Part shown: positions 1 through 64,000 of the stretch, piece by piece
Layout: every line of letters begins with the position of its first letter
Numbering within the stretch: position 1 is the stretch's first letter
Assembly (NCBI GenBank): GCA_039621445.1
Contig: CP154954.1
Location: 39,703,816-39,767,815, forward strand
Length of the DNA stretch: 64,000 nt
DNA from: Euglena gracilis
Taxonomy: Eukaryota
Reading direction: 5' to 3'
Notes under the pieces: generated by a model
What the model was told of the DNA's origin: nothing
Seen by the model: only the letters and a program-made list of their open reading frames with translations
Databases searched by the model: none
Program-made: the position numbers and the translations under genes

Positions 1-164
1 AAGCCGCTCACGCGGCTTCCAAACGTGGGGGTGGGGGTGGGGGTTGGTGGGTGGCTGTGCATGTGTTCGCATGTGTTTTTGATGGTGTCCACCACCATAC
101 ATCTCCCCATTCTCAGGTGAAGAAACGGCAGATGGAGGAGGCGCATTTTGTTCCCCCACAAGAA

Positions 165-445
165 GCAGTCACTGGACCAGACCATTGCTTAACACCTGTC
201 CCCCCCCCCCAGGGTGGTGACTGACTGATTTTTTTTGCGGGGGGGGCAGAAATCACCCAAAAAGTGGCTGAGTGGCCAACCCCGAAGGCGCCAGAGAAAA
301 TTTTGGCCAAGAAATGGCTTTGAAAGGCCAAAAAGTGACTGGTTTGTCTGAGTGGCCAACCTCCCCCTGGGGGGGTAAAGTGACTGAATGGCTTGGCCGA
401 ATAAAGTGACTGACTGTTTTTTTTTGGAGTGGAAGTGACCCCCTC
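165..445. repeat. Short repeat element with reiterated AAAGTG(A/G)CTG motifs (MITE-like)
   Basis: About 6 copies of (aaa)gtgactg/gtggctg and two ctgagtggccaacc copies, interspersed with C/G runs. Confidence 0.4.
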
Positions 446-508
446 CCCCCCCCCAGGGGATCGCTAAGCTATGGTATGTACTGGACCTGGGTGGCTGCAG
501 CAGGTGGA

Positions 509-1042
509 TTTCAAGCCCTGTTTTGAGAATTTCCAGATGTTTGGATGCTCCCCAACAAGGAGGTGCAGAACCCGCACCCCAGGGATGTATGGGAAGCCCT
601 TCAATTTGGGTAGATGGTGGGTGGAGGGTCCCAACCCCCTGCCCCGCCCCAATGGGGAATGGTGGTTGGGTCCAGCCCCCTCTGGTTCCAAAAACATCGG
701 ACAGTTTTCTGCCAGCGCTGCATTTCAAAATTTGCCCCCCCCCCTCATTTTTTCAGGATATTGCACATTGTCAGTGCTCTGATGTTTTCCGCAGGGGAAA
801 AAATGGTTAAAAGTGAACATTTTTTTGTGTTTATTTTAAAGAAGAATCAAAAAAACTGTTGTTGAACATTTTTGGTTTGTCATCCGGCCTTTTGACAGTC
901 CATATGATCCCTCCTCCTTCCATCTTCGGAGGCAGGGGGGGGGTTTGGACTCTGCCTCGGCTTCCCATACACCCCTGCTGCACCCACGGTTCTTCCCCGA
1001 GAAGGTGTGACAATGTTGTTATGCTATCAAGAGCTCTAATTT
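509..1042 (+). repeat. Dispersed ~540-bp repeat; diverged inverted copy at 24601-25158
   Basis: Collinear reverse-complement matches, e.g. tttcaagccctgttttgagaat / attctcaaaacagggcttgaaa and atccggccttttgacagtccatatgatccc / gggatcatatggactgtcaaaaggccggat. Confidence 0.9.
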
Positions 1043-1781
1043 CATTGGGAGGGTGGGGGGCACTCGATGATAAAATGAACTTTTGCAAGGCATCACCATG
1101 TCTTTTGGGGGTGGAGAAGCATTAAGGGAGAGCATTTGTTTTATTTCTGTGAGGACCGCCCCTCTCCCCTCTCCCTCTCCCTTTCGGGCAAAGGGCCGGC
1201 TAAAGGCCTCGAACGGGGGCAAAATAGAAACATTCGAAAAACACAGTTTTTGATGATTTGGGTGGATGTCTAAGGGTGACAGGAATCAATTTTTTCCCTA
1301 CACCGAACCCCCGAATCTTTCGCAATTCACACCGTATTGTTTTGCACTTCCGGTGAATATTTTTTGCAATTTATCTCAAAAAGGTTTGCATTTTATCTCA
1401 AAAATATTTGTCTCCGTTCCGAAAATTTTTGCACACGGATCGGGTTTTTTGCACAGTTGGCTTTAAGTCTGCGTTTTAGGTGCAAGATCTCAGGACTGCA
1501 TCTAAGGCGCTGGACTTCAGGCATGAGGTCTGTGTCTTAAGGCGGAGATTCTGTCCAAAGTACTGCGCTTTGAATAATGGTTTTGTTGGAGCCCCCCGAA
1601 ATCGACGAAAATGGTTTAGAATGCGCATTGAAGCGGAGATGTCATTGCTGCAAAAGCTGGTTCACCGCAGAATTTGTGATTTCATTCCAACTTTTAACAA
1701 ATGAGTCACATTGGACCGTTTCAAGCCTTCTTGATCTGTTTTTTTTTCTTTCAAATTTAATGAAGCAGAAACAATGAAACT

Positions 1782-3853
1782 CCAATGCCAACACGCGGTT
1801 TTGCGAAAAATCAAAGGAGTTTTTTTTTACATTTCCAAAGGCCGAAAAATCAAAGAAAGGAGTTTTTTGACATTTCCAAAGGCTGAAAACCCAAAGAAAG
1901 GAGTTTTTTAACATTTCCAGAGGCCAATTTTGGTTTTGGACGACTTTTCGCATGCATTCATGGTTGTGAAAAATCTTGACCATCACAAATGCATTACTCA
2001 TTGAGTGTATTTCGTTACACTCAATGTTGGAAAAAAGAGACATAGCGACGCGATGTATGGTGATGATTTTTCTTTGCAAAGAAAAACATTGCATGTGTGG
2101 GCACCTTGCACGTAAACCCCCCCAAAATTGGAAATGATTAGCAAAATTTCTGCCATTGGAGCCATTTTTGGCTGGTTTTCCACCATTTCAGGCAGTTTTT
2201 TTTTGGCATTTCTGAATCTTTTTTGGGGCCAATTCATGGTCATTGTGGATTTTTGATGATTTTTTGATGTTCAATCCATTGAGGGTTCGTTTTGAACAGT
2301 TTTTGGCAGATTGTCAATGATTTTTGGGATATCAAATCTATCAAATATTTTTGATTGATTTAGGAAATGCTGGGCCTTTTGTGTCATTTCAGGTTATTTC
2401 TGACCAAATTTTGAACCGTGTCCATCCTTTCTGGCCATTTTGGCTGTCGCACAAGGCCTCCTGTTGGCTTAGCGCAAATAGGGTGTTCACCAACTGTACG
2501 TTGATCGAACACAATAAACATAAATAAATTCGATAAGGCTTTTTTCATTGTTCAAAAACAAAAGGACGGAGGGCAAATATTTTTTGAGGAAGTGCAAATA
2601 TTTTTGGCGGTGCAGTACAAAAAATTTGAGGCTTTTGGGCAATTTTTTTTGAGGGCACTGGGCGAAAATTCTGACTGGTTTAGGCGAATCTTTTTGCCAG
2701 CCGTGGGCAAACATTTCAGACGCTGGGTGTAATGGTGACCGGTGCCCGCAGAGAAAAGCCAAAGTTTCTTGCCCATTTTCCTGTATATATTCCCTGAGTG
2801 TCCTGGGACAGCGGAGGTTTTTTTCATATTTGCTTAAGGAACGCCGCACCCCCACCCCACTCCACCCACAGTCAAATCTAGCCCAGAGTTTTTTTTGAAT
2901 TTTGTGACCCGGGGGGGGAGTCCCGGCCTAGTTGAGTGGGAATCATGCATTGCGATTTGTGGATGCCCATCCATACATCTCTCTAAGGTTTTGCGAACCC
3001 CCGTGGGGGCGCCTGCAGCCGGGCCCCGATTTGGGCCCACCCCAGCCGCAGCAGCATCCCCCCCCCCCCGGGGGTGTTGCTGGCCAAGCTAGCCAGCCCC
3101 TTTTTTGGGGGTCCAGCCCAGAATTTTTTCGGCCAAAGCGCCGAAATTTTTTGAAAAACTGTGTTCATAGTGGCCAAAAATGGGGTTTGGGGGACGTTTG
3201 GGGTATTTTTGGGGGGTTTCGGATGCATCATTTTTTTAAAATTATATTTTACAGGTCATTTTTGAGCATTTTTCCGATTTCAGTCCAGCGGGGCAAATAC
3301 CCCCCCTGGGGGGGGGGGCGGGCTAGCCAGCCCAAATTTCTAGCCCTAGCCCAGCAACCCCCCCGAAGTTCTTGAAGAGATGTATGTGCCCATCTTCACT
3401 GCGTCACGACGAGAATTTTTTCTAACAATTTTGTTTTGTTTTTTTTCCCCCCTCGGTGCACTCAGGCCGGCCTGGACTCGGCAACCACCTCCAGTGCACC
3501 CTTGAACCATGGTGCTGTTGCAGCTGCCATCGCAGCCAATTCAGTGCCCCCTGCTTCCCCCCGCGGCAGCTCAACGGTTCTGGGTTGCCCTCAACCGTGG
3601 ACGCTAGTACGCACCCCCAGGAGTGTGCACTGAACACGTGCGATGGACCCGTGTGTGGGGGGGGGCATATGATGGTGGAATGGAAGCATGGTTTACCCCC
3701 ACCTCAACCCCACCGTGGTGTTTGCAGTGGTCACTGAAGGGTCGTTGTTTAGGTTGTTGCCTCCCTCAGGTTGCAATATAATCCACAGACATGCAGATGT
3801 GCACGCTTTTGGAGATCGCTCGCACACACACACACACACACACTCAATGAAGG
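1782..3853 (+). repeat. Left arm of ~2.07-kb inverted repeat (partner 18144-20200)
   Basis: Continuous high-identity reverse-complement match; borders ccaatgccaacacg (1782) and cactcaatgaagg (3853); mirrored ORF translations in the ORF track. Confidence 0.95.
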
Positions 3854-3899
3854 TTCAACGTCCAACGCATGACGCACGACACAGGCAGTTGGCGTTTTT

Positions 3900-4075
3900 C
3901 CCCAGTGGGCCCATCACGGTGGTAGCGTCCGCATCTCGTAAGAAAGTTGTTGTCAGCGATTCTTGTAATAATAGGTTTTTCCACGCCGCTTCGAAGGCCT
4001 CTTTGTCAGTCTCGTCTTGCAGTTGTTTGAATTGCATGATCAGCTTGAGTAATTTGGTTACAGATCCGTGCCAAA
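3900..4075 (-). pseudogene. Possible MULE/Mutator-like transposase remnant
   Basis: LQDETDKEAFEAAWKNLL resembles the TxxEFExxW motif of MULE/FAR1 transposases; very short. Confidence 0.25.
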
Positions 4076-4271
4076 AGGACGATTATGATCCATAGGTGTT
4101 GAAGTGGGGGGTCGGGGGGGGGGGGGCCGCCCCCACCGAGATTTTGGGAAGAAAAATGTTTTTGCAAGGTGTGTGGTTTACTCACCACATTCTCTGTGCT
4201 TTTTAAATTTCCCACAAAAGTTCACAACTTTTCATTGAGCTTTTTGGCTATTTTTGATGTTGAATGTCGCC

Positions 4272-4995
4272 ACCGTCTCGCCGCCCTTCGGGCGGCAAAA
4301 CCAGTCCAAAACTCATGGGTCAGAGGGGGCAAAAATCTTTTTCCAAGGGGCGGAAACAAACCGCATGTGTTTTGACATGGTTTTTCAAATTCATTTTTTC
4401 ATAAACACACCATTCCTGTTGACACATTTGCCTCTTTTTGGGGAAACCTTTTGGAAAAATGCATTACCGTCTCGCCGCCCTTCGGGCGGCAATACATTTC
4501 TTTTCTGTTTCATGCAAAATGGCTCAGGGGGCCGGTTTTTCTCATTGCCGTCTTTTTCATATTTGCACTCTTTTTTTGGAATCCCAAAACACAAAAGGCA
4601 TCAATGTTAAAATTACAACATTTTCCCCACATTCAATGGAGGCTGGGCACGGCGGGGTGGGGTGGGGGCTGAGGGCGGGGAGTGGTTCAGTGGTGACTGA
4701 AATTTCTGGCCCCCGGAAATATCACGAAATTTCAAAATTTTTTACTTTTTTATTTCCGACCATTTTCCACGAATGTCACCACCATATCGAGCAGGGGGCC
4801 AAGGAAGGGTCCGATTGGGCCATCATTTAACGGGCCCGATTTTTTGGGGGGGTCCCCGTCCCCCCCCCACCGGGGGGTCCTGAGCCACCCTGGGGTGGGT
4901 GGGTGGGTCAGACGCCACGAGCGATGCGCCAAAACCCCCAACGCCATCTTTTATGGAAAAAAAAAGCCTTACTGTCTGGCCGCCCTTTGGGCGGC
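4272..4995 (+). repeat. Three copies of the GC hairpin GCCGCCC-TT(C/T)-GGGCGGC
   Basis: Copies at ~4280, ~4474 and ~4979; the first two share the flank accgtctc...aa. Confidence 0.8.
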
Positions 4996-5619
4996 TGGGG
5001 AAAACTTGTCATAATGGGCCTTGTCAGGAAGTTATTGTTTCCTTGCCCCCGAGAAAAAACAAAACTTCTACACCCCTGCTATGATCCGCCTACTTCGGCA
5101 AAGAAAAGCAGTAAGAAGCACCACAACCAACACCACACACCAAAAAACAACAGCCAGAAAGAAGATCAGGACATCACTGGGGTTTTTTGCGGAGCCGCAG
5201 CTGTCTCTGCCTCTCGTTATGCAGAATACTTGCATTCCTAAAGGATTCTCATAAAATCCCTGTTTCGTCATTGGTTTTTCACCCGTCCGAACCCCAAGGG
5301 CCCACCGACCCCCACCGACCAAAAATTTCCATCTGAGAGTGTTACTGCTGGTGTAAGGCACTTATTTGGACCCCTCCGGACCATTTCCGGGTGGTTTGGA
5401 CCCGCCACAGACCATTTTTATGACCACTGACTAGCTACCGATTAGTTTGCATACAACTTTCTTCAAAAAAGTCAGTGAGGCTTTCCCGTAACTACGTTGG
5501 AGTGGGTCGTAGGCCGACTAGTCCGCCGACCACCAAGGACCCCCCTCCTGTCTCGGCGACGAGCTGCCGGCCAGGCCTAGTCGGCCGACCAATTTGTCGG
5601 TCGGCCGACCACCCAGGAC

Positions 5620-6233
5620 CCCCCCCCCCCAGTCCCCCCCAGTCAGCTGTGGAGGCGCGGGATTTCCCCTGCCCCTTAGTCTGAGGCTTCGGCTAGGAGG
5701 TTCACCCATAGCCGGAAGACGTAACCTGTGTGAATCCTTGTCTCGAGATTAATCCCCGAGAAGAGGATGCAGCACCCTGGCCGCCAGCACCTCCACCGCC
5801 TTTCGGTGTGGGCTGGTCACCAGATTTCGGTGGGGGTTTACAAGGTGCGGCGCCCGGCTTTGATTTGGCCGGGGCCTTCGGGCTTCCGGTTTCCGGAGGG
5901 TCCGAGGGCCGCCTGTCGGCGTGACGCTTGCTCGCCCAGGTGCGTGGTGACGCTTGGGACGGGGGTCTTTTCCCAGACACCGAGCGACGTTGCCCTTCAG
6001 CAGGGGTTTCTGGAGCTGAGGGTCGTCCTACATGTTCCTTTGCGGCGCCCATGGTTTTTCCAGGGGTGGCCTTGGGGGAGGGTGTAGGAGTAGGTGTGGC
6101 CGGCGCGTTTCGCGCTGGTTGGGCCTGTGGTGGAGGCATGGACGTCCCCTCAGCCTGTTTTTCAGGTGCGCATGTCCCAGTGCCTGGACGCTTAATCGTG
6201 GTGACTCTGGCTGTGCCCTGAGGTGCGGGTTGT
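5620..6233 (-). pseudogene. Distal fragment of accessory ORF (element A)
   Basis: KPGAAPCKPP...PKGG...SSGYG matches the same motif in 27497..30778 of element B. Confidence 0.8.
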
Positions 6234-7153
6234 CAGTCTTGCTGGACATACCCAACAAAACTGGTTGCTGGCTCCCAAGTGTCCTCCTCGGGCCCATACC
6301 CTTTCCAGCGGACTTTCCAAAGGTGCATACCTTTATCGAGTTTGTGATTGATGATTTTATCGACTACAAAATCGTCCGTCTCAGGTAATCTGGGACGGGG
6401 CTTGAAATGCAAGCACGGGATGGGTATCCCATCCGGTGGTGACAGGTATGGTTTGCAGTCGTCCATATGAACGTCCTCAACGCCATTCGGTAATGCAACC
6501 TTATATCGCCAGCTGGTACCTAGTCTTTCTAAAATTTCACAGGGTCCGAGCCAAGGGGGGTCCAGCTTGGAAGGCCCGCATGCGAGTACGGCTACTCCGT
6601 ACCCACACGCGGTCACCGGGACTATACACATGTGACTTGAAATGCTGCAAAAACGATTTCCGTTTATTTGCATGAATATCAGTTATTCGCTTCTGGACTG
6701 CAGAACGTACATTTTCTACTTCCGCAAACCAGGTCTCGCAAATGACACTCTTTCGGTCGGGTCTCTCCGAAGGGACATCCCCTATAGCCGGAGCGTCCCG
6801 TCCGAAAACTAGTTTATAGGGGGAGTGAGGTAAAACCAGCCCTGGTAAGGTACTAATATAGAACAAAGACCATGGTGGCACTGATATCCAGTTGCTGCGC
6901 GAGTCAGCCAGTGAAAGGCGATGCATATTCACGACGGATTTCACGGCTGCCTCGGCTCTACCATCGCCTTTGGGTTGGTATATAATGGAAAAATGTTGCT
7001 CGATTCCGAGTAAACCGCATAAGGTGGTGAAAAACGTTGAAGAAATCAAATGGTGTTGATCACTCAAAATTTCATTCGGTAAAGCATTTATGCAAATGCA
7101 TTTCTCCAAAAATATAACCGCCAAACTTTGGGCAGTCAACCCTGACTTCTGGC
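6234..7153 (-). pseudogene. pol: Integrase C-terminal half + GPY/F + chromodomain (tandem copy, frameshifted)
   Basis: PNEILSDQ, GRAEAAVK, WLGPCEI, FVVDKII...[16 protein letters not shown]. Confidence 0.92.
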
Positions 7154-10100
7154 AACGGGCAACCGGAAACAGGGAGGTTGAGGCGTAATACCTCAGGCGT
7201 GTGGGGTACCGTCTCTGTCGGGTTTTCCCGCGGAGGGGTCGGTACGCCTGTTGTACTCAGCGAGGTCGGCGAGAGCGGTACAGGTGAAAACTCACCTGCC
7301 GGTGCTGCCGGTTCCTGGGCCATTTCCGCCACAGTATCCAGCATCACTACCGATGGGCTACGGGTTTACCGTGCCGGAGGTTCTACTGGCTGAGGTTCAG
7401 CCTCGGCCATGGGAACTGCTTCTTCCTCCTGTTCTTCTTCCTCCTCCGCTTCCGGAGGGGATTCCTCGGTACGCAGCTGTGCTGCAGAACGCGGGCCTTC
7501 CCGGCTCTGTAGCACCCTTGTGCGTCTGACAGGCCGTAAAGGCTTATACTTTCACTCCTGTCAGAGTTCGGGTACGGCATTGGCCACGTCGCTCGTACCC
7601 AGCTTCTGGTCAGAGGGTAGGGCTCTTTGTCCTCGATCATGCAGAGGTCTTCCTACTGCTGTCGACATTTCTCGCTCGCGCCATATTCTCGTGTGTCTTC
7701 CAGGAAGGCGAGCAGCGGCAACGCATAACGAGGGACTTCCCCTTCGTGCGCCGCGAAATACACCTGGAAATAATCCCAGACCAGGATATTCCCGGACTTG
7801 GTGTCCAGATGTTCCTGGAGGCCGATTTCGGCCTCTTCTCAGTCTGGACCCAGGTTCATCATGCGTTGATCCGAATCATGGGGTCTCGCTTCCACCTCGG
7901 TGTAGACCCAAGGTAACCACTTTCTGTGGATATACACATCACCGGTCATGTGCTCCAGGAAATAAATGTAGACCTCCTGGACGTAGGTAATCCACGCCCG
8001 GTGCCAGTATTGTTGCAGCAGAAATATTTTCTGCCGGTGCTGTTTCAGCACCTTTCGGTCTTGTGTCCCTATCTGGGGATTTCGGCACTGATGCAGGAGG
8101 AATCTCCTGGTCAGCTGGCTACCGGCATTCTCGGCAGTCGGAGGCGTTTTTCCGCGCTCCCCGAAACCCCAGAAGTCAACAACGTGAACTTCTTTGCAGA
8201 ACGGGCATTCCAGTTTGTACCGGTAGGGGTACGCGAGGTCCACATCCAGGAACTTGAACAGCGTGCCATACATGCTGTCCAAGTATACCCTGGAGGTTGT
8301 TCGTGAACATTACGGCAGCCTGCGCCTGGAGTTTCTCCGGCAGGGGGTAACGTTTCCACTGTATTCCCACTGCTCCGACGGAGTGCATATGGTTGAACAT
8401 ATCCTTCAACTGCGCGACGAACGTTTCGCCGTCTTCGCATGTATTCATGCAATCGACATATGTCAGACCGTGTCGGTCGGTAAACATGCCGAAATTCTGG
8501 CAGGTGTATCCCAACCAGAACCACAGCTCCCACAAATCGGGCATCCGGTCCAGGACAACTTCATTCGAATGAGGGTATCCCTCAAAAGCATGAAGCTCGG
8601 AGCTGTAGAAGAAACGTTTGCAGTGATCGAACATATGATCCTGCACCACTTGGAGCACCGCTTCCGGTGATCGGTGGATCACGCTTCCTACTTGCGTGTA
8701 CATCTTGAGATCTTCGTCGATTTTCGACCAGATCTCATCCAGATAATTGAACACCAGGTCCACATCATAATCCTTCGTTTTCGAAGGTTCGGCGGCTTTT
8801 CTGCCTTTTCCCGCTGGGGGTCCGGCAGATTTTCCGCCTTTACCTGGAGCTGGCTAGGCGGCTTTTCCGCCTGTGCCAGGTGGGGCTTTCCCACCATTCT
8901 TCGGGGCTTTCCCACCCTTTTCCTGGCCTTTAGCTTTCCCCTTACCCTTGCCCTTTCCTTTACCCTTACTCTTACCCGCCAGCCATCCGAATGTCGCCAA
9001 GTAATCTGTGTTAATGTATTCCCAGTATTCTGGGTCTTCTGGCGTCAACACAGGGTAATACACGGATTCCGTGCTTGGTTTCCGGGCAAATTCCTGCTCA
9101 GCGTCACCACGATTCGAGTAAACCGGTGCGATAGGGGGTGGTCGGGTTTCCCGACGTGCCCGATCTGCCGCCACATCTGGCGCCGGCGAGGCTTCCTCGC
9201 CAGCGTCGAGATGCATCGCTGCGGGCGGATTTTCCGACCTCGGCGAACGGCGCTGTGGCTGCGGCGTCAGATTTTCTGGGCCGCGGTCACGCTTGCCGAC
9301 GGCAGAGCTGGTGGGTCGTGCTGCTGGCGCTTCCGCCACAGCAACATCCCGCTGTCGCACTGGTTGACCCGATCGTGATGGTGGGGGAACTCCTGTGAGA
9401 GCTGTCACAGCAGCATCATACTGCTCGCGCTCCTCCCATGTCATTTCCGCCCGGTCAGGTTATTCCTGTCCGGCGGAAACAGGTGGACGACGTGCGATCT
9501 GTCTCTGAACCATCACAGCATATTCGTACTGCTGACGCTCCTCTTCGGTGGTGAATTCTGGGCCAGTCCGCAGGTTCACCGGTTCATCCCGTTCCTGCTG
9601 GACCGGCGCGCGAGGCGCTGCCGCGGCTTCCCGCGAGCGCGCGCTTCGGGCACTGTCAGACGTCGCGGGAGGGTTTCCCTCCGCTGGGCGTCTTGGAATA
9701 GGGTCAGGAATGGTGGGGTGGGGTGGTGGTGGATACACATATTGATCCCGCTGGCTTGGTCTGTCCGCATAAACAGACGCAGGTGCCGTTCCCTGGGGAT
9801 AATCCCCACAGACGGCATACTGAGACACATGCTCCTGCGCGGGGTAATCCCGCCGGGGCATATGCGCTCAGGGGATCGGGAATTACCCTCCTTCTCGCGT
9901 GGGTGTTCACTCCGGACAGGTGCTTCCCCTGTCTCTTCCTCGGGTTATCCGGGGGAGTGAGCACGAAAGTGTGCAGTGTAAGTGCCAACCGGTGGTATCT
10001 GCGGTGCTACCTGTGGCGTGACTTCCACGCCCAGGTCACGCATAGTGATATCTTTTGTAAAGCCTGATGCAGCCGAATCGGTGTAATACACCGAATTGGT

Positions 10101-10490
10101 CATCATCGCTTGGGCGCACATACACCACAAGGCTGGAGGGGTGTGTGCGATTGTCAAAATTTGACGGCGGTGGTTATCACACAATGCCTGTGTGAGTTGG
10201 TCTGGTGCCGGGTTTGCGCTAATACGCATCACCCGGTTCATCGTCTCCGCCGTGTGGTGTATCATCACACCAGCATACGGTGGGAGGCGACGGGGGCCTG
10301 TTGGCTGAGATGACCGCACTTCCTCGGGCATCTGGGTCAACCTGCTACTGCTGCTGGCTTCAGGGTTTCCCTGAGCCGCAGTCCGTACAGCTGGGTGTGT
10401 ACCGTATCGGTACGCATATTGGTCAGGCTGTGGGTGAGTGGTGGGGTGGTAAGGCGGTCCTCCACCTGGGTCCCTTCCACCGGGCAGCAT
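7154..10490 (-). pseudogene. Accessory ORF, N-terminal ~1100 codons (element A copy 2; frameshifted)
   Basis: ORF pieces 9945-10490, 9460-9861, 8854-9444, 8176-8763 and 7839-8282 align in order to element B 27497-33021 (MLPG start, YAGxMIxHT, WELWFWLGYxCQN, VDFWGFG). Confidence 0.88.
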
Positions 10491-10659
10491 GTTACCGCCC
10501 GGGGTCGGGTCGGTTATTTAGCTTAGTTGCTGGCTGTGGGGTGGTACGGGTAACTTACCCTGCTTGACAATTCACTGGTAAAAAAAATTCTGCGGAAAGA
10601 AATAATGAGAAGAATTAATGATAAAAGAAAATAAAACAATATGGGTTTCCCATGAGTTC

Positions 10660-11631
10660 TCAAAAACCTGTTACAGAAACATAAGTTTTATTCTTCTTGT
10701 TCCACAGCTTCCAGTCTTGCTGGACATACCCAACAAAACTGGTTGCTGGCTCCCAAGTGTCCTCCTCGGGCCCATACCCTTTCCAGCGGACTTTCCAAAG
10801 GTGCATACCTTTATCGAGTTTGTGATTGATGATTTTATCGACTACAAAATCGTCCGTCTCAGGTAATCTGGGACGGGGCTTGAAATGCAAGCACGGGATG
10901 GGTATTTTATCCGGTGGTGACAGGTATGGTTTGCAGTCGTCCATATGAACGTCCTCAACACCATTCGGTAATGCAACCTTATATCGCCAGCTGGTACCTA
11001 GTCTTTCTAAAATTTCACAGGGTCCGAGCCAAGGGGGGTCCAGCTTGGAAGGCCCGCATGCGAGTACGGCTACTCCGTACCCACACGCGGTCACCGGGAC
11101 TATACACAGGTGACTTGAAATGCTGCAAAAACGATTTCCGTTTATTTGCATGAATATCAGTTATTCGCTTCTGGACTGCAGAACGTACATTTTCTACTTC
11201 CGCAAACCAGGTCTCGCAACTGACACTCTTTCGGTCGTGTCTCTCCGAAGGGACATCCCCTATAGCCGGAGGGTCCCGTCCGAAAACTAGTTTATAGGGG
11301 GAGTGAGGTAAAACCAGCCCTGGTAAGGTACTGATATAAAATAAAGAACATGGTAGCACTGATATCCAGTTGCTGCGCGAGTCAGCCAGTGAAAGGCGAA
11401 GCATATTCACGACGGATTTCACGGCTGCCTCGGCTCTACCATCGCCTTTGGGTCGGCATATAATGGAAAAATGTTGCTCGATTCCGAGTAAACCGCATAA
11501 GGTGGTGAAAAACGTTGAAGAAATCAAATGGTGTTGATCACTCAAAATTTCATTCGGTAAAGCATTTATGTAAATGCATTTCTCCAAAAATATAACCACC
11601 AAACTTTGGGCAGTCAACCCTGACTTCTGGC
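10660..11631 (-). pseudogene. pol: Integrase C-terminal half + GPY/F + chromodomain (tandem copy)
   Basis: Same motifs as 6234-7153, with complete C-terminus. Confidence 0.92.
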
Positions 11632-14600
11632 AACAGGCAACCGGAAACAGGGAGGTTGAGGCGTAATACCTCAGGCGTGTGGGGTACCGTCTCTGTCGGG
11701 TTTTCCCGCGGAGGGGTTGGTACGCCTGTTGTACTCAGCGAGGTCGGCGAGAGCGGTACAGGTGAAAACTCACCTGCCGGTGCTGCCGGTTCCTGGGCCA
11801 TTTCCGCCACAGTATCCAGCATCACTACCGATGGGCTACGGGTTTACCGTGCCGGAGGTTCTACTGGCTGAGGTTCAGCCTCGGCCATGGGAACTGCTTC
11901 TTCCTCCTGTTCTTCTTCCTCCTCCGCTTCCGGAGGGGATTCCTCGGTACGCAGCTGTGCTGCAGAACGCGGGCCTTCCCGGCTCTGTAGCACACTTGTG
12001 CGTCTGACAGGCCGTAAAGGCTTATACTTTCACTCCTGTCAGAGTTCGGGTATGGCATTGGCCACGTCGCTCGTACCCAGCTTCTGGTCAGAGGGTAGGG
12101 CTCTTTGTCCTCGATCATGCAGAGGTCTTCCTACTGCTGTCGACATTTCTCGCTCGCGCCATATTCTCGTGTGTCTTCCAGGAAGGCGAGCAGCGGCAAC
12201 GCATAACGAGGGACTTCCCCTTCGTGCGCCGCGAAAAACACCTGGAAATAATCCCAGACCAGGATATTCCCGGACTTGGTGCCCAGATGTTCCTGGAGGC
12301 CGATTTCGGCCTCTTCTCAGTCTGGACCCAGGTTCATCATGCGTTGATCCGAATCATGGGGTCTCGCTTCCACCTCGGTGTAGACCCAAGGTAACCACTT
12401 TCTGTGGATATCCACATCACCGGTCATGTGCTCCAGGAAATAAATGTAGACCTCCTGGACGTAGGTAATCCACGCCCGGTGCCAGTATTGTTGCTGCAGA
12501 AATATTTTCTGCCGGTGCTGTTTCAGCACCTTTCGGTCTTGTGTCCCTATCTGGGGATTTCGGCACTGATGCAGGAGGAATCTCCTGGTCAGCTGGCTAC
12601 CGGCATTCTCGGCAGTCGGAGGCGTTTTTCCGCGCTCCCCGAAACCCCAGAAGTCAACAACGTGAACTTCTTTGCAGAACGGGCATTCCAGTTTGTACCG
12701 GTAGGGGTACGCGAGGTCCACATCCAGGAACTTGAACAGCGTGCCATACATGCTGTCCAAGTATACCCTGGAGGTTGTTCGTGAACATTACGGCAGCCTG
12801 CGCCTGGAGTTTCTCCGGCAGGGGGTAACGTTTCCACTGTATTCCCAGTGCTCCGACGGAGTGCATATGGTTGAACATATCCTTCAACTGCGCGACGAAC
12901 GTTTCGCTGTCTTCGCATGTATTCATGCAATCGACATATGTCAGACCGTGTCGGTCGGTAAACATGCCGAAATTCTGGCAGGGGTATCCCAACCAGAACC
13001 ACAGCTCCCACAAATCGGGCATCCGGTCCAGGACAACTTCATTCGAATGAGGGTATCCCTCAAAAGCATGAAGCTCGGAGCTGTAGAAGAAACGTTTGCA
13101 GTGATCGAACATATGATCCTGCACCACTTGGAGCACCGCTTCCGGTGATCGGTGGATCACGCTTCCTACTTGCGTGTACATCTTGAGATCTTCGTCGATT
13201 TTCGACCAGATCTCATCCAGATAATTGAACACCAGGTCCACATCATAATCCTTCGTTTTCGAAAGTTCGGCGGCTTTTCTGCCTTTTCCCGCTGGGGATC
13301 CGGCAGATTTTCCGCCTTTACCTGGAGCTGGCTAGGCGGCTTTTCCGCCTGTGCCAGGTGGGGCTTTCCCACCATTCTCCGGGGCTTTCCCACCCTTTTT
13401 CTGGCCTTTAGCTTTCCCCTTACCCTTGCCCTTTCCTTTACCCTTACTCTTACCCGCCAGCCATCTGAATGTCGCCAAGTAATCTGGGTTAATGTATTCC
13501 CAGTATTCTGGGTCTTCTGGCGTCAACACAGGGTAATACACGGATTCCGTGCTTGGTGTCCGGGCAAATTCCTGCTCAGCGTCACCACGATTCGAGTAAA
13601 CCGGTGCGATAGGGGGTGGTCGGGTTTCCCGACGTGCCCGATCTGCCGCCACATCTGGCGCCGGCGAGGCTTCCTCGCCAGCGTCGAGATGCATCGCTGC
13701 GGGCGGATTTTCCGACCTCGGCGAACGGCGCTGTGGCTGCGGCGTCAGATTTTCTGGGCCGCGGTCACGCTTGCCGACGGCAGAGCTGGTGGGTCGTGCT
13801 GCTGGCGCTTCCGCCACAGCAACATCCCGCTGTCGCACTGGTTGACCCGATCGTGATGGTGGGGGAACTCCTGTGAGAGCTGTCACAGCAGCATCATACT
13901 GCTCGCGCTCCTCCCATGTCATTTCCGCCCGGTCAGGTTATTCCTGTCCGGCGGAAACAGGTGGACGACGTGCGATTTGTCTCTGAACCATCACAGCATA
14001 TTCATACTGCTGACGCTCCTCTTCGGAGGTGAATTCTGGGCCAGTCCGCAGGTTCCCGGGTTCATCCCGTTCCTGCTGGACCGGCGCGCGAGGCGCTGCT
14101 GCGGCTTCCCGCGAGCGAGCGCTTCGGGCACTGTCAGACGTCGCGGGAGGGTTTCCCTCCGCTGGGCGTCTTGGAATAGGGTCAGGAATGGTGGGGTGGG
14201 GTGGTGGTGGATACACATATTGATCCCGCTGGCTTGGTCTGTCCGCATAAACAGACGCAGGTGCCGTTCACTGGGGATAATCCCCACAGACGGCATACTG
14301 AGACACATGCTCCTGCGCGGGGTAATCCCGCCGGGGCATATGCGCTCAGGGGATCGGGAATTACCCTCCTTCTCGCGTGGGTGTTCACTCCGGACAGGTG
14401 CTTCCCCTGTCTCTTCCTCGGGTTATCCGGGGGAGTGAGCACGAAAGTGTGCAGTGTAAGTGCCAACCGGTGGTATCTGCGGTGCTACCTGTGGCGTGAC
14501 TTCCACGCCCAGGTCACGCATAGTGATATCTTTTGTAAAGCCTGATGCAGCCGAATCGGTGTAATACACCGAATTGGTCATCATCGCTTGGGCGCACATA

Positions 14601-14968
14601 CACCACAAGGCTGGAGGGGTGTGTGCGATTGTCAAAATTTGACGGCGGTGGTTATCCCACAATGCCTGTGTGAGTTGGTCTGGTGCGGGGTTTGCGCTAA
14701 TACGCATCACCCGGTTCATCGTCTCCGCCGTGTGGTGTATCATCACACCAGCATACGGTGGGAGGCGACGGGGGCCTGTTGGCTGAGATGACCGCGCTTC
14801 CTCGGGCATCTGGGTCAACCTGCTACTGCTGCTGGCTTCAGGGTTTCCCTGAGCCGCAGTCCGTACAGCTGGGTGTGTACCGTATCGGTACGCATATTGG
14901 TCAGGCTGTGGGTTAGTGGTGGGGTGGTAAGGCGGTCCTCCACCTGGGTCCCTTCCACCGGGCAGCAT
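11632..14968 (-). pseudogene. Accessory ORF, N-terminal ~1100 codons (element A copy 1; frameshifted)
   Basis: Copy of 7154-10490 shifted by 4478 bp. Confidence 0.88.
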
Positions 14969-15137
14969 GTTACCGCCCGGGGTCGGGTCGGTTATTTAGC
15001 TTAGTTGTTGGCTGTGGGGTGGTACGGGTAACTTACCCTGCTTGACAATTCACTGGTAAAAAAAATTCTGCGGAAAGAAAGAATGAGAAGAATTAATGAT
15101 AAAAGAAAATAAAACAATATGGGTTTCCCATGAGTTC

Positions 15138-18135
15138 TCAAAAACTTGTTACAGAAACATAAGTTTTATGCTTCTTGTTCCACAGCTTCCACTCTTGCTG
15201 GACATACCCAACAAAACTGGTTGCTGGCTCCCAAGTGTCCTCCTCGGGCCCATACCCTTTCCAGCGGACTTTCCAAAGGTGCATACCTTTATCGAGTTTG
15301 TGATCGATGATTTTATCGACTACAAAATCGTCCGTCTCAGGTAATCTGGGACGGGGCTTGAAATGCAAGCACGGGATGGGAATTTTTTCCGGTGGTGACA
15401 GGTATGGTTTGCAGTCGTCCATATGAACGTCCTCAACACCATTCGGTAATGCAACCTTATATCGCCAGCTGGTACCTAGTCTTTCTAAAATTTCACAGGG
15501 TCCGAGCCAAGGGGGGTCCAGCTTGGAAGGCCCGCATGCGAGTACGGCTACTCCGTACCCACACGCGGTCACCGGGACTATACACAGGTGACTTGAAATG
15601 CTGCAAAAACGATTTCCGTTTATTTGCATGAATATCAGTTATTCGCTTCTGGACTGCAGAACGTACATTTTCTACTTCCGCAAACCAGGTCTCGCAAATG
15701 ACACTCTTTCGGTCGGGTCTCTCCGAAGGGACATCCCCTATAGCCGGAGGGTCCCGTCCGAAAACTAGTTTATAGGGGGAGTGAGGTAAAACCAGCCCTG
15801 GTAAGGTACTGATATAAAATAAAGACCATGGTAGCACTGATATCCAGTTGCTGCGCGAGTCAGCCAGTGAAAGGCGAAGCACATTCACGACGGATTTCAC
15901 GGCTGCCTCGGCTCTACCATCGCCTTTGGGTCGGTATATAATGGAAAAATGTTGCTCGATTCCGAGTAAACCGCATAAGGTGGTGAAAAACGTTGAAGAA
16001 ATCAAATGGTGTTGATCACTCAAAATTTCATTCGGTAAAGCATTTATGCAAATGCATTTCTCCAAAAATATAACCGCCAAACTTTGGGCCGTCAACCCTG
16101 ACTTCTGGCGTGGAATGGCTACAATGTACCCACTCCGCCGGCAGACGACAACAAAAACGTAATCATAATTTTTGTCGTCTGTTCCTTTGCACGGTTCTAA
16201 TTCCAGAAAATCCATGCAGAGGGATGTAAAACTGTCAGGGGGTACGGGGAAAAAGTCCATCGTATTAGGGGGGTACCTCTGCGGGGTTTCACCGCTTGAC
16301 AAATTTGACACCGTTGTGCTCTCTGCAAACAGCGTGAGTAGAGCTCTTTTTCGAGCAGGGTTGTACATTACCTGCGGTTCACCAACGAGAGAAGTTTGGG
16401 CGCCCCAGGGTGACCATGGTTGTGATAGCACAAAATCACATCATCAACCAGGTCCTGGGGGATACAATATTTGTAACCCGATTCATCGCGAAAAACCAAC
16501 CGTAAAGGTGAAAGAGTGTAATTTTTCAGCACTTCGCCATTGCGAAGTCTGGTGAAAGTGGTGTCATACACCGGATCACGACTATAATACAATTCACGAA
16601 AGAAAAGTGGGGAAGGGGACTCCGTGCGCGTAATACGCCGAGGTCCGGACGTGCTTCCACGTCGGCGCCTTCCGTGCACTGCTGCGACCAGGAATGGTTG
16701 TGAAACGGGAAAATAATCCAAAAGATTGTCCGCATCGTCGTTTTGACGTGCGTACTCGTCAGCTTCCTGACTTCCATGAAAAGTCGCGTCTCCGTCATCC
16801 GGGTTCCCAGGTTAATACCAAGGGGCCCGACTGAGCGGATCCGCTACTTTTTGTGTATGACCAGGGGTATAAATGACAACAGGGTTGAACTAACTCAAGA
16901 ACTCATGCCATCTGCATCGCCTTCCGACCGATGACATGGTTCAGATCCTCGGTGTACCAGTGTTGGAGACTCTCATGATCGGTCTTGACGAGGATTTGGA
17001 CGAGGCTGCTGGCAACCCAGCTTCGGAATTTCTGGACTAAAAGCACGATTGCGTAGGTTTCCTTCTCGCGGGTACTCCGTTTGACTTGACCTTTGCCGTC
17101 ATCGCCCTGTAACTTTCTGCTGAAGAAAGCTACAGGTCAGAGTTCATTTGCCGCATTATGCTGACTAAGAACTCCGCCAACAGCGTAATCACTGCTGTCG
17201 TATTCCAGCACATGGGGTTTGTACGGGTCCGCGATTTCGAGGACAACATTCTCCAAAAGCAAAACCTTGATTTTCTCAAGGGCCTCGCGCATTTGGTCAT
17301 CCCAAATGACTTTGGTGTTGTCAACAGCCCGGTTTTCGAGCTGTTTGGTGAGGGGCACCGCGATTTTGGCGAAGTCCTTCATATAAATCGTGTAGCATTG
17401 GGCTAATCCCAAAAATCTTTTGAGGTGAGGAATCGTTTTGATTATCTCAGGGTTCCACTTCTTAATGGCTTCTGTTTTGCTTGCCGCGGCTTTCCGCTGT
17501 CCATTGGTGAGGATGTGTCCGCAAAATTTTATAATTTTGCGAAACAGATTCATTTTCGCCCCTTTCGTGAAAAGCATATGTTTCAGAAAAAAGGTTAAGA
17601 CCGCGCAAACATGGTGGAAGTGTGTGTCGAGGATATCCTCGCTCGATTTTAAGGATGGTGGTGGTCTTCCTACCAGCACATCATCAATGTACACAGTAGC
17701 GAACGGTAAATCGCGTAAAAACCATTGAATCATCCGTTTAAACATGGCTGGGCCATTCTTAACACCCATGAGGATAACTGTCCATTGGTACACACCCTTC
17801 GATGTCACGAATGCCGTGTATGATTGGGAGTCAGGGTGCAAGTGAATTTTGTGAAAGCCGTCATCCAGATCGAAAATTGACCACAAACGGTTTTCCGATT
17901 GCTTGGTGATCAGATCCTCGATCAGGGGGAGCGGTAAGTGATCATACCTTGTTTGGGAGTTCAGATACCGGTAATCCAGCACCAGCCTGCATTTCTTCTG
18001 ACCTGATGGTTCTGGGGGTTTAGGAACGACAAATGCCTGGGATGTCCACTCCCTTTTCGAGGGTACCATCCATTTGCGCTGAATAAACTTCTCAATCCTT
18101 TCATTGAGAGCCTGTTCGCGTTCTCCTGGGCAACC
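15138..18135 (-). pseudogene. pol: pol of element A: RT-RNase H-integrase-chromodomain, several frameshifts, 5'-truncated at RT start
   Basis: [47 protein letters not shown], chromodomain; Gypsy domain order. Confidence 0.95.
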
Positions 18136-18143
18136 CCCCTCAG

Positions 18144-18151
18144 CCTTCATT

Positions 18152-18208
<57 letters not shown>

Positions 18209-20200
18209 CGTTCTCCAAAAGCGTGCACATCTGCATGTCTGTGGATTATATTGCAACCTGAGGGAGGCAACAACCTCAAAAATGACCCTTCAGTGACCCC
18301 TGCAAACACCACGCTGGGGTTGAGGTGGGGGTAAACCATGCTTCCATTCCACCATCATATGCCCCCCCCACACACGTGTCCATCGCAGCGTTCAGTGCAC
18401 ACTCCTGGGGGTGCGTACTAGCGTCCACGGTTGAGGGCAACCCAGAACCGGTGAGATGCCGCGGGGGGGAGCAGGGGGCACTGAATTGGCTGCGATGGCT
18501 GCTGCAACAGCACCATGGCTCAAGGGTGCACTGGAGGTGGTTGCCGAGTCCAGGCCGGCCTGAGTGCACCGAGGGGGGAAAAAAACAAAACAAAATTCTT
18601 AGAAAAAATTCTCGTCGTGACGCAGGGGAGATGGGCACATACCTCTCTTTAAGGACTCCGGGGGGGTTTGCTGGGCTAGGGCTAGAAATTTGGGCTGGCT
18701 AGCCCGCCCCTCCCCCAGGGGGGGTATTGGCCCCGCTGGACTGAAATCGGAAAAATGCTCAAAAATGACCTGTAAAATATAATTTTGAAAAAATGATGCA
18801 TCCGAAACCCCCCCAAAATACCCCAAACGTCCCCCAAACCCCATTTTTGGCCACTTTTGAACACAGTTTTTCAAAAAATTTCGGCGCTTTGGCCGAAAAA
18901 ATTCTGGGCTGGACCCCCAAACAAGGGGCTGGCTAGCTTGGCTAGCAACGCCCCCGGGGGGGGGGGGTGCTGCTGCGGCTGGGCTGGGCCCAAATCGGGG
19001 CCCGGCTGCAGGCGCCCCCCACGGGGGTTCGCAAAACCTTAGAGAGATGTATGGATGGGCATCCACAAATCGCCACGCATGATTCCCACTCAACTAGGCC
19101 GGGACTCCCCCCCCCCGGGTCACAAATTTCAAAAAAACACTCTGGGCTAGATTTGACTGTGGGTGGAGTGGGGTGGGGGTGCGGCGGTCCTTAAGCAAAT
19201 ATGAAAAAAACCTCCGCTGTCCCAGGACACTCAGGGAAAATATACAGGAAATGGGCAAGAAATTTTGGCATTTCTCGGCGAGCACCAGTCAACATAACAC
19301 CCAGCGTCTGAAATGTTTGCCCACGGCTGGCAAAAAGATTCGCCCCAACCAGTCAGAATTTTCGCCCAGTGCCCTCAAAAAAAATTGCCCAAAAGCATCA
19401 AATTTTTTTTACTGCACCGCCAAAAATGTTTGCACTTCCTCAAAAAATATTTGCCCTCCGTCCTTTTATATTTGAACAATGAAAAAAGGCCTTATTTTAC
19501 TTATTTATGTTTATTGTGTTCGATCAACGTATAGTTGGTGAACACCCTATTTGCCCTAAGCCAACAGGAGGCCTTGTGCGACAGCCAAAATGGCCAAAAA
19601 GGATGGACACGGTTCAAAATTTGGTCAGAAATAACCTGAAATGACACAAAATGCCCAGCATTTCCTAGAGCTATCAAAAACATTTGATAGATTTGATATC
19701 CTAAAAATCATTGACAATCTGCCAAAAACTGTTCAAAACGAAGCCTCAATGGATCGAACATCAAAAAATCATCAAAAAATCCAATGACCATGAATTGGCC
19801 CGAAAAAAATTCAGAAATGCAAAAAAAAACTGCCTGAAATGGTGGAAAACCAGCCAAAAATGGCTCCAATGGCAGAAATTTTGCTAATCATTTCCAATTT
19901 TTTGGGGGGGTTTACGTGCAAGGTGCCCACACATGCAATGTTTTTCTTTGCAAAGAAAAATCATCACCATACATCGCGTCGCTGTGTCTCTTTTTTCCAA
20001 CGTTGAGTGTAACGAAATACACTCAATGAGTAATGCATTTGTGATGGTCAAAATTTTTCACAACCGTGAATGCATGCGCAAAATCCAAAACAAAAATTGG
20101 CCTTTGGAAATGTTAAAAAACTCCTTTGATTTTTCGTCCTTTGGAAATGTCAAAAAAACTCCTTTCTTTGATTTTTCGCAAAACCACGTGTTGGCAGTGG
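18144..20200 (-). repeat. Right arm of ~2.07-kb inverted repeat (partner 1782-3853), includes (GT)n at ~18154-18204
   Basis: Direct reverse-complement comparison. Confidence 0.95.
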
Positions 20201-20207
20201 CCCCAAG

Positions 20208-20335
20208 GAGGGGGGGTGTTATTTTGGGGGGGTGTTATTTTTATATGGAAAATCAAAGGAAAACAGGAGGGTGTGTTATTTTGGGCGCTCGAAATCGGCA
20301 TCTGAGGGGGGGGGGTGTTATTTGGGGGGGGGGTT
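20208..20335 (+). repeat. Four copies of GGGGTGTTATTT(T)GGG motif
   Basis: Visible at ~20211, 20229, 20268 and 20311. Confidence 0.7.
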
Positions 20336-20522
20336 TGGATGCTGTGGTCGAAAAAACGGTTTTCATGAGGGGGGGCTTTGCACAAGGTGTGTCTCCAAAT
20401 AAAAAGATCCGATCAGATCCGGTCCCTGCAGCCATTTTCAGCCGGTCTTTGTTGTTGGTTGGTTGGCACTTCCACTCTGCCAAAATCCAGTCATTTACCC
20501 TGGGGGGGGGGACTGGGCATAG

Positions 20523-21670
20523 GATTTTTTTTAAAACCTATTTTCTGGGCCCGACGCCTGTCTTGAAATTCTACTGACATTAACGGATTTCAGGCTCAAA
20601 TTGTTTATGTCGGTCGATTTCCATTCAGGCGCCCGTTTATGTCAGTCGATTTCCATTCAGGCGCCCGTTTATGTCGGTCGATTTCCATTCAGGCGCCCGT
20701 TTATGACAGTCGATTTCCACTCCATTACAATCTGTTGCTAGTCAAATTGGAAATTTTTATTCATTTTTTGGAAATTTTGTATTTCCATTTTTTTCGACAT
20801 TTTTGGTCCTATGGGGTTGTGGAGGAGTTATGGATCAGACAAAAACCAAATTTACTGGCCAGGTGATCACAGCTGGCTGAACTTTGGATGGAACAGACGG
20901 AAGGACGGTACTTAAGATTATTATTTTCTGGATCTTCAGAAAAAGCATTCGGCATATTTGTCTTGAACCAGTTGTCATCACTGGTCACCTAAGACAAAAG
21001 CTTTCGGATGAAGAGTTATTTGGCAATGTCAACCCTATTTTCTGGGCTCACCTGTATTGCAATTACATTGACATCATCGGATTTCGGGCCAAGGCTGTGT
21101 TCATAGCAAAAAGCTGTGTTCATGGCTTTGGTCAAAATCTGTGTTTGTAATAAAACGCAGACTCTGGCCTGAGCCTTTGTTTCGAAACGCTGAGTCTGTT
21201 ATCCGGCCTGAGTCTGCGTTTCGAAACGCAGACTCGGGTCAAAGTCTGCGTTTAAGAATCAGTTCTTGATATAGAGATTCAGAAAAAGAAAAAGGAATTC
21301 CGAAAAAAAGAGACAAAATGTTGGTCAACATTAACAGGTTTCAGGCTGAAACTGTAAATGTCCCAAAACGGAACAAAAAGGCATTCAAAAAGGAAACAAA
21401 AGGTTGGTCGATTTCCAAGACATCGGAAACGGTTTATGTAAGTCGATTTCCATTCAGGCGCCTGTTTATGACAGTCGATTTCCATTCAGGCGCGCCCGTT
21501 TATGTCGGTCGATTTCCATTCAGGCACCGTTTATGTCAGTCTATTTCCATTCAGGCGCCCGTTGATGGGCCAAAAACCACTTTTTTGACCATATTTCCAT
21601 CCAGGCGGTTCGGTCAAATGAATATCAAGACAGGCGTCGGGCCCAGACAAAGTAGGTTTTTAGAAAAATC
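20523..21670. mobile_element. Non-autonomous TIR element (MITE-like) with subterminal 32-bp tandem repeats
   Basis: Perfect 23-bp inverted core 20544-20566 / 21625-21647; GTTTATGTCGGTCGATTTCCATTCAGGCGCCC tandem at 20603-20718 and 21432-21562. Confidence 0.75.
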
Positions 21671-23289
21671 GACCGACACTAACAGATTCAGCAGGGGCGC
21701 CGGGCGGCTCGCTTCGCTCGGCGCAAAGCAAAGGATTTTGGCATCAGGGGGCGCGGGAAAATATTTGCTGTGCCTTTTAAGAAAATTTAGCTCTCAGGTG
21801 CCAATCTGCAGGGGCTTCCGCGGGGACTCCAATAGACCCCAAAAAAGTTCCGGTGCGGAGGGAGGGAGTCCAGCCCCCCGCAAAGTGAAGATAAACTACT
21901 CACACGGAAACCCAAAACTCCTCCCCACACGCGCACACCTCATCTTCGCCGTTGTGGCCGGGCGCAGGCCGCTCCGGCCCGCCCGCCTCCGCCACTCTGC
22001 CGGCGGCTGCGGCGGGGCTGCCTCGCGGGGCTGCCTTCTGGCGACCCCGGCGTGGCCCATCCCAGAATGCAAAGTTTCTCTGTGAACGGCTTCGGACCTC
22101 CTTTCAACCCATGCTGCCCCCACCAAAACATTTGACTGGCCGTTTGAAAAAAGGCCCACCCAGACTAGACACACAGCCACCACTGAGGGCCCCTTTCCCA
22201 CAGGGGGCTGGGTTCTGGTGAAACCAACTTTCTTCGTTGTGGAAATGCATTGCTGCAACAAAATAAAAGACAAAATATGCGGCGACCGTCAACGCAGCCA
22301 GCGTTGTCTGCCCCGGCCCAATGCCACCCACCACCAAACATCAGGTGACACATCAACATGGGTAAGTGGATCAAAGCAAATGCATGGCATGGCGAGGCAC
22401 TTATCATCCAATGCCGGAACCTAAACCTCATCCAATGGCCTTGTTTCTGGCATGACCCAAGGAACAAACAGAGTGGCCAAAATAAAGCAGGCACAAGATG
22501 TGAGGAGCAGAAAAGCATTGGTGGAACCTCAACCTTCCCAAAACACACATTTGGCTGCCTTTACAGCCAAAGTAAGGTGAGCAGGGCCCAATGCAGACAA
22601 GGTGGCCACTGCGAAGCGGAAAGAGGCCCAAAGCAGCCAAAGCTGAACCACGGCAAGTGCAGAGCCAAAGCCCTCAAGACAGGCCCAAGGTGGCAAACCT
22701 GTTTCAAAGCTGCTGAAGCGCTGCAGAACGACGCAAGACCGCGTCAAAGGAGGTGGCCAGTGTGACCGAAGGAAGAAGGGCAGAAAGAGCAAAGCAGCCG
22801 GAGGAAAGCAGGCCAAGAAAACACGGCCAGAAGCAGTTGACCATTGGCTACCACAAACCACTTTTTTCCCCCGCTGTCTGGCTCGGGATCATAAATGCAT
22901 CTCCGGGACATCAGGTGTCTGGTGGTGGGGTGGCATATGGGCAGGCTGCAACCGTGCCCATATGGGGAAAAATAAAAAAAACCCTTCTCAAAACTTGACA
23001 GCATTGACTGCACCCCCCAGTGTTGTGTTTGCAAAAATTTACAAAACATTGACAACAGGACAAACCACGGACAAACTGAAAGGGGTGTGTGCCCCCCCCT
23101 CCTGCACCTTGGTGACAAATTAACCGCCTGACCCACCATGGCCTCACGACACCTCAGCCAAATGAAACCAACCCTGTAATGATTGGGACGCCAGGTGTGA
23201 AAGCGAGCGGGAGGTGCTGTTGCTCCTGCGCTCCTGTCGCTGCTGCTGCTGCCGCCGAATGCCTCCATTGCCCCTTGGCAACATGCCCC

Positions 23290-24206
<917 letters not shown>

Positions 24207-24600
24207 GGATGGGGAACGGGTCCTCGGGCGGCTCGGTCGCACTTCCACTCTTCAAAAAAAAACAGAAATTCACACACGGGGGACTAAGACCGGGGGGTCC
24301 CCCCCATGGGCCCCACACACTTTTCTATGAAATTGACCAAAAAATAAAGAAAACCCTAAAAAAAATGGCTCCTGCCTTCGGCGCCGAAAAATATATCCCG
24401 GGGGGGCGGGCGGTTGGCCAGACCCAACCACCCACCCTACCCCCCCACTCAGCGTCCAAGACTAAAAGCACTCCAGACTGGGCAAAACAACAAAGAATCA
24501 CTTTGGAGATAAAAAACCAGTCAGTCCTCCGCCGCAAAAAAGCAGACCCAGCAATGGGGCTGGCAAGCTGGGATTCAACCCCCTCCCACCCCGCACAATC

Positions 24601-25158
24601 AAACTAGAGCTCTTGACAGCATAACAGCATTGCCACACCTTCTCGGGGAAGAACCGTTGGTGCGCAGGGATGTATGGGAAGCCGAGGGGGAGTACAACAC
24701 CCCGCCCCTGCGTCCAAAGATGGAGGGGGGAGGGATCATATGGACTGTCAAAAGGCCGGATGGCAAACAAAACCTGTTCAACAACAGTGTTTTGATTCTT
24801 CTCTAAAACAGACAGAAAGAATGCGCATTTCTAACCATTTTTTTCCCCTTCCGGAAAACATCAAAGTACTGACAATGTGGAAATTCCTGAAAAATGAGGG
24901 GGGGAGCAAATTTTGCATTTTCCTGAGATGCAGCGCTGGCAGAAAACTGTCCGATGATTTTGCAACCAGAGGGGTCTGGACCCAACCGCCTTGGGGGGCA
25001 CCCTGCAGCCCATTGGGAGGCAGGTGGTTGGGACCCCCGCCAACCCACCATCTACCCCAAAATGAAGGGCTTCCCATACATCCCTGGGGTGCGGGTACTG
25101 CGCCTTGTTGTTGGGGAACGCCCAGAGCATCGGGACATTCTCAAAACAGGGCTTGAAA
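24601..25158 (-). repeat. Diverged inverted copy of 509-1042
   Basis: See 509-1042. Confidence 0.9.
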
Positions 25159-25625
25159 GCTATCCTGCCACTTCTGCCGCGCCAGCAGCCAGCGGTGGCG
25201 CTGCTTGCCGCCTGGCATCCCCCAAAGTGTGTCCCGCAGAACACAAAACCCCACAAAAAAGCACAACAAAAAGCAAAAATGCCGTCTGATAACGTTGCCG
25301 AACCTGCAAGCAGAATTGCTCCGAAAACAACACAAGCGAAATATACACAAAACCACCACGGAACTTGTGGGTGGCCCAATACTGACCACCATCAAACATC
25401 AGCAGGGCTGTCAAGATGGGTCGGTTCCGTCGCAATGCAATTGCTGGCCAGGCACCTATAACCTGCACCTGAATTTTTGCACCACCTATTCAATAGAAAT
25501 CACCAAGAAGGGCATTTGCTTTGGTAATGTAGCTTGTGGCAGCGCTTTGCCAAACTGAGATCATCTCTCACAACAAACATTCTGCCGCCTTGGGCACTCA
25601 CCGCCCTGATTGCTTGCACCGGACC

Positions 25626-26364
25626 GGCCATTTGTTTGCATCGGCCTTGCCGGTCATTTGCTTGCTTTGGCCATGCTGGCAGCCATTTGCTTGCTTCGGC
25701 CACACCACCAGACATTTGATTGCTTCGGCCACTGGCAACCATTTGCTTCCTTGGCCACACCGGCCATTTGCTTGCTTCGGCCGCGCTAACACCCATTCAG
25801 CAACGTGCCACTAGCTTGATTCTGCCGCCCTAGCAGCCATGCTGGCAGCCATTTGCCTGCTTCGGCAGCACTAGCAACCATTTGCTTGCTTCGGCCACAC
25901 CGGCCATTTGCTTGCTTCGGCCGCACCAGCAGCCCTTTGCTTGCTTCGGCCGCACCAGCAGCCATCTGCTTGCTTCGGCCGCACTGACCAGCCATTTGCA
26001 TGCTTCGGCCGCACCAGCAGCCCTTTGATTGCTTCGGCCGCAGTAGCAGCCATTTGCTTGGTTCAGCCGCACCAGCAGCCATTTGCTTGCTTCGGCCGCA
26101 CTAGCCGCCATTTAGTTGCTTCGGCCGCACTAGCAGCCATTTGCTTGCTACGGACGCAAGAGCAGACAGTTGCTTCCTTCGGCCGCACTAGCGGCCATTT
26201 GCTTGCATCGGCCGCCGTAGCAGCCATTTTTTTTTGCTTGCTTCGGCCGCACCAGCAGTCAGGTGCTTGCATCGGCCACACCGGCCATTTGCTTACTTCA
26301 GCCGCACCAGCGGTCATTTGCTTACTTCGGCCGCCGGTGAAGCCATTTGCTTGCTTCGGCCGCG
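25626..26364 (+). repeat. 29-bp (26-bp variant) minisatellite GCCATTTGCTTGCTTCGGCCGCACCAGCA, left part
   Basis: Over 20 degenerate tandem units. Confidence 0.97.
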
Positions 26365-26366
26365 AG

Positions 26367-26674
26367 TGTACGTCTGATTCCCAATTCCCCTTTCCCAATT
26401 CCCAAAAGCCTTCGCTTTCGCCTTGGCGCACCTACTTGGGAACTGAAAAGCAGAGTAACAGAAAACCCTTTTCCCACTTCCCAAGACGCAAAGCACAGAG
26501 CAATGCAGGGAGGATGGACTGGATATCCAAGTCCGGTCTGGAGAAAAGGAAGACAAACAGAATAAAGAATACCACCTGTGGAGAGAGAAGGGGCACCCAT
26601 TAGGAAATCCGTATAGGATCTGCTTCCATCCTAACTTCCTCAACGGAAGGGGACAGAAGCATACGCCTGGTACA
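26367..26674 (-). repeat. 3' LTR of element B
   Basis: Direct repeat of 42639-42948; terminal inverted TGTAC/GTACA. Confidence 0.95.
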
Positions 26675-26676
26675 CA

Positions 26677-26686
26677 TCCCCCTCCC
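26677..26686 (-). promoter_or_regulatory. Polypurine tract (GGGAGGGGGA) of element B
   Basis: Purine run on the coding strand just before the 3' LTR; equivalent runs precede both LTRs of element C. Confidence 0.85.
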
Positions 26687-27380
26687 AGGGCTATGCCCGA
26701 TTTCCTCTTTGGACCAGGCATTCTGGCCACAGGCCTTTCGGACACAGACCTGGTCTGTTGGAGGTGCACCCTGGCGCATCCACAGGGGCCCTTTCCGTCG
26801 CACAGGGGTCCACTCAAAAAGGGGGGCGGAAAGGAGGGGGACCCAAAAGCCCAAAACGCGCAAAATGGTTTCACCTACTTTGCGGTGGCTTATGGGTGTA
26901 TAGTATACTATAGCCCACTGGTGAAAATGGGGCTGGCAGGTTTCCTTGCCAAGCAAACCCATCCACCCAGTTTGGGTGTGCTAAAGGCACTTGGGGTTGG
27001 TCCATGGGCATTCAGGGAATACCCATGGGGAGGGTGTGGAAGGAGGGGGCCTCTGACCAGTCAAACCTGAGCAGGGCGCATGGCCAGTCAAACCTGACCA
27101 CGCAAAAGAAAAGTCCTACTCTACAAAACCAACTGCCGGCGACAGCATTTGTCCGGGGGGAAAGTAGAGAGGAGTGGGGGGTTGGCTTAGGCCAGAAAAG
27201 GTGCTGTCTCGCAGCCTTAGGGCCTCAAACGGCCGAAAAGAAAAAGGGAAAGGAAAGAAAAGAGGCCTTCCCGCCCTGTGCGCTGCGTGTCGCACGCCCG
27301 CGAGAGGGGAGAGGGGAGAGGGGTGTGCATGCATGCGCACGGAATCCTGCACATGGCAGCATCCCGGTGGGAACTTACTA

Positions 27381-27455
27381 GCGGCGAATACCGCAAAGGG
27401 TCTTCGAAGGGTTGCTCGGGCGAATACCCGAACAAGGGTTCAGGCGAATACCTGA
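27381..27455. promoter_or_regulatory. Three stem-loops with identical loop CGAATA (UAUUCG on element strand)
   Basis: GCGG-cgaata-CCGC 27381-27394; TCGGG-cgaata-CCCGA 27416-27431; TCAGG-cgaata-CCTGA 27440-27455. Confidence 0.7.
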
Positions 27456-27496
27456 CGAGGGTTCTGAAAGACGCCGCATTGGCGCTGACAGACACC

Positions 27497-30400
27497 TCAC
27501 CTGCCTCTATCGGCTGGGCGTTCGCGGACCTCACGCCAGTAGTCGTGTTGAGGGTCCCCTAATGGGTCCTCGACCAACTCCAGTTGGCGTGGGGAACGTG
27601 GTGGAGCTGATTCACTCCGAATGGTGTTGAGCTCCGGATCGTTGGCATCAAAGGAAGGGGTCTCCCATTCCTTGATCCAACTGTCCGGCAGTTTCTCCCT
27701 GGTACGGTCAGCATGATGCTGAAGGTACCGTTGGAGGTGCTCCCAGAAAATTCTGGGCAGCATCACCGGCCAGATGATGTAATTCATCCGGGGGTGATTC
27801 GCAGGCACCTGCGGGGGCATCCCCGGGGTCTGCTTGAAGTTGACGTCATACGTCCACCTCGCTGTCCGAGCTCTTGCGGTATGGGGCCGTAATACAGCCG
27901 CCAACCAACCTCTGAAGTCCACCAAATCGTGTTCTTCAGGAGGCCACAGTGGCAAGGCGTATCCGCCATGCTGACGCCTGGAGAACAGGGGGTAAACCTG
28001 TGTCTCCCAGTCGCCGTCAGTCCAGAGGTAAGGCACTCTTACCCTGGCGTGTTCCTCGACGGCGAGGCGCATTGCCCCAGCGTCGATCTGGTATTCACGG
28101 GCCATTCCCGTGTGGCGGTAGCTTTCTACCTTTCGGAAGTCAGAGTGCTTCAGGCGTCCTTCCACGTGCTTGTACTCCTTCTTCCACTTCTCCAGTGTCT
28201 CCCAATGCTGGGGGACAATGGTGGTGACTGCACCATCGGCAGTCTGCACGAACTTGGCACTCATACAGTTGATGCACAAGGCAGGGATATCCCTGTCGTG
28301 AGCATTCCCACTGTAGGAGTAGTTCAAGTTGCGCTTCCAGGCGTTCAGGCACTCGCCACATACGAGCGCCACACAGTTTGGCACAAATGCCCTGTGATGG
28401 AACGTCGTGGATTGAACCTGCCGCTTGCACACATGCAAAAGTGGCTGGTTGTGCCGCACATGGTGGCACACGGTGCACGTCCAGGCAAAGGTCGTGCCTT
28501 GCAGGAAATCCAACACGCAGTCCTCACCGAAGTACTGTGCCAGTACTCGGGGTGAGCGCCTGTTCCAAAATGTCCAGGTGTGTTCCGGGACATAGTGGAA
28601 AGGTTCTCCTCGGACGAAGAGGGGCTGAATCCATCGATTCAGTGACCATTTCTGGTGCCGAATAGCAGCCAGCTTCCTCGTCCTTTGTTCCACGGTGCCT
28701 AGGCTGGTCAGGATATATTGAGTCCAGAGCTGGGCATCCGCAGACACGGGAGGTGAAGCAGGTTCATCCTGCTCCTCATCCGTCAAACCGGCGGAAGATT
28801 GGGTCTGTCGACCACGAGCCTTACCTTTCGGTTTGCTCTGGCCGTACCCGGACGATGCAACGGCCGAATAGTCCTGCATTGTCGTAGGGCCTTTTGGCTG
28901 TCCGCCAGTCTGGCATCCAGCGCCACCTTTCGGTGGTGGTTTCCCATCACCGCCTTGGACGGGGGGCTTACAGGGTGCAGCGCCCGGCTTCCCTCCTTTC
29001 GGCTTCGCACTCCCGGAATCAGGAGGCGATGGCTGCGGCTTACTCCTGGTATCAGGAGCAGGTTTTGCTGGAGCAGACGATTGTCGTCTGGGCGAAGCGG
29101 GCATCATGACCGCTGGATCGCGCATGACGCTCCGAGGCGTTGGTACCCGTTCCTGGGGTTGTTCAGCCGGCGTCCGTCGAGCAGGTTCATCCTGCCCGTG
29201 GGGGCGTGGGACTGTGGTTGTCACCGGAATCGGTGCTTCCACAGGCGCTGACACTCCCAGAAACTCTCCCATTGTCATCGGGGTGTCAGAGGGTCTGCGC
29301 GGTGTCGGTGGTCGTGGGGGTATTTCCTCCACTTCCATTTCGACGTCTGGCCGAGGAGGTTTATCCTCCACAACCGCTGGCGCAGGTGCTAGTGGAGGTT
29401 GATCCTCCGTTGTAGCCGTTACGACAGATGGCTCTGTCGGCTGGGGTTCATCTCCTGATGGTGGTTGCACTGGTGCCGGAGATGGGGGTGCGGGGACACC
29501 GACATCTGGTGTCTCCACGACCTCGGCGGCGGAGCTTGATGCTACGCCTCCACCTCGTGGCGTTAGTGCAGCAGCCACGGCAGTAATGCCAGTGACCACA
29601 GCGCCAAGTACACGGCCTCCTAATGAGGTTCGTGCTGTGGGGCTGGCGGGTTCCTCGGGGATACCCTCGACGACCACACCAGTCACCTCGGCTTCAGGCT
29701 CAGCCGTCGACACAGGCGCTGCAGCCATAGGTACATCCCCTATGGGTGCTTCGTCTGGCCGAGGCTGTGCCGGAGTAGGCAGAGCAGCGTAGAGGATATC
29801 CTCGACGTTCTCGCCTTCCTCCTGGGGGAGTTCCTCGTCTCCACCTGTCGGTGGACAGACGGGAGCCGTCGCAGGGGCCCGGGAAACTGATCGTTCCCCT
29901 GCCACTCGCGGGGCAGAGACGAAGGACACTGCCGTTCCTGTCGGAGACGGCGGCGCTGCCTCCAGAATGGTGACGGAGGGGCTGCGTTCGCGTTCCTCCC
30001 GCCGCGGAATCGCGGTTGTGGAAGCGACGGACGCCTCACGTCTCCTTCGCGCCAGAGGTTCATCCTCCGGGGCGATGAAGGCGCGCAGATCCTCGAGTGA
30101 ACGAGGATCGTCGGGGTGCCATCGGCATCCTTGAGCATCCGCCAGCATGTAAAAGGCCAGCGTGCTGCTGCTGGGGCGGTTGGGCCAGGGTGGTGGCCGT
30201 GATGGCTGCACCCACGCATTGGCAGGCCTGTTGGGGCCCAGGAATCCGCGGTAACGCGTGTCTTCCCAGACCTCGAAAACCCCTTCCTCGAACTCCTGCA
30301 CGCATGCCAAAATCGGCATACCCAGGTCGAGGATGGCCTTCGGGTAATTCATCAGCTGGAGGAATACCTCCCGGTCGAGGGTACCGCCAAACTGTCGCCT

Positions 30401-30778
30401 CAAAAGTTCTTCCAGGTCGATACCGGCCAGGTGCCAGTTGGGGCGCAGGTCGGCGATGACCCGACGACGACGAGGTCCCTCAACGGGGTCGCCGTAGTCT
30501 GGTGGCAGACTTTCCATACCTGGTCCATCGTCCTGGGGGTCACGGAGACGTATATACACCTCCATGACGTAGGTGGTCCAGGCTCGCCACCAGAACTGCT
30601 GCAGCATAAGAATACGCTGCTTGTGGACGCGGCGACTTCTGCCCTGGATCCGGGGCGTCGCGGCACACATGCATAAGCACGCGGCGTCCCATCTCCAGGC
30701 CCGGGTTATCCCGAGGCGGTGGAGGGCTTCCACGCACGCCGAATCCCCAGAAGTCGACAGTGAATTCCCTCCTGCCAT
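27497..30778 (-). CDS. Accessory protein, C-terminal part (1093-aa ORF): Pro/Glu-rich linker, Cys8 ADD/PHD-like finger, Trp-rich C-terminal region
   Basis: 3.3-kb open frame; homology to element A fragments; CxxC-x12-C-x17-C-x4-CxxC-x24-CxxC at 28265-28477. Confidence 0.8.
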   Translation of the reverse strand: MAGGNSLSTSGDSACVEALHRLGITRAWRWDAACLCMCAATPRIQGRSRRVHKQRILMLQQFWWRAWTTYVMEVYIRLRDPQDDGPGMESLPPDYGDPVEGPRRRRVIADLRPNWHLAGIDLEELLRRQFGGTLDREVFLQLMNYPKAILDLGMPILACVQEFEEGVFEVWEDTRYRGFLGPNRPANAWVQPSRPPPWPNRPSSSTLAFYMLADAQGCRWHPDDPRSLEDLRAFIAPEDEPLARRRREASVASTTAIPRREERERSPSVTILEAAPPSPTGTAVSFVSAPRVAGERSVSRAPATAPVCPPTGGDEELPQEEGENVEDILYAALPTPAQPRPDEAPIGDVPMAAAPVSTAEPEAEVTGVVVEGIPEEPASPTARTSLGGRVLGAVVTGITAVAAALTPRGGGVASSSAAEVVETPDVGVPAPPSPAPVQPPSGDEPQPTEPSVVTATTEDQPPLAPAPAVVEDKPPRPDVEMEVEEIPPRPPTPRRPSDTPMTMGEFLGVSAPVEAPIPVTTTVPRPHGQDEPARRTPAEQPQERVPTPRSVMRDPAVMMPASPRRQSSAPAKPAPDTRSKPQPSPPDSGSAKPKGGKPGAAPCKPPVQGGDGKPPPKGGAGCQTGGQPKGPTTMQDYSAVASSGYGQSKPKGKARGRQTQSSAGLTDEEQDEPASPPVSADAQLWTQYILTSLGTVEQRTRKLAAIRHQKWSLNRWIQPLFVRGEPFHYVPEHTWTFWNRRSPRVLAQYFGEDCVLDFLQGTTFAWTCTVCHHVRHNQPLLHVCKRQVQSTTFHHRAFVPNCVALVCGECLNAWKRNLNYSYSGNAHDRDIPALCINCMSAKFVQTADGAVTTIVPQHWETLEKWKKEYKHVEGRLKHSDFRKVESYRHTGMAREYQIDAGAMRLAVEEHARVRVPYLWTDGDWETQVYPLFSRRQHGGYALPLWPPEEHDLVDFRGWLAAVLRPHTARARTARWTYDVNFKQTPGMPPQVPANHPRMNYIIWPVMLPRIFWEHLQRYLQHHADRTREKLPDSWIKEWETPSFDANDPELNTIRSESAPPRSPRQLELVEDPLGDPQHDYWREVRERPADRGR

Positions 30779-33021
30779 TTATTACAACAGAGGTCATACC
30801 TCTGTGGGTAAGCCAGGGAAACGCGCTGAACGCGGAAGGTTGAGCCGTAATGGCTCACCAGCCGCACCTGGAGGTTGTTGCACCACAACACCTCAATCAG
30901 GCGTCCTACTTCGGGGTGCAGCGGAAAGTATCTCCACTGGACTCCGAGGGGTCCTACTGAATGGATACATTCGAAGTAGGTCTTCAGCATCCGGGCCAAC
31001 ACCTGCTGGTCCCGGAATGCCAGTCCCAACTGGTGCAGATAACTGCGACCAGTGGAGTTGCTGAAGAGACCCCAGTTCTGGCAGGGGTATCCCAGCCAAA
31101 ACCATAGCTCCCAAAAGCCCGGCTGGGCATCCAGCAAAGGTCTGCCACCTTCACCTTCGAAGGCGTACAGATCTATTCCGTAATGGAATAGTCTGACTCT
31201 GTTCTCGGTGTGGTGTAATACCACATCGATGACTGTCTCTGGAGGAGTGACGGGGCGGTTTCCTGCAACATGGTAATCATGCTGCATTCGCCAGCCTTCG
31301 TCTTCCAGCTCCTCCTTGAACCTGAGCATATGCTCAAAGTCCGAGAGGACTTCTGCTGGTTCTTCCTCCTGCTCACGGGCTGTACCCTTACCCTTGCCCT
31401 CACCTTTGCCTTTGCCAGCCACGCCTTTGCCTTCTCCCTTGCCTTTGCCCTCAGCCGTACCTTTGTCCTTCCCCGTCTGGTGAATACCAGCGGGTCGGGC
31501 GCTCGGTGCGGCAGCAGTCGGTTCGGTACCTTCCAATTCCTTCTCTGGGGAGGGGCCTTGCCGTTCCGCTGCACGTCGCGGTGATGGCGTGGCTGGGCGC
31601 TGGCTAGGAGCCTGGCGTGGGCTTGGTTTCGGCGTAGGGGGTCGCAGCTCCTTCCATACCGGAGGGATCGGCGGTGGCATGGCGTCAGCAGGACGGCTCA
31701 TCGCTGCCTGTGCCTCTGCCGGTGGTTGTCTAGCCAGGGTATCCTGGCTGGCTTCCACCTGCATTGCCGAACCGCCTTCCGCGTCCCTTGGGCTGGGTCG
31801 CCTGGGCTGTGGGGTAAGGTCCTCCGTAGCCCTATGGCGCTTCAGGGTGGCAGGTAATCCTGCCGCTCCTGCCGGGGGCTCACCGGGTAATACCGGGGTT
31901 GCCACCCGCAGCTGCGGTTGGTACGGATGGTATGGGGTGTATCCACGGCCCTGAAGGGCAGCCAGCGAAGAATAATACCTCGCCCGGTGCTCTTCAGACG
32001 CGAATACTGGCTCCTGCAGGAAATGCCGAGCAAGTTCATCCTGCTCGGTTCCCGGAGGTGCCATGTGGTAGTAGGGAGCCTCCTGCCGACGCGGGACATC
32101 CCCGGTTTGGACAGGAGGTGCACTGGGCGGTCGGGTTGCCGCACGGTGGAGAGGTTCATCCTCCACCACTATGGGCTCCACCTGCCGCCGTGGCTCAACG
32201 CCAGGGGCAGGGGCGACCGGTGATGCCTGTGGCATCCGGTGCGTGAACATGTGTTGGACGTATGCCTCAGGGGGCACGTCCAACTGTCCGGCTGGGAGTA
32301 CGTGTGCGCCACGTGGGTAGTCCGCGTGCGTCGCGTACTGCGGGGCAAATTGCTCTGCTGGCGGCTCGCGCAGCGGCGTTCGCTGCGGCGAGGGCGGGCG
32401 AGCAAATATTCTCGTCATCCCAGGTGGGACATGCACAGCCTCACCTACCGGTGGGGGCGTGTGCTCACGCATGTGCACGGTGTGGGATCCCACCGGCGTC
32501 TGCGTTTGCAGCATGGGCGGCACATACACGCCCAGGTCCATCCCGGTCTCGCCAGGCTCAAATCCGGAATCGGATGCCGACGAGAAATACCGTCTCCCTG
32601 TCATCAGGGCCTGCCCACAGGGACACCACTGAGCCACAGGGGTGTTGGCTACCACCAACAACTGAGCGCAGTATGCATCCCAAAGGGCTTGCATAAAGGG
32701 CTCCGTTGGAGGGCGTGCGCACATACGCATCGCCCGCTCCAACGTCTCCGTAGTGTGGAAGATCATCTCTCCCGCATACAGGGGCAGCCGCAATCTGCGC
32801 TGCACTGGTGGCTGGGGTGCCGGCTGCTGGACGGCTGATGGATCTGGTACCGCATATGCGGACCGGCTGCTGGTAGCCGCGGCGAATACCGGGGCTGGAC
32901 CCCTTTCAGCATGTGGGGCACCCGGAATCGGGACCTCACCATACTCAGGGTACTGGGAGTATGGTGCGCCCGGAGGCTGCGGCCATGGTGGACCTGGTCC
33001 TGGTCCGCGCCCAGGCAGCAT
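30706..33021 (-). CDS. Accessory protein, N-terminal part (771-aa ORF), unknown function
   Basis: 2.3-kb open frame from ATG; conserved blocks shared with element A (LPLYAGEMIFHT, QWCPCGQA, WELWFWLGYPCQN, HSVGPLGVQW); GKGKG repeats. Confidence 0.82.
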   Translation of the reverse strand: MLPGRGPGPGPPWPQPPGAPYSQYPEYGEVPIPGAPHAERGPAPVFAAATSSRSAYAVPDPSAVQQPAPQPPVQRRLRLPLYAGEMIFHTTETLERAMRMCARPPTEPFMQALWDAYCAQLLVVANTPVAQWCPCGQALMTGRRYFSSASDSGFEPGETGMDLGVYVPPMLQTQTPVGSHTVHMREHTPPPVGEAVHVPPGMTRIFARPPSPQRTPLREPPAEQFAPQYATHADYPRGAHVLPAGQLDVPPEAYVQHMFTHRMPQASPVAPAPGVEPRRQVEPIVVEDEPLHRAATRPPSAPPVQTGDVPRRQEAPYYHMAPPGTEQDELARHFLQEPVFASEEHRARYYSSLAALQGRGYTPYHPYQPQLRVATPVLPGEPPAGAAGLPATLKRHRATEDLTPQPRRPSPRDAEGGSAMQVEASQDTLARQPPAEAQAAMSRPADAMPPPIPPVWKELRPPTPKPSPRQAPSQRPATPSPRRAAERQGPSPEKELEGTEPTAAAPSARPAGIHQTGKDKGTAEGKGKGEGKGVAGKGKGEGKGKGTAREQEEEPAEVLSDFEHMLRFKEELEDEGWRMQHDYHVAGNRPVTPPETVIDVVLHHTENRVRLFHYGIDLYAFEGEGGRPLLDAQPGFWELWFWLGYPCQNWGLFSNSTGRSYLHQLGLAFRDQQVLARMLKTYFECIHSVGPLGVQWRYFPLHPEVGRLIEVLWCNNLQVRLVSHYGSTFRVQRVSLAYPQRYDLCCNKWQEGIHCRLLGIRRAWKPSTASG

Positions 33022-33255
33022 GATGCTACCCGAACGACGACGACAACGAAGGATAACCTTGTTGTCAGTCGCTTTGAGTGCTAGGCACTGAAAAAGAAGA
33101 TGCTTCTATCCTTATCAAAAACTGTGTGAGAAAGACAGAAGATGCAGTGCAGGGGGGGGTATAAACGCGGAACATTCACATAAAACACACACATTCTCCA
33201 AAACGAAATCGTTTCAGAAAGTGTTAATGTTTATGTCTATGTTATTGCGCTTGTT

Positions 33256-33745
33256 TCACAGCTTCCAATCCTGCTGGATATATCCAACAAAACTGGATGC
33301 TGGCTCCCAAGTGTCCTCCTCTGGCCCATACCCCTTCCAGCGAACTTTCCAGTAGTGCACACCCCTGTCGACCTTGTGGTCTATTATCTTATCAACCACA
33401 AAGTCGTCCGTTTCAGGTAATCTGGAACGGGGCTTGAAATATAAGCAGGGGATAGCTTTTCCGTCTGGGGGGCTTAGGTACGGTTTGAAATCGTCCATAT
33501 GGACGTCCTCAATCCCGTTGGGCAAGGCAACTTTACATCGCCCGCTACTTCCTAACCTGTTCAAAATTTCGCATGGGCCGAGCCAAAGAGGATGTAGCTT
33601 GGAAGATTGCATGCGGGTGCGGTTATTCCGTACCCACACGCAGTCACCTGGACTATACACAGGTGTGTTGAAATTTTGTAAAAACGATTTCCGTTTGTTG
33701 GAATGAATTTCTGTGATAAGTGATTGAACTGCAGAGCGGAGTTGA
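33256..33745 (-). pseudogene. pol: Integrase GPY/F region + chromodomain of element B (frameshifted from IN core)
   Basis: [22 protein letters not shown]...[18 protein letters not shown]. Confidence 0.93.
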
Positions 33746-35383
33746 TTCCACTTCTGCAAACCACGTTTCACAGCTAACACTACTTCGGGCGGGTCTCTCC
33801 GAGGGGATATCTCCTATGGCCGGAGGGTCTCGTCCGAAAACAATTTTATACGGTGAGTGTGGTAATACCACCCCTGGCAAGGTATTGATGTAAAATAAAC
33901 ACCAATGAAGAATAGATATCCAATTCTTACCCGAGTCAGCCAGTGAAAGGCGTAGCATATTGACAACAGATTTCACGGCTGCCTCAGCTCCACCGTTGCC
34001 TTTCGGGCGGTATATAATGGACAAATGCTGCTCAATACCGAGTAAACCGCACAAAGTCGTGAAAAACCGCGACGAGATCAAGTGATCTTGATCCCTCACG
34101 ATTTCGTTCGGTAAACCCATTAAGCAGATACATTTCTCCAGGAATATGGATGCCAAAATTTGGGCTGTCAACCCTGCTTTCCGGCATGGAATGGCTACAA
34201 TGTACCCACTCAGCCGACAGACGACAACAAAAACGTAATCGTAAATTTTTTCATCTGATCCTTTGCAAGGTTCGAGTTCGAGAAAATCCATGCAGAGGGA
34301 CGTAAAAATGTCCGGTGGTACGGGGAAAAAATCCATCGTACCAGGGGGGGTACCTCTGCGCGGTTTCACAGCCTGACAAATTGGGCACCGCTGCGAAATT
34401 CGCAAACAGCGCGAATATAAATCTTTTTCACTCAGGGTTGTGCAATATCTGCGACCCACCAGTGAAAGAAGTTTCAGGGCCCCAGGGTGACCATGGTTGT
34501 GATAGCTCAAAATCACATCATCAACCAGGTCTTGGGGTATACAATATTTATAACCAGAATCATTCCGGAAGATAGGTCGCAATGGTGATAGAGAGTAATT
34601 CTCTATGGACTCACCATTACGGAGTCTATTCACAATGGTACTATATACAGGGTCACGCGAATAATCCCATTCGCGGAAAAATAGGGGGGTAGGAGTTTCC
34701 GTACGCGTAATGCGACGGGGTCCGGCAGTGCGTCCACGCCGGCGCCTTCCACGCAATGGTGAAATGGCAATGCTGCGATACACCCGGGAAACGGGTAGTG
34801 AGTCGAGCATGTTGTCCACAGCGTCGGATCGACGTGCGAACTGGTCAGCCCCATGGCTGCCATGAAAAGTCGCATCACCCTCATCCGGGTTCCCAGGATA
34901 ATACCAGGGGGCTCGGCTGAGAGGATCCGCCACTTTTTGCGTATGACCTGGGGTATAAAATACCACCAGGTTAAACTGGCTCAAGAACTCATGCCATCGG
35001 CATCGTCTGCCAACTGATGACATGGCCTTGTTCAGGTCCCCGGTATACCAGTGTTGAAGGCTCTCATGATCCGTCAACACCAGTATCTGGACCAGGCTGC
35101 TGGCTATCCAGCTGTGGAATTTCTGGAGAATAAGCACAATGGCGTATGTCTCCTTTTCGCGAACGCTCCGTTTAACCTGTCCTTTGCTGTTGTCGCCGTG
35201 TAGCTTCCTGCTAAAGAAAGCCACAGGTCGGAGTTCATTCGCCGCATTATGCTGGCTAAGAACCCCGCCAACAGCGTAATCGCTGCTGTCGACCTCCAGG
35301 ACATACGGTTTGTATGGATCCGCGATATCGAGAACCACGTTCTCGAGGAGCAAGTCCTTGATTTTATTCAAGGCCTCGCGCAT
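33653..35383 (-). CDS. pol: RNase H + integrase (HHCC, DDE) of element B
   Basis: [41 protein letters not shown]...CPIC, MDF, DQD, AE. Confidence 0.95.
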
Positions 35384-36400
35384 TTGGTCATCCCAAATGA
35401 CTTTTGCGTTATCGGGTGTCCGATTTTTGAGTTGTCGGGTTAGGGGTACCGCGATTTTCGCGAAATCTTAGATGTAAATCGCGTAGTATTGGGCTTATCC
35501 CAAAAATCCCTTTAAATGCGTTAAGGTCTTAGTGACCTCAGGGGTCCATTTCTTAGTGGCCTCCATCTTGCTGGGTGCGGCTTGACGCTGCCCGTTGCTC
35601 AGGATATGCCCGCAAAACTTAACAATTTTGCGAAACAGGTGCATTTTGGAACCCTTCACAAAAAGCACATTGCTTTTTGAACGCGGATAATACCGCCCGC
35701 ACATCGCGATAATGCGGTTCGAGGATATCCTTGCCCGATTTCGCGGATGGCGGTTTGGTTCCCACCAGTACATCATCGATGTACACCAGAGCGAACGGTA
35801 AATCGCGCAAAACCCACTGGATCATGCGTTGAAACATGGCTGGGCCATTCTTAACACCCATAGGGAGTACCGTCCATTGGCACACACCCTTGGATGTCAC
35901 GAATGCCGTGTACGTTTGTGAATCGGGTGCAAATGCATCTGATGAAAACCGTCTTCTAGATCAAAGATTGACCACAACCGGTTATCCGATTGTTTGGTGA
36001 TCAAATCCTCGATCAGCAGTAACGGGAAGGGGTCATCCTTCGTTTGGGAGTTCAGGTACCGGTAATCCAGCACCAGTCTCCACTTCTTCTGACCAGACTG
36101 GTCAGCGGGTTTGGGCACCACAAAAGCTTGTGATGTCCATTCGCTCTTGGAAGGGATAATCCACTTCCGCTGGATGAGCTTCTCAATCATCTCGTTGAGA
36201 GCTTGTTCGCGTTTAACCGAACAACGGAAGAATTTCCGGTGCATGGGCTTAGCGCCATCCTTGAGCTCGATTTTGCAAACACCGAACAGAACGCGAATCG
36301 CGGGGTCGATGTCGCAGGCGTAAACTGGGTTATCCAGTACACCATGGAATTCGCGAGTAAAACGCGAACAATAGTCAGCAGACTTGGGGTGTTGGTCCGC
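35384..36400 (-). pseudogene. pol: Reverse transcriptase of element B (frameshifted)
   Basis: WRLVLDYRYLN, DLEDGFHQ, LPMGVKNGPAMFQR, YIDD at 35772-35783. Confidence 0.95.
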
Positions 36401-36494
36401 ACTCTCAATAACCGCCAGAAATCTGCGTTGAGGGTGTGGCATCCCCATTGGTACCAAGGTATCTTGGCACACGCAAATCGTATATACCGAATGT

Positions 36495-36893
36495 GTCAAA
36501 GAAACAAACGCGAAAAATGATTTCTTTAACAGGTGGTAAAAATATACCACAAAAGTCCTCGAATAGTGGTACATCAGCGGGTAAATCCCACCAATGAAAA
36601 CAGACATAGGATAGTTGATGAAACCAATGCGCATTCGGATTGACGGGTATGAGGAGAGATCCTCGCGCTTCATCGCGGAGGATTTTCTCCACCACATCCG
36701 GAAGAAGTTTTGGGGGAGGGTTCAACCAAAGCACCGTATCACCCAAAAATTTAAGGAATGCGTTGGAGTGTCGCGACCAATGTCGCGAAAAGCGTGCATG
36801 CGCTTGTGATGAAAACGCATCAATTTCCAACGACAAATCGAAGGAATCAGCCAAAGCCGCGATTTTGGAGAACCATTCCTCCAAAATACGGTA
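36495..36893 (-). CDS. Dam/DIRS1-type DNA amino (N6-adenine-like) methyltransferase domain inside pol of element B
   Basis: IDAFSS..HA..RHWS..NAF....WLNPPP..LLPDVVEKI.RD...LLIP..P.AHWF..L; ordered motif pattern of the Dam family; NPPP at 36711-36722. Confidence 0.85.
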
Positions 36894-37749
36894 TTGACCA
36901 AAATTAAATGCGTTCCATACGCGTATCGCGTATGTATCGACCTGGTTTGCGGGTTGAAGAGCGGTAACGCAATTCAGGGAACCGCAAACATAGGCCAAGG
37001 GTGTGTCATCCACACTCCCAAGGGGCATTCCCAAGGAATGATGGGTTGGATGGGTGCATACCCAGTCCATAACATGCCAGATGGAGGTGGTGGAGGTGGG
37101 TGACACGGATTTCGCGGTCCCAAACAACAAGGCAATACCTCGTTGTTGTAGCACTTGATGTACGGTCGCGCATTGCGATCCGCAACCAAGTGTATGGGTA
37201 CGCGAAATCGGTATTAGTGTTGGGGTTTGGACTAAACATCCACAATCGAAATCTGGCTGGGCGGAAATTCTCCTACAGTGCACACATTGGAAGGAAGTGT
37301 CGGAGTAGTGGTCCTGGTCGCGCATGTTGGTCTGGTGGGGGTGTGTGTAAAAGTTGGAATGCGCTTTTGTAGCTGCTGGGGGGTGTACAGATGTATCTGA
37401 AAGCGATACATCTGGTGGAAAACGGGGTATTGGTGCAGCTGGGCGACTACTCGACACCGTAATTACTTCAGGCCTTTGGGCTTTCGTCTTGTAACCCAGT
37501 GGAACGAGGGGTACCGCTACTTGCTTGCCCTGCCTCGTGGGGAACGGAAGTTGGTGTGTGGATGGGCAGGGGGTGAACTCTCTCGGTACACCCGGTGTGG
37601 AAAACGTTGGTAGGTGTGGTTGGTAACGGGGTAAAAGTTTTCGAAAACTGTGTGCAAAAATTGGTGGCTGTCGTGGTTGACGCCACAGGTGATGAGGGTT
37701 TGGGGGGCAATGAAGAGAACGGTGATGTGCGCAAACCGTGGGAGTGGCA

Positions 37750-38060
37750 ATCCACTACCAGCCGGTGCTGACGTAAAAAGGGGTATCCCAGAATTACGTC
37801 AGAACCATGGATTCCGGATTCGTATCCCCAGGTATGCGGAAAATTTTGCCTTTTTGGGGGGTGTGAGTGGTGCTTGGGGATGAGGGGTAGGACTAAGTCC
37901 AAAATGCAACACAAGTCACCACCGCACATGGGGGTGTTGTCAGCCGTCGTTACTTTGATCGGCTTCTTGGCTTTCACCAAGAGGGTGGTCGGTATCAACC
38001 CGAACCCAAAAAGTAGTGCAATGCGACAACCAGTGTCAATGAGAATTTTGACTTTTGCAC
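37750..38060 (-). CDS. pol: Retropepsin aspartic protease of element B
   Basis: KILIDTGC (D at 38035-38037), VTTADN, DVILGYPFL. Confidence 0.9.
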
Positions 38061-38343
38061 AAAAATTTTTGGGTTTTGATTTCCGCTTGGACCATAAGTT
38101 CCATGGGGGGTAGGCAAAGTGAAGGGTCTGGCGAAAATACGTTTTCTTGCCAGCTTTCCCATGAACCCTTTCCTACTTTGCACAAAAATTCCGAGCGGAA
38201 AGTTGTTGTGGGGGGTGGGGGACCCGAAAATTTTCCGCGTACCGACCAGGAAGGCAGATGGGCAGGGGGGGGCAGGGTTGATCAGGTCCTACCTCCATCT
38301 GTTCATCAGCCCAGAGGTCCGTGCCCTCCGACCTCGGGCTCCC

Positions 38344-41300
38344 CTACTCCAGGTCCGAACCGGCCGAATAGCCGGCTATGGGCCTTTTAGAGGTATAAAC
38401 GGATTTCAACGTGCGCACCGCCATGCAGGCTTCGTCAAAATCGGTACCCGTGGTCTCATCCCCCTCCCTGCCCGAAGCCGGGGTGTCATCCTCCAAACAA
38501 GATACCTTGAAACCGACTTTATGGCGGTTGGAGGAGTGACCCTTGTCACCGCGATTCATACCGCGATGACGTTGGCCAGAGCGGGGAGAACGAGAACGCG
38601 GACATTTGGATGAGTGGTGACCACTCGATCCACAAAGCGAACACCGAGATTTGTGTCGCGAATATGGATAACGGGGGGATCGGTTTCCCGATTTCCCGTC
38701 AAACCGTCGTGGTGACCGGGTATCCCGTCGACCATGACCGGTGTATCGGGGTTTTCCCAATCAGGATCGCGAAGAGGATGATCTGCTTCGCGAACGCGAT
38801 CGCGATGTCTCGCGATAAGGATCACGCTTCTTGGCAGGGGCACCGGGTGACCTGCCCCGAGGGGTACCGTGTTTCCGCTCATCGCGGAACGGGATCCGGG
38901 GGCTAATACCACCGGAACGGGGACCCGATGACCGTGAATTGCCCGATTGGCGTGAAAACGCGGAGGAATCCAAACCCCGTGATGAGGTCGAGCCTCGCGG
39001 ACTCTGACCACGCTTTTGTGCTTCAGGGTTAGGACATTCCCGAGACATATGCCCCGATTTGTTGCACAAAAAGCACACTTTATCCGTGGCTTGGTCCGAA
39101 GAACGCGGGTATCGCGTTTTCGATACCGTGTTTGGTGAAGTGGGTGAAACTGGTGATTTTTGCAATGCGTTCACCGAACCAGCCGGTAATCCCGCGGTTG
39201 GGTGTACGGTATACGCGGATTGAATCTGACCAAGGAGCTGTGATAGCTTCAACTGCTTGGAAACGTAATTCCAGCGTTGGTCAAGAGTCATGGGATGACT
39301 CGCCAACTCCTCACGGTGGATATCCTTGAGGAGGCTAGGCGTGAAATGCATGAGAACAGCGTCAAACTGTTCGCGCATTTGCTTTTCACTGAGTTCATCC
39401 ACTTCAGCAGCAAGTCCTAACCATTTGGCATACCAATGGTCAATGCACTTCCACTTGCGATCGGATGGGGCGCATTGCCGATACTCGGTCTCTAGGGTAA
39501 TCCTAGCGACCAAACTTGAACTGGTGGAAACGCGATAGCGAATGACGAGTTGTCGCGCGCGCTCCTTCTCATCCCTTGGCAGGCAATCGATGAATTCCAT
39601 CTTGATCACCTCCGGGTTTGTGTCCTGGGTTTGCCCCTTCAATGCCCAGTAATACTCCCAGTCCCGTAAAAACTGTCTCAATGTGGTTGGATCACCGTCC
39701 CACTGGGGTTTCACCTTGTTCGCGATTGCGACGGTGCCTTTGAAGTCTTTCTGAGAAACCCAATGACCCTCGGTGGTATTCCGTGGAATCGGGCCCGGGT
39801 ACGCTCGAGCACCAAGCGTATCCTTTCCGGATTCTTGTCGGAATAGCGAAATTTCTGGTGAAGGTGAATCCTGGTACCGGAAATCCGTTCCCAAACCCTG
39901 TTGGTCACCCGTAATAGGGGGACACTCCGGTGTGGGGGTATGTCGCGCATGCAACATGTGACCCACTCCCGGTGTACAGGTTTGGCTCATTCCACGCACA
40001 AGCATGGAATGATGGATTTCTTGGTGGAGACTTGGCGGAATCGCCGTGTTTTCCGAAAATTCGGTTCCCTTAATGGGAAATTCATCCGAAAACTGGTTTT
40101 GGGTTTGGGCAAGGCCAATGGTGGCACAATTCGCGGAATCGCGGGTTGTGACACTCGGGACACGGGTGGTGGTGGTGCATGTGCACCTAGATTCGGGTTG
40201 TGAAAACGCGAATCTGGAACATTTGGCGCATCTTCGGCAATGCATACTGCCGAATTTCGGTGTGAAACCCGCTGTTGGTTGGACACATTGTCCAGACCCA
40301 CAGACAAGTCATGCACGCTTTGCTCCAAATGCTCAACGAGTTGCAGTTGGCCGCAAATACGGTCAACCTCATCCTCCAAAGCGCGAATACGCTTGCGGTA
40401 ACGGGAAAAGTCATCCAAGTGCGGAATCCTTTCGGAAATTCCGGTGACATCTTGGACAAGTTTCCCGTGAGACTCATCCAGTAATTGGAGTTGTCCCGTT
40501 AATGCTTTTACAGCTTTTGAGAGAATCTGCAAAGGTGGTGTCACCTCGGTTGGTGTGGTAGTGGGTACAACCGGTGCAGGGTCATCCGACAACGCGGTTG
40601 TGGTACCCACGGGCAAATTTCCGGGTTGTGGCTTATCCAAAAACGCAGAAATTCGCTCGTCCAACCTGGTAATCTCACCATGCGTGGATCGGGCATTCCG
40701 ATTCACCGATTCCTCAAGCCGTAATAGGCTGTTGCAAAAATCTTGCAAGGTTTCCTGATTGTCGGTGAGCATTTTGTCATAAAATGCCTTGAAATCATGT
40801 TTCTTGGTAATCCGTGAACTGGAATCTGCTGGCAAAGACTGCATTTCCGTTAATTTGGTAGACACCGATGCATACCGGGTCTGGAGTTCCCCAATAGCTG
40901 TCTGAATACCGCTAATGTCCGGAACTCGGTGGGAAAGTGCGGAATAGCTTTGTTGCAAACCCGCAATGGCCGAGTTAATCCCGCCAACGTCGGACTGCAA
41001 CTGCAACTGCAGGGATTCCTGCCGTTGTTCCATTTCCGCGACTTTCGCGCTCAGATTGGATAATCCAACCTGATTCGCGTCACAATAGCAGGTTTTCTGC
41101 TCAAAACGGGAAAGTCACTCCTCCAACTGCCGCACATACGTGTGGGGAGCAAAATTCTCGTTGGCTTGTGACTGGAATAGCCGAAAATTTACCGTTTCAT
41201 CGCACAACAGCATAATGCGGTGTTGCGATTCATGGAAAGTTGCGGATAGGGTGGTGAAATGGTCCATAGACACAAATCCACCAGTACTGGATGTTGCAGA

Positions 41301-42323
41301 CGAGGAATCTCGTGCATGCAACTGTTGTTGCAAATGCAACAACGCGGATGAACAGGACTCCATTTGTCCCGATAGGTGTTGTAGTGAGTCATGCAAGTGC
41401 AGAAACTTGGAGTCATTCCGCGTTTCCGCTTCATGCATGCATTCACTAATTTGCCGGAAGTTCTGCGGGAGTTGTTGGCACATTCTGTCAAAGGTTTCCC
41501 GAAAGTTTGCAAGGTCAATACCCGCACTTTCAAAATTCCTCTGGCAATATTTGCCAACTTCCTGCAAGTAATTCCAGCAGTGTTCCAGCTTGGTGAAGAC
41601 ATGTTTCTGGCTGTCCTCATCAAACTGAAGCACTTTGTTCAGTGCGGTTGCACATTCTGCAACGCATTGTTGCACATGGTTGAACTGCCTCACAAGTGGG
41701 TGATCCCCTGGAAGCCGAGCAACGATATCCTGCACATCCTCAGCAGTGAGGAGCTCACCAGTGCCCTTCCCTTAGCCATCCATGGGTTGGGATGTACCGG
41801 AGAATTCCGGTACCACTAGACGAGTCTCCACTTGCCAAGGCAGTGCCGGATAGCACCCAAGATCGGGTGGTGGTGGCAAAGCTCTGTAAGGGTTTGCCGG
41901 TGGAAGAGCGGGTGGGGGTTGAAAGAAACACGGTGATTCTAGTCCACCATCACCAGAGAAGCCCGGTGGCGGAATCACCACAGGTCTCTCTGGTGTATGC
42001 AGCTGCACCATTGCCGCAAACAGAGGCGAATACCCCCGTTGTGGCAAGGTGAGTGCGGAAGAGGCCGCATTGGCCTCTGAAGCCAATAATGTGGAGGGCT
42101 CATCGCCGACCACTGTCAATGATGACAATTGTTGCAGTCTTGACAATTGAGCCAATTTTGCCTCATCGGCGTGGGAACTGGAAGCACTTTCACATAAAAG
42201 CTTCCAAACCCCTGTTTCTTGGTCAATGTCTTGCAATGATGCCTGTAATAAGGCATAGTTGAATTGATGGCTGGGGCCTGTGCTTTGCATCTTTCTGATG
42301 GCAAAAACAACAAAAACCCACAA
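38344..42323 (-). pseudogene. gag: Very long gag (~1300 codons): coiled-coil-like N-terminus, capsid-like region, two CCHC knuckles, RS-rich spacer
   Basis: WDGDP...FLRDWEYYW; CFLCNKSGHMSREC 39034-39075; CSLCGSSGHHSSKC 38602-38643; stops at 41115 and 38761 are sense codons in element C. Confidence 0.88.
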
Positions 42324-42479
42324 AACTAAGCAGTTGTGCTGGCACCAGAGGGGCTGTAACGGGTAATACCGTACAGAGCCTTCCGGAGCCTGCTCGTCTG
42401 CTTAGACGTTGACTAGAAGCCGGGAGCTGACGCTGCGACCGTGTAATAACGGTGCAGGGGCCCTCCGCTGCCAGTCAGC

Positions 42480-42636
42480 GTAGGATCGAACCAATCTGCT
42501 ACCAAGTGTAAAACCTGGAAGCTTTTCTTTCTGTGAAGTATGTGTAGGATCGTAATCAAATCTGCTACCAACTGTAAAACCTGGTAGCTTTTCTTTCTGT
42601 GAAGTATGTGTAGGATCGTAACCAAATCTGCTACCA
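42480..42636 (-). promoter_or_regulatory. Primer-binding site TGGTAGCAGA (tRNA-iMet-like), three copies at 66-bp period
   Basis: tctgctacca at 42495-42504, 42561-42570 and 42627-42636, each preceded by gtaggatcg; last copy adjoins the 5' LTR. Confidence 0.85.
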
Positions 42637-42638
42637 AG

Positions 42639-42948
42639 TGTACGTCTGATTCCCCAATTCCCCTTTCCCAATTCCCAAAAGCCTTCGCTTTCGCCTTGGC
42701 GCACCTACTTGGGAACTGAAAATGAGAGTAACAGAAAACCCTTTTCCCACTTCCCAAGAAGCAAAGCACAGAGCATTACAGGGAGGACGGACTGGATATC
42801 CAAGTCCGGTCCGGAGAAAAGGAAGACAAACAGAATAAAGAATACCACCTGTGGAGAGAGAAGGGGCACCCATTAGGAAATCCTAATAGGATCCGCTTCC
42901 ATCCTAACTTCCTCAACGGGAAGGGGACAGAAGCGTACGCCTGGTACA
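42639..42948 (-). repeat. 5' LTR of element B
   Basis: Direct repeat of 26367-26674, about 95% identical by eye. Confidence 0.95.
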
Positions 42949-42950
42949 CA

Positions 42951-45158
42951 CCAGCAGCCATTTGCTTGCCTCGGCCGCACCAGCAGCCATTTGCTTGCTT
43001 CGGCCGCACTAGAAGCCATTTGCTTGCTTTGGCCGCGCCAGCAGCCATTTGCTTGCTTCGGCCGCACTAGCAGCCGTTTGCTTGCTTCGGCCTCACCGGC
43101 CATGTGCTTGCTTCGGCCACACCAGCGGCCATTTGCTTGCTTCAGCCGCCCCAGCAGCCATTTGCCTGCTTCGGACTGGCCACTTTCTTGCTTTGGTGTG
43201 CTTGCAACCATTTGCTTACTTCAGACCGGCCATTTGCATGCTTCGGCCGCGCCAGCAGGCATCTGCTTGCTTCGGCTGCACTAGCAGCCATTGGCTTGCT
43301 TCGGACTGGCCACTTTCTTGCTTTGGTGTGCTTGCAACCATTTGCTTACTTCAGACCGGCCATTTGCTTGCCTCGGCCACACCGGCCATTTGCTTGCTTC
43401 GGCCGCACCAGCAGCCCTTTGCTTGCTTCGGCCACCGGTGAAGCCGTTTGCTTGCTTCGGGCGCACCAGCAGCCATTTGCTTGCTTCGGCCGCACCAGCA
43501 GCCATTTGCTTGCTTCGGCCGCACTAGCAGCCATTTGCTTGCTTCGGCCACACCGGCCATTTGCTTGCTTCGGCCGCGCCAGCAGCCAGTTGCTTGCTTC
43601 GGCCGCACCAGCAGCCATTTGGTTGCTTCGGCCACACCAGCCATTTGCTTGCTTCGGCCGCACCAGCAGTCAGGTGCCTGCTTCGGCCGCACTAGCAGCC
43701 ATTTGCTTGCTTCGGCCACACCGGCCATTTGCTTGCTTCGGCCGCACCAGCAGCCATTAGCTTGCTTCGGCCGCGCCAGCAGCCATTTGCCTGCTTCGGA
43801 CTGGCCACTTTCTTGCTTTGGTGTGCTTGCAACCATTTGCTTACTTCAGACCGGCCATTTGCTTGCTTCGGCCACCTGGCCATTTGCTTGCTTCGGCCGC
43901 ACCAGCAGCCCTTTGCTTGCTTAGGCCGCGCCAGCAGCCATTTGCTTGCTTCGGCCGCGCCAGCGGCCATTTGCTTGCTTCGGCCGCACTAGCAGCCATT
44001 GGCTTGCTTCAGCCGCCCCAGCAGCCGTTTGCATGCTTCGGACTGGCCACTTTCTTGCTTTGGTGTGCTTGCAACCATTTGCTTACTTCAGACCGGCCAT
44101 TTGCTTACTTCGGCCGCGCCAGCAGGCATCTGCTTGCTTCGGCCGCACAAGCAGCCATTGGCTTGCTTCGGCCGCACCAGCAGCCATTTGCTTGCTTCGG
44201 CCACACCAGCAGTCATTTGTTTGCTTCAACCGCACTCGCAGCCAAAGCCATTAGCTCGATTCGGCCGCACCAGCATTTGCTTGCTTTGGCCACACAGGCC
44301 ATTTGCTTGCTTCGGCCGCACTAGCGGCCATTTGTTTGCTTTGGCCTCGCCCGTGGCCATTTGCTTGCTTCGGCTGTGCCAGCAGCCATTTGATTGCTTC
44401 GGCCGCACTATCGGCCATTAGCTTGCTTCGGCCGCACTAGCAGCCATTTGCTTGCTTCGACCACACCGGCCTTTTGCTTGCTCCGGCCGCTCTAGCGGAC
44501 ATATGCGCGCTTCGGCAACGCTATCAGCCATCTGCTTGCTTCGGCCGCGCCAGCAGCCATTTGCTTGCTTTGGTGTGCTTGCGACCATTTACTTGCTTCA
44601 CACAGGCCATTTGCTTGCTTCGGCCGCCGTATCAGCCATTTGCTTGCTTCGACCACACCGGCAATTTGCTTGCTCCGGCCGCACCGGCAGCCATTTGCTT
44701 GCTTCGGCCGCACTATCAGCCATTGGCTTGCTTCGGCCGCAGTAGCAGCCATTTGCTTGCTTCGGCCGCAGTAGCAGCCATTTGCTTGCTTCGGCCACAC
44801 TTACAGCCATTTGCTTGCTTCAGCAACACCAGAAGCTACTAGCTTTCTTCGGCAACACCGGCCATTTGCTAGCTTCGGCCGCCTAGCAGCCATTTCCTTG
44901 CTTCGGCCACACTAGCAGCCATTTGCTTGCTTCGTCCACACCCGTCATTAGCTTGGTTCGGCCGCACCAGCAGCCATTTGCTTGCTTTGGACCGACAATT
45001 TGCTTGCAGCCATTTGCTTGCTTCCATCACACCGGCAACCATTTGCTTGCTCCGGACCGGACATTTGCTTGCTTTGGTGCGCTTGCAGCCATTTGCTTGC
45101 TTCGGCTAAACTAGCAACCATTTGCTTGCTTCGGCCACACGGCCATTTGCTTGCTTCG
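42951..45158 (+). repeat. 29-bp minisatellite, right part, with higher-order variant blocks
   Basis: Same unit and orientation as 25626-26364; block cggactggccactttcttgctttggtgtgcttgcaacc recurs four times. Confidence 0.97.
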
Positions 45159-46729
45159 GTCGTTGCGTCATTGCGGGAAAAAAAAACATCAAGCCGGACT
45201 AAAACTTCGGGAAATGCCAATTGAACGTCAATGACAAACTTTGGGGAAAACAAACAACAAAAAACCAAAAATGTGGCAAAACCACCACCAAAGGGGACGC
45301 CAGGCAGACTGCTGCGGCAACGCTGGCCACCTTCCCCGCTGCCCCACGGCAGAACGGGAAGGTCTGGTGGGCGGGGGTCGCCCCCCCCAACCAATTTTGG
45401 GAAAACGGAAATTTTGGCCGGGGAAAACTGTTGAAATGCATGCTTTTTAGGTGAAGACAACAATTTTTCACAAAAATACTGGAAAAACATGGTTCAGAAA
45501 CTGGTACTTTTTGGAAAGGGGTTGAAAGAAACGAAAGACAAAAAAAAGTGAAGAAAAGCTTGGCACAATCAAATTTCACTGAGATTTATTCTCTTGAAAA
45601 AAATTTGGGATCCAGATATTGGTGCTCCTTGAAGTACAAGAAGGCGGCGGGGGGGGGGAGGAACCATCCACCGACCACCCTGGCTGTTTTGGCCGATTCC
45701 GGTTCTGCCCTACGCCGCCCTGCCGGCCCCCCGCGTCGATGCGGTGGCGGCGGCGGTGGAAGGGGGGGGAGGGTGTGGGCCGCCGGCGACGCGGGGACGT
45801 CCTCGCCCTGCACACCACCAAAGGAGGTGAGTGACGGGGGGCACTGGTTCTCTGGGACGCAATGGCAAAAATGCCCTCCCGCCCGCCTGGTGCGAAACGC
45901 AAAATTACTGAACATATGTTTCTTTTTGCCCCAGAAACAGCGGGCAAATTGTGGGACGGGGATTGCCTCAATGCCAAGAACTTGGGGGGGAGTGCCAAAA
46001 TGTTGGACCAGCTGACCCCCCCAAACCCCATTATCACAGGGTTCAACGGGCCACAATAATGAAATCTTGGTAATTTTTTCTGTGTTAATCAGGGTGGGGG
46101 CGTGATGGTCGTGGCCAGATTGCCCCAATGCCAAGAACTGGGGGGTGCCAAAAAAAAACGCGACCAGCCCCCGGGACCAGGTCGGCTGGGTTCCCCACCA
46201 CCAAAAACGCCATTTTTGCCGGAACCGTTTGAACAAATGCCCCAAAGGCAATTGGGGGGGGGAGGTCAATTGGTGGCAAACAGAAAAATGGCAATCGGTG
46301 AACTGGATGAAATACTGGATCATTTTCAAGTGTGAGATTGAGGCAAATTTTCCAGGAAATGAACAGAAAAGATGTGGGTATTGGAAATTCGATCGAAGGG
46401 TGCAGAGGGGGTTGAGGTGTGCTCTTGCCCAAGGATGAGAGGTTAGCGAACATCCTCCACAGGGTTTTCCTTTTCCAGTTATCCCTCAGGGGGAACGGCA
46501 TCAAAAGCTTCATGACACATTTCACAAGATTTTGGTTCCCGACCAGGCTTTTGCTTAAGGACCCCCCGGGGGGGGTACCGGCTAGCCAATCGGCTAGACA
46601 CTGGAAAAAGTGGACTAGCTAGACCCGCTCCCCCCGAGGGGGGGGGGTCCGGGGGTCCCCCGGACTGGAAAAATGAGGTTTTTAACAGGTTTTTGGCTGA
46701 CTTTGTTCCACAAATTCCCATTCAAAAAA

Positions 46730-49542
46730 TGCCGCAGTTGGAGGAGCGACTTTCCCGTTTGGAGGAGAAAACCTGCTATTATGACGCGAATCAGGTTGGA
46801 TTATCCAATCTGAGCGCGAAAGTCGCAAAAATGGCACAACGGCAGGAATCCCTGCAGTTGCAGTTGCAGTCCGACGTTGGCGGGATTAACTCGGCCATTG
46901 CGGGTTTGCAACAAAGCTATTCCGCAATTTCCCACCGAGTCCCGGACAAAGCGGTATTCAGACTGCTATTGGGGAACTCCAGACCCGGTATGCATCGGTG
47001 TCTACCAAAATTATGGAAATGCAGTCTTTGCCTGCAGGTTCCATTTCACGGATTACCGAGAACCCTGATTTCAAGGCATTTTATGACAAAATGCTCACTG
47101 ACAATCAGGAAACTTTGCAAGATTTCTGCAACAGCCTATTACGGCTTGAGGAATCGGTGAATCGGAATGCCCGATCCACGCAAGGTGAGATTACCAGGTT
47201 GGATGAGCGAATTTACGCGTTTCTGGATAAGCCACAACCCGGAAATTTGCCTGTGGGTAGCACAACCCCGGTATCGGATAACCCTACACCGGTTGCACCC
47301 ACTACCACACCATCCAAGGTAACACCACCTTTGCAGATTCTCTCAACAGCTGTAAAAGCATTAACGGGACAACTCCAACTATTGGATGAGTCTCACGGGA
47401 AACTTGTCCAAGATGTCACCGGAATTTCCGAAAGGATTCTGCACACAGATGATTTTTCCTGTGACCGCAAGCGTATTCGCGCTTTGGAGGATGAGGTTGA
47501 CCGTATTTGCGGCCAACTCCAGCTCGTTGAGCATTTGGAGCAAAGTGTGCATGACTTGTCTGTCGGTTTGGATAATGTGTCCAACCAACAGCGGGTTCCA
47601 CATCGTGATTCGACAGTATGCATTTCCGAAGACGCGCCGAATGTTCCAGAGTCGCGTTTCCACACCCCGACTCCAGGTGCACATGCACCACCACCACCCG
47701 TGTCCCACGTGTCACAATCCGCGATTCCGCGAATTGTGCCACCATTGGCCTTGCCCACAACCCAAACCTAGTTTTCGGATGAACATCCCATTACGGGAAC
47801 CGAATTTTCGGAAAAAACGGCGATTCCGCCAAGTCTCCACCAAGAAATACATCATTCCATGCTTGTGCGTGGGATGAGCCAAACCCGTACACCGGGAGTG
47901 GGTCACATGTTGTATGCGCGACATACCCCCACACCGGAGTGTCCCCCTATTACGGGTTACCAACAGGGTTTGCGACCGGATATCCGGTACCAGGATTCAC
48001 CTTCACCAGAAATTTCGCGATTCCGACAAGAATCCGGACAGGATACGCTTGGTGCTCGAGCGTACCCAGGCCCAAAACCGCGGAATACCACCGAGGGTCG
48101 TTGGGTTTCTCAGAAAGACTTCAAAGGCACCATCGCAATCGCGAACAAGGTGAAACCCCAATGGGATGGTGATCCAACCACATGGAGACAGTTTTTCCGG
48201 GACTGGGTGTACTACTGGGCATTGAAGGGGCCAACCCAGGACCCAAACCCGGAGGTGATCAAGATGGAATTCATCGATTGCCTCCCAAGGGTTGAGAAGG
48301 AGCGCGCGCGACAACTCGTCATTCGCTACCGCGTTTCCTTTGATGACGTTGTAGAGCAATACGCTTCCACCAGCTCAAGTTTGGTCGCTAGGATCACCCT
48401 AGAGACCAAGTGGCGGCAATGCGCCCCACCCGATCGCAAGTGGAAGTCCATTGACCTTTGGTATACCAAATGGTTAGGACTTGCTGCTGAAGTGATGAAC
48501 TCAGTGAAAAGCAAATGCACGAACAGTTTGACGCTGTTCTCATGCATTTCACGCCTAGCCTCCTCAAGGATATCCATATCCTTGAACGCTGGATATCCAT
48601 ATCCACCAACGCTGGAATTACGTTTCCAAGCAGTTGAAGCTAACACAGCTTCTTGGTCACATTCAATCCGCGTATACCGTACACCCAACCGCGGGATTAC
48701 CGGCTGGTTCAGTGAACGCATTGCAAAAATCACCGGTTTCACCCACTTCACCAAACACGGTATCGAAAACGTGATACCCGCGTTCTTCGGACCAAGCCAC
48801 GGATAAAGTGTGCTTTCTGTGCAACAAATCGGGGCATATGTCTCAGGAATGTCCTAACCCTGAAGCACAAAAGCGTGGTCAGAGTCCGCGAGGCTCGACC
48901 TCATCACGGGGTTTGAATTCCTCCGCGTTTTCACGCCAATCGGGCAATTCACGGTCATCGGGTCCCCGTTCCGGTGGTATTAGCCCCCGGATCCCGTTCC
49001 GCGATGAGCGGAAACACGGTACCCCTCGGGGCAGGTCACCCGGTGCCCCTGCCAAGAAGCGTGATTCTTATCGCGAGACATCGCGATCGCGTTCGCGAAG
49101 CGGATCATCCTCTTCGCGATCCTCATTGGGAAAACCCCGATACACCGGTCATGGTCGACGGGATACCCGGTCACCACGACGGTTTGACGGGAAATCGGGA
49201 AACCGATCCCCCCGTTATCCAGATTCGCGACACAAATCTCAGTGTTCGCTTTGTGGATCGAGTGGTCACCACTCATCCAAGTGTCCGCGTTCTCGTTCTC
49301 CCCGCCCTAGCCAACGTCATCGCGGTATGAATCGCGGTGACAAGGGTCATTCCTCCAACCGCCATAAAGTCGGTTTCAAGATATCTTGTTTGGAGGATGA
49401 CACCCCGGCTTCGGGCAGGGAGGGGGATGAGACCACGGATACCGATTTCGACGAGGCCCGCATGGCGGTGCACACGTTGAAATCCGTTTACACCTCTAAA
49501 AGGCCCGTAGCCGGCTATTCGGCCGGTCCGGACCAGGAGTAG
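46730..49542 (+). pseudogene. gag: gag of element C (5'-truncated; stops and frameshifts)
   Basis: ORFs 46998-47771, 47859-48806 and 48808-49542 homologous to B; two CCHC knuckles. Confidence 0.9.
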
Positions 49543-49819
49543 GGGAGTCCGAGGTCCGAGGGCACAAACCTGTGGGCTGATGAACAGATGGAGGTAGGAC
49601 CTGATCAACCCTGCCCCCCCGGGTACCGACCTTACTGGTCGGTACCCGGAAAATTTTCGGGTCCCCCACCCCCCACTCCAACTTTCCGCTCGGAATGTTG
49701 TGCAAAGTCGGAAAGGGTTCACGGGAAAGCTGGCAAGAAAACGTATTTTCGCCAGAACCTTCACTTTGCTTACCCCCCATGGAACTTTTGGCCCAAGCGG
49801 AAATCAGAAGCCAAAATTT

Positions 49820-50135
49820 TTGTGCAAAAGTCAAAATTCTCATTGACACTGGTTGTCGCATTGCACTACTTTTTCGGTACGGGTTGATACCAACACCCCC
49901 CTTGGTGAAAGCCAAGAAGCGGATCAAAATTACAACGGCTGACAACACCCCCATGTGCGATGGTGACTTGGGATGCATTTTGGACTTAGTCCTACCCCTC
50001 ATCCCCAAGCACCACTCACACCCCCCCAACCACAAAATTTTCCGGATACCTGGGGATAAGAATCCGGAATGCATGGGTCTGACGTAATTCTGGGATGCCC
50101 CTTTTTACGTCAGCACCGGCTGGTAGTGGATTGCC
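49820..50135 (+). pseudogene. pol: Aspartic protease of element C (frameshifted)
   Basis: KILIDTGC at 49845; DVILGCPFL. Confidence 0.88.
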
Positions 50136-50987
50136 ACTCCAACGGTTTCCGCACATCACCATTCTCTTCATTGCCCCCCAAACCCTCATCACCTGTGGCG
50201 TCAACCACGACAGCCACCAATTTTTCCACACCGTTTTCGAAAACTTTTACCCCGTTACCAACCACACCTACCAACGTTTTCCACACCGGGTGTACCGAGA
50301 AAGTTCACCCCCTGCACACTGACACACCAACTTCCGTTCCCCATGAGGCAGGGCAAGCAAGTAGCGGTAGCCCTCGTTCCACTGGGTTACAAGACGAAAT
50401 CCCAAAGGCCTAAAGTGATCACGGTGTCGAGTAGTCGCCCAGGTGCACCAATACCCCGTTTTCTGCCAGATGTATCGCTTTCAGATACACCTGTACGCCC
50501 CCCAGCAGCTACACAAGCGCAACCCAACTTTTACACACAACCCCACCAGACCAACATGCGCGACCAGGACCACTACTCCGACACTTCCTACCAATGTGTG
50601 CACTGTAGGAGAATTTCCGCCCAGCGAGATTTCGATTGTGGATGTTTAGTCCAAACATCAACACTAATCCCGATTTCGCGAACCCATACACTTGGTTGCG
50701 GATCGCAATGCGCGACCGAACATCAAGTGCTGCAACAACGAGGTATTGCCTTGTTGTTTGGGACCGCGAAATCCGTGTCGCACACCTCCCCCACCTCCAT
50801 CTGGCATGTTATGGACTGGGTATGCACCCATCCAACCCATCATTCCTTGGGAATGCCCCTTAGGAGTGTGGATGACACACCCTTGGCCTATGTTTGCGGA
50901 TCCCTGAATTGCATTACCGCTCTTCAACCCGCGAACCAGGTTGACACACACGCGATGCGCGTATGGAACGCATTCAATTTTGGTCAA

Positions 50988-51385
50988 TACCGTATTCTGG
51001 AGGAATGTTTCTCCAAAATCGCGGTTTTGGCCGATTCCTTCGCTTTATTGTTGAAAATTTATGCGTTTTTATCACAAGCGCACGCGCGCTTGTCGCGATA
51101 TTGGTCGCGACACTTCAACGCATTTCTTAAGTTTTGGGATGATACGGTGCTTTGGTTGAACCCTCCCCCTACACTTTTTCCGGATGTGGTGGGAAAATGC
51201 TCCGCGATGAAACGCGAGGAGCTCTCCTCACACCCGCCAATCCGAATGCGCATTGGTTTCACCAATTCTCCTATGTATGTTTTCATTGGTGGGATTTACC
51301 CGCTGATGTACCACTATTCGAGGATTTTTGTGGTATATTATTACCACCTGTTAAAGAAATCATTTTTGGCGTTTGTTTCTTCGAC
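50988..51385 (+). pseudogene. Dam-like methyltransferase domain of element C (one frameshift near 51190)
   Basis: RYWSRHFNAFLKFWDDTVLWLNPPP (NPPP 51159-51170), then LRDETRGALLTPANPNAHWF in the RT frame. Confidence 0.83.
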
Positions 51386-53749
51386 GCATTCGGAATATCC
51401 GATTTGCGTGTGCCAAGATACCTTGGTACCAGTAGGGATGCCACACCCTCAACGCAGATTTCTGCGGTTATTGAGAGTGCGGACCAACACCCCAAGTCTG
51501 CTGACTATTGTTCGCGAATTACTCGCGAATTCCATGGTGTACTGGATAACCCAGTTTACGCCTGCGACATCGACCCCGCGATTCGCGGTCCGTTCGGTGT
51601 TTGCAAAATCGAGCTCAAGGATGGCGCTGAGCCCATGCACCGGAAATTCTTCCGTTGTTCGGTTAAACGCGAACAAGCTCTCAACGAGATGATTGAGAAG
51701 CTCATCCAGCGGAAGTGGATTATCCCTTCCAAGAGCGAATGGACATCACAAGCTTTTGTGGTGCCCAAACCCACTGACCAGTCTGGTCAGAAGAAGTGCA
51801 GGCTGGTGCTGGATTACCGGTACCTGAACTCCCAAACGAAGGATGACCTCTTCCCGTTACTGCTGATCGAGGATTTGATCACCAAACAATCGGATAACCG
51901 GTTGTGGTCAATCTTTGATGTAGAAGACGGTTTTCATCAGATGCACTTGCACCCTTACTCACAACCGTACACGGCATTCGTGACATCCAAGGGTGTGTAC
52001 CAATGGACGGTACTCCCCATGGGTGTTAAGAATGGCCCAGCCATGTTTCGACGCATGATCCAGTGGGTTTTTCGCGAATTACCGTTTGCTCTGGTGTACA
52101 TCGATGATGTACTGGTGGGAACCCCACCGCCATCCGCGAAATCGGGCAAGGATATCCTCGATCCGCATTATCGCGATGTGCGGGCGGTATTATCCGCGTT
52201 CAAAAAGCACGTGCTTTTTGTCAAGGGTTCCAAAATGCACCTGTTTCGCAAAATTATTAAGTTTTGCGGGCATATCCTGAGCAACGGGCAGCGTAAAGCT
52301 GCACCCAGCAAGATGGAGGCCACTAAGAAATGGACTCCTGAGGTCATTCAGACCTTAACGCATTTAAAGGGATTTTTGGGATTAGCCCAATACTACGCGA
52401 TTTACATGACAGATTTCGCGAAAATTGTGGTACCCCTAACCCGACAACTTAACAATCGGACACCCGATAACGCAAAAGTCATTTGGGATGACCAAATGCG
52501 CGAGGCCTTGAATAAAATCAAGGACTTGCTCCTCGAGAACGTGGTTCTCGATATCGCGGATCCATACAAACCGTACGTGCTGGAGGTCGACAGCAGCGAT
52601 TACGCTGTTGGCGGTGTTCTTAGCCAGCATAATGCGGCAAATGAACTCCGACCTGTGGCTCTCTTCAGCAGGAAGCTACAGTGCGACAATGGGAAAGGAC
52701 AGGTTAAATGGAGCATTCGCGAAAAGGAGACATATGCCATTGTGCTAATTCTCCAGAAATTCCGCAGCTGGATAGCCAGCAGCCTGGTCCAGATACTGGT
52801 GTTGACAGATCATGAGAGCCTTCAACACTGGTATACCGAGGACCTGAACAAGGCCATGTCATCAGTGGGCAGAAGATGCCGATGGCATGAGTTCTTGAGC
52901 CAGTTTAACCTGGTGGTAGTATATATCCCAGGTCATACGCAAAAAGTGGCGGATCCTCTCAGCCGAGCCCCCTGGTATTATCCTGGGAACCCGGATGAGG
53001 GTGATGCGACTTTTCATGGCAGCCATGAGGCTGACCAGTTCGCACGTCGATCCGGCGCTGCCGACAACATGCTCGATTCACTACCCGTTTCCCGGGTGTA
53101 TCGAAGCGTCGCCATTTCACCATTGCGTGGAAGGCGCCGGCGTGGACGCACTGCCGGACCCCGTCACATTACGCTTACGGAAACTCCTACCCCCCTATTT
53201 TTCCGCGAATGGGATTATTCGCGCGACCCTGTATATAGTACCATTGTGAATAGACTCCGTAATGGTGAATCCATAGAGAACTACTCTCTATCACCATTGC
53301 GACTTTTTTTCCGGAATGATTCTGGTTATAAATATTGTATACCCCAAGACCTGGTTGATGATGTGATTTTGAGCTATCACAACCATGGTCACCCTGGGGC
53401 CCCCAAACTTCTTTCACTGGTGGGTCGCAGGTATTGCACAACCCTGAGTGAAAAAGATTTATATTCGCGCTGTTTGCGAATTTCGCAGCGGTGCCCAATT
53501 TGTCAGGCTGTGAAATCGCGCAGAGGCACCCCCCCTGGTACGATAGATTTTTTCCCTGTACCACCGGACATTTTTACGTCACTCTGCATGGATTTTCTGG
53601 AACTTGAACCTTGCAAACTATCAGATGACAAAGTTTACGATTACGTTTTCGTTGTTGTCTGTCGGCTGAGTGGGTACATAGTAGCCATTCCATGCCGGAA
53701 AGAAGGGTTGACAGCCCAAATTTTGGCATCCATATTCCTGGAGAAATGA
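51152..53749 (+). CDS. pol: Pol of element C: MTase C-half-RT-RNase H-IN N-part in one 865-aa frame
   Basis: YIDD 52097-52108, DSSD, HHCC, MDF; shows the MTase is translationally fused to RT. Confidence 0.95.
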   Translation: MVEPSPYTFSGCGGKMLRDETRGALLTPANPNAHWFHQFSYVCFHWWDLPADVPLFEDFCGILLPPVKEIIFGVCFFDAFGISDLRVPRYLGTSRDATPSTQISAVIESADQHPKSADYCSRITREFHGVLDNPVYACDIDPAIRGPFGVCKIELKDGAEPMHRKFFRCSVKREQALNEMIEKLIQRKWIIPSKSEWTSQAFVVPKPTDQSGQKKCRLVLDYRYLNSQTKDDLFPLLLIEDLITKQSDNRLWSIFDVEDGFHQMHLHPYSQPYTAFVTSKGVYQWTVLPMGVKNGPAMFRRMIQWVFRELPFALVYIDDVLVGTPPPSAKSGKDILDPHYRDVRAVLSAFKKHVLFVKGSKMHLFRKIIKFCGHILSNGQRKAAPSKMEATKKWTPEVIQTLTHLKGFLGLAQYYAIYMTDFAKIVVPLTRQLNNRTPDNAKVIWDDQMREALNKIKDLLLENVVLDIADPYKPYVLEVDSSDYAVGGVLSQHNAANELRPVALFSRKLQCDNGKGQVKWSIREKETYAIVLILQKFRSWIASSLVQILVLTDHESLQHWYTEDLNKAMSSVGRRCRWHEFLSQFNLVVVYIPGHTQKVADPLSRAPWYYPGNPDEGDATFHGSHEADQFARRSGAADNMLDSLPVSRVYRSVAISPLRGRRRRGRTAGPRHITLTETPTPLFFREWDYSRDPVYSTIVNRLRNGESIENYSLSPLRLFFRNDSGYKYCIPQDLVDDVILSYHNHGHPGAPKLLSLVGRRYCTTLSEKDLYSRCLRISQRCPICQAVKSRRGTPPGTIDFFPVPPDIFTSLCMDFLELEPCKLSDDKVYDYVFVVVCRLSGYIVAIPCRKEGLTAQILASIFLEK

Positions 53750-54623
53750 ATCTGCTTAATGGGTTTACCGAAAGAAATAGTGAGTGATCAAGATCACTTG
53801 ATCTCGTCGCGGTTTTTCACAACTTTGTGCGGTTTACTCGGCATTGAGCAGCATTTGTCCATTATATACCGCCCGAAAGGCAACGGTGGAGCTGAGGCAG
53901 CCGTGAAATCCGTTGTCAATATGCTACGCCTTTCACTGGCTGACTCGGGTAAGAATTCGATACCCATTCTTCATTGGTGTTTATTTTACATCAATACCTT
54001 GCCAGGGTTGGTATTACCACACTCACCGTATAAAATTGTTTTCGGACGAGACCCTCCGGCCATAGGAGATATCCCCTCGGAGAGACCCGCCCGAAGTAGT
54101 GTTAGCTGTGAAACGTGGTTTGCAGAAGTGGAATCAACTCCGCTCTGCAGTCCAATCACGTATCACAGAAATTCATTCCAACAAACGGAAATCGTTTTTA
54201 CAAAATTTCAACACACCTGTGTATAGTCCAGGTGACCGCGTGTGGGTACGGAATAACCGCACCCGCATGCAATCTTCCAAGCTACATCCTCTTTGGCTCG
54301 GCCCATGCGAAATTTTGAACAGGTTAGGAAGTAGCGGGCGATGTAACGTTGCCTTGCCCAACGGGATTGAGGACGTCCATATGGACGATTTCAAACCGTA
54401 CCTAAACCCCCTAGACGGAAAAGCTATCCCCTGCTTATATTTCAAGCCCCGTTCCAGATTACCTGAAACGGACGACTTTGTGGTCGATAAGATAATAGAC
54501 CACAAGGTCGACAGGGGTGTGCACTACTGGAAAGTTCGCTGGAAAGGGTATGGGCCAGAGGAGGACACTTGGGAGCCAGCATCCAGTTTTTTTGGATATA
54601 TCCAGCAGGATTGGAAGCTGTGA
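53750..54623 (+). pseudogene. pol: Integrase core, GPY/F and chromodomain of element C
   Basis: [34 protein letters not shown]; premature TGA at 53747 and frameshift near 54133. Confidence 0.93.
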
Positions 54624-55201
54624 AACAAGCGCAATAACATAGACATAAACATTAACACTTTCTGAAACGATTTCGTTTTGGAGAATGTGTGTGTTTTATG
54701 TGAATGTTACGCGTTTATACCCCCCGGGGCAAATGCAGTCGCCGGCAGTTGGTTTTGTAGAGTAAAACTTTCCTGTTGCGTGGTCAGATTTGACTGGCCA
54801 TGCGCCCTGCCCAAATTTGACTGGTCAGCGGCCCCCTCCTTCCAAACCATCCCCATGGGTTTTCCTGGAACGCCCATGGACCCAACCCCAAGTGCCTCTG
54901 GCACACCCAAACTGGGTGGATGGGTTTGCCTGGCAACGAAACCTGCCAGCCCCATTTTCCCCAGTGGGCTATAATATACTATACACCCATAAGCCACCGC
55001 AGAATAGGTGAAACCATTTTGCGCGTTTTGGGCCTTTGGGTCACCCTTCCCCCCCCTTTTGAGTGGACCCCTGTGCGACAGAAAGGGCCCCTGTGGATGC
55101 GATAGGGTGCACCTCCAACAGACCAGGTCCGTTTCCGAAATCCCTGTGGCCAGAATGCCTGGTCCAAAGGGGAATTCGGGCATAGCCCTTGGAGGGAGAT
55201 G

Positions 55202-55520
55202 TGTACCAGGCGTATGCTTCTGTCCCCTTCCGTTGAGGAAGTTAGGATGGAAGCAGATCCTATTAGGATCTCCTAATGGGTGCCCCTTCTTTCTGTACAG
55301 GTCCCCCTAATGGGTGCCCCTTCTTCTTATACCTTTTCCTTCCTTTTCCTTGGACCGGACTTGGATTTTCAGTCCGTCCTACCCACATTGCTCCGTGCTT
55401 TGCTTCTTGGGAAGTGGGAGAAATGGTTTTCACTGTTACTCTTATTTTCAGTCCCCAAGTAGGTGCGACAAGGCGAAAGCGAAGGATTTTGGGGAAGGGG
55501 AATTGGGAATCAGACGTACC
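55202..55520 (+). repeat. 3' LTR of element C (PPT ggagggaga at 55191-55199)
   Basis: tgtaccaggcgtatgc...gggaatcagacgtac, reverse complement of the B LTR. Confidence 0.9.
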
Positions 55521-56218
55521 CAGGTTTAACTTGCGAGGGGCAAACTCATTCCACACCCTCCCGGGTTTTCCTGGAATGCCCATCGAACCAACCGCACGTG
55601 CCTTGGCCACACCTAACCTGGGTGGAGGGTTTGCGTGGCAAAGAAACCTGCCTGCCCCGCTTTCCCCATTGGGCTATAATATACTATACAACAATAAGCC
55701 CCAGCAAAGTAGGTGAAACCATTTTGCGCGTTTTGGGATTTAGGGTCTTCCTCCTTTCTGCCCCCTCCCTGAGTAGTCCCCTGTGCGACAGAAAGGGCCC
55801 CAGTGGATGGGCAAGGTTGCACCTCCCACCGACAAGGTCTGTGTGTTTGAAATCCCTGTGGCCAGACTGCCTGGTCCAAAGGAGAAATCGGGCATAGCCC
55901 TGGGAGGGGATGTGTACCAGGCGTATGATTCTGTCCCCTTCCGTTGAGGAAGTTAGGATGGAAGCAGACCCTATTAGGATTTCCTAATGGGTGCCCCTTC
56001 TCTCTCCATAGGTGGTATTCTTTATTCTGTTTTGTCTTTCCTTTTCTCCGGACCGGACTTGGATATCCACTCCGTCCTTCCTGCATTGCTCCCTGCTTTG
56101 TTCTTGGGAAGTGGGAAAAGAGTTTTCACTGTTACTCTGATTTTCAGTTTCCAAGTAGGTGCGACAAGGCGAAAGTGAAGGCTTTTTGGAAACATGAATT
56201 GAAGACCAGACGTATACT
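55521..56218 (+). repeat. Second diverged 3'UTR + PPT + LTR (LTR 55913-56216)
   Basis: 55545-55910 repeats 54835-55199; gggagggga-tgtgtaccagg at 55902. Confidence 0.88.
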
Positions 56219-57130
56219 GATTGCCCCATGTCCCACGAGAGTGCTCACACAATTCTCCACTCGCTCGGTGTCCGAAGCTTGTTCCCTTGCAGCCGCGGAC
56301 CTAGTTCTCAGGGCTGGTTGCGGTACGCCAGGCAACGCAGTCTCCTCCCAACTTTCAATGACGGCCCGTTGAAGGTACAACCTGGCGCGCTCAGCGACCT
56401 TGCGGCCAACCTGTGCCCTATGGTCTTTCCCCCCGCGCTTTAGTGGGCAAAGCTCTGCCGTTTGAAATGCCTAAAGATGATGCAGGGACCCCAGTCAGCA
56501 CTTGCATTTAAGTTGCGGAGGAGGGTGATGTAGGTGCACGTGACTCGCACAACGGCACCACAGGGGACGTGGACCAGCGTCGGCACGCTGTCCAGTTCAA
56601 AAAAAGGTGACAAGGTTGCTCCGCCATGTGTGAATGCACACGGGGGGAACCTGACCAATCGCCGCAGAGGAGTGCCTCGGACGCCTTGTAGCCAAGGTAT
56701 TCATGCACCTCCAAGCCATCACGCAGACCCTCAAAGACCTCAGTCCTATGCAAAGCGGAGTATGGGTAGCCTCACCGCAATTGGCGTGCAACAGATGACC
56801 GATGACCTCTTCCGCAAGAATGAGGATCGTTGGTGCCTTTTAAAAATAGACCTAAGCAACGCGTTAAACAGCCTCCTCCGCAGTTCCGCATTAGACAGTG
56901 TCCGTCCGAGACGTCCTGCTGCGATGCCATGGGTCGAGACTTGCTACAGCCAACATTCCCATCTATTTTGTGGCAAGAAAATGCTCACTTCGGCCAGAGT
57001 CGCCCAACACGGAGACCCGTGTGGCCCAGCTCTGTTGGCCTGGGGACTGCAAGATGTCCTGGAAGAGCTGTCTGCAAACGTCGAACGGCAGGGATGGTAC
57101 TTGGATGAAGGCCGTCTCCTGGGTTCGCCG
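56219..57130 (+). mobile_element. CRE/SLACS-like non-LTR retrotransposon, RT N-terminal part (degenerate)
   Basis: PIAAEECLGRLVAK (56655-56696), LKIDLSNALNS, VAQHGDPCGPAL, WYLDEG. Confidence 0.85.
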
Positions 57131-60027
57131 CTTGTGTGGATGGGTCCTCGGCTCAGTGGGTTAGGACAGCCCTTGTCCAATGACACTTGGGGTGACAAAC
57201 TTCTTGCGCAGGCCAACCTGTAATGTGGAATGCTGGGCAGTCTCCTAATGACGAATTGGGCCTTTCCACTGGGAATTTCACACTGAATCACTGGAGTTTC
57301 CAAAAATATTTTTCACAGCAGGGGAACAAATATTGAAGATCTTTGCCAATGCCCTTGATCAATCAAGTCCAAGCAAACTGATACACTGTTTGCCATAGGC
57401 CAATGAAATAAAGAATTATACTAAGAAATCCCATATTTAGATTTTGGTCTGAGAACCTTTTTTCTGGCAATGCCTAATTCAGAGATTCCAGGAGATTGAT
57501 CGAAAAAAGGCTGTCCGCCACCCCCCCCCCCTTCATGCAATTGCTGCGCAGTTGCCCAGGCATTCAGAGCACAGCGGACAGACGAGCCAGTTAGCCCCTC
57601 GCAGAACATGGAGAGGAGACAGAAACACGCAGGAGACGAAGACGGAGAAAACGATCAAACCGTGATATTTACTGGCGCAGAACACACCATCACACAGCAC
57701 GACATCAACGTCATTGGACAAGGGCTGTCCTAACGCACTGAGCCGAGGCCCCAACCACACACAAACTGGTATGAGCTTTGTCCAGTTCAAACGATCCTGT
57801 TGGGCCACGAAGGGGATTGACGCTAAGATTGTGATCTGGTGGAGTGACATTACATTGTCATTGGCGGACCACTAGCTGCAGCTGATGGCAGCACTTGCAC
57901 TGTACATTGCTGCAGATGTCTGTGAAGATAGCATGTCATTGTCACTGAAGTGGGGATGGTGATGAGCCGTGAGGCACGTACAACAGAATCGAGCACCGGT
58001 GGATCATCCAGATGAGCCGTGAGGCACGTTCTGGAGAGAAAGATGGTGGTCATTTGGTGTCTTGGACAGCCCAGTTGTTGGCATTGCCATGGGTTGTGGG
58101 TTAACCTATGAAATCCTCTGCCGTTTCGATTTGGCATTGATGTGACACTTGGGTGACAATCTTCTGGCCCAGGCCAACCTGTAATGTGCAATGCTGGACA
58201 GTATCCTATTGCTAACTTGGGATTTTCCACTGGCAATTTTTGAGTGCCCACTCTTGGCCTGGACCCAGTGTCTCACTTTTGACTTTTCTGGCATTGAACT
58301 TTTCAAAACTTCCAGCACAGCACAAGCAAAGACAGGACTTCTTTGAGGTTCAATCAGTGACCCACGCAATCAGTGTAAGCATTTTGCTCCCTACAGAACA
58401 ATTGGCATTCTTCAATGGCTTTGCAAACTTGAATTAGGAATTGCAGACTTGGCGAATCCTACACCACCTTCCTACAGAACATTCCTTGGAATGTCAATCG
58501 GCATTCGCAGGTCAAATTTTCCAATTCAAATTCTAACCTCGCCCTGATGTGCCCTCCCCCCCCCCATGTGCCCGAATTGTCACCCCCCCCCCCCCTAGGC
58601 TGTCATCCCTGGGCCCTGGGGGGGCCAACAAAAATGTACCTGGAGGGAATTCGGGCAATCACGAAAAGGGGATCCTGATTTTTGTGCCCCAAAAATGGGC
58701 AGCCAAAAAACGGGACTATGGGAAAAAATCTGGGCAAGGCGGAAAATCTTCAGCTCCAAATGTCTTTATCCACTGGTCAGTTACGTGCCCTGCCGTACTT
58801 CTGTGCCCATGCGGGCAAAACAGAGTACCCCCCTTCTTTGTGTCCTGACCCTTCCCCAACTGGGCAATTACATCCATCCCTTTGGTGCCGTCCTTGTTAA
58901 GGGGAAATCTGGGCAAATCAAAAGGGGAAGACCCAAAAGCAAAGTGCCCTACAGGGCAAATCTCTACAAATGGTGGCTGGGCAATCACAAACCAAACCAG
59001 GAAAATGCTTACACTTGAATTGCAATGAAATCCCAGCAAACACACGAGTTTAACGCACAGGGAATGGCTTCAGCGGCTCCTCCTTCTTCCCCTTCTTACA
59101 TTGTAATCTCCTGATTCATCTTTCCTTGGATGTCTCTTTTTGTTTCACCTTGTCTTCAGATTGATTGTCTTATTCTTCAGCAGCTTGCAGAGCAAATTCC
59201 ACTCTTGGAATGATTGTAATCACCTCCACTTCAGCCGCCTGAACACCAACATGTACAGATGAGATTGCCATGGCAGGGCTCTTCTGCTGCTGCAGAACTT
59301 CCAAAGCCCTGAAAAAAGACTCCTGCGACACAGGATGTACATGGTGATCAGCTTCACCTTCAGCCATAGTTCCTGGACAGCAGTGTACCCAAATCCGTCC
59401 ACATCTGCAGCTGCTGGATTGCATCTTCTGTACCCATTCTGTCATGGATGTGGTCCATCTTCCCAGTCCATGCTGTAGCATCTTCCTGGAAACTTCCTCA
59501 ATGACATCTGGGCTGACCAAGCCCGGGAGCTGACTGATTGTACAGGGTATACACTGATTGTTCGAGTGCCCACTCTTGGCCTGGACCCAGTGTCTCACTT
59601 TTGACTTTTCTGGCATTGAACTTTTCAAAACTTCCAGCACAGCACGAGGACTTCTTTGAGGTTCAATCAGTGACCCACGCAATCAGTGTAAGCATTTTGC
59701 TCCCTACAAAACAATTGGCATTCTTCAATGGCTTTGCAATCTTGAATTAGGAATTGCAGACTTGGCGAATCATACAAATTTCCCACTGCATCACTGGTGT
59801 TTCCAAAATCGTTCGCACAGCAGGGGAAGAAATCCTGAAGACCTTTGCCAATGCCCTTGATCAAGTCCAAGCAAACTGATACACTATTTGCTAGAGGCTG
59901 CCAATGAAATACAGAATTATACACACAAATCCCAGATTAAGATTTTGGTCTGTACCCTTTTTTCCGGCATTGCATAATTCAGAGATTCCAGGAAATTGAT
60001 CGTAAAAAGGCTGTCCGCAACACACGC
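57131..60027. repeat. 2.9-kb mosaic of nested repeats interrupting the LINE
   Basis: 57131-57183 inverted at 57711-57763; 57181-57280 similar to 58143-58240; 57283-57518 similar to 59785-60018; 58242-58460 similar to 59563-59770. Confidence 0.8.
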
Positions 60028-61205
60028 GATGCAACTCCTCACGGCCCTTTCCACACCGTCCGTGAAGCGGGAAAAAGCGGATTGGCGGTGAACCTTGCTA
60101 AGTGCAATCTGTTGGGCCCTGCCTTCACCTCAAAATTGTGGAAGTACCCCGCAGACAGACCACTTCGCCAAGTACCCATCGTGCCGCTTCTCAAGGATTC
60201 TGGCCTCGAAGTTGTCGGGATCCCACTCTGGCATCCGGAAGGCGATACATTTGACCGGCAGATTTGGAGTAATCGTGTGAACAGTGTTATGGAGGCATGC
60301 CAATCTCTTTCCAAGCTACCACAGGCGCATCTTCATTTCACTATTCTTCGATATTGCCTCACCTCTAGAAAAGTAAACGACCTTCTGCGAGCAGCCACAA
60401 ACACCCAGGGTCCACTGGAGTGTGCAGCATTCAGCACTATCCTACGGAACTGCTTTTGAAGGACTGCTTGGTGTCCCGTGCACACCACAACAACGGGAGC
60501 AAATCTGCCTACCAATTCGCTTGGGAGGCCTTGCCCTTTCATACCCCAGCCACATCCGCTTGAACGTTCGAATTGCTGGCTGAATTGCTGACATCGTTGA
60601 CTACTTTCGCCGCGGGCCAAAGACATTGGGAATACCATCAGCTTTCCCCCGTGCTCCTGCAGACACCCTGGATTGTTTGCGAGCCGCTTTCACCATCCTC
60701 GGAACCACAGGACCCCTTCCACAATGGCTCGGGGACTTGTCTCTTATCCAAAACACTTAGAGCCCCCACACCTCAGAAACCGGTCAACTTTCCACTGCGC
60801 GGCAAGCGTTGCTAACCCAAGAATTACCTGCACAGGATCAAGTTCGGTTTGCAAGCAAATGTCAGCCCCACATAATGGCGTGGGTTGCAGCAACACAAAG
60901 CACCGCCAAACAAACGCTCTTGCCTTCTGTGGAACTCGGCCGTCTCCTTCGGTGGAACATTGGCATATGCAGTTGAGCGACGTTGCTTCCACCAAAGGCT
61001 TGCACTGCCCAAAATGCTAGGGGATTGTGGATGTCACGGGTCATCACCTGTTGTGCTGCAATTCAACAAAAAAACGAGCAACGGGCGGATGACAATATTC
61101 GCCCCGGCGATGTGTTTTTTCCGCGACTGGACAGTGGCTATCTACCCCCCCCCGTTGTTCTAGCAGGGCTCTGAGGATGATGGACATCAGTGTGCGGCAT
61201 TCCTG
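60028..61205 (+). mobile_element. CRE-like LINE continuation: RT C-part, CCHC finger, restriction-like endonuclease start
   Basis: GLAVNLAKC, GLEVVGIPL, QICLPIRLGGLA (60500), CPKC*GIVDVTGHHLLCC (61006-61059), RPGD (61100), MDISVRH (61179). Confidence 0.85.
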
Positions 61206-61612
61206 GACTAGTCACCTGAAGCAGTCAATCAAGAAGGCATTGAGGCGCCGCCCCCGCCTTGCACAGGCAGCATCATATTTCCGGTGTTTTTCGGCGTCTT
61301 GCCTCTCCGGCCAGGCTAACAGCTAGGTGGTTCGTCCAAGAGGTGGCAACAACGCTAAACAGAAGCAGAGGCTGGCAAGGCCTCTCTCTGACACTAGCCA
61401 AAGAGATATAAAAACAACTTCTGTGTTGCTTTTACACTGAACAATCCACAAGTGCCGACACCTTTTTCACAGGCCCTCGCTCTCCCTACTCAAGCTAAAT
61501 GGACACCCCACTCCAAACTGTGCAAACAACGGCAAGCACGCCGCAACGGCGGGCAACAAACCTGAAACCTCAGCGCCAACACCGTTGTCCCAACAGAATA
61601 CAATCCAATACA

Positions 61613-61788
61613 AGTTTTCTGGGTGTCTCTTTGGGGTAACTTTTTCTTCCTCTTCCCTCTTATCCTTGATATTTGAATGCAATGAACTTGCCAGATTGGT
61701 ATGGATGAAGTGTTCAGGCTTGGAACCACCTGCAAAGGAGGCAGTCCCATTTTTAATTGAAATTAGGATCTTTCGCAAAGCAGAAGAT
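61613..61788. repeat. ~175-bp direct repeat (partner 63815-63990); possibly MULE transposase fragment on minus strand
   Basis: Sequence match is direct; HTNLASSLHSNIK only loosely resembles the MULE TNNxxESxHSxLK motif. Confidence 0.75.
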
Positions 61789-61944
61789 GCCGCGCTAAGT
61801 CTTTTTGGCCCCGCCTGGCGCCACCCCCTGGGGCCGCCCCCAACACTTCCCTCCCGGACCGCTTGCGTACCGCCTCCGCCAATACGAGGCGGCCCCAGGG
61901 AAGTGTTCGGGCCCCTTGGCCCCCGAAGCCTTCCGCTTCGGGGG

Positions 61945-62090
61945 GGGCCTCGGCCCATGTGGACCCGAGGCCTTGGGTTTTTAGGCCCCGAGGTCTTCGC
62001 CATCGGGGGGGGGGGGGTGTGGGGGGAGCCTCGGCCCCGTGGGCCCGAGGCCTTGGGTTTTTGGGCCCCGAGGTCTTCGACCTTGGGGGG
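61945..62090. repeat. Two tandem ~80-bp GC-rich units containing a GCCTCGG...CCGAGGC hairpin
   Basis: ccgaggccttgggttttt(a/g)ggccccgaggtcttcg occurs twice. Confidence 0.8.
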
Positions 62091-62230
62091 TGGTTGTGGT
62101 GGGTGGTGTGGGGGGTGGTGGCTTGGCGGTGTTTTTTTGGGAAGTAACATAGAGCGAATACTGAGTCTGGGGGTAAGCTCGTGGTCCAGGGTCCGCACAT
62201 CCAACAATGTCCAGGTAGCGAATGATGAAT

Positions 62231-62517
62231 GGGGGGGCAGGTAACATTGGAAGTTCACACCGCCACTCCCGAATCAAGATCCCAGGGCCACAATTCCATC
62301 ATCCAGGAGGGGGCAGGTAACGTGATGTTCACACTGCCACACACACACACCTGTTATTCATCCAAATCTGCCTCCAAACCGCATCGAATCGAAGACATGG
62401 GGCAGTCAACGCAAAGTCCACACCACCTCACTTGGTCATCCATTCTGCATATTTGATCCAATTCCACTGAATTGAAAATGGGGGGCAGGCAACCCTCAAA
62501 TCCACACCGCCACACTC
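62231..62517. repeat. Three copies of GGGGGCAGG(T/C)AAC...CACAC(C/T)GCCAC motif
   Basis: At ~62231, ~62309 and ~62480. Confidence 0.7.
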
Positions 62518-62920
62518 CAACCAACCCAACGACTCATCTTCAGCGACGGGCAGCCAAACCGCTCTGAGCACCCCCCCCCCCCAGGGGTGACGGGCCGTCG
62601 GTCCGCCCAGAGCATCCGACGACAATCGATATCCAACACCTGGAATTTTCAGACATTCTTTCTGTGCTGACGCAGGCCATTTCGTGCACCATTGAAAGAC
62701 ATTCTGAATCCTTCAATTTCTGATCGGGGATCTTGGACACTGGCTTCACAGAGGAGGGGGATCAGACTGGGAGGGGAGGGCAGGCAACGCTCGGTCCACA
62801 CCGCCTCATTCCCACGTCTCCGCGAACCACTGGCACCGCTGCCGACGGTATCTCCTCCTGCGGGCCTCGGAGAGTCCACCTTCATCTTCGTTTCTCCTGC
62901 GGGCTCGGGACGTTGCTCCT

Positions 62921-63400
62921 TCATCTGCTTGCTGGGGGCATGTCCTTCAGGGTCTCCTCCTGGAATCTTCGGTATCGGACCAAACACGCCCGGACTGGCC
63001 AACGCAATGGCCCAGTCGGCTGCATCTGGCCCGCTTGCTGGTCCCAGATCTCGAAGAACCGGATTCCTTCCTCGAAGATGATGAACTTCACTGTCATCTT
63101 CTGCAGCACTGGCCACCATGTAGTCGTACGCCACTCCGGTGCAATCAGCACCATCTCCTGCACTTGGTCCGCGATGATCTTGAGGATGACTTGGTTCATC
63201 AATGTCCATGGGGGATTGGCCCAGATCCTTTCCCATGTCCATGTCTTCGCAAATGCATTGTCCTCCTTCGTCCAGAATTTCTGCAATCTTGCATTTTCCC
63301 GTGATGCAAATGCTTCCTGCACACCTTCTCGCTGAATGTGGAACTTGTCCAGGATCAGGTCGACGAATTCCCAGCGAAAGGCTTACTCCTCCGAGATGTA
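62921..63400 (-). pseudogene. Second Dam/DIRS1-type DNA amino-methyltransferase with canonical NPPW
   Basis: EE*AFRWEFVDLILDKF...EAFASRENAR..KFWT..DNAF...W....IWANPPW..MNQVILKI..D...MVLIAPEWRTTTWWPVL; NPPW at 63206-63217; one in-frame TAA at 63383 separates it from the upstream acidic ORF. Confidence 0.88.
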
Positions 63401-63814
63401 CTGCCTCTTGATCCTTTTGCCTCCTCCTCTTGGTCTTGGCTGGGTCTCTGGCTCATCTACCTCGTAGTTCTCCTCATCTGCAGCTGGCCTTGACGCCGAT
63501 CCTTCTTCTCCAGATCTGGTCTCCATCACCACATTCTTCCTCCTGAATGGCTGCAATGGTTCTTCCGCTTCTTCTGCTGCATCTGCATATCTTGGAGCTG
63601 GACTGCTGAATTCTTCTTCTTCTTCGCCATTCCACACTGTCAATGCAGATCTCCAGTCTTCTTCGTGTAATCGGACACTCCATTTGCTCCAGCTCCAATC
63701 TGTCACTTCCTGCACTTTCTGAGATTCTTCTTCCGGCCTCCAACTGACATTCATCCCTCTTGCCTTGGAATTTTGGTAATCTGATCGTTGCATTCTGGCA
63801 AGCCTGATCACTTC

Positions 63815-63990
63815 AGTTTTCTGGGTGTCTCTTTGGGGTAACGTTTTCTTCCTTTTGCCTCCCATCCTTGATATTTGAATGCAATGAACTTGCCAGATTG
63901 GTATGGGTGAAGTGTTCAGGCCTGGAACCACCTGCAAAGGAGGCAGTCCCATATTTAATTGAAATTAAGATCTTCCGCAAAGCAGAAGAT
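63815..63990. repeat. Direct repeat of 61613-61788
   Basis: Direct comparison. Confidence 0.85.
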
Positions 63991-64000
63991 CCCGTGCTTG

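What the first reader, a model, noticed from the sequence alone, without database searches (positions are those of the whole stretch)
27497..33021. Giant (~1840-codon) uncharacterised accessory ORF downstream of pol, conserved in two divergent subfamilies
Seen: B has 771-aa and 1093-aa ORFs bridged by a short third-frame piece (30540-30797, VDFWGFG...HVCR). Element A reads through this junction in one frame (7839-8282) but is broken where B is continuous, so the ancestor was one ORF. A and B share discrete blocks (YAGxMIxHTxET...WCxCxQA; WELWFWLGYPCQN...HSVGxLGxQW; LAYPxRYxLxC...VDFWGFGxRG...HxCR...LQQxWxRAWxTYV; KPGAAPCKPP) separated by unalignable Pro-rich and GKGKG linkers, a pattern expected from purifying selection. 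It occupies the env position but shows no signal peptide. Inference: a novel multidomain accessory factor, possibly anti-silencing or targeting.
Basis: partly seen in the sequence, partly recalled or inferred. Interest (0 to 1): 0.82.

Follow-up and report, generated by a model that had tools for sequence, protein, structure and literature searches.

The report
Giant extra gene in Euglena retrotransposon
A jumping gene of the gypsy type, most likely from the alga Euglena gracilis, carries behind its usual genes a very large extra gene of about 1,840 codons that resembles no known protein family; it is real and old, but one sister copy lacks it and its function is still unknown.

Summary
Element B (minus strand, 26365-42950) is a complete Ty3/gypsy chromovirus. 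It has 314-bp LTRs, a PBS-like site, a PPT, a gag zinc knuckle (CCHC), RT, RNase H, integrase and a chromodomain. Between the pol stop and the PPT lies a separate ORF3 (ATG 33021, stop 27497) of about 1,840 codons, broken only by two frameshifts near 30610-30780. Subfamily A (79% nt identity in pol) has the same ORF at the same place. Five blocks are 30-49% identical in protein, although the DNA there cannot be aligned. A reads the B frameshift zone in one frame.

Three things are new:
- The best match is a Euglena gracilis transcript (91% identity).
- The C-terminal ~430 aa has distant environmental relatives (25-48%) that share an eight-cysteine pattern.
- Sister copy C (94% identical integrase) lacks the whole ORF3 module, with the junction between two C-runs, so ORF3 is an optional module.

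Pfam, PDB sequence search and fold searches found nothing. There is no signal peptide and only one marginal hydrophobic segment, so it is not env-like. No terminal repeats mark a nested transposon.

The function is inferred only: an accessory, probably zinc-binding, host-interaction protein, perhaps expressed from a spliced mRNA. RNA read depth was too low to test expression.

The parts
42637..42950 (-). 5' LTR of element B (314 bp, TGTGTACC...GACGTACA)
   Evidence: 96% identical to 26365-26676. The termini were read in the alignment.
42622..42636 (-). PBS-like site (TGGTAGCAGATTTGG), 2 nt after the 5' LTR
   Evidence: Read directly. It was not matched to a tRNA.
38761..41114 (-). gag region: a coiled-coil N-terminal frame and a frame with a CCHC zinc knuckle
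   Evidence: Pfam zf-CCHC E 3e-05; coiled-coil type hits on 39987-41114.
35897..37754 (-). protease/RT region of pol, in broken frames
   Evidence: Pfam RVT_1 E 3.2e-05, below the gathering score. Homologous to A and C.
33653..35467 (-). RNase H and integrase
   Evidence: Pfam RT_RNaseH_2 2.9e-24, Integrase_H2C2 2.2e-07, rve 1.3e-06.
33256..33813 (-). integrase C-terminal SH3 and chromodomain, the end of pol
   Evidence: Pfam Chromo E 9.4e-12 in B and 1.1e-10 in A at 15141-15638.
33022..33255 (-). spacer between pol and ORF3, with pyrimidine tract + AG ending at 33122 and 33088 (candidate splice acceptors)
   Evidence: Sequence read. A has a comparable tract + CAG at 15068-15070, 100 nt before its ATG. 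The acceptor role is inferred.
30706..33021 (-). ORF3 part 1 (771 codons from the ATG at 33021): blocks b1 (residues 106-217 of P0002), b2 (372-486), b3 (559-796), and Pro-rich and GKGKG linkers
30608..30770 (-). ORF3 middle piece in the third frame (VDFWGFG...HVCR), between the two frameshifts
27497..30778 (-). ORF3 part 2 (1093 codons plus stop): block b4, an acidic Pro-rich linker, basic block b5, and the C-terminal domain
27500..28879 (-). C-terminal conserved region (P0001 residues 634-1093) with the 8-Cys pattern and the PGMPPQ..ANHPR.N..IWP motif
   Evidence: 13 of the 20 hits fall here. Alignment.
26677..27496 (-). 3' untranslated region. The polypurine tract GGGAGGGGGA at 26677-26686 abuts the 3' LTR.
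   Evidence: 27160-26368 is shared with copy C.
26365..26676 (-). 3' LTR of element B
5645..15070 (-). ORF3 of element A, heavily frameshifted. ATG at 14966-14968. Blocks at 14429-14767 / 9951-10289, 9112-9435, 12618-13322, 11990-12559 / 7512-8081 and 5645-5899. Interrupted by a 4,478-bp tandem duplication.
54200..55519 (+). Copy C: the end of pol joined directly to the 3' region. The junction is at about 54721-54725, and the ORF3 module (B 33154-27160) is absent.
   Evidence: C 54200-54725 matches B 33679-33154 at 98.5%. C 54721-55519 matches B 27160-26368 at 87%. The junction lies in C-runs.

Best explanation
The region is ORF3 of a Ty3/gypsy chromovirus, most likely of Euglena gracilis. It is a separate gene of about 1,840 codons with its own conserved start (MLPG...), lying between the chromodomain end of pol and the polypurine tract. 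It was a real protein-coding gene of the element lineage before subfamilies A and B split. It is decayed in both copies here: two frameshifts in B, many in A.

The protein is built from a few conserved globular modules joined by long disordered Pro-rich, acidic or Gly/Lys-rich linkers. The modules are b1 (~110 aa), b3+b4 (~420 aa, spanning the frameshift zone) and a C-terminal ~430 aa module with eight conserved cysteines. It has no signal peptide and no clear membrane anchor, so it is not an envelope protein.

It is an optional module. Sister copy C has lost it by a deletion between two short C-runs while keeping gag-pol.

Inferred, not shown: it is an accessory factor acting in trans inside the cell. 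It probably binds zinc through the Cys module and serves as an adaptor towards host proteins or nucleic acid. It may be translated from a subgenomic mRNA made by splicing at a pyrimidine-tract/AG site about 100 nt before its ATG. In a euglenid that splicing could be spliced-leader trans-splicing.
For: Element anatomy: LTRs, PBS-like site, PPT and the gag-pol domains with a chromodomain.

ORF size against chance.

Same place, same orientation and same start peptide in A and B. Both have a pyrimidine tract + AG about 100 nt upstream, in otherwise unalignable spacers.

Blocks are conserved in protein while the DNA cannot be aligned. Nei-Gojobori dN/dS in the 7 tblastn blocks is 0.15-0.42 for 6 of them; the 7th has saturated dS and pN/pS 0.63.

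An exhaustive HMMER search with P0001 gave 20 hits in 1.84 billion representatives, and 13 of them lie in the C-terminal 634-1093 region. Of the 10 looked up, P0003 (91%) and P0008 carry Euglena gracilis transcript labels; the other 8 are unnamed contigs from metagenome and sequencing-run collections. The Cys columns are kept in every homologue that covers them except the degenerate P0004.

Another copy, P0023, is 91% identical over 356 aa without gaps.

Copy C lacks the module, with the junction in C-runs. No terminal direct or inverted repeats lie at the module borders.

The strongest hydropathy window is only 1.6.
Against: - No function is shown.
- There was no Pfam, PDB-sequence or fold match. 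Both structure models are of low confidence (pLDDT 53.8 and 46.3).
- The RING-like lead from the protein atlas scores 0.80-0.83, a level that shuffled proteins often reach.
- The dN/dS blocks were chosen by protein similarity and dS is saturated, so the ratio is biased low.
- RNA reads cover the whole element at depth about 0-4 on both strands, with no peak, joint or loose end at ORF3. This neither shows an ORF3 mRNA nor excludes DNA carry-over.
- ORF3 is far more diverged between A and B (30-49% aa in blocks) than pol (73-83% aa). It is also 6-10 points richer in G+C than gag-pol in both elements. Together these may mean a separate history.
- Copy C shows that ORF3 is not needed in cis.
Confidence: 0.7

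Rival explanations
1. ORF3 is a passenger: a host gene, or a piece of one, captured by an ancestral element and carried along without serving the element.
For: ORF3 is 6-10 points richer in G+C than gag-pol in both A and B. It is much more diverged between subfamilies than pol. It can be lost cleanly, as in copy C. The summed contig depth of run X7 over the ORF3 bins is about half that over the gag-pol bins (the tool warns that depth is no copy number).
Against: The start peptide, the position and at least five blocks were kept after the A/B split. None of the named hits looks like a free-standing host gene with these modules; P0008 and P0017 contain only about 65 aa of linker. C-terminal relatives keep the Cys pattern at 25-48% identity.
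Confidence: 0.12
2. ORF3 belongs to an independent mobile element nested in the 3' part of a C-like chromovirus.
For: B differs from C by one clean ~6-kb block. The two C-runs at its borders could also be read as a 6-bp target duplication.
Against: There are no terminal direct or inverted repeats at 27160/33154. No transposase, RT or other mobile-element domain was found in the block. A homologous ORF in the same orientation sits at the same site in the diverged subfamily A, with a conserved start.
Confidence: 0.05
3. ORF3 is an envelope-like gene, making the element a retrovirus-like agent.
For: It occupies the env position after pol. One Gly/Ala/Val-rich segment (P0001 386-405) reaches a Kyte-Doolittle mean of 1.6.
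Against: The N-terminus is Pro/Gly-rich with no hydrophobic signal core. There is no second hydrophobic segment. No envelope family matched in Pfam at E up to 5 on the four ORF3 segments scanned, nor at E up to 0.01 on the two whole frames. The long acidic and basic disordered linkers are unlike glycoprotein ectodomains.
Confidence: 0.03
4. The open frames are not a gene; they are a by-product of GC-rich, repetitive DNA.
For: The region has about 60% G+C and several 150-220 aa frames on the opposite strand.
Against: Open frames of 1093 and 799 codons are far beyond chance. Protein-level blocks match A, and diverged environmental proteins match at E down to 1.6e-28.
Confidence: 0.01

Closest known systems
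Chromoviruses (Ty3/gypsy elements whose integrase ends in a chromodomain)
   Same: The carrier element has LTRs with TG..CA ends, a PBS-like site, a PPT, gag with CCHC, the RT-RNaseH-integrase order, and a C-terminal chromodomain. It sits inside a 29-bp satellite, which fits heterochromatin targeting (established knowledge, recalled).
   Different: The element is 16.6 kb long, and one third of it is a third ORF larger than pol. By my recollection typical chromoviruses have only gag-pol.
Non-envelope ORF3s of LTR retrotransposons, e.g. bdelloid rotifer ORF3 types (PMC5408684, abstract read) and plant additional ORFs
   Same: An extra, modular ORF after pol that can be gained, lost or exchanged between elements.
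   Different: The rotifer ORF3s have recognisable enzyme domains (GDSL esterase, DEDDy exonuclease) or are env-like. This one matched no family and is much larger.
CERV of C. elegans Cer1 (PMC10309623, abstract read)
   Same: A novel, non-envelope protein encoded by an LTR element beside gag-pol and made from a spliced mRNA. It acts in the nucleus on the element's own RNA. It is a possible functional analogue, and a model for how ORF3 might be expressed.
   Different: No sequence comparison with CERV was made here. Splicing and nuclear action of ORF3 are only inferred.
Euglena gracilis LTR elements with adenine and cytosine methyltransferase domains (bioRxiv 10.64898/2026.05.21.726589, passages read)
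   Same: Same host and same superfamily. Both are chromodomain-bearing elements with large added coding capacity aimed at host chromatin.
   Different: No methyltransferase domain was found in ORF3 or pol here. In that paper's green-alga example the extra domain is appended to the pol ORF, and the passages read do not place the Euglena domains. Here the added part is a separate ORF.
RING/PHD-type cross-brace zinc fingers
   Same: Eight conserved Cys, with the second half spaced C-x4-C-x2-C ... C-x2-C. The nearest named atlas clusters are RING proteins.
   Different: No Pfam RING or PHD hit at E up to 5. There is no His at the fourth ligand position, and 15-20 residues separate the third and fourth Cys. 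The atlas scores are at chance level.

Membership tests
Ty3/gypsy chromovirus (the carrier element) | Two LTRs in direct orientation with TG...CA ends | tested here: met
   314 bp, 96% identical, TGTGTACC...GACGTACA.
Ty3/gypsy chromovirus (the carrier element) | Domain order RT - RNase H - integrase, and gag with a zinc knuckle | tested here: met
   Pfam hits along the minus strand: zf-CCHC, RVT_1 (weak), RT_RNaseH_2, Integrase_H2C2, rve.
Ty3/gypsy chromovirus (the carrier element) | Chromodomain at the C-terminus of integrase | tested here: met
   Pfam Chromo E 9.4e-12 (B) and 1.1e-10 (A), both above the gathering score.
Retroviral / errantiviral envelope gene | N-terminal signal peptide | tested here: not met
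   The N-terminus is MLPGRGPGPGPPWPQPP... with no hydrophobic core. The highest hydropathy in the first frame is 1.08. No dedicated signal-peptide predictor was run.
Retroviral / errantiviral envelope gene | Membrane anchor and fusion subunit | tested here: inconclusive
   One marginal segment with a Kyte-Doolittle mean of 1.6. No fold or family match.
RING finger (C3HC4 / C3H2C3) | Match to RING profile models | tested here: not met
   No Pfam family at E up to 5 on the C-terminal 460 aa.
RING finger (C3HC4 / C3H2C3) | Canonical ligand spacing, with His at position 4 one to three residues after Cys 3 (pattern recalled) | tested here: not met
   Alignment A1 shows C-x2-C, then H-x-C, then C-x4-C-x2-C, then C-x2-C, with Ala at the expected His position.
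RING finger (C3HC4 / C3H2C3) | Cross-brace two-zinc fold | tested here: inconclusive
   The models have pLDDT 53.8 and 46.3. Best VIA Z is 4.4; best Foldseek E is 1.6 (PDB) and 0.93 (viral).
Euglena methyltransferase-bearing LTR elements | Adenine or cytosine DNA methyltransferase domain | tested here: not met
   No such Pfam family on any ORF of element B that was scanned.
Independent nested transposon | Own terminal repeats and a mobility protein | tested here: not met
   No terminal repeats at the module borders and no mobility domain. The C-runs at the borders could still be a target duplication.
Cer1 CERV-like regulator | Made from a spliced subgenomic mRNA and needed for genomic RNA export | not testable with these tools
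   RNA depth of 0-4 reads per position gave no joints. Only candidate acceptor motifs were seen.

The most novel reading that the evidence does not exclude
ORF3 founds a new euglenid retroelement protein family. It would be a giant, mostly disordered hub protein with novel zinc-binding modules, translated from a subgenomic mRNA created by spliced-leader trans-splicing at the conserved pyrimidine-tract/AG site about 100 nt before its ATG. That would be a way of expressing a retroelement accessory gene that I do not recall being described for LTR elements. The protein would act in trans, for example as a ubiquitin-ligase-like adaptor or chromatin or RNA-export factor, to shield a very abundant chromovirus family from host silencing. 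Deletion derivatives such as copy C would then ride on it as parasites.
Probability: 0.15. Interest if true: 0.75.

Novelty: new variant of a known kind. Interest (0 to 1): 0.5.

Why it matters
LTR elements make up a fifth to a third of the 2.37-Gb Euglena gracilis assembly and are barely described (PMC11252322, passages read). Three literature searches found only one preprint that deals with Euglena Ty3 elements, and it concerns methyltransferase domains.

A high-copy chromovirus family that spends a third of its length on an unknown 1,840-codon gene points to an unstudied layer of element-host interaction in euglenids. It also defines at least one new conserved protein domain with environmental relatives. 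The natural pair of ORF3-plus and ORF3-minus copies gives a ready comparison for asking what the gene contributes. The candidate acceptor site gives a direct test of whether retroelements in trans-splicing organisms use the host's spliced leader to express downstream genes.

Tried and rejected
- No whole genome is held for the window. Earlier scan notes had nothing.
- Word-index protein searches with P0002: residues 90-799 at near lengths found none. Residues 575-799 against shorter proteins found none. Residues 100-225 against shorter proteins found one close copy only, P0023.
- Pfam found nothing on either ORF3 frame or on the four ORF3 segments at E up to 5, apart from one chance-level GAF_2 hit (E 0.04, 14.6 bits against a cut-off of 28.6). 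Of the five homologues scanned, one had a chance-level DZR hit.
- A profile of alignment A1 against PDB sequences gave 0 hits at E up to 5.
- Structure models: 460 aa at pLDDT 53.8; the trimmed 326 aa was worse, at 46.3.
Foldseek PDB, best E 1.6. Foldseek viral, best E 0.93. With models this poor, these say nothing about the fold.
- Protein atlas: RING-type clusters at 0.80-0.83 for the C-terminal part. Unnamed clusters at 0.84, and an OTU family on 19% of one cluster, for block b3. All are at chance level.
- Context of the environmental relatives: alignments A1 and A2 were too loose to make search patterns. Alignment A3 and protein P0022 found no confirmed locus in metagenome contigs, and A3 found none in viral contigs. 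So it is unknown whether the relatives also sit in retroelements.
- RNA: of the 24 runs listed, four were laid. The three raw RNA runs placed 134, 381 and 127 reads on 16.2 kb, mostly 90-95% alike, on both strands, with no listed joint, start cluster or loose end at ORF3. This is no evidence for or against an ORF3 mRNA.
- The script machine was lost. A planned low-stringency tblastn for a C-terminal domain in A, and codon-usage comparisons, were not run. The A downstream frames were read by eye instead.
- Supplementary files of the papers were not opened. Those of the methyltransferase preprint may list Euglena LTR families and could show whether this family has been catalogued.

Full report
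**What is in the sequence**

On the minus strand there are two very long stop-free frames: 30706-33105 (799 codons) and 27497-30778 (1093 codons). The first Met of the upstream frame is at 33021.

Across 30480-30900 the three frames read in turn ...LAYPQRYDLCC...VDFWGFGVRG...HVCR and ...LQQFWWRAWTTYV. So B is one ORF of about 1,840 codons broken by two frameshifts within about 200 bp.

At about 60% G+C roughly 3% of random codons are stops. Frames of this length therefore cannot arise by chance (my arithmetic, about e^-35 for 1093 codons).

**The carrier element**

Upstream on the same strand, Pfam finds a gag zinc knuckle, RT (weak), RNase H, the integrase zinc-binding and core domains, and an SH3 plus chromodomain at the end of pol (Chromo E 9.4e-12).

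A 314-bp repeat, 96% identical, lies at 42637-42950 and 26365-26676. In the alignment it starts TGTGTACC and ends GACGTACA. The upstream copy is followed after 2 nt by TGGTAGCAGATTTGG, a PBS-like site. The downstream copy is preceded directly by GGGAGGGGGA, a polypurine tract.

Element B is therefore a complete 16.6-kb chromovirus at 26365-42950, and ORF3 lies inside it between pol and the PPT. B is flanked on both sides by one 29-bp satellite (25655-26363 and 42949-45159), so it appears to have inserted into that array. A target duplication could not be read with confidence.

**Comparison with element A**

A and B align as DNA only in pol (B 33242-36213, about 79%). Their integrase and RT proteins are 73-83% identical.

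Downstream of pol the DNA does not align, but tblastn finds five blocks at 30-49% identity, with E from 2.6e-05 to 2.3e-33. Their motifs are invariant across the B copy and both A copies: WELWFWLGY.CQN and HSVG..G.QW. Others are shared between A and B: LAYP.RY.L.C, VDFWGFG.RG and LQQ.W.RAW.TYV.EVYI.

Both ORF3s begin with M-L-P-G-(G)-R-x-P-G, shortly after the pol stop. A reads B's frameshift zone in one frame (12320-12787 and its duplicate 7842-8309) but is itself frameshifted in many other places.

The A blocks appear twice because A contains a 4,478-bp tandem duplication (copies starting at 6234, 10712 and 15190, 97-100% identical).

A is cut off after block 5. Below about 5450 nothing resembles B's C-terminal part (read by eye; the planned sensitive search was lost with the script machine).

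Nei-Gojobori estimates on the 7 tblastn blocks give dN/dS of 0.15-0.42 for 6 of them. The 7th has saturated dS, with pN/pS 0.63. These values are biased low, because the blocks were selected by protein similarity and dS is at or near saturation.

**A copy without ORF3**

A third copy, C, lies head to head with B on the plus strand (gag from about 46750). Its integrase is 94% identical to B's.

C 54200-54725 matches B 33679-33154 at 98.5%, and the very next bases, C 54721-55519, match B 27160-26368 at 87%. The roughly 6 kb between them in B is ORF3 plus about 130 nt before it and 337 nt after it, and it is missing in C.

At the junction B has ...TATACCCCCCCC|TGCACTG on one side and ...CTTTCCCCCC|GGACAAATGC on the other, while C has ...TATACCCCCC|GGGGCAAATGC. 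That is a breakpoint within a 6-8 nt C-run.

Subfamily A has a homologous ORF at the same site, so the simplest reading is loss in C by microhomology, for example template switching during reverse transcription. A 6-bp target duplication of an inserted block cannot be formally excluded. However, the block has no terminal direct or inverted repeats and no mobility domain.

In the contig run X7, the summed depth over the 11 ORF3 bins averages about 0.52 of that over the 14 gag-pol bins (my arithmetic). The tool warns that this is no copy number, so it is only a hint that many family members lack ORF3 or carry a more diverged one.

**Organism and relatives**

An exhaustive HMMER search of 1.84 billion representatives with the 1093-aa frame gave only 20 hits at E up to 0.001.

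The best hit, P0003 (91% identity over 230 aa), and P0008 carry labels of Euglena gracilis transcripts. The other 8 of the 10 looked up are unnamed short contigs from metagenome or run collections.

Thirteen hits cover parts of residues 634-1093 at 25-48% identity, or 91% for P0003. They share C-T-[VL]-C-H, H-x-C, C-x-A-x-x-C-x-x-C and C-[IV]-N-C, followed by helical segments and a PG[ML]P.Q...NHP..N..IWP motif and W..P.FD. Every homologue that spans the Cys columns keeps them, except the degenerate P0004.

A further copy of the N-terminal part, P0023, is 91% identical over 356 aa without gaps. The family is thus multi-copy, at least partly transcribed in E. gracilis, and its C-terminal domain is older than the species.

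P0008 and P0017 are host-like transcripts that contain only about 65 aa of the ORF3 linker.

**What kind of protein it is**

No Pfam family matches either frame, the four ORF3 segments, or five of the homologues at E up to 5, apart from two chance-level hits. A profile of the C-terminal alignment finds nothing among PDB sequences.

The AlphaFold models are poor (pLDDT 53.8 and 46.3). Fold searches give nothing above background: best VIA Z is 4.4, and best Foldseek E is 1.6 against PDB and 0.93 against viral models.

The protein atlas places the C-terminal part nearest to RING-finger clusters, but at 0.80-0.83, which shuffled proteins often reach. Block b3 has no named neighbour of note.

Composition windows show alternating Pro-rich (up to 28% Pro), acidic and Gly/Lys-rich stretches between Cys- and Trp-containing blocks.

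There is no N-terminal hydrophobic core, and only one marginal hydrophobic window (mean 1.6, P0001 386-405). An envelope protein is therefore unlikely. The methyltransferase domains reported in other Euglena LTR elements (bioRxiv 10.64898/2026.05.21.726589, passages read) are absent.

**How it may work (inferred)**

ORF3 is a separate cistron about 235 nt after the pol stop. In the otherwise unalignable spacers, both subfamilies have a long pyrimidine tract ending in AG about 100 nt before the ATG. In B the AGs are at 33122, with a second at 33088. In A the CAG is at 15068-15070, with the ATG at 14966-14968.

This is what a 3' splice acceptor looks like. Euglenids mature many mRNAs by spliced-leader trans-splicing (recalled, not from a call), and Cer1 of C. 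elegans makes its non-envelope accessory protein CERV from a spliced mRNA (PMC10309623, abstract). I therefore favour a subgenomic spliced mRNA for ORF3.

The RNA data at hand cannot test this. Three raw RNA runs placed 134, 381 and 127 reads on 16.2 kb, most of them 90-95% alike, on both strands, evenly over gag, pol and ORF3, with no listed joints or loose ends at ORF3.

The protein's build is small conserved modules, at least one cysteine cluster likely to bind zinc, and long disordered linkers. Together with its dispensability in cis (copy C), this fits an accessory adaptor acting in trans on host proteins, chromatin or the element's RNA. Which of these it does is unknown.

**Points that do not fit neatly**

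ORF3 is much more diverged between A and B than pol. It is also 6-10 points richer in G+C than gag-pol in both elements. Part of this may reflect its Pro/Ala/Gly-rich composition and fast-evolving linkers, but a separate history (capture or exchange of the module) is possible.

The flank downstream of the C deletion is 87% identical to B, while the upstream flank is 98.5% identical. This suggests recombination among family members.

**Comparison and verdict**

The carrier element is an ordinary chromovirus by every feature tested. Extra ORFs after pol are a known theme, for example the varied ORF3s of bdelloid rotifer elements (PMC5408684, abstract) and CERV.

What is unusual here:
- The size of ORF3, which is larger than pol and takes up a third of the element.
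- The absence of any recognisable domain.
- A conserved C-terminal domain with environmental relatives.
- A natural ORF3-minus sibling.

Three literature searches found no description of it. Supplements were not available.

I rate it a new variant of a known kind, of moderate interest.

Noticed in passing
window 6234-16110: Element A holds a 4,478-bp tandem duplication: two full units plus a 920-bp third start, 97-100% identical. Each unit comprises the integrase C-terminal piece plus ORF3 blocks b1-b4. It could come from unequal recombination or template switching, or be an assembly artefact.
   Followed up: partly
window 25655-26363 and 42949-45159: A 29-bp satellite (about 25 and 77 copies, 70-73% matches) flanks element B on both sides in the same orientation. 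B seems to have inserted into the array, and copy C abuts its far side.
   Followed up: partly
window 54810-56214: Copy C ends with a tandem duplication of its 3' region plus LTR (54810-55518 against 55519-56214, 82% identical). Its 5' side (45160-46730) does not match B's leader or LTR.
   Followed up: partly
window 18154-24206, also 1843-3846: 215-bp direct repeats (18154-18368 and 23861-24075, 96%) bracket about 5.7 kb that cuts off element A's RT. This looks like a further nested insertion, with a (TG)n run of 282 units at 23353-23911. An inverted 2-kb relative (95%) lies at 1843-3846.
   Followed up: no
P0008 and P0017 (Euglena gracilis transcript proteins), matching window about 29312-29510: Two host-like transcript proteins carry a stretch of about 45-67 aa that is 82-84% identical to the Pro-rich ORF3 linker. 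One has several hydrophobic N-terminal segments. This may be exonised or chimeric retroelement sequence.
   Followed up: no
window 37042-37112: In two RNA runs (X8, X12) a piece of about 70 nt inside the protease/RT region has a local depth peak. The loose ends on both sides are consistent and the variants are shared, as if this short piece is part of some other expressed RNA.
   Followed up: no
window 39987-41114: The frame upstream of the gag zinc-knuckle frame scores above the Pfam cut-off for baculovirus P10 (E 5.4e-08, 33.7 against 29.8 bits), along with many coiled-coil families. This is probably a coiled-coil resemblance rather than homology.
   Followed up: no
window 27482-33432 against 33433-41006: ORF3 is 6-10 points richer in G+C than gag-pol, both in B (0.60-0.61 against 0.50-0.54) and in A (0.55-0.57 against 0.48).
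   Followed up: partly
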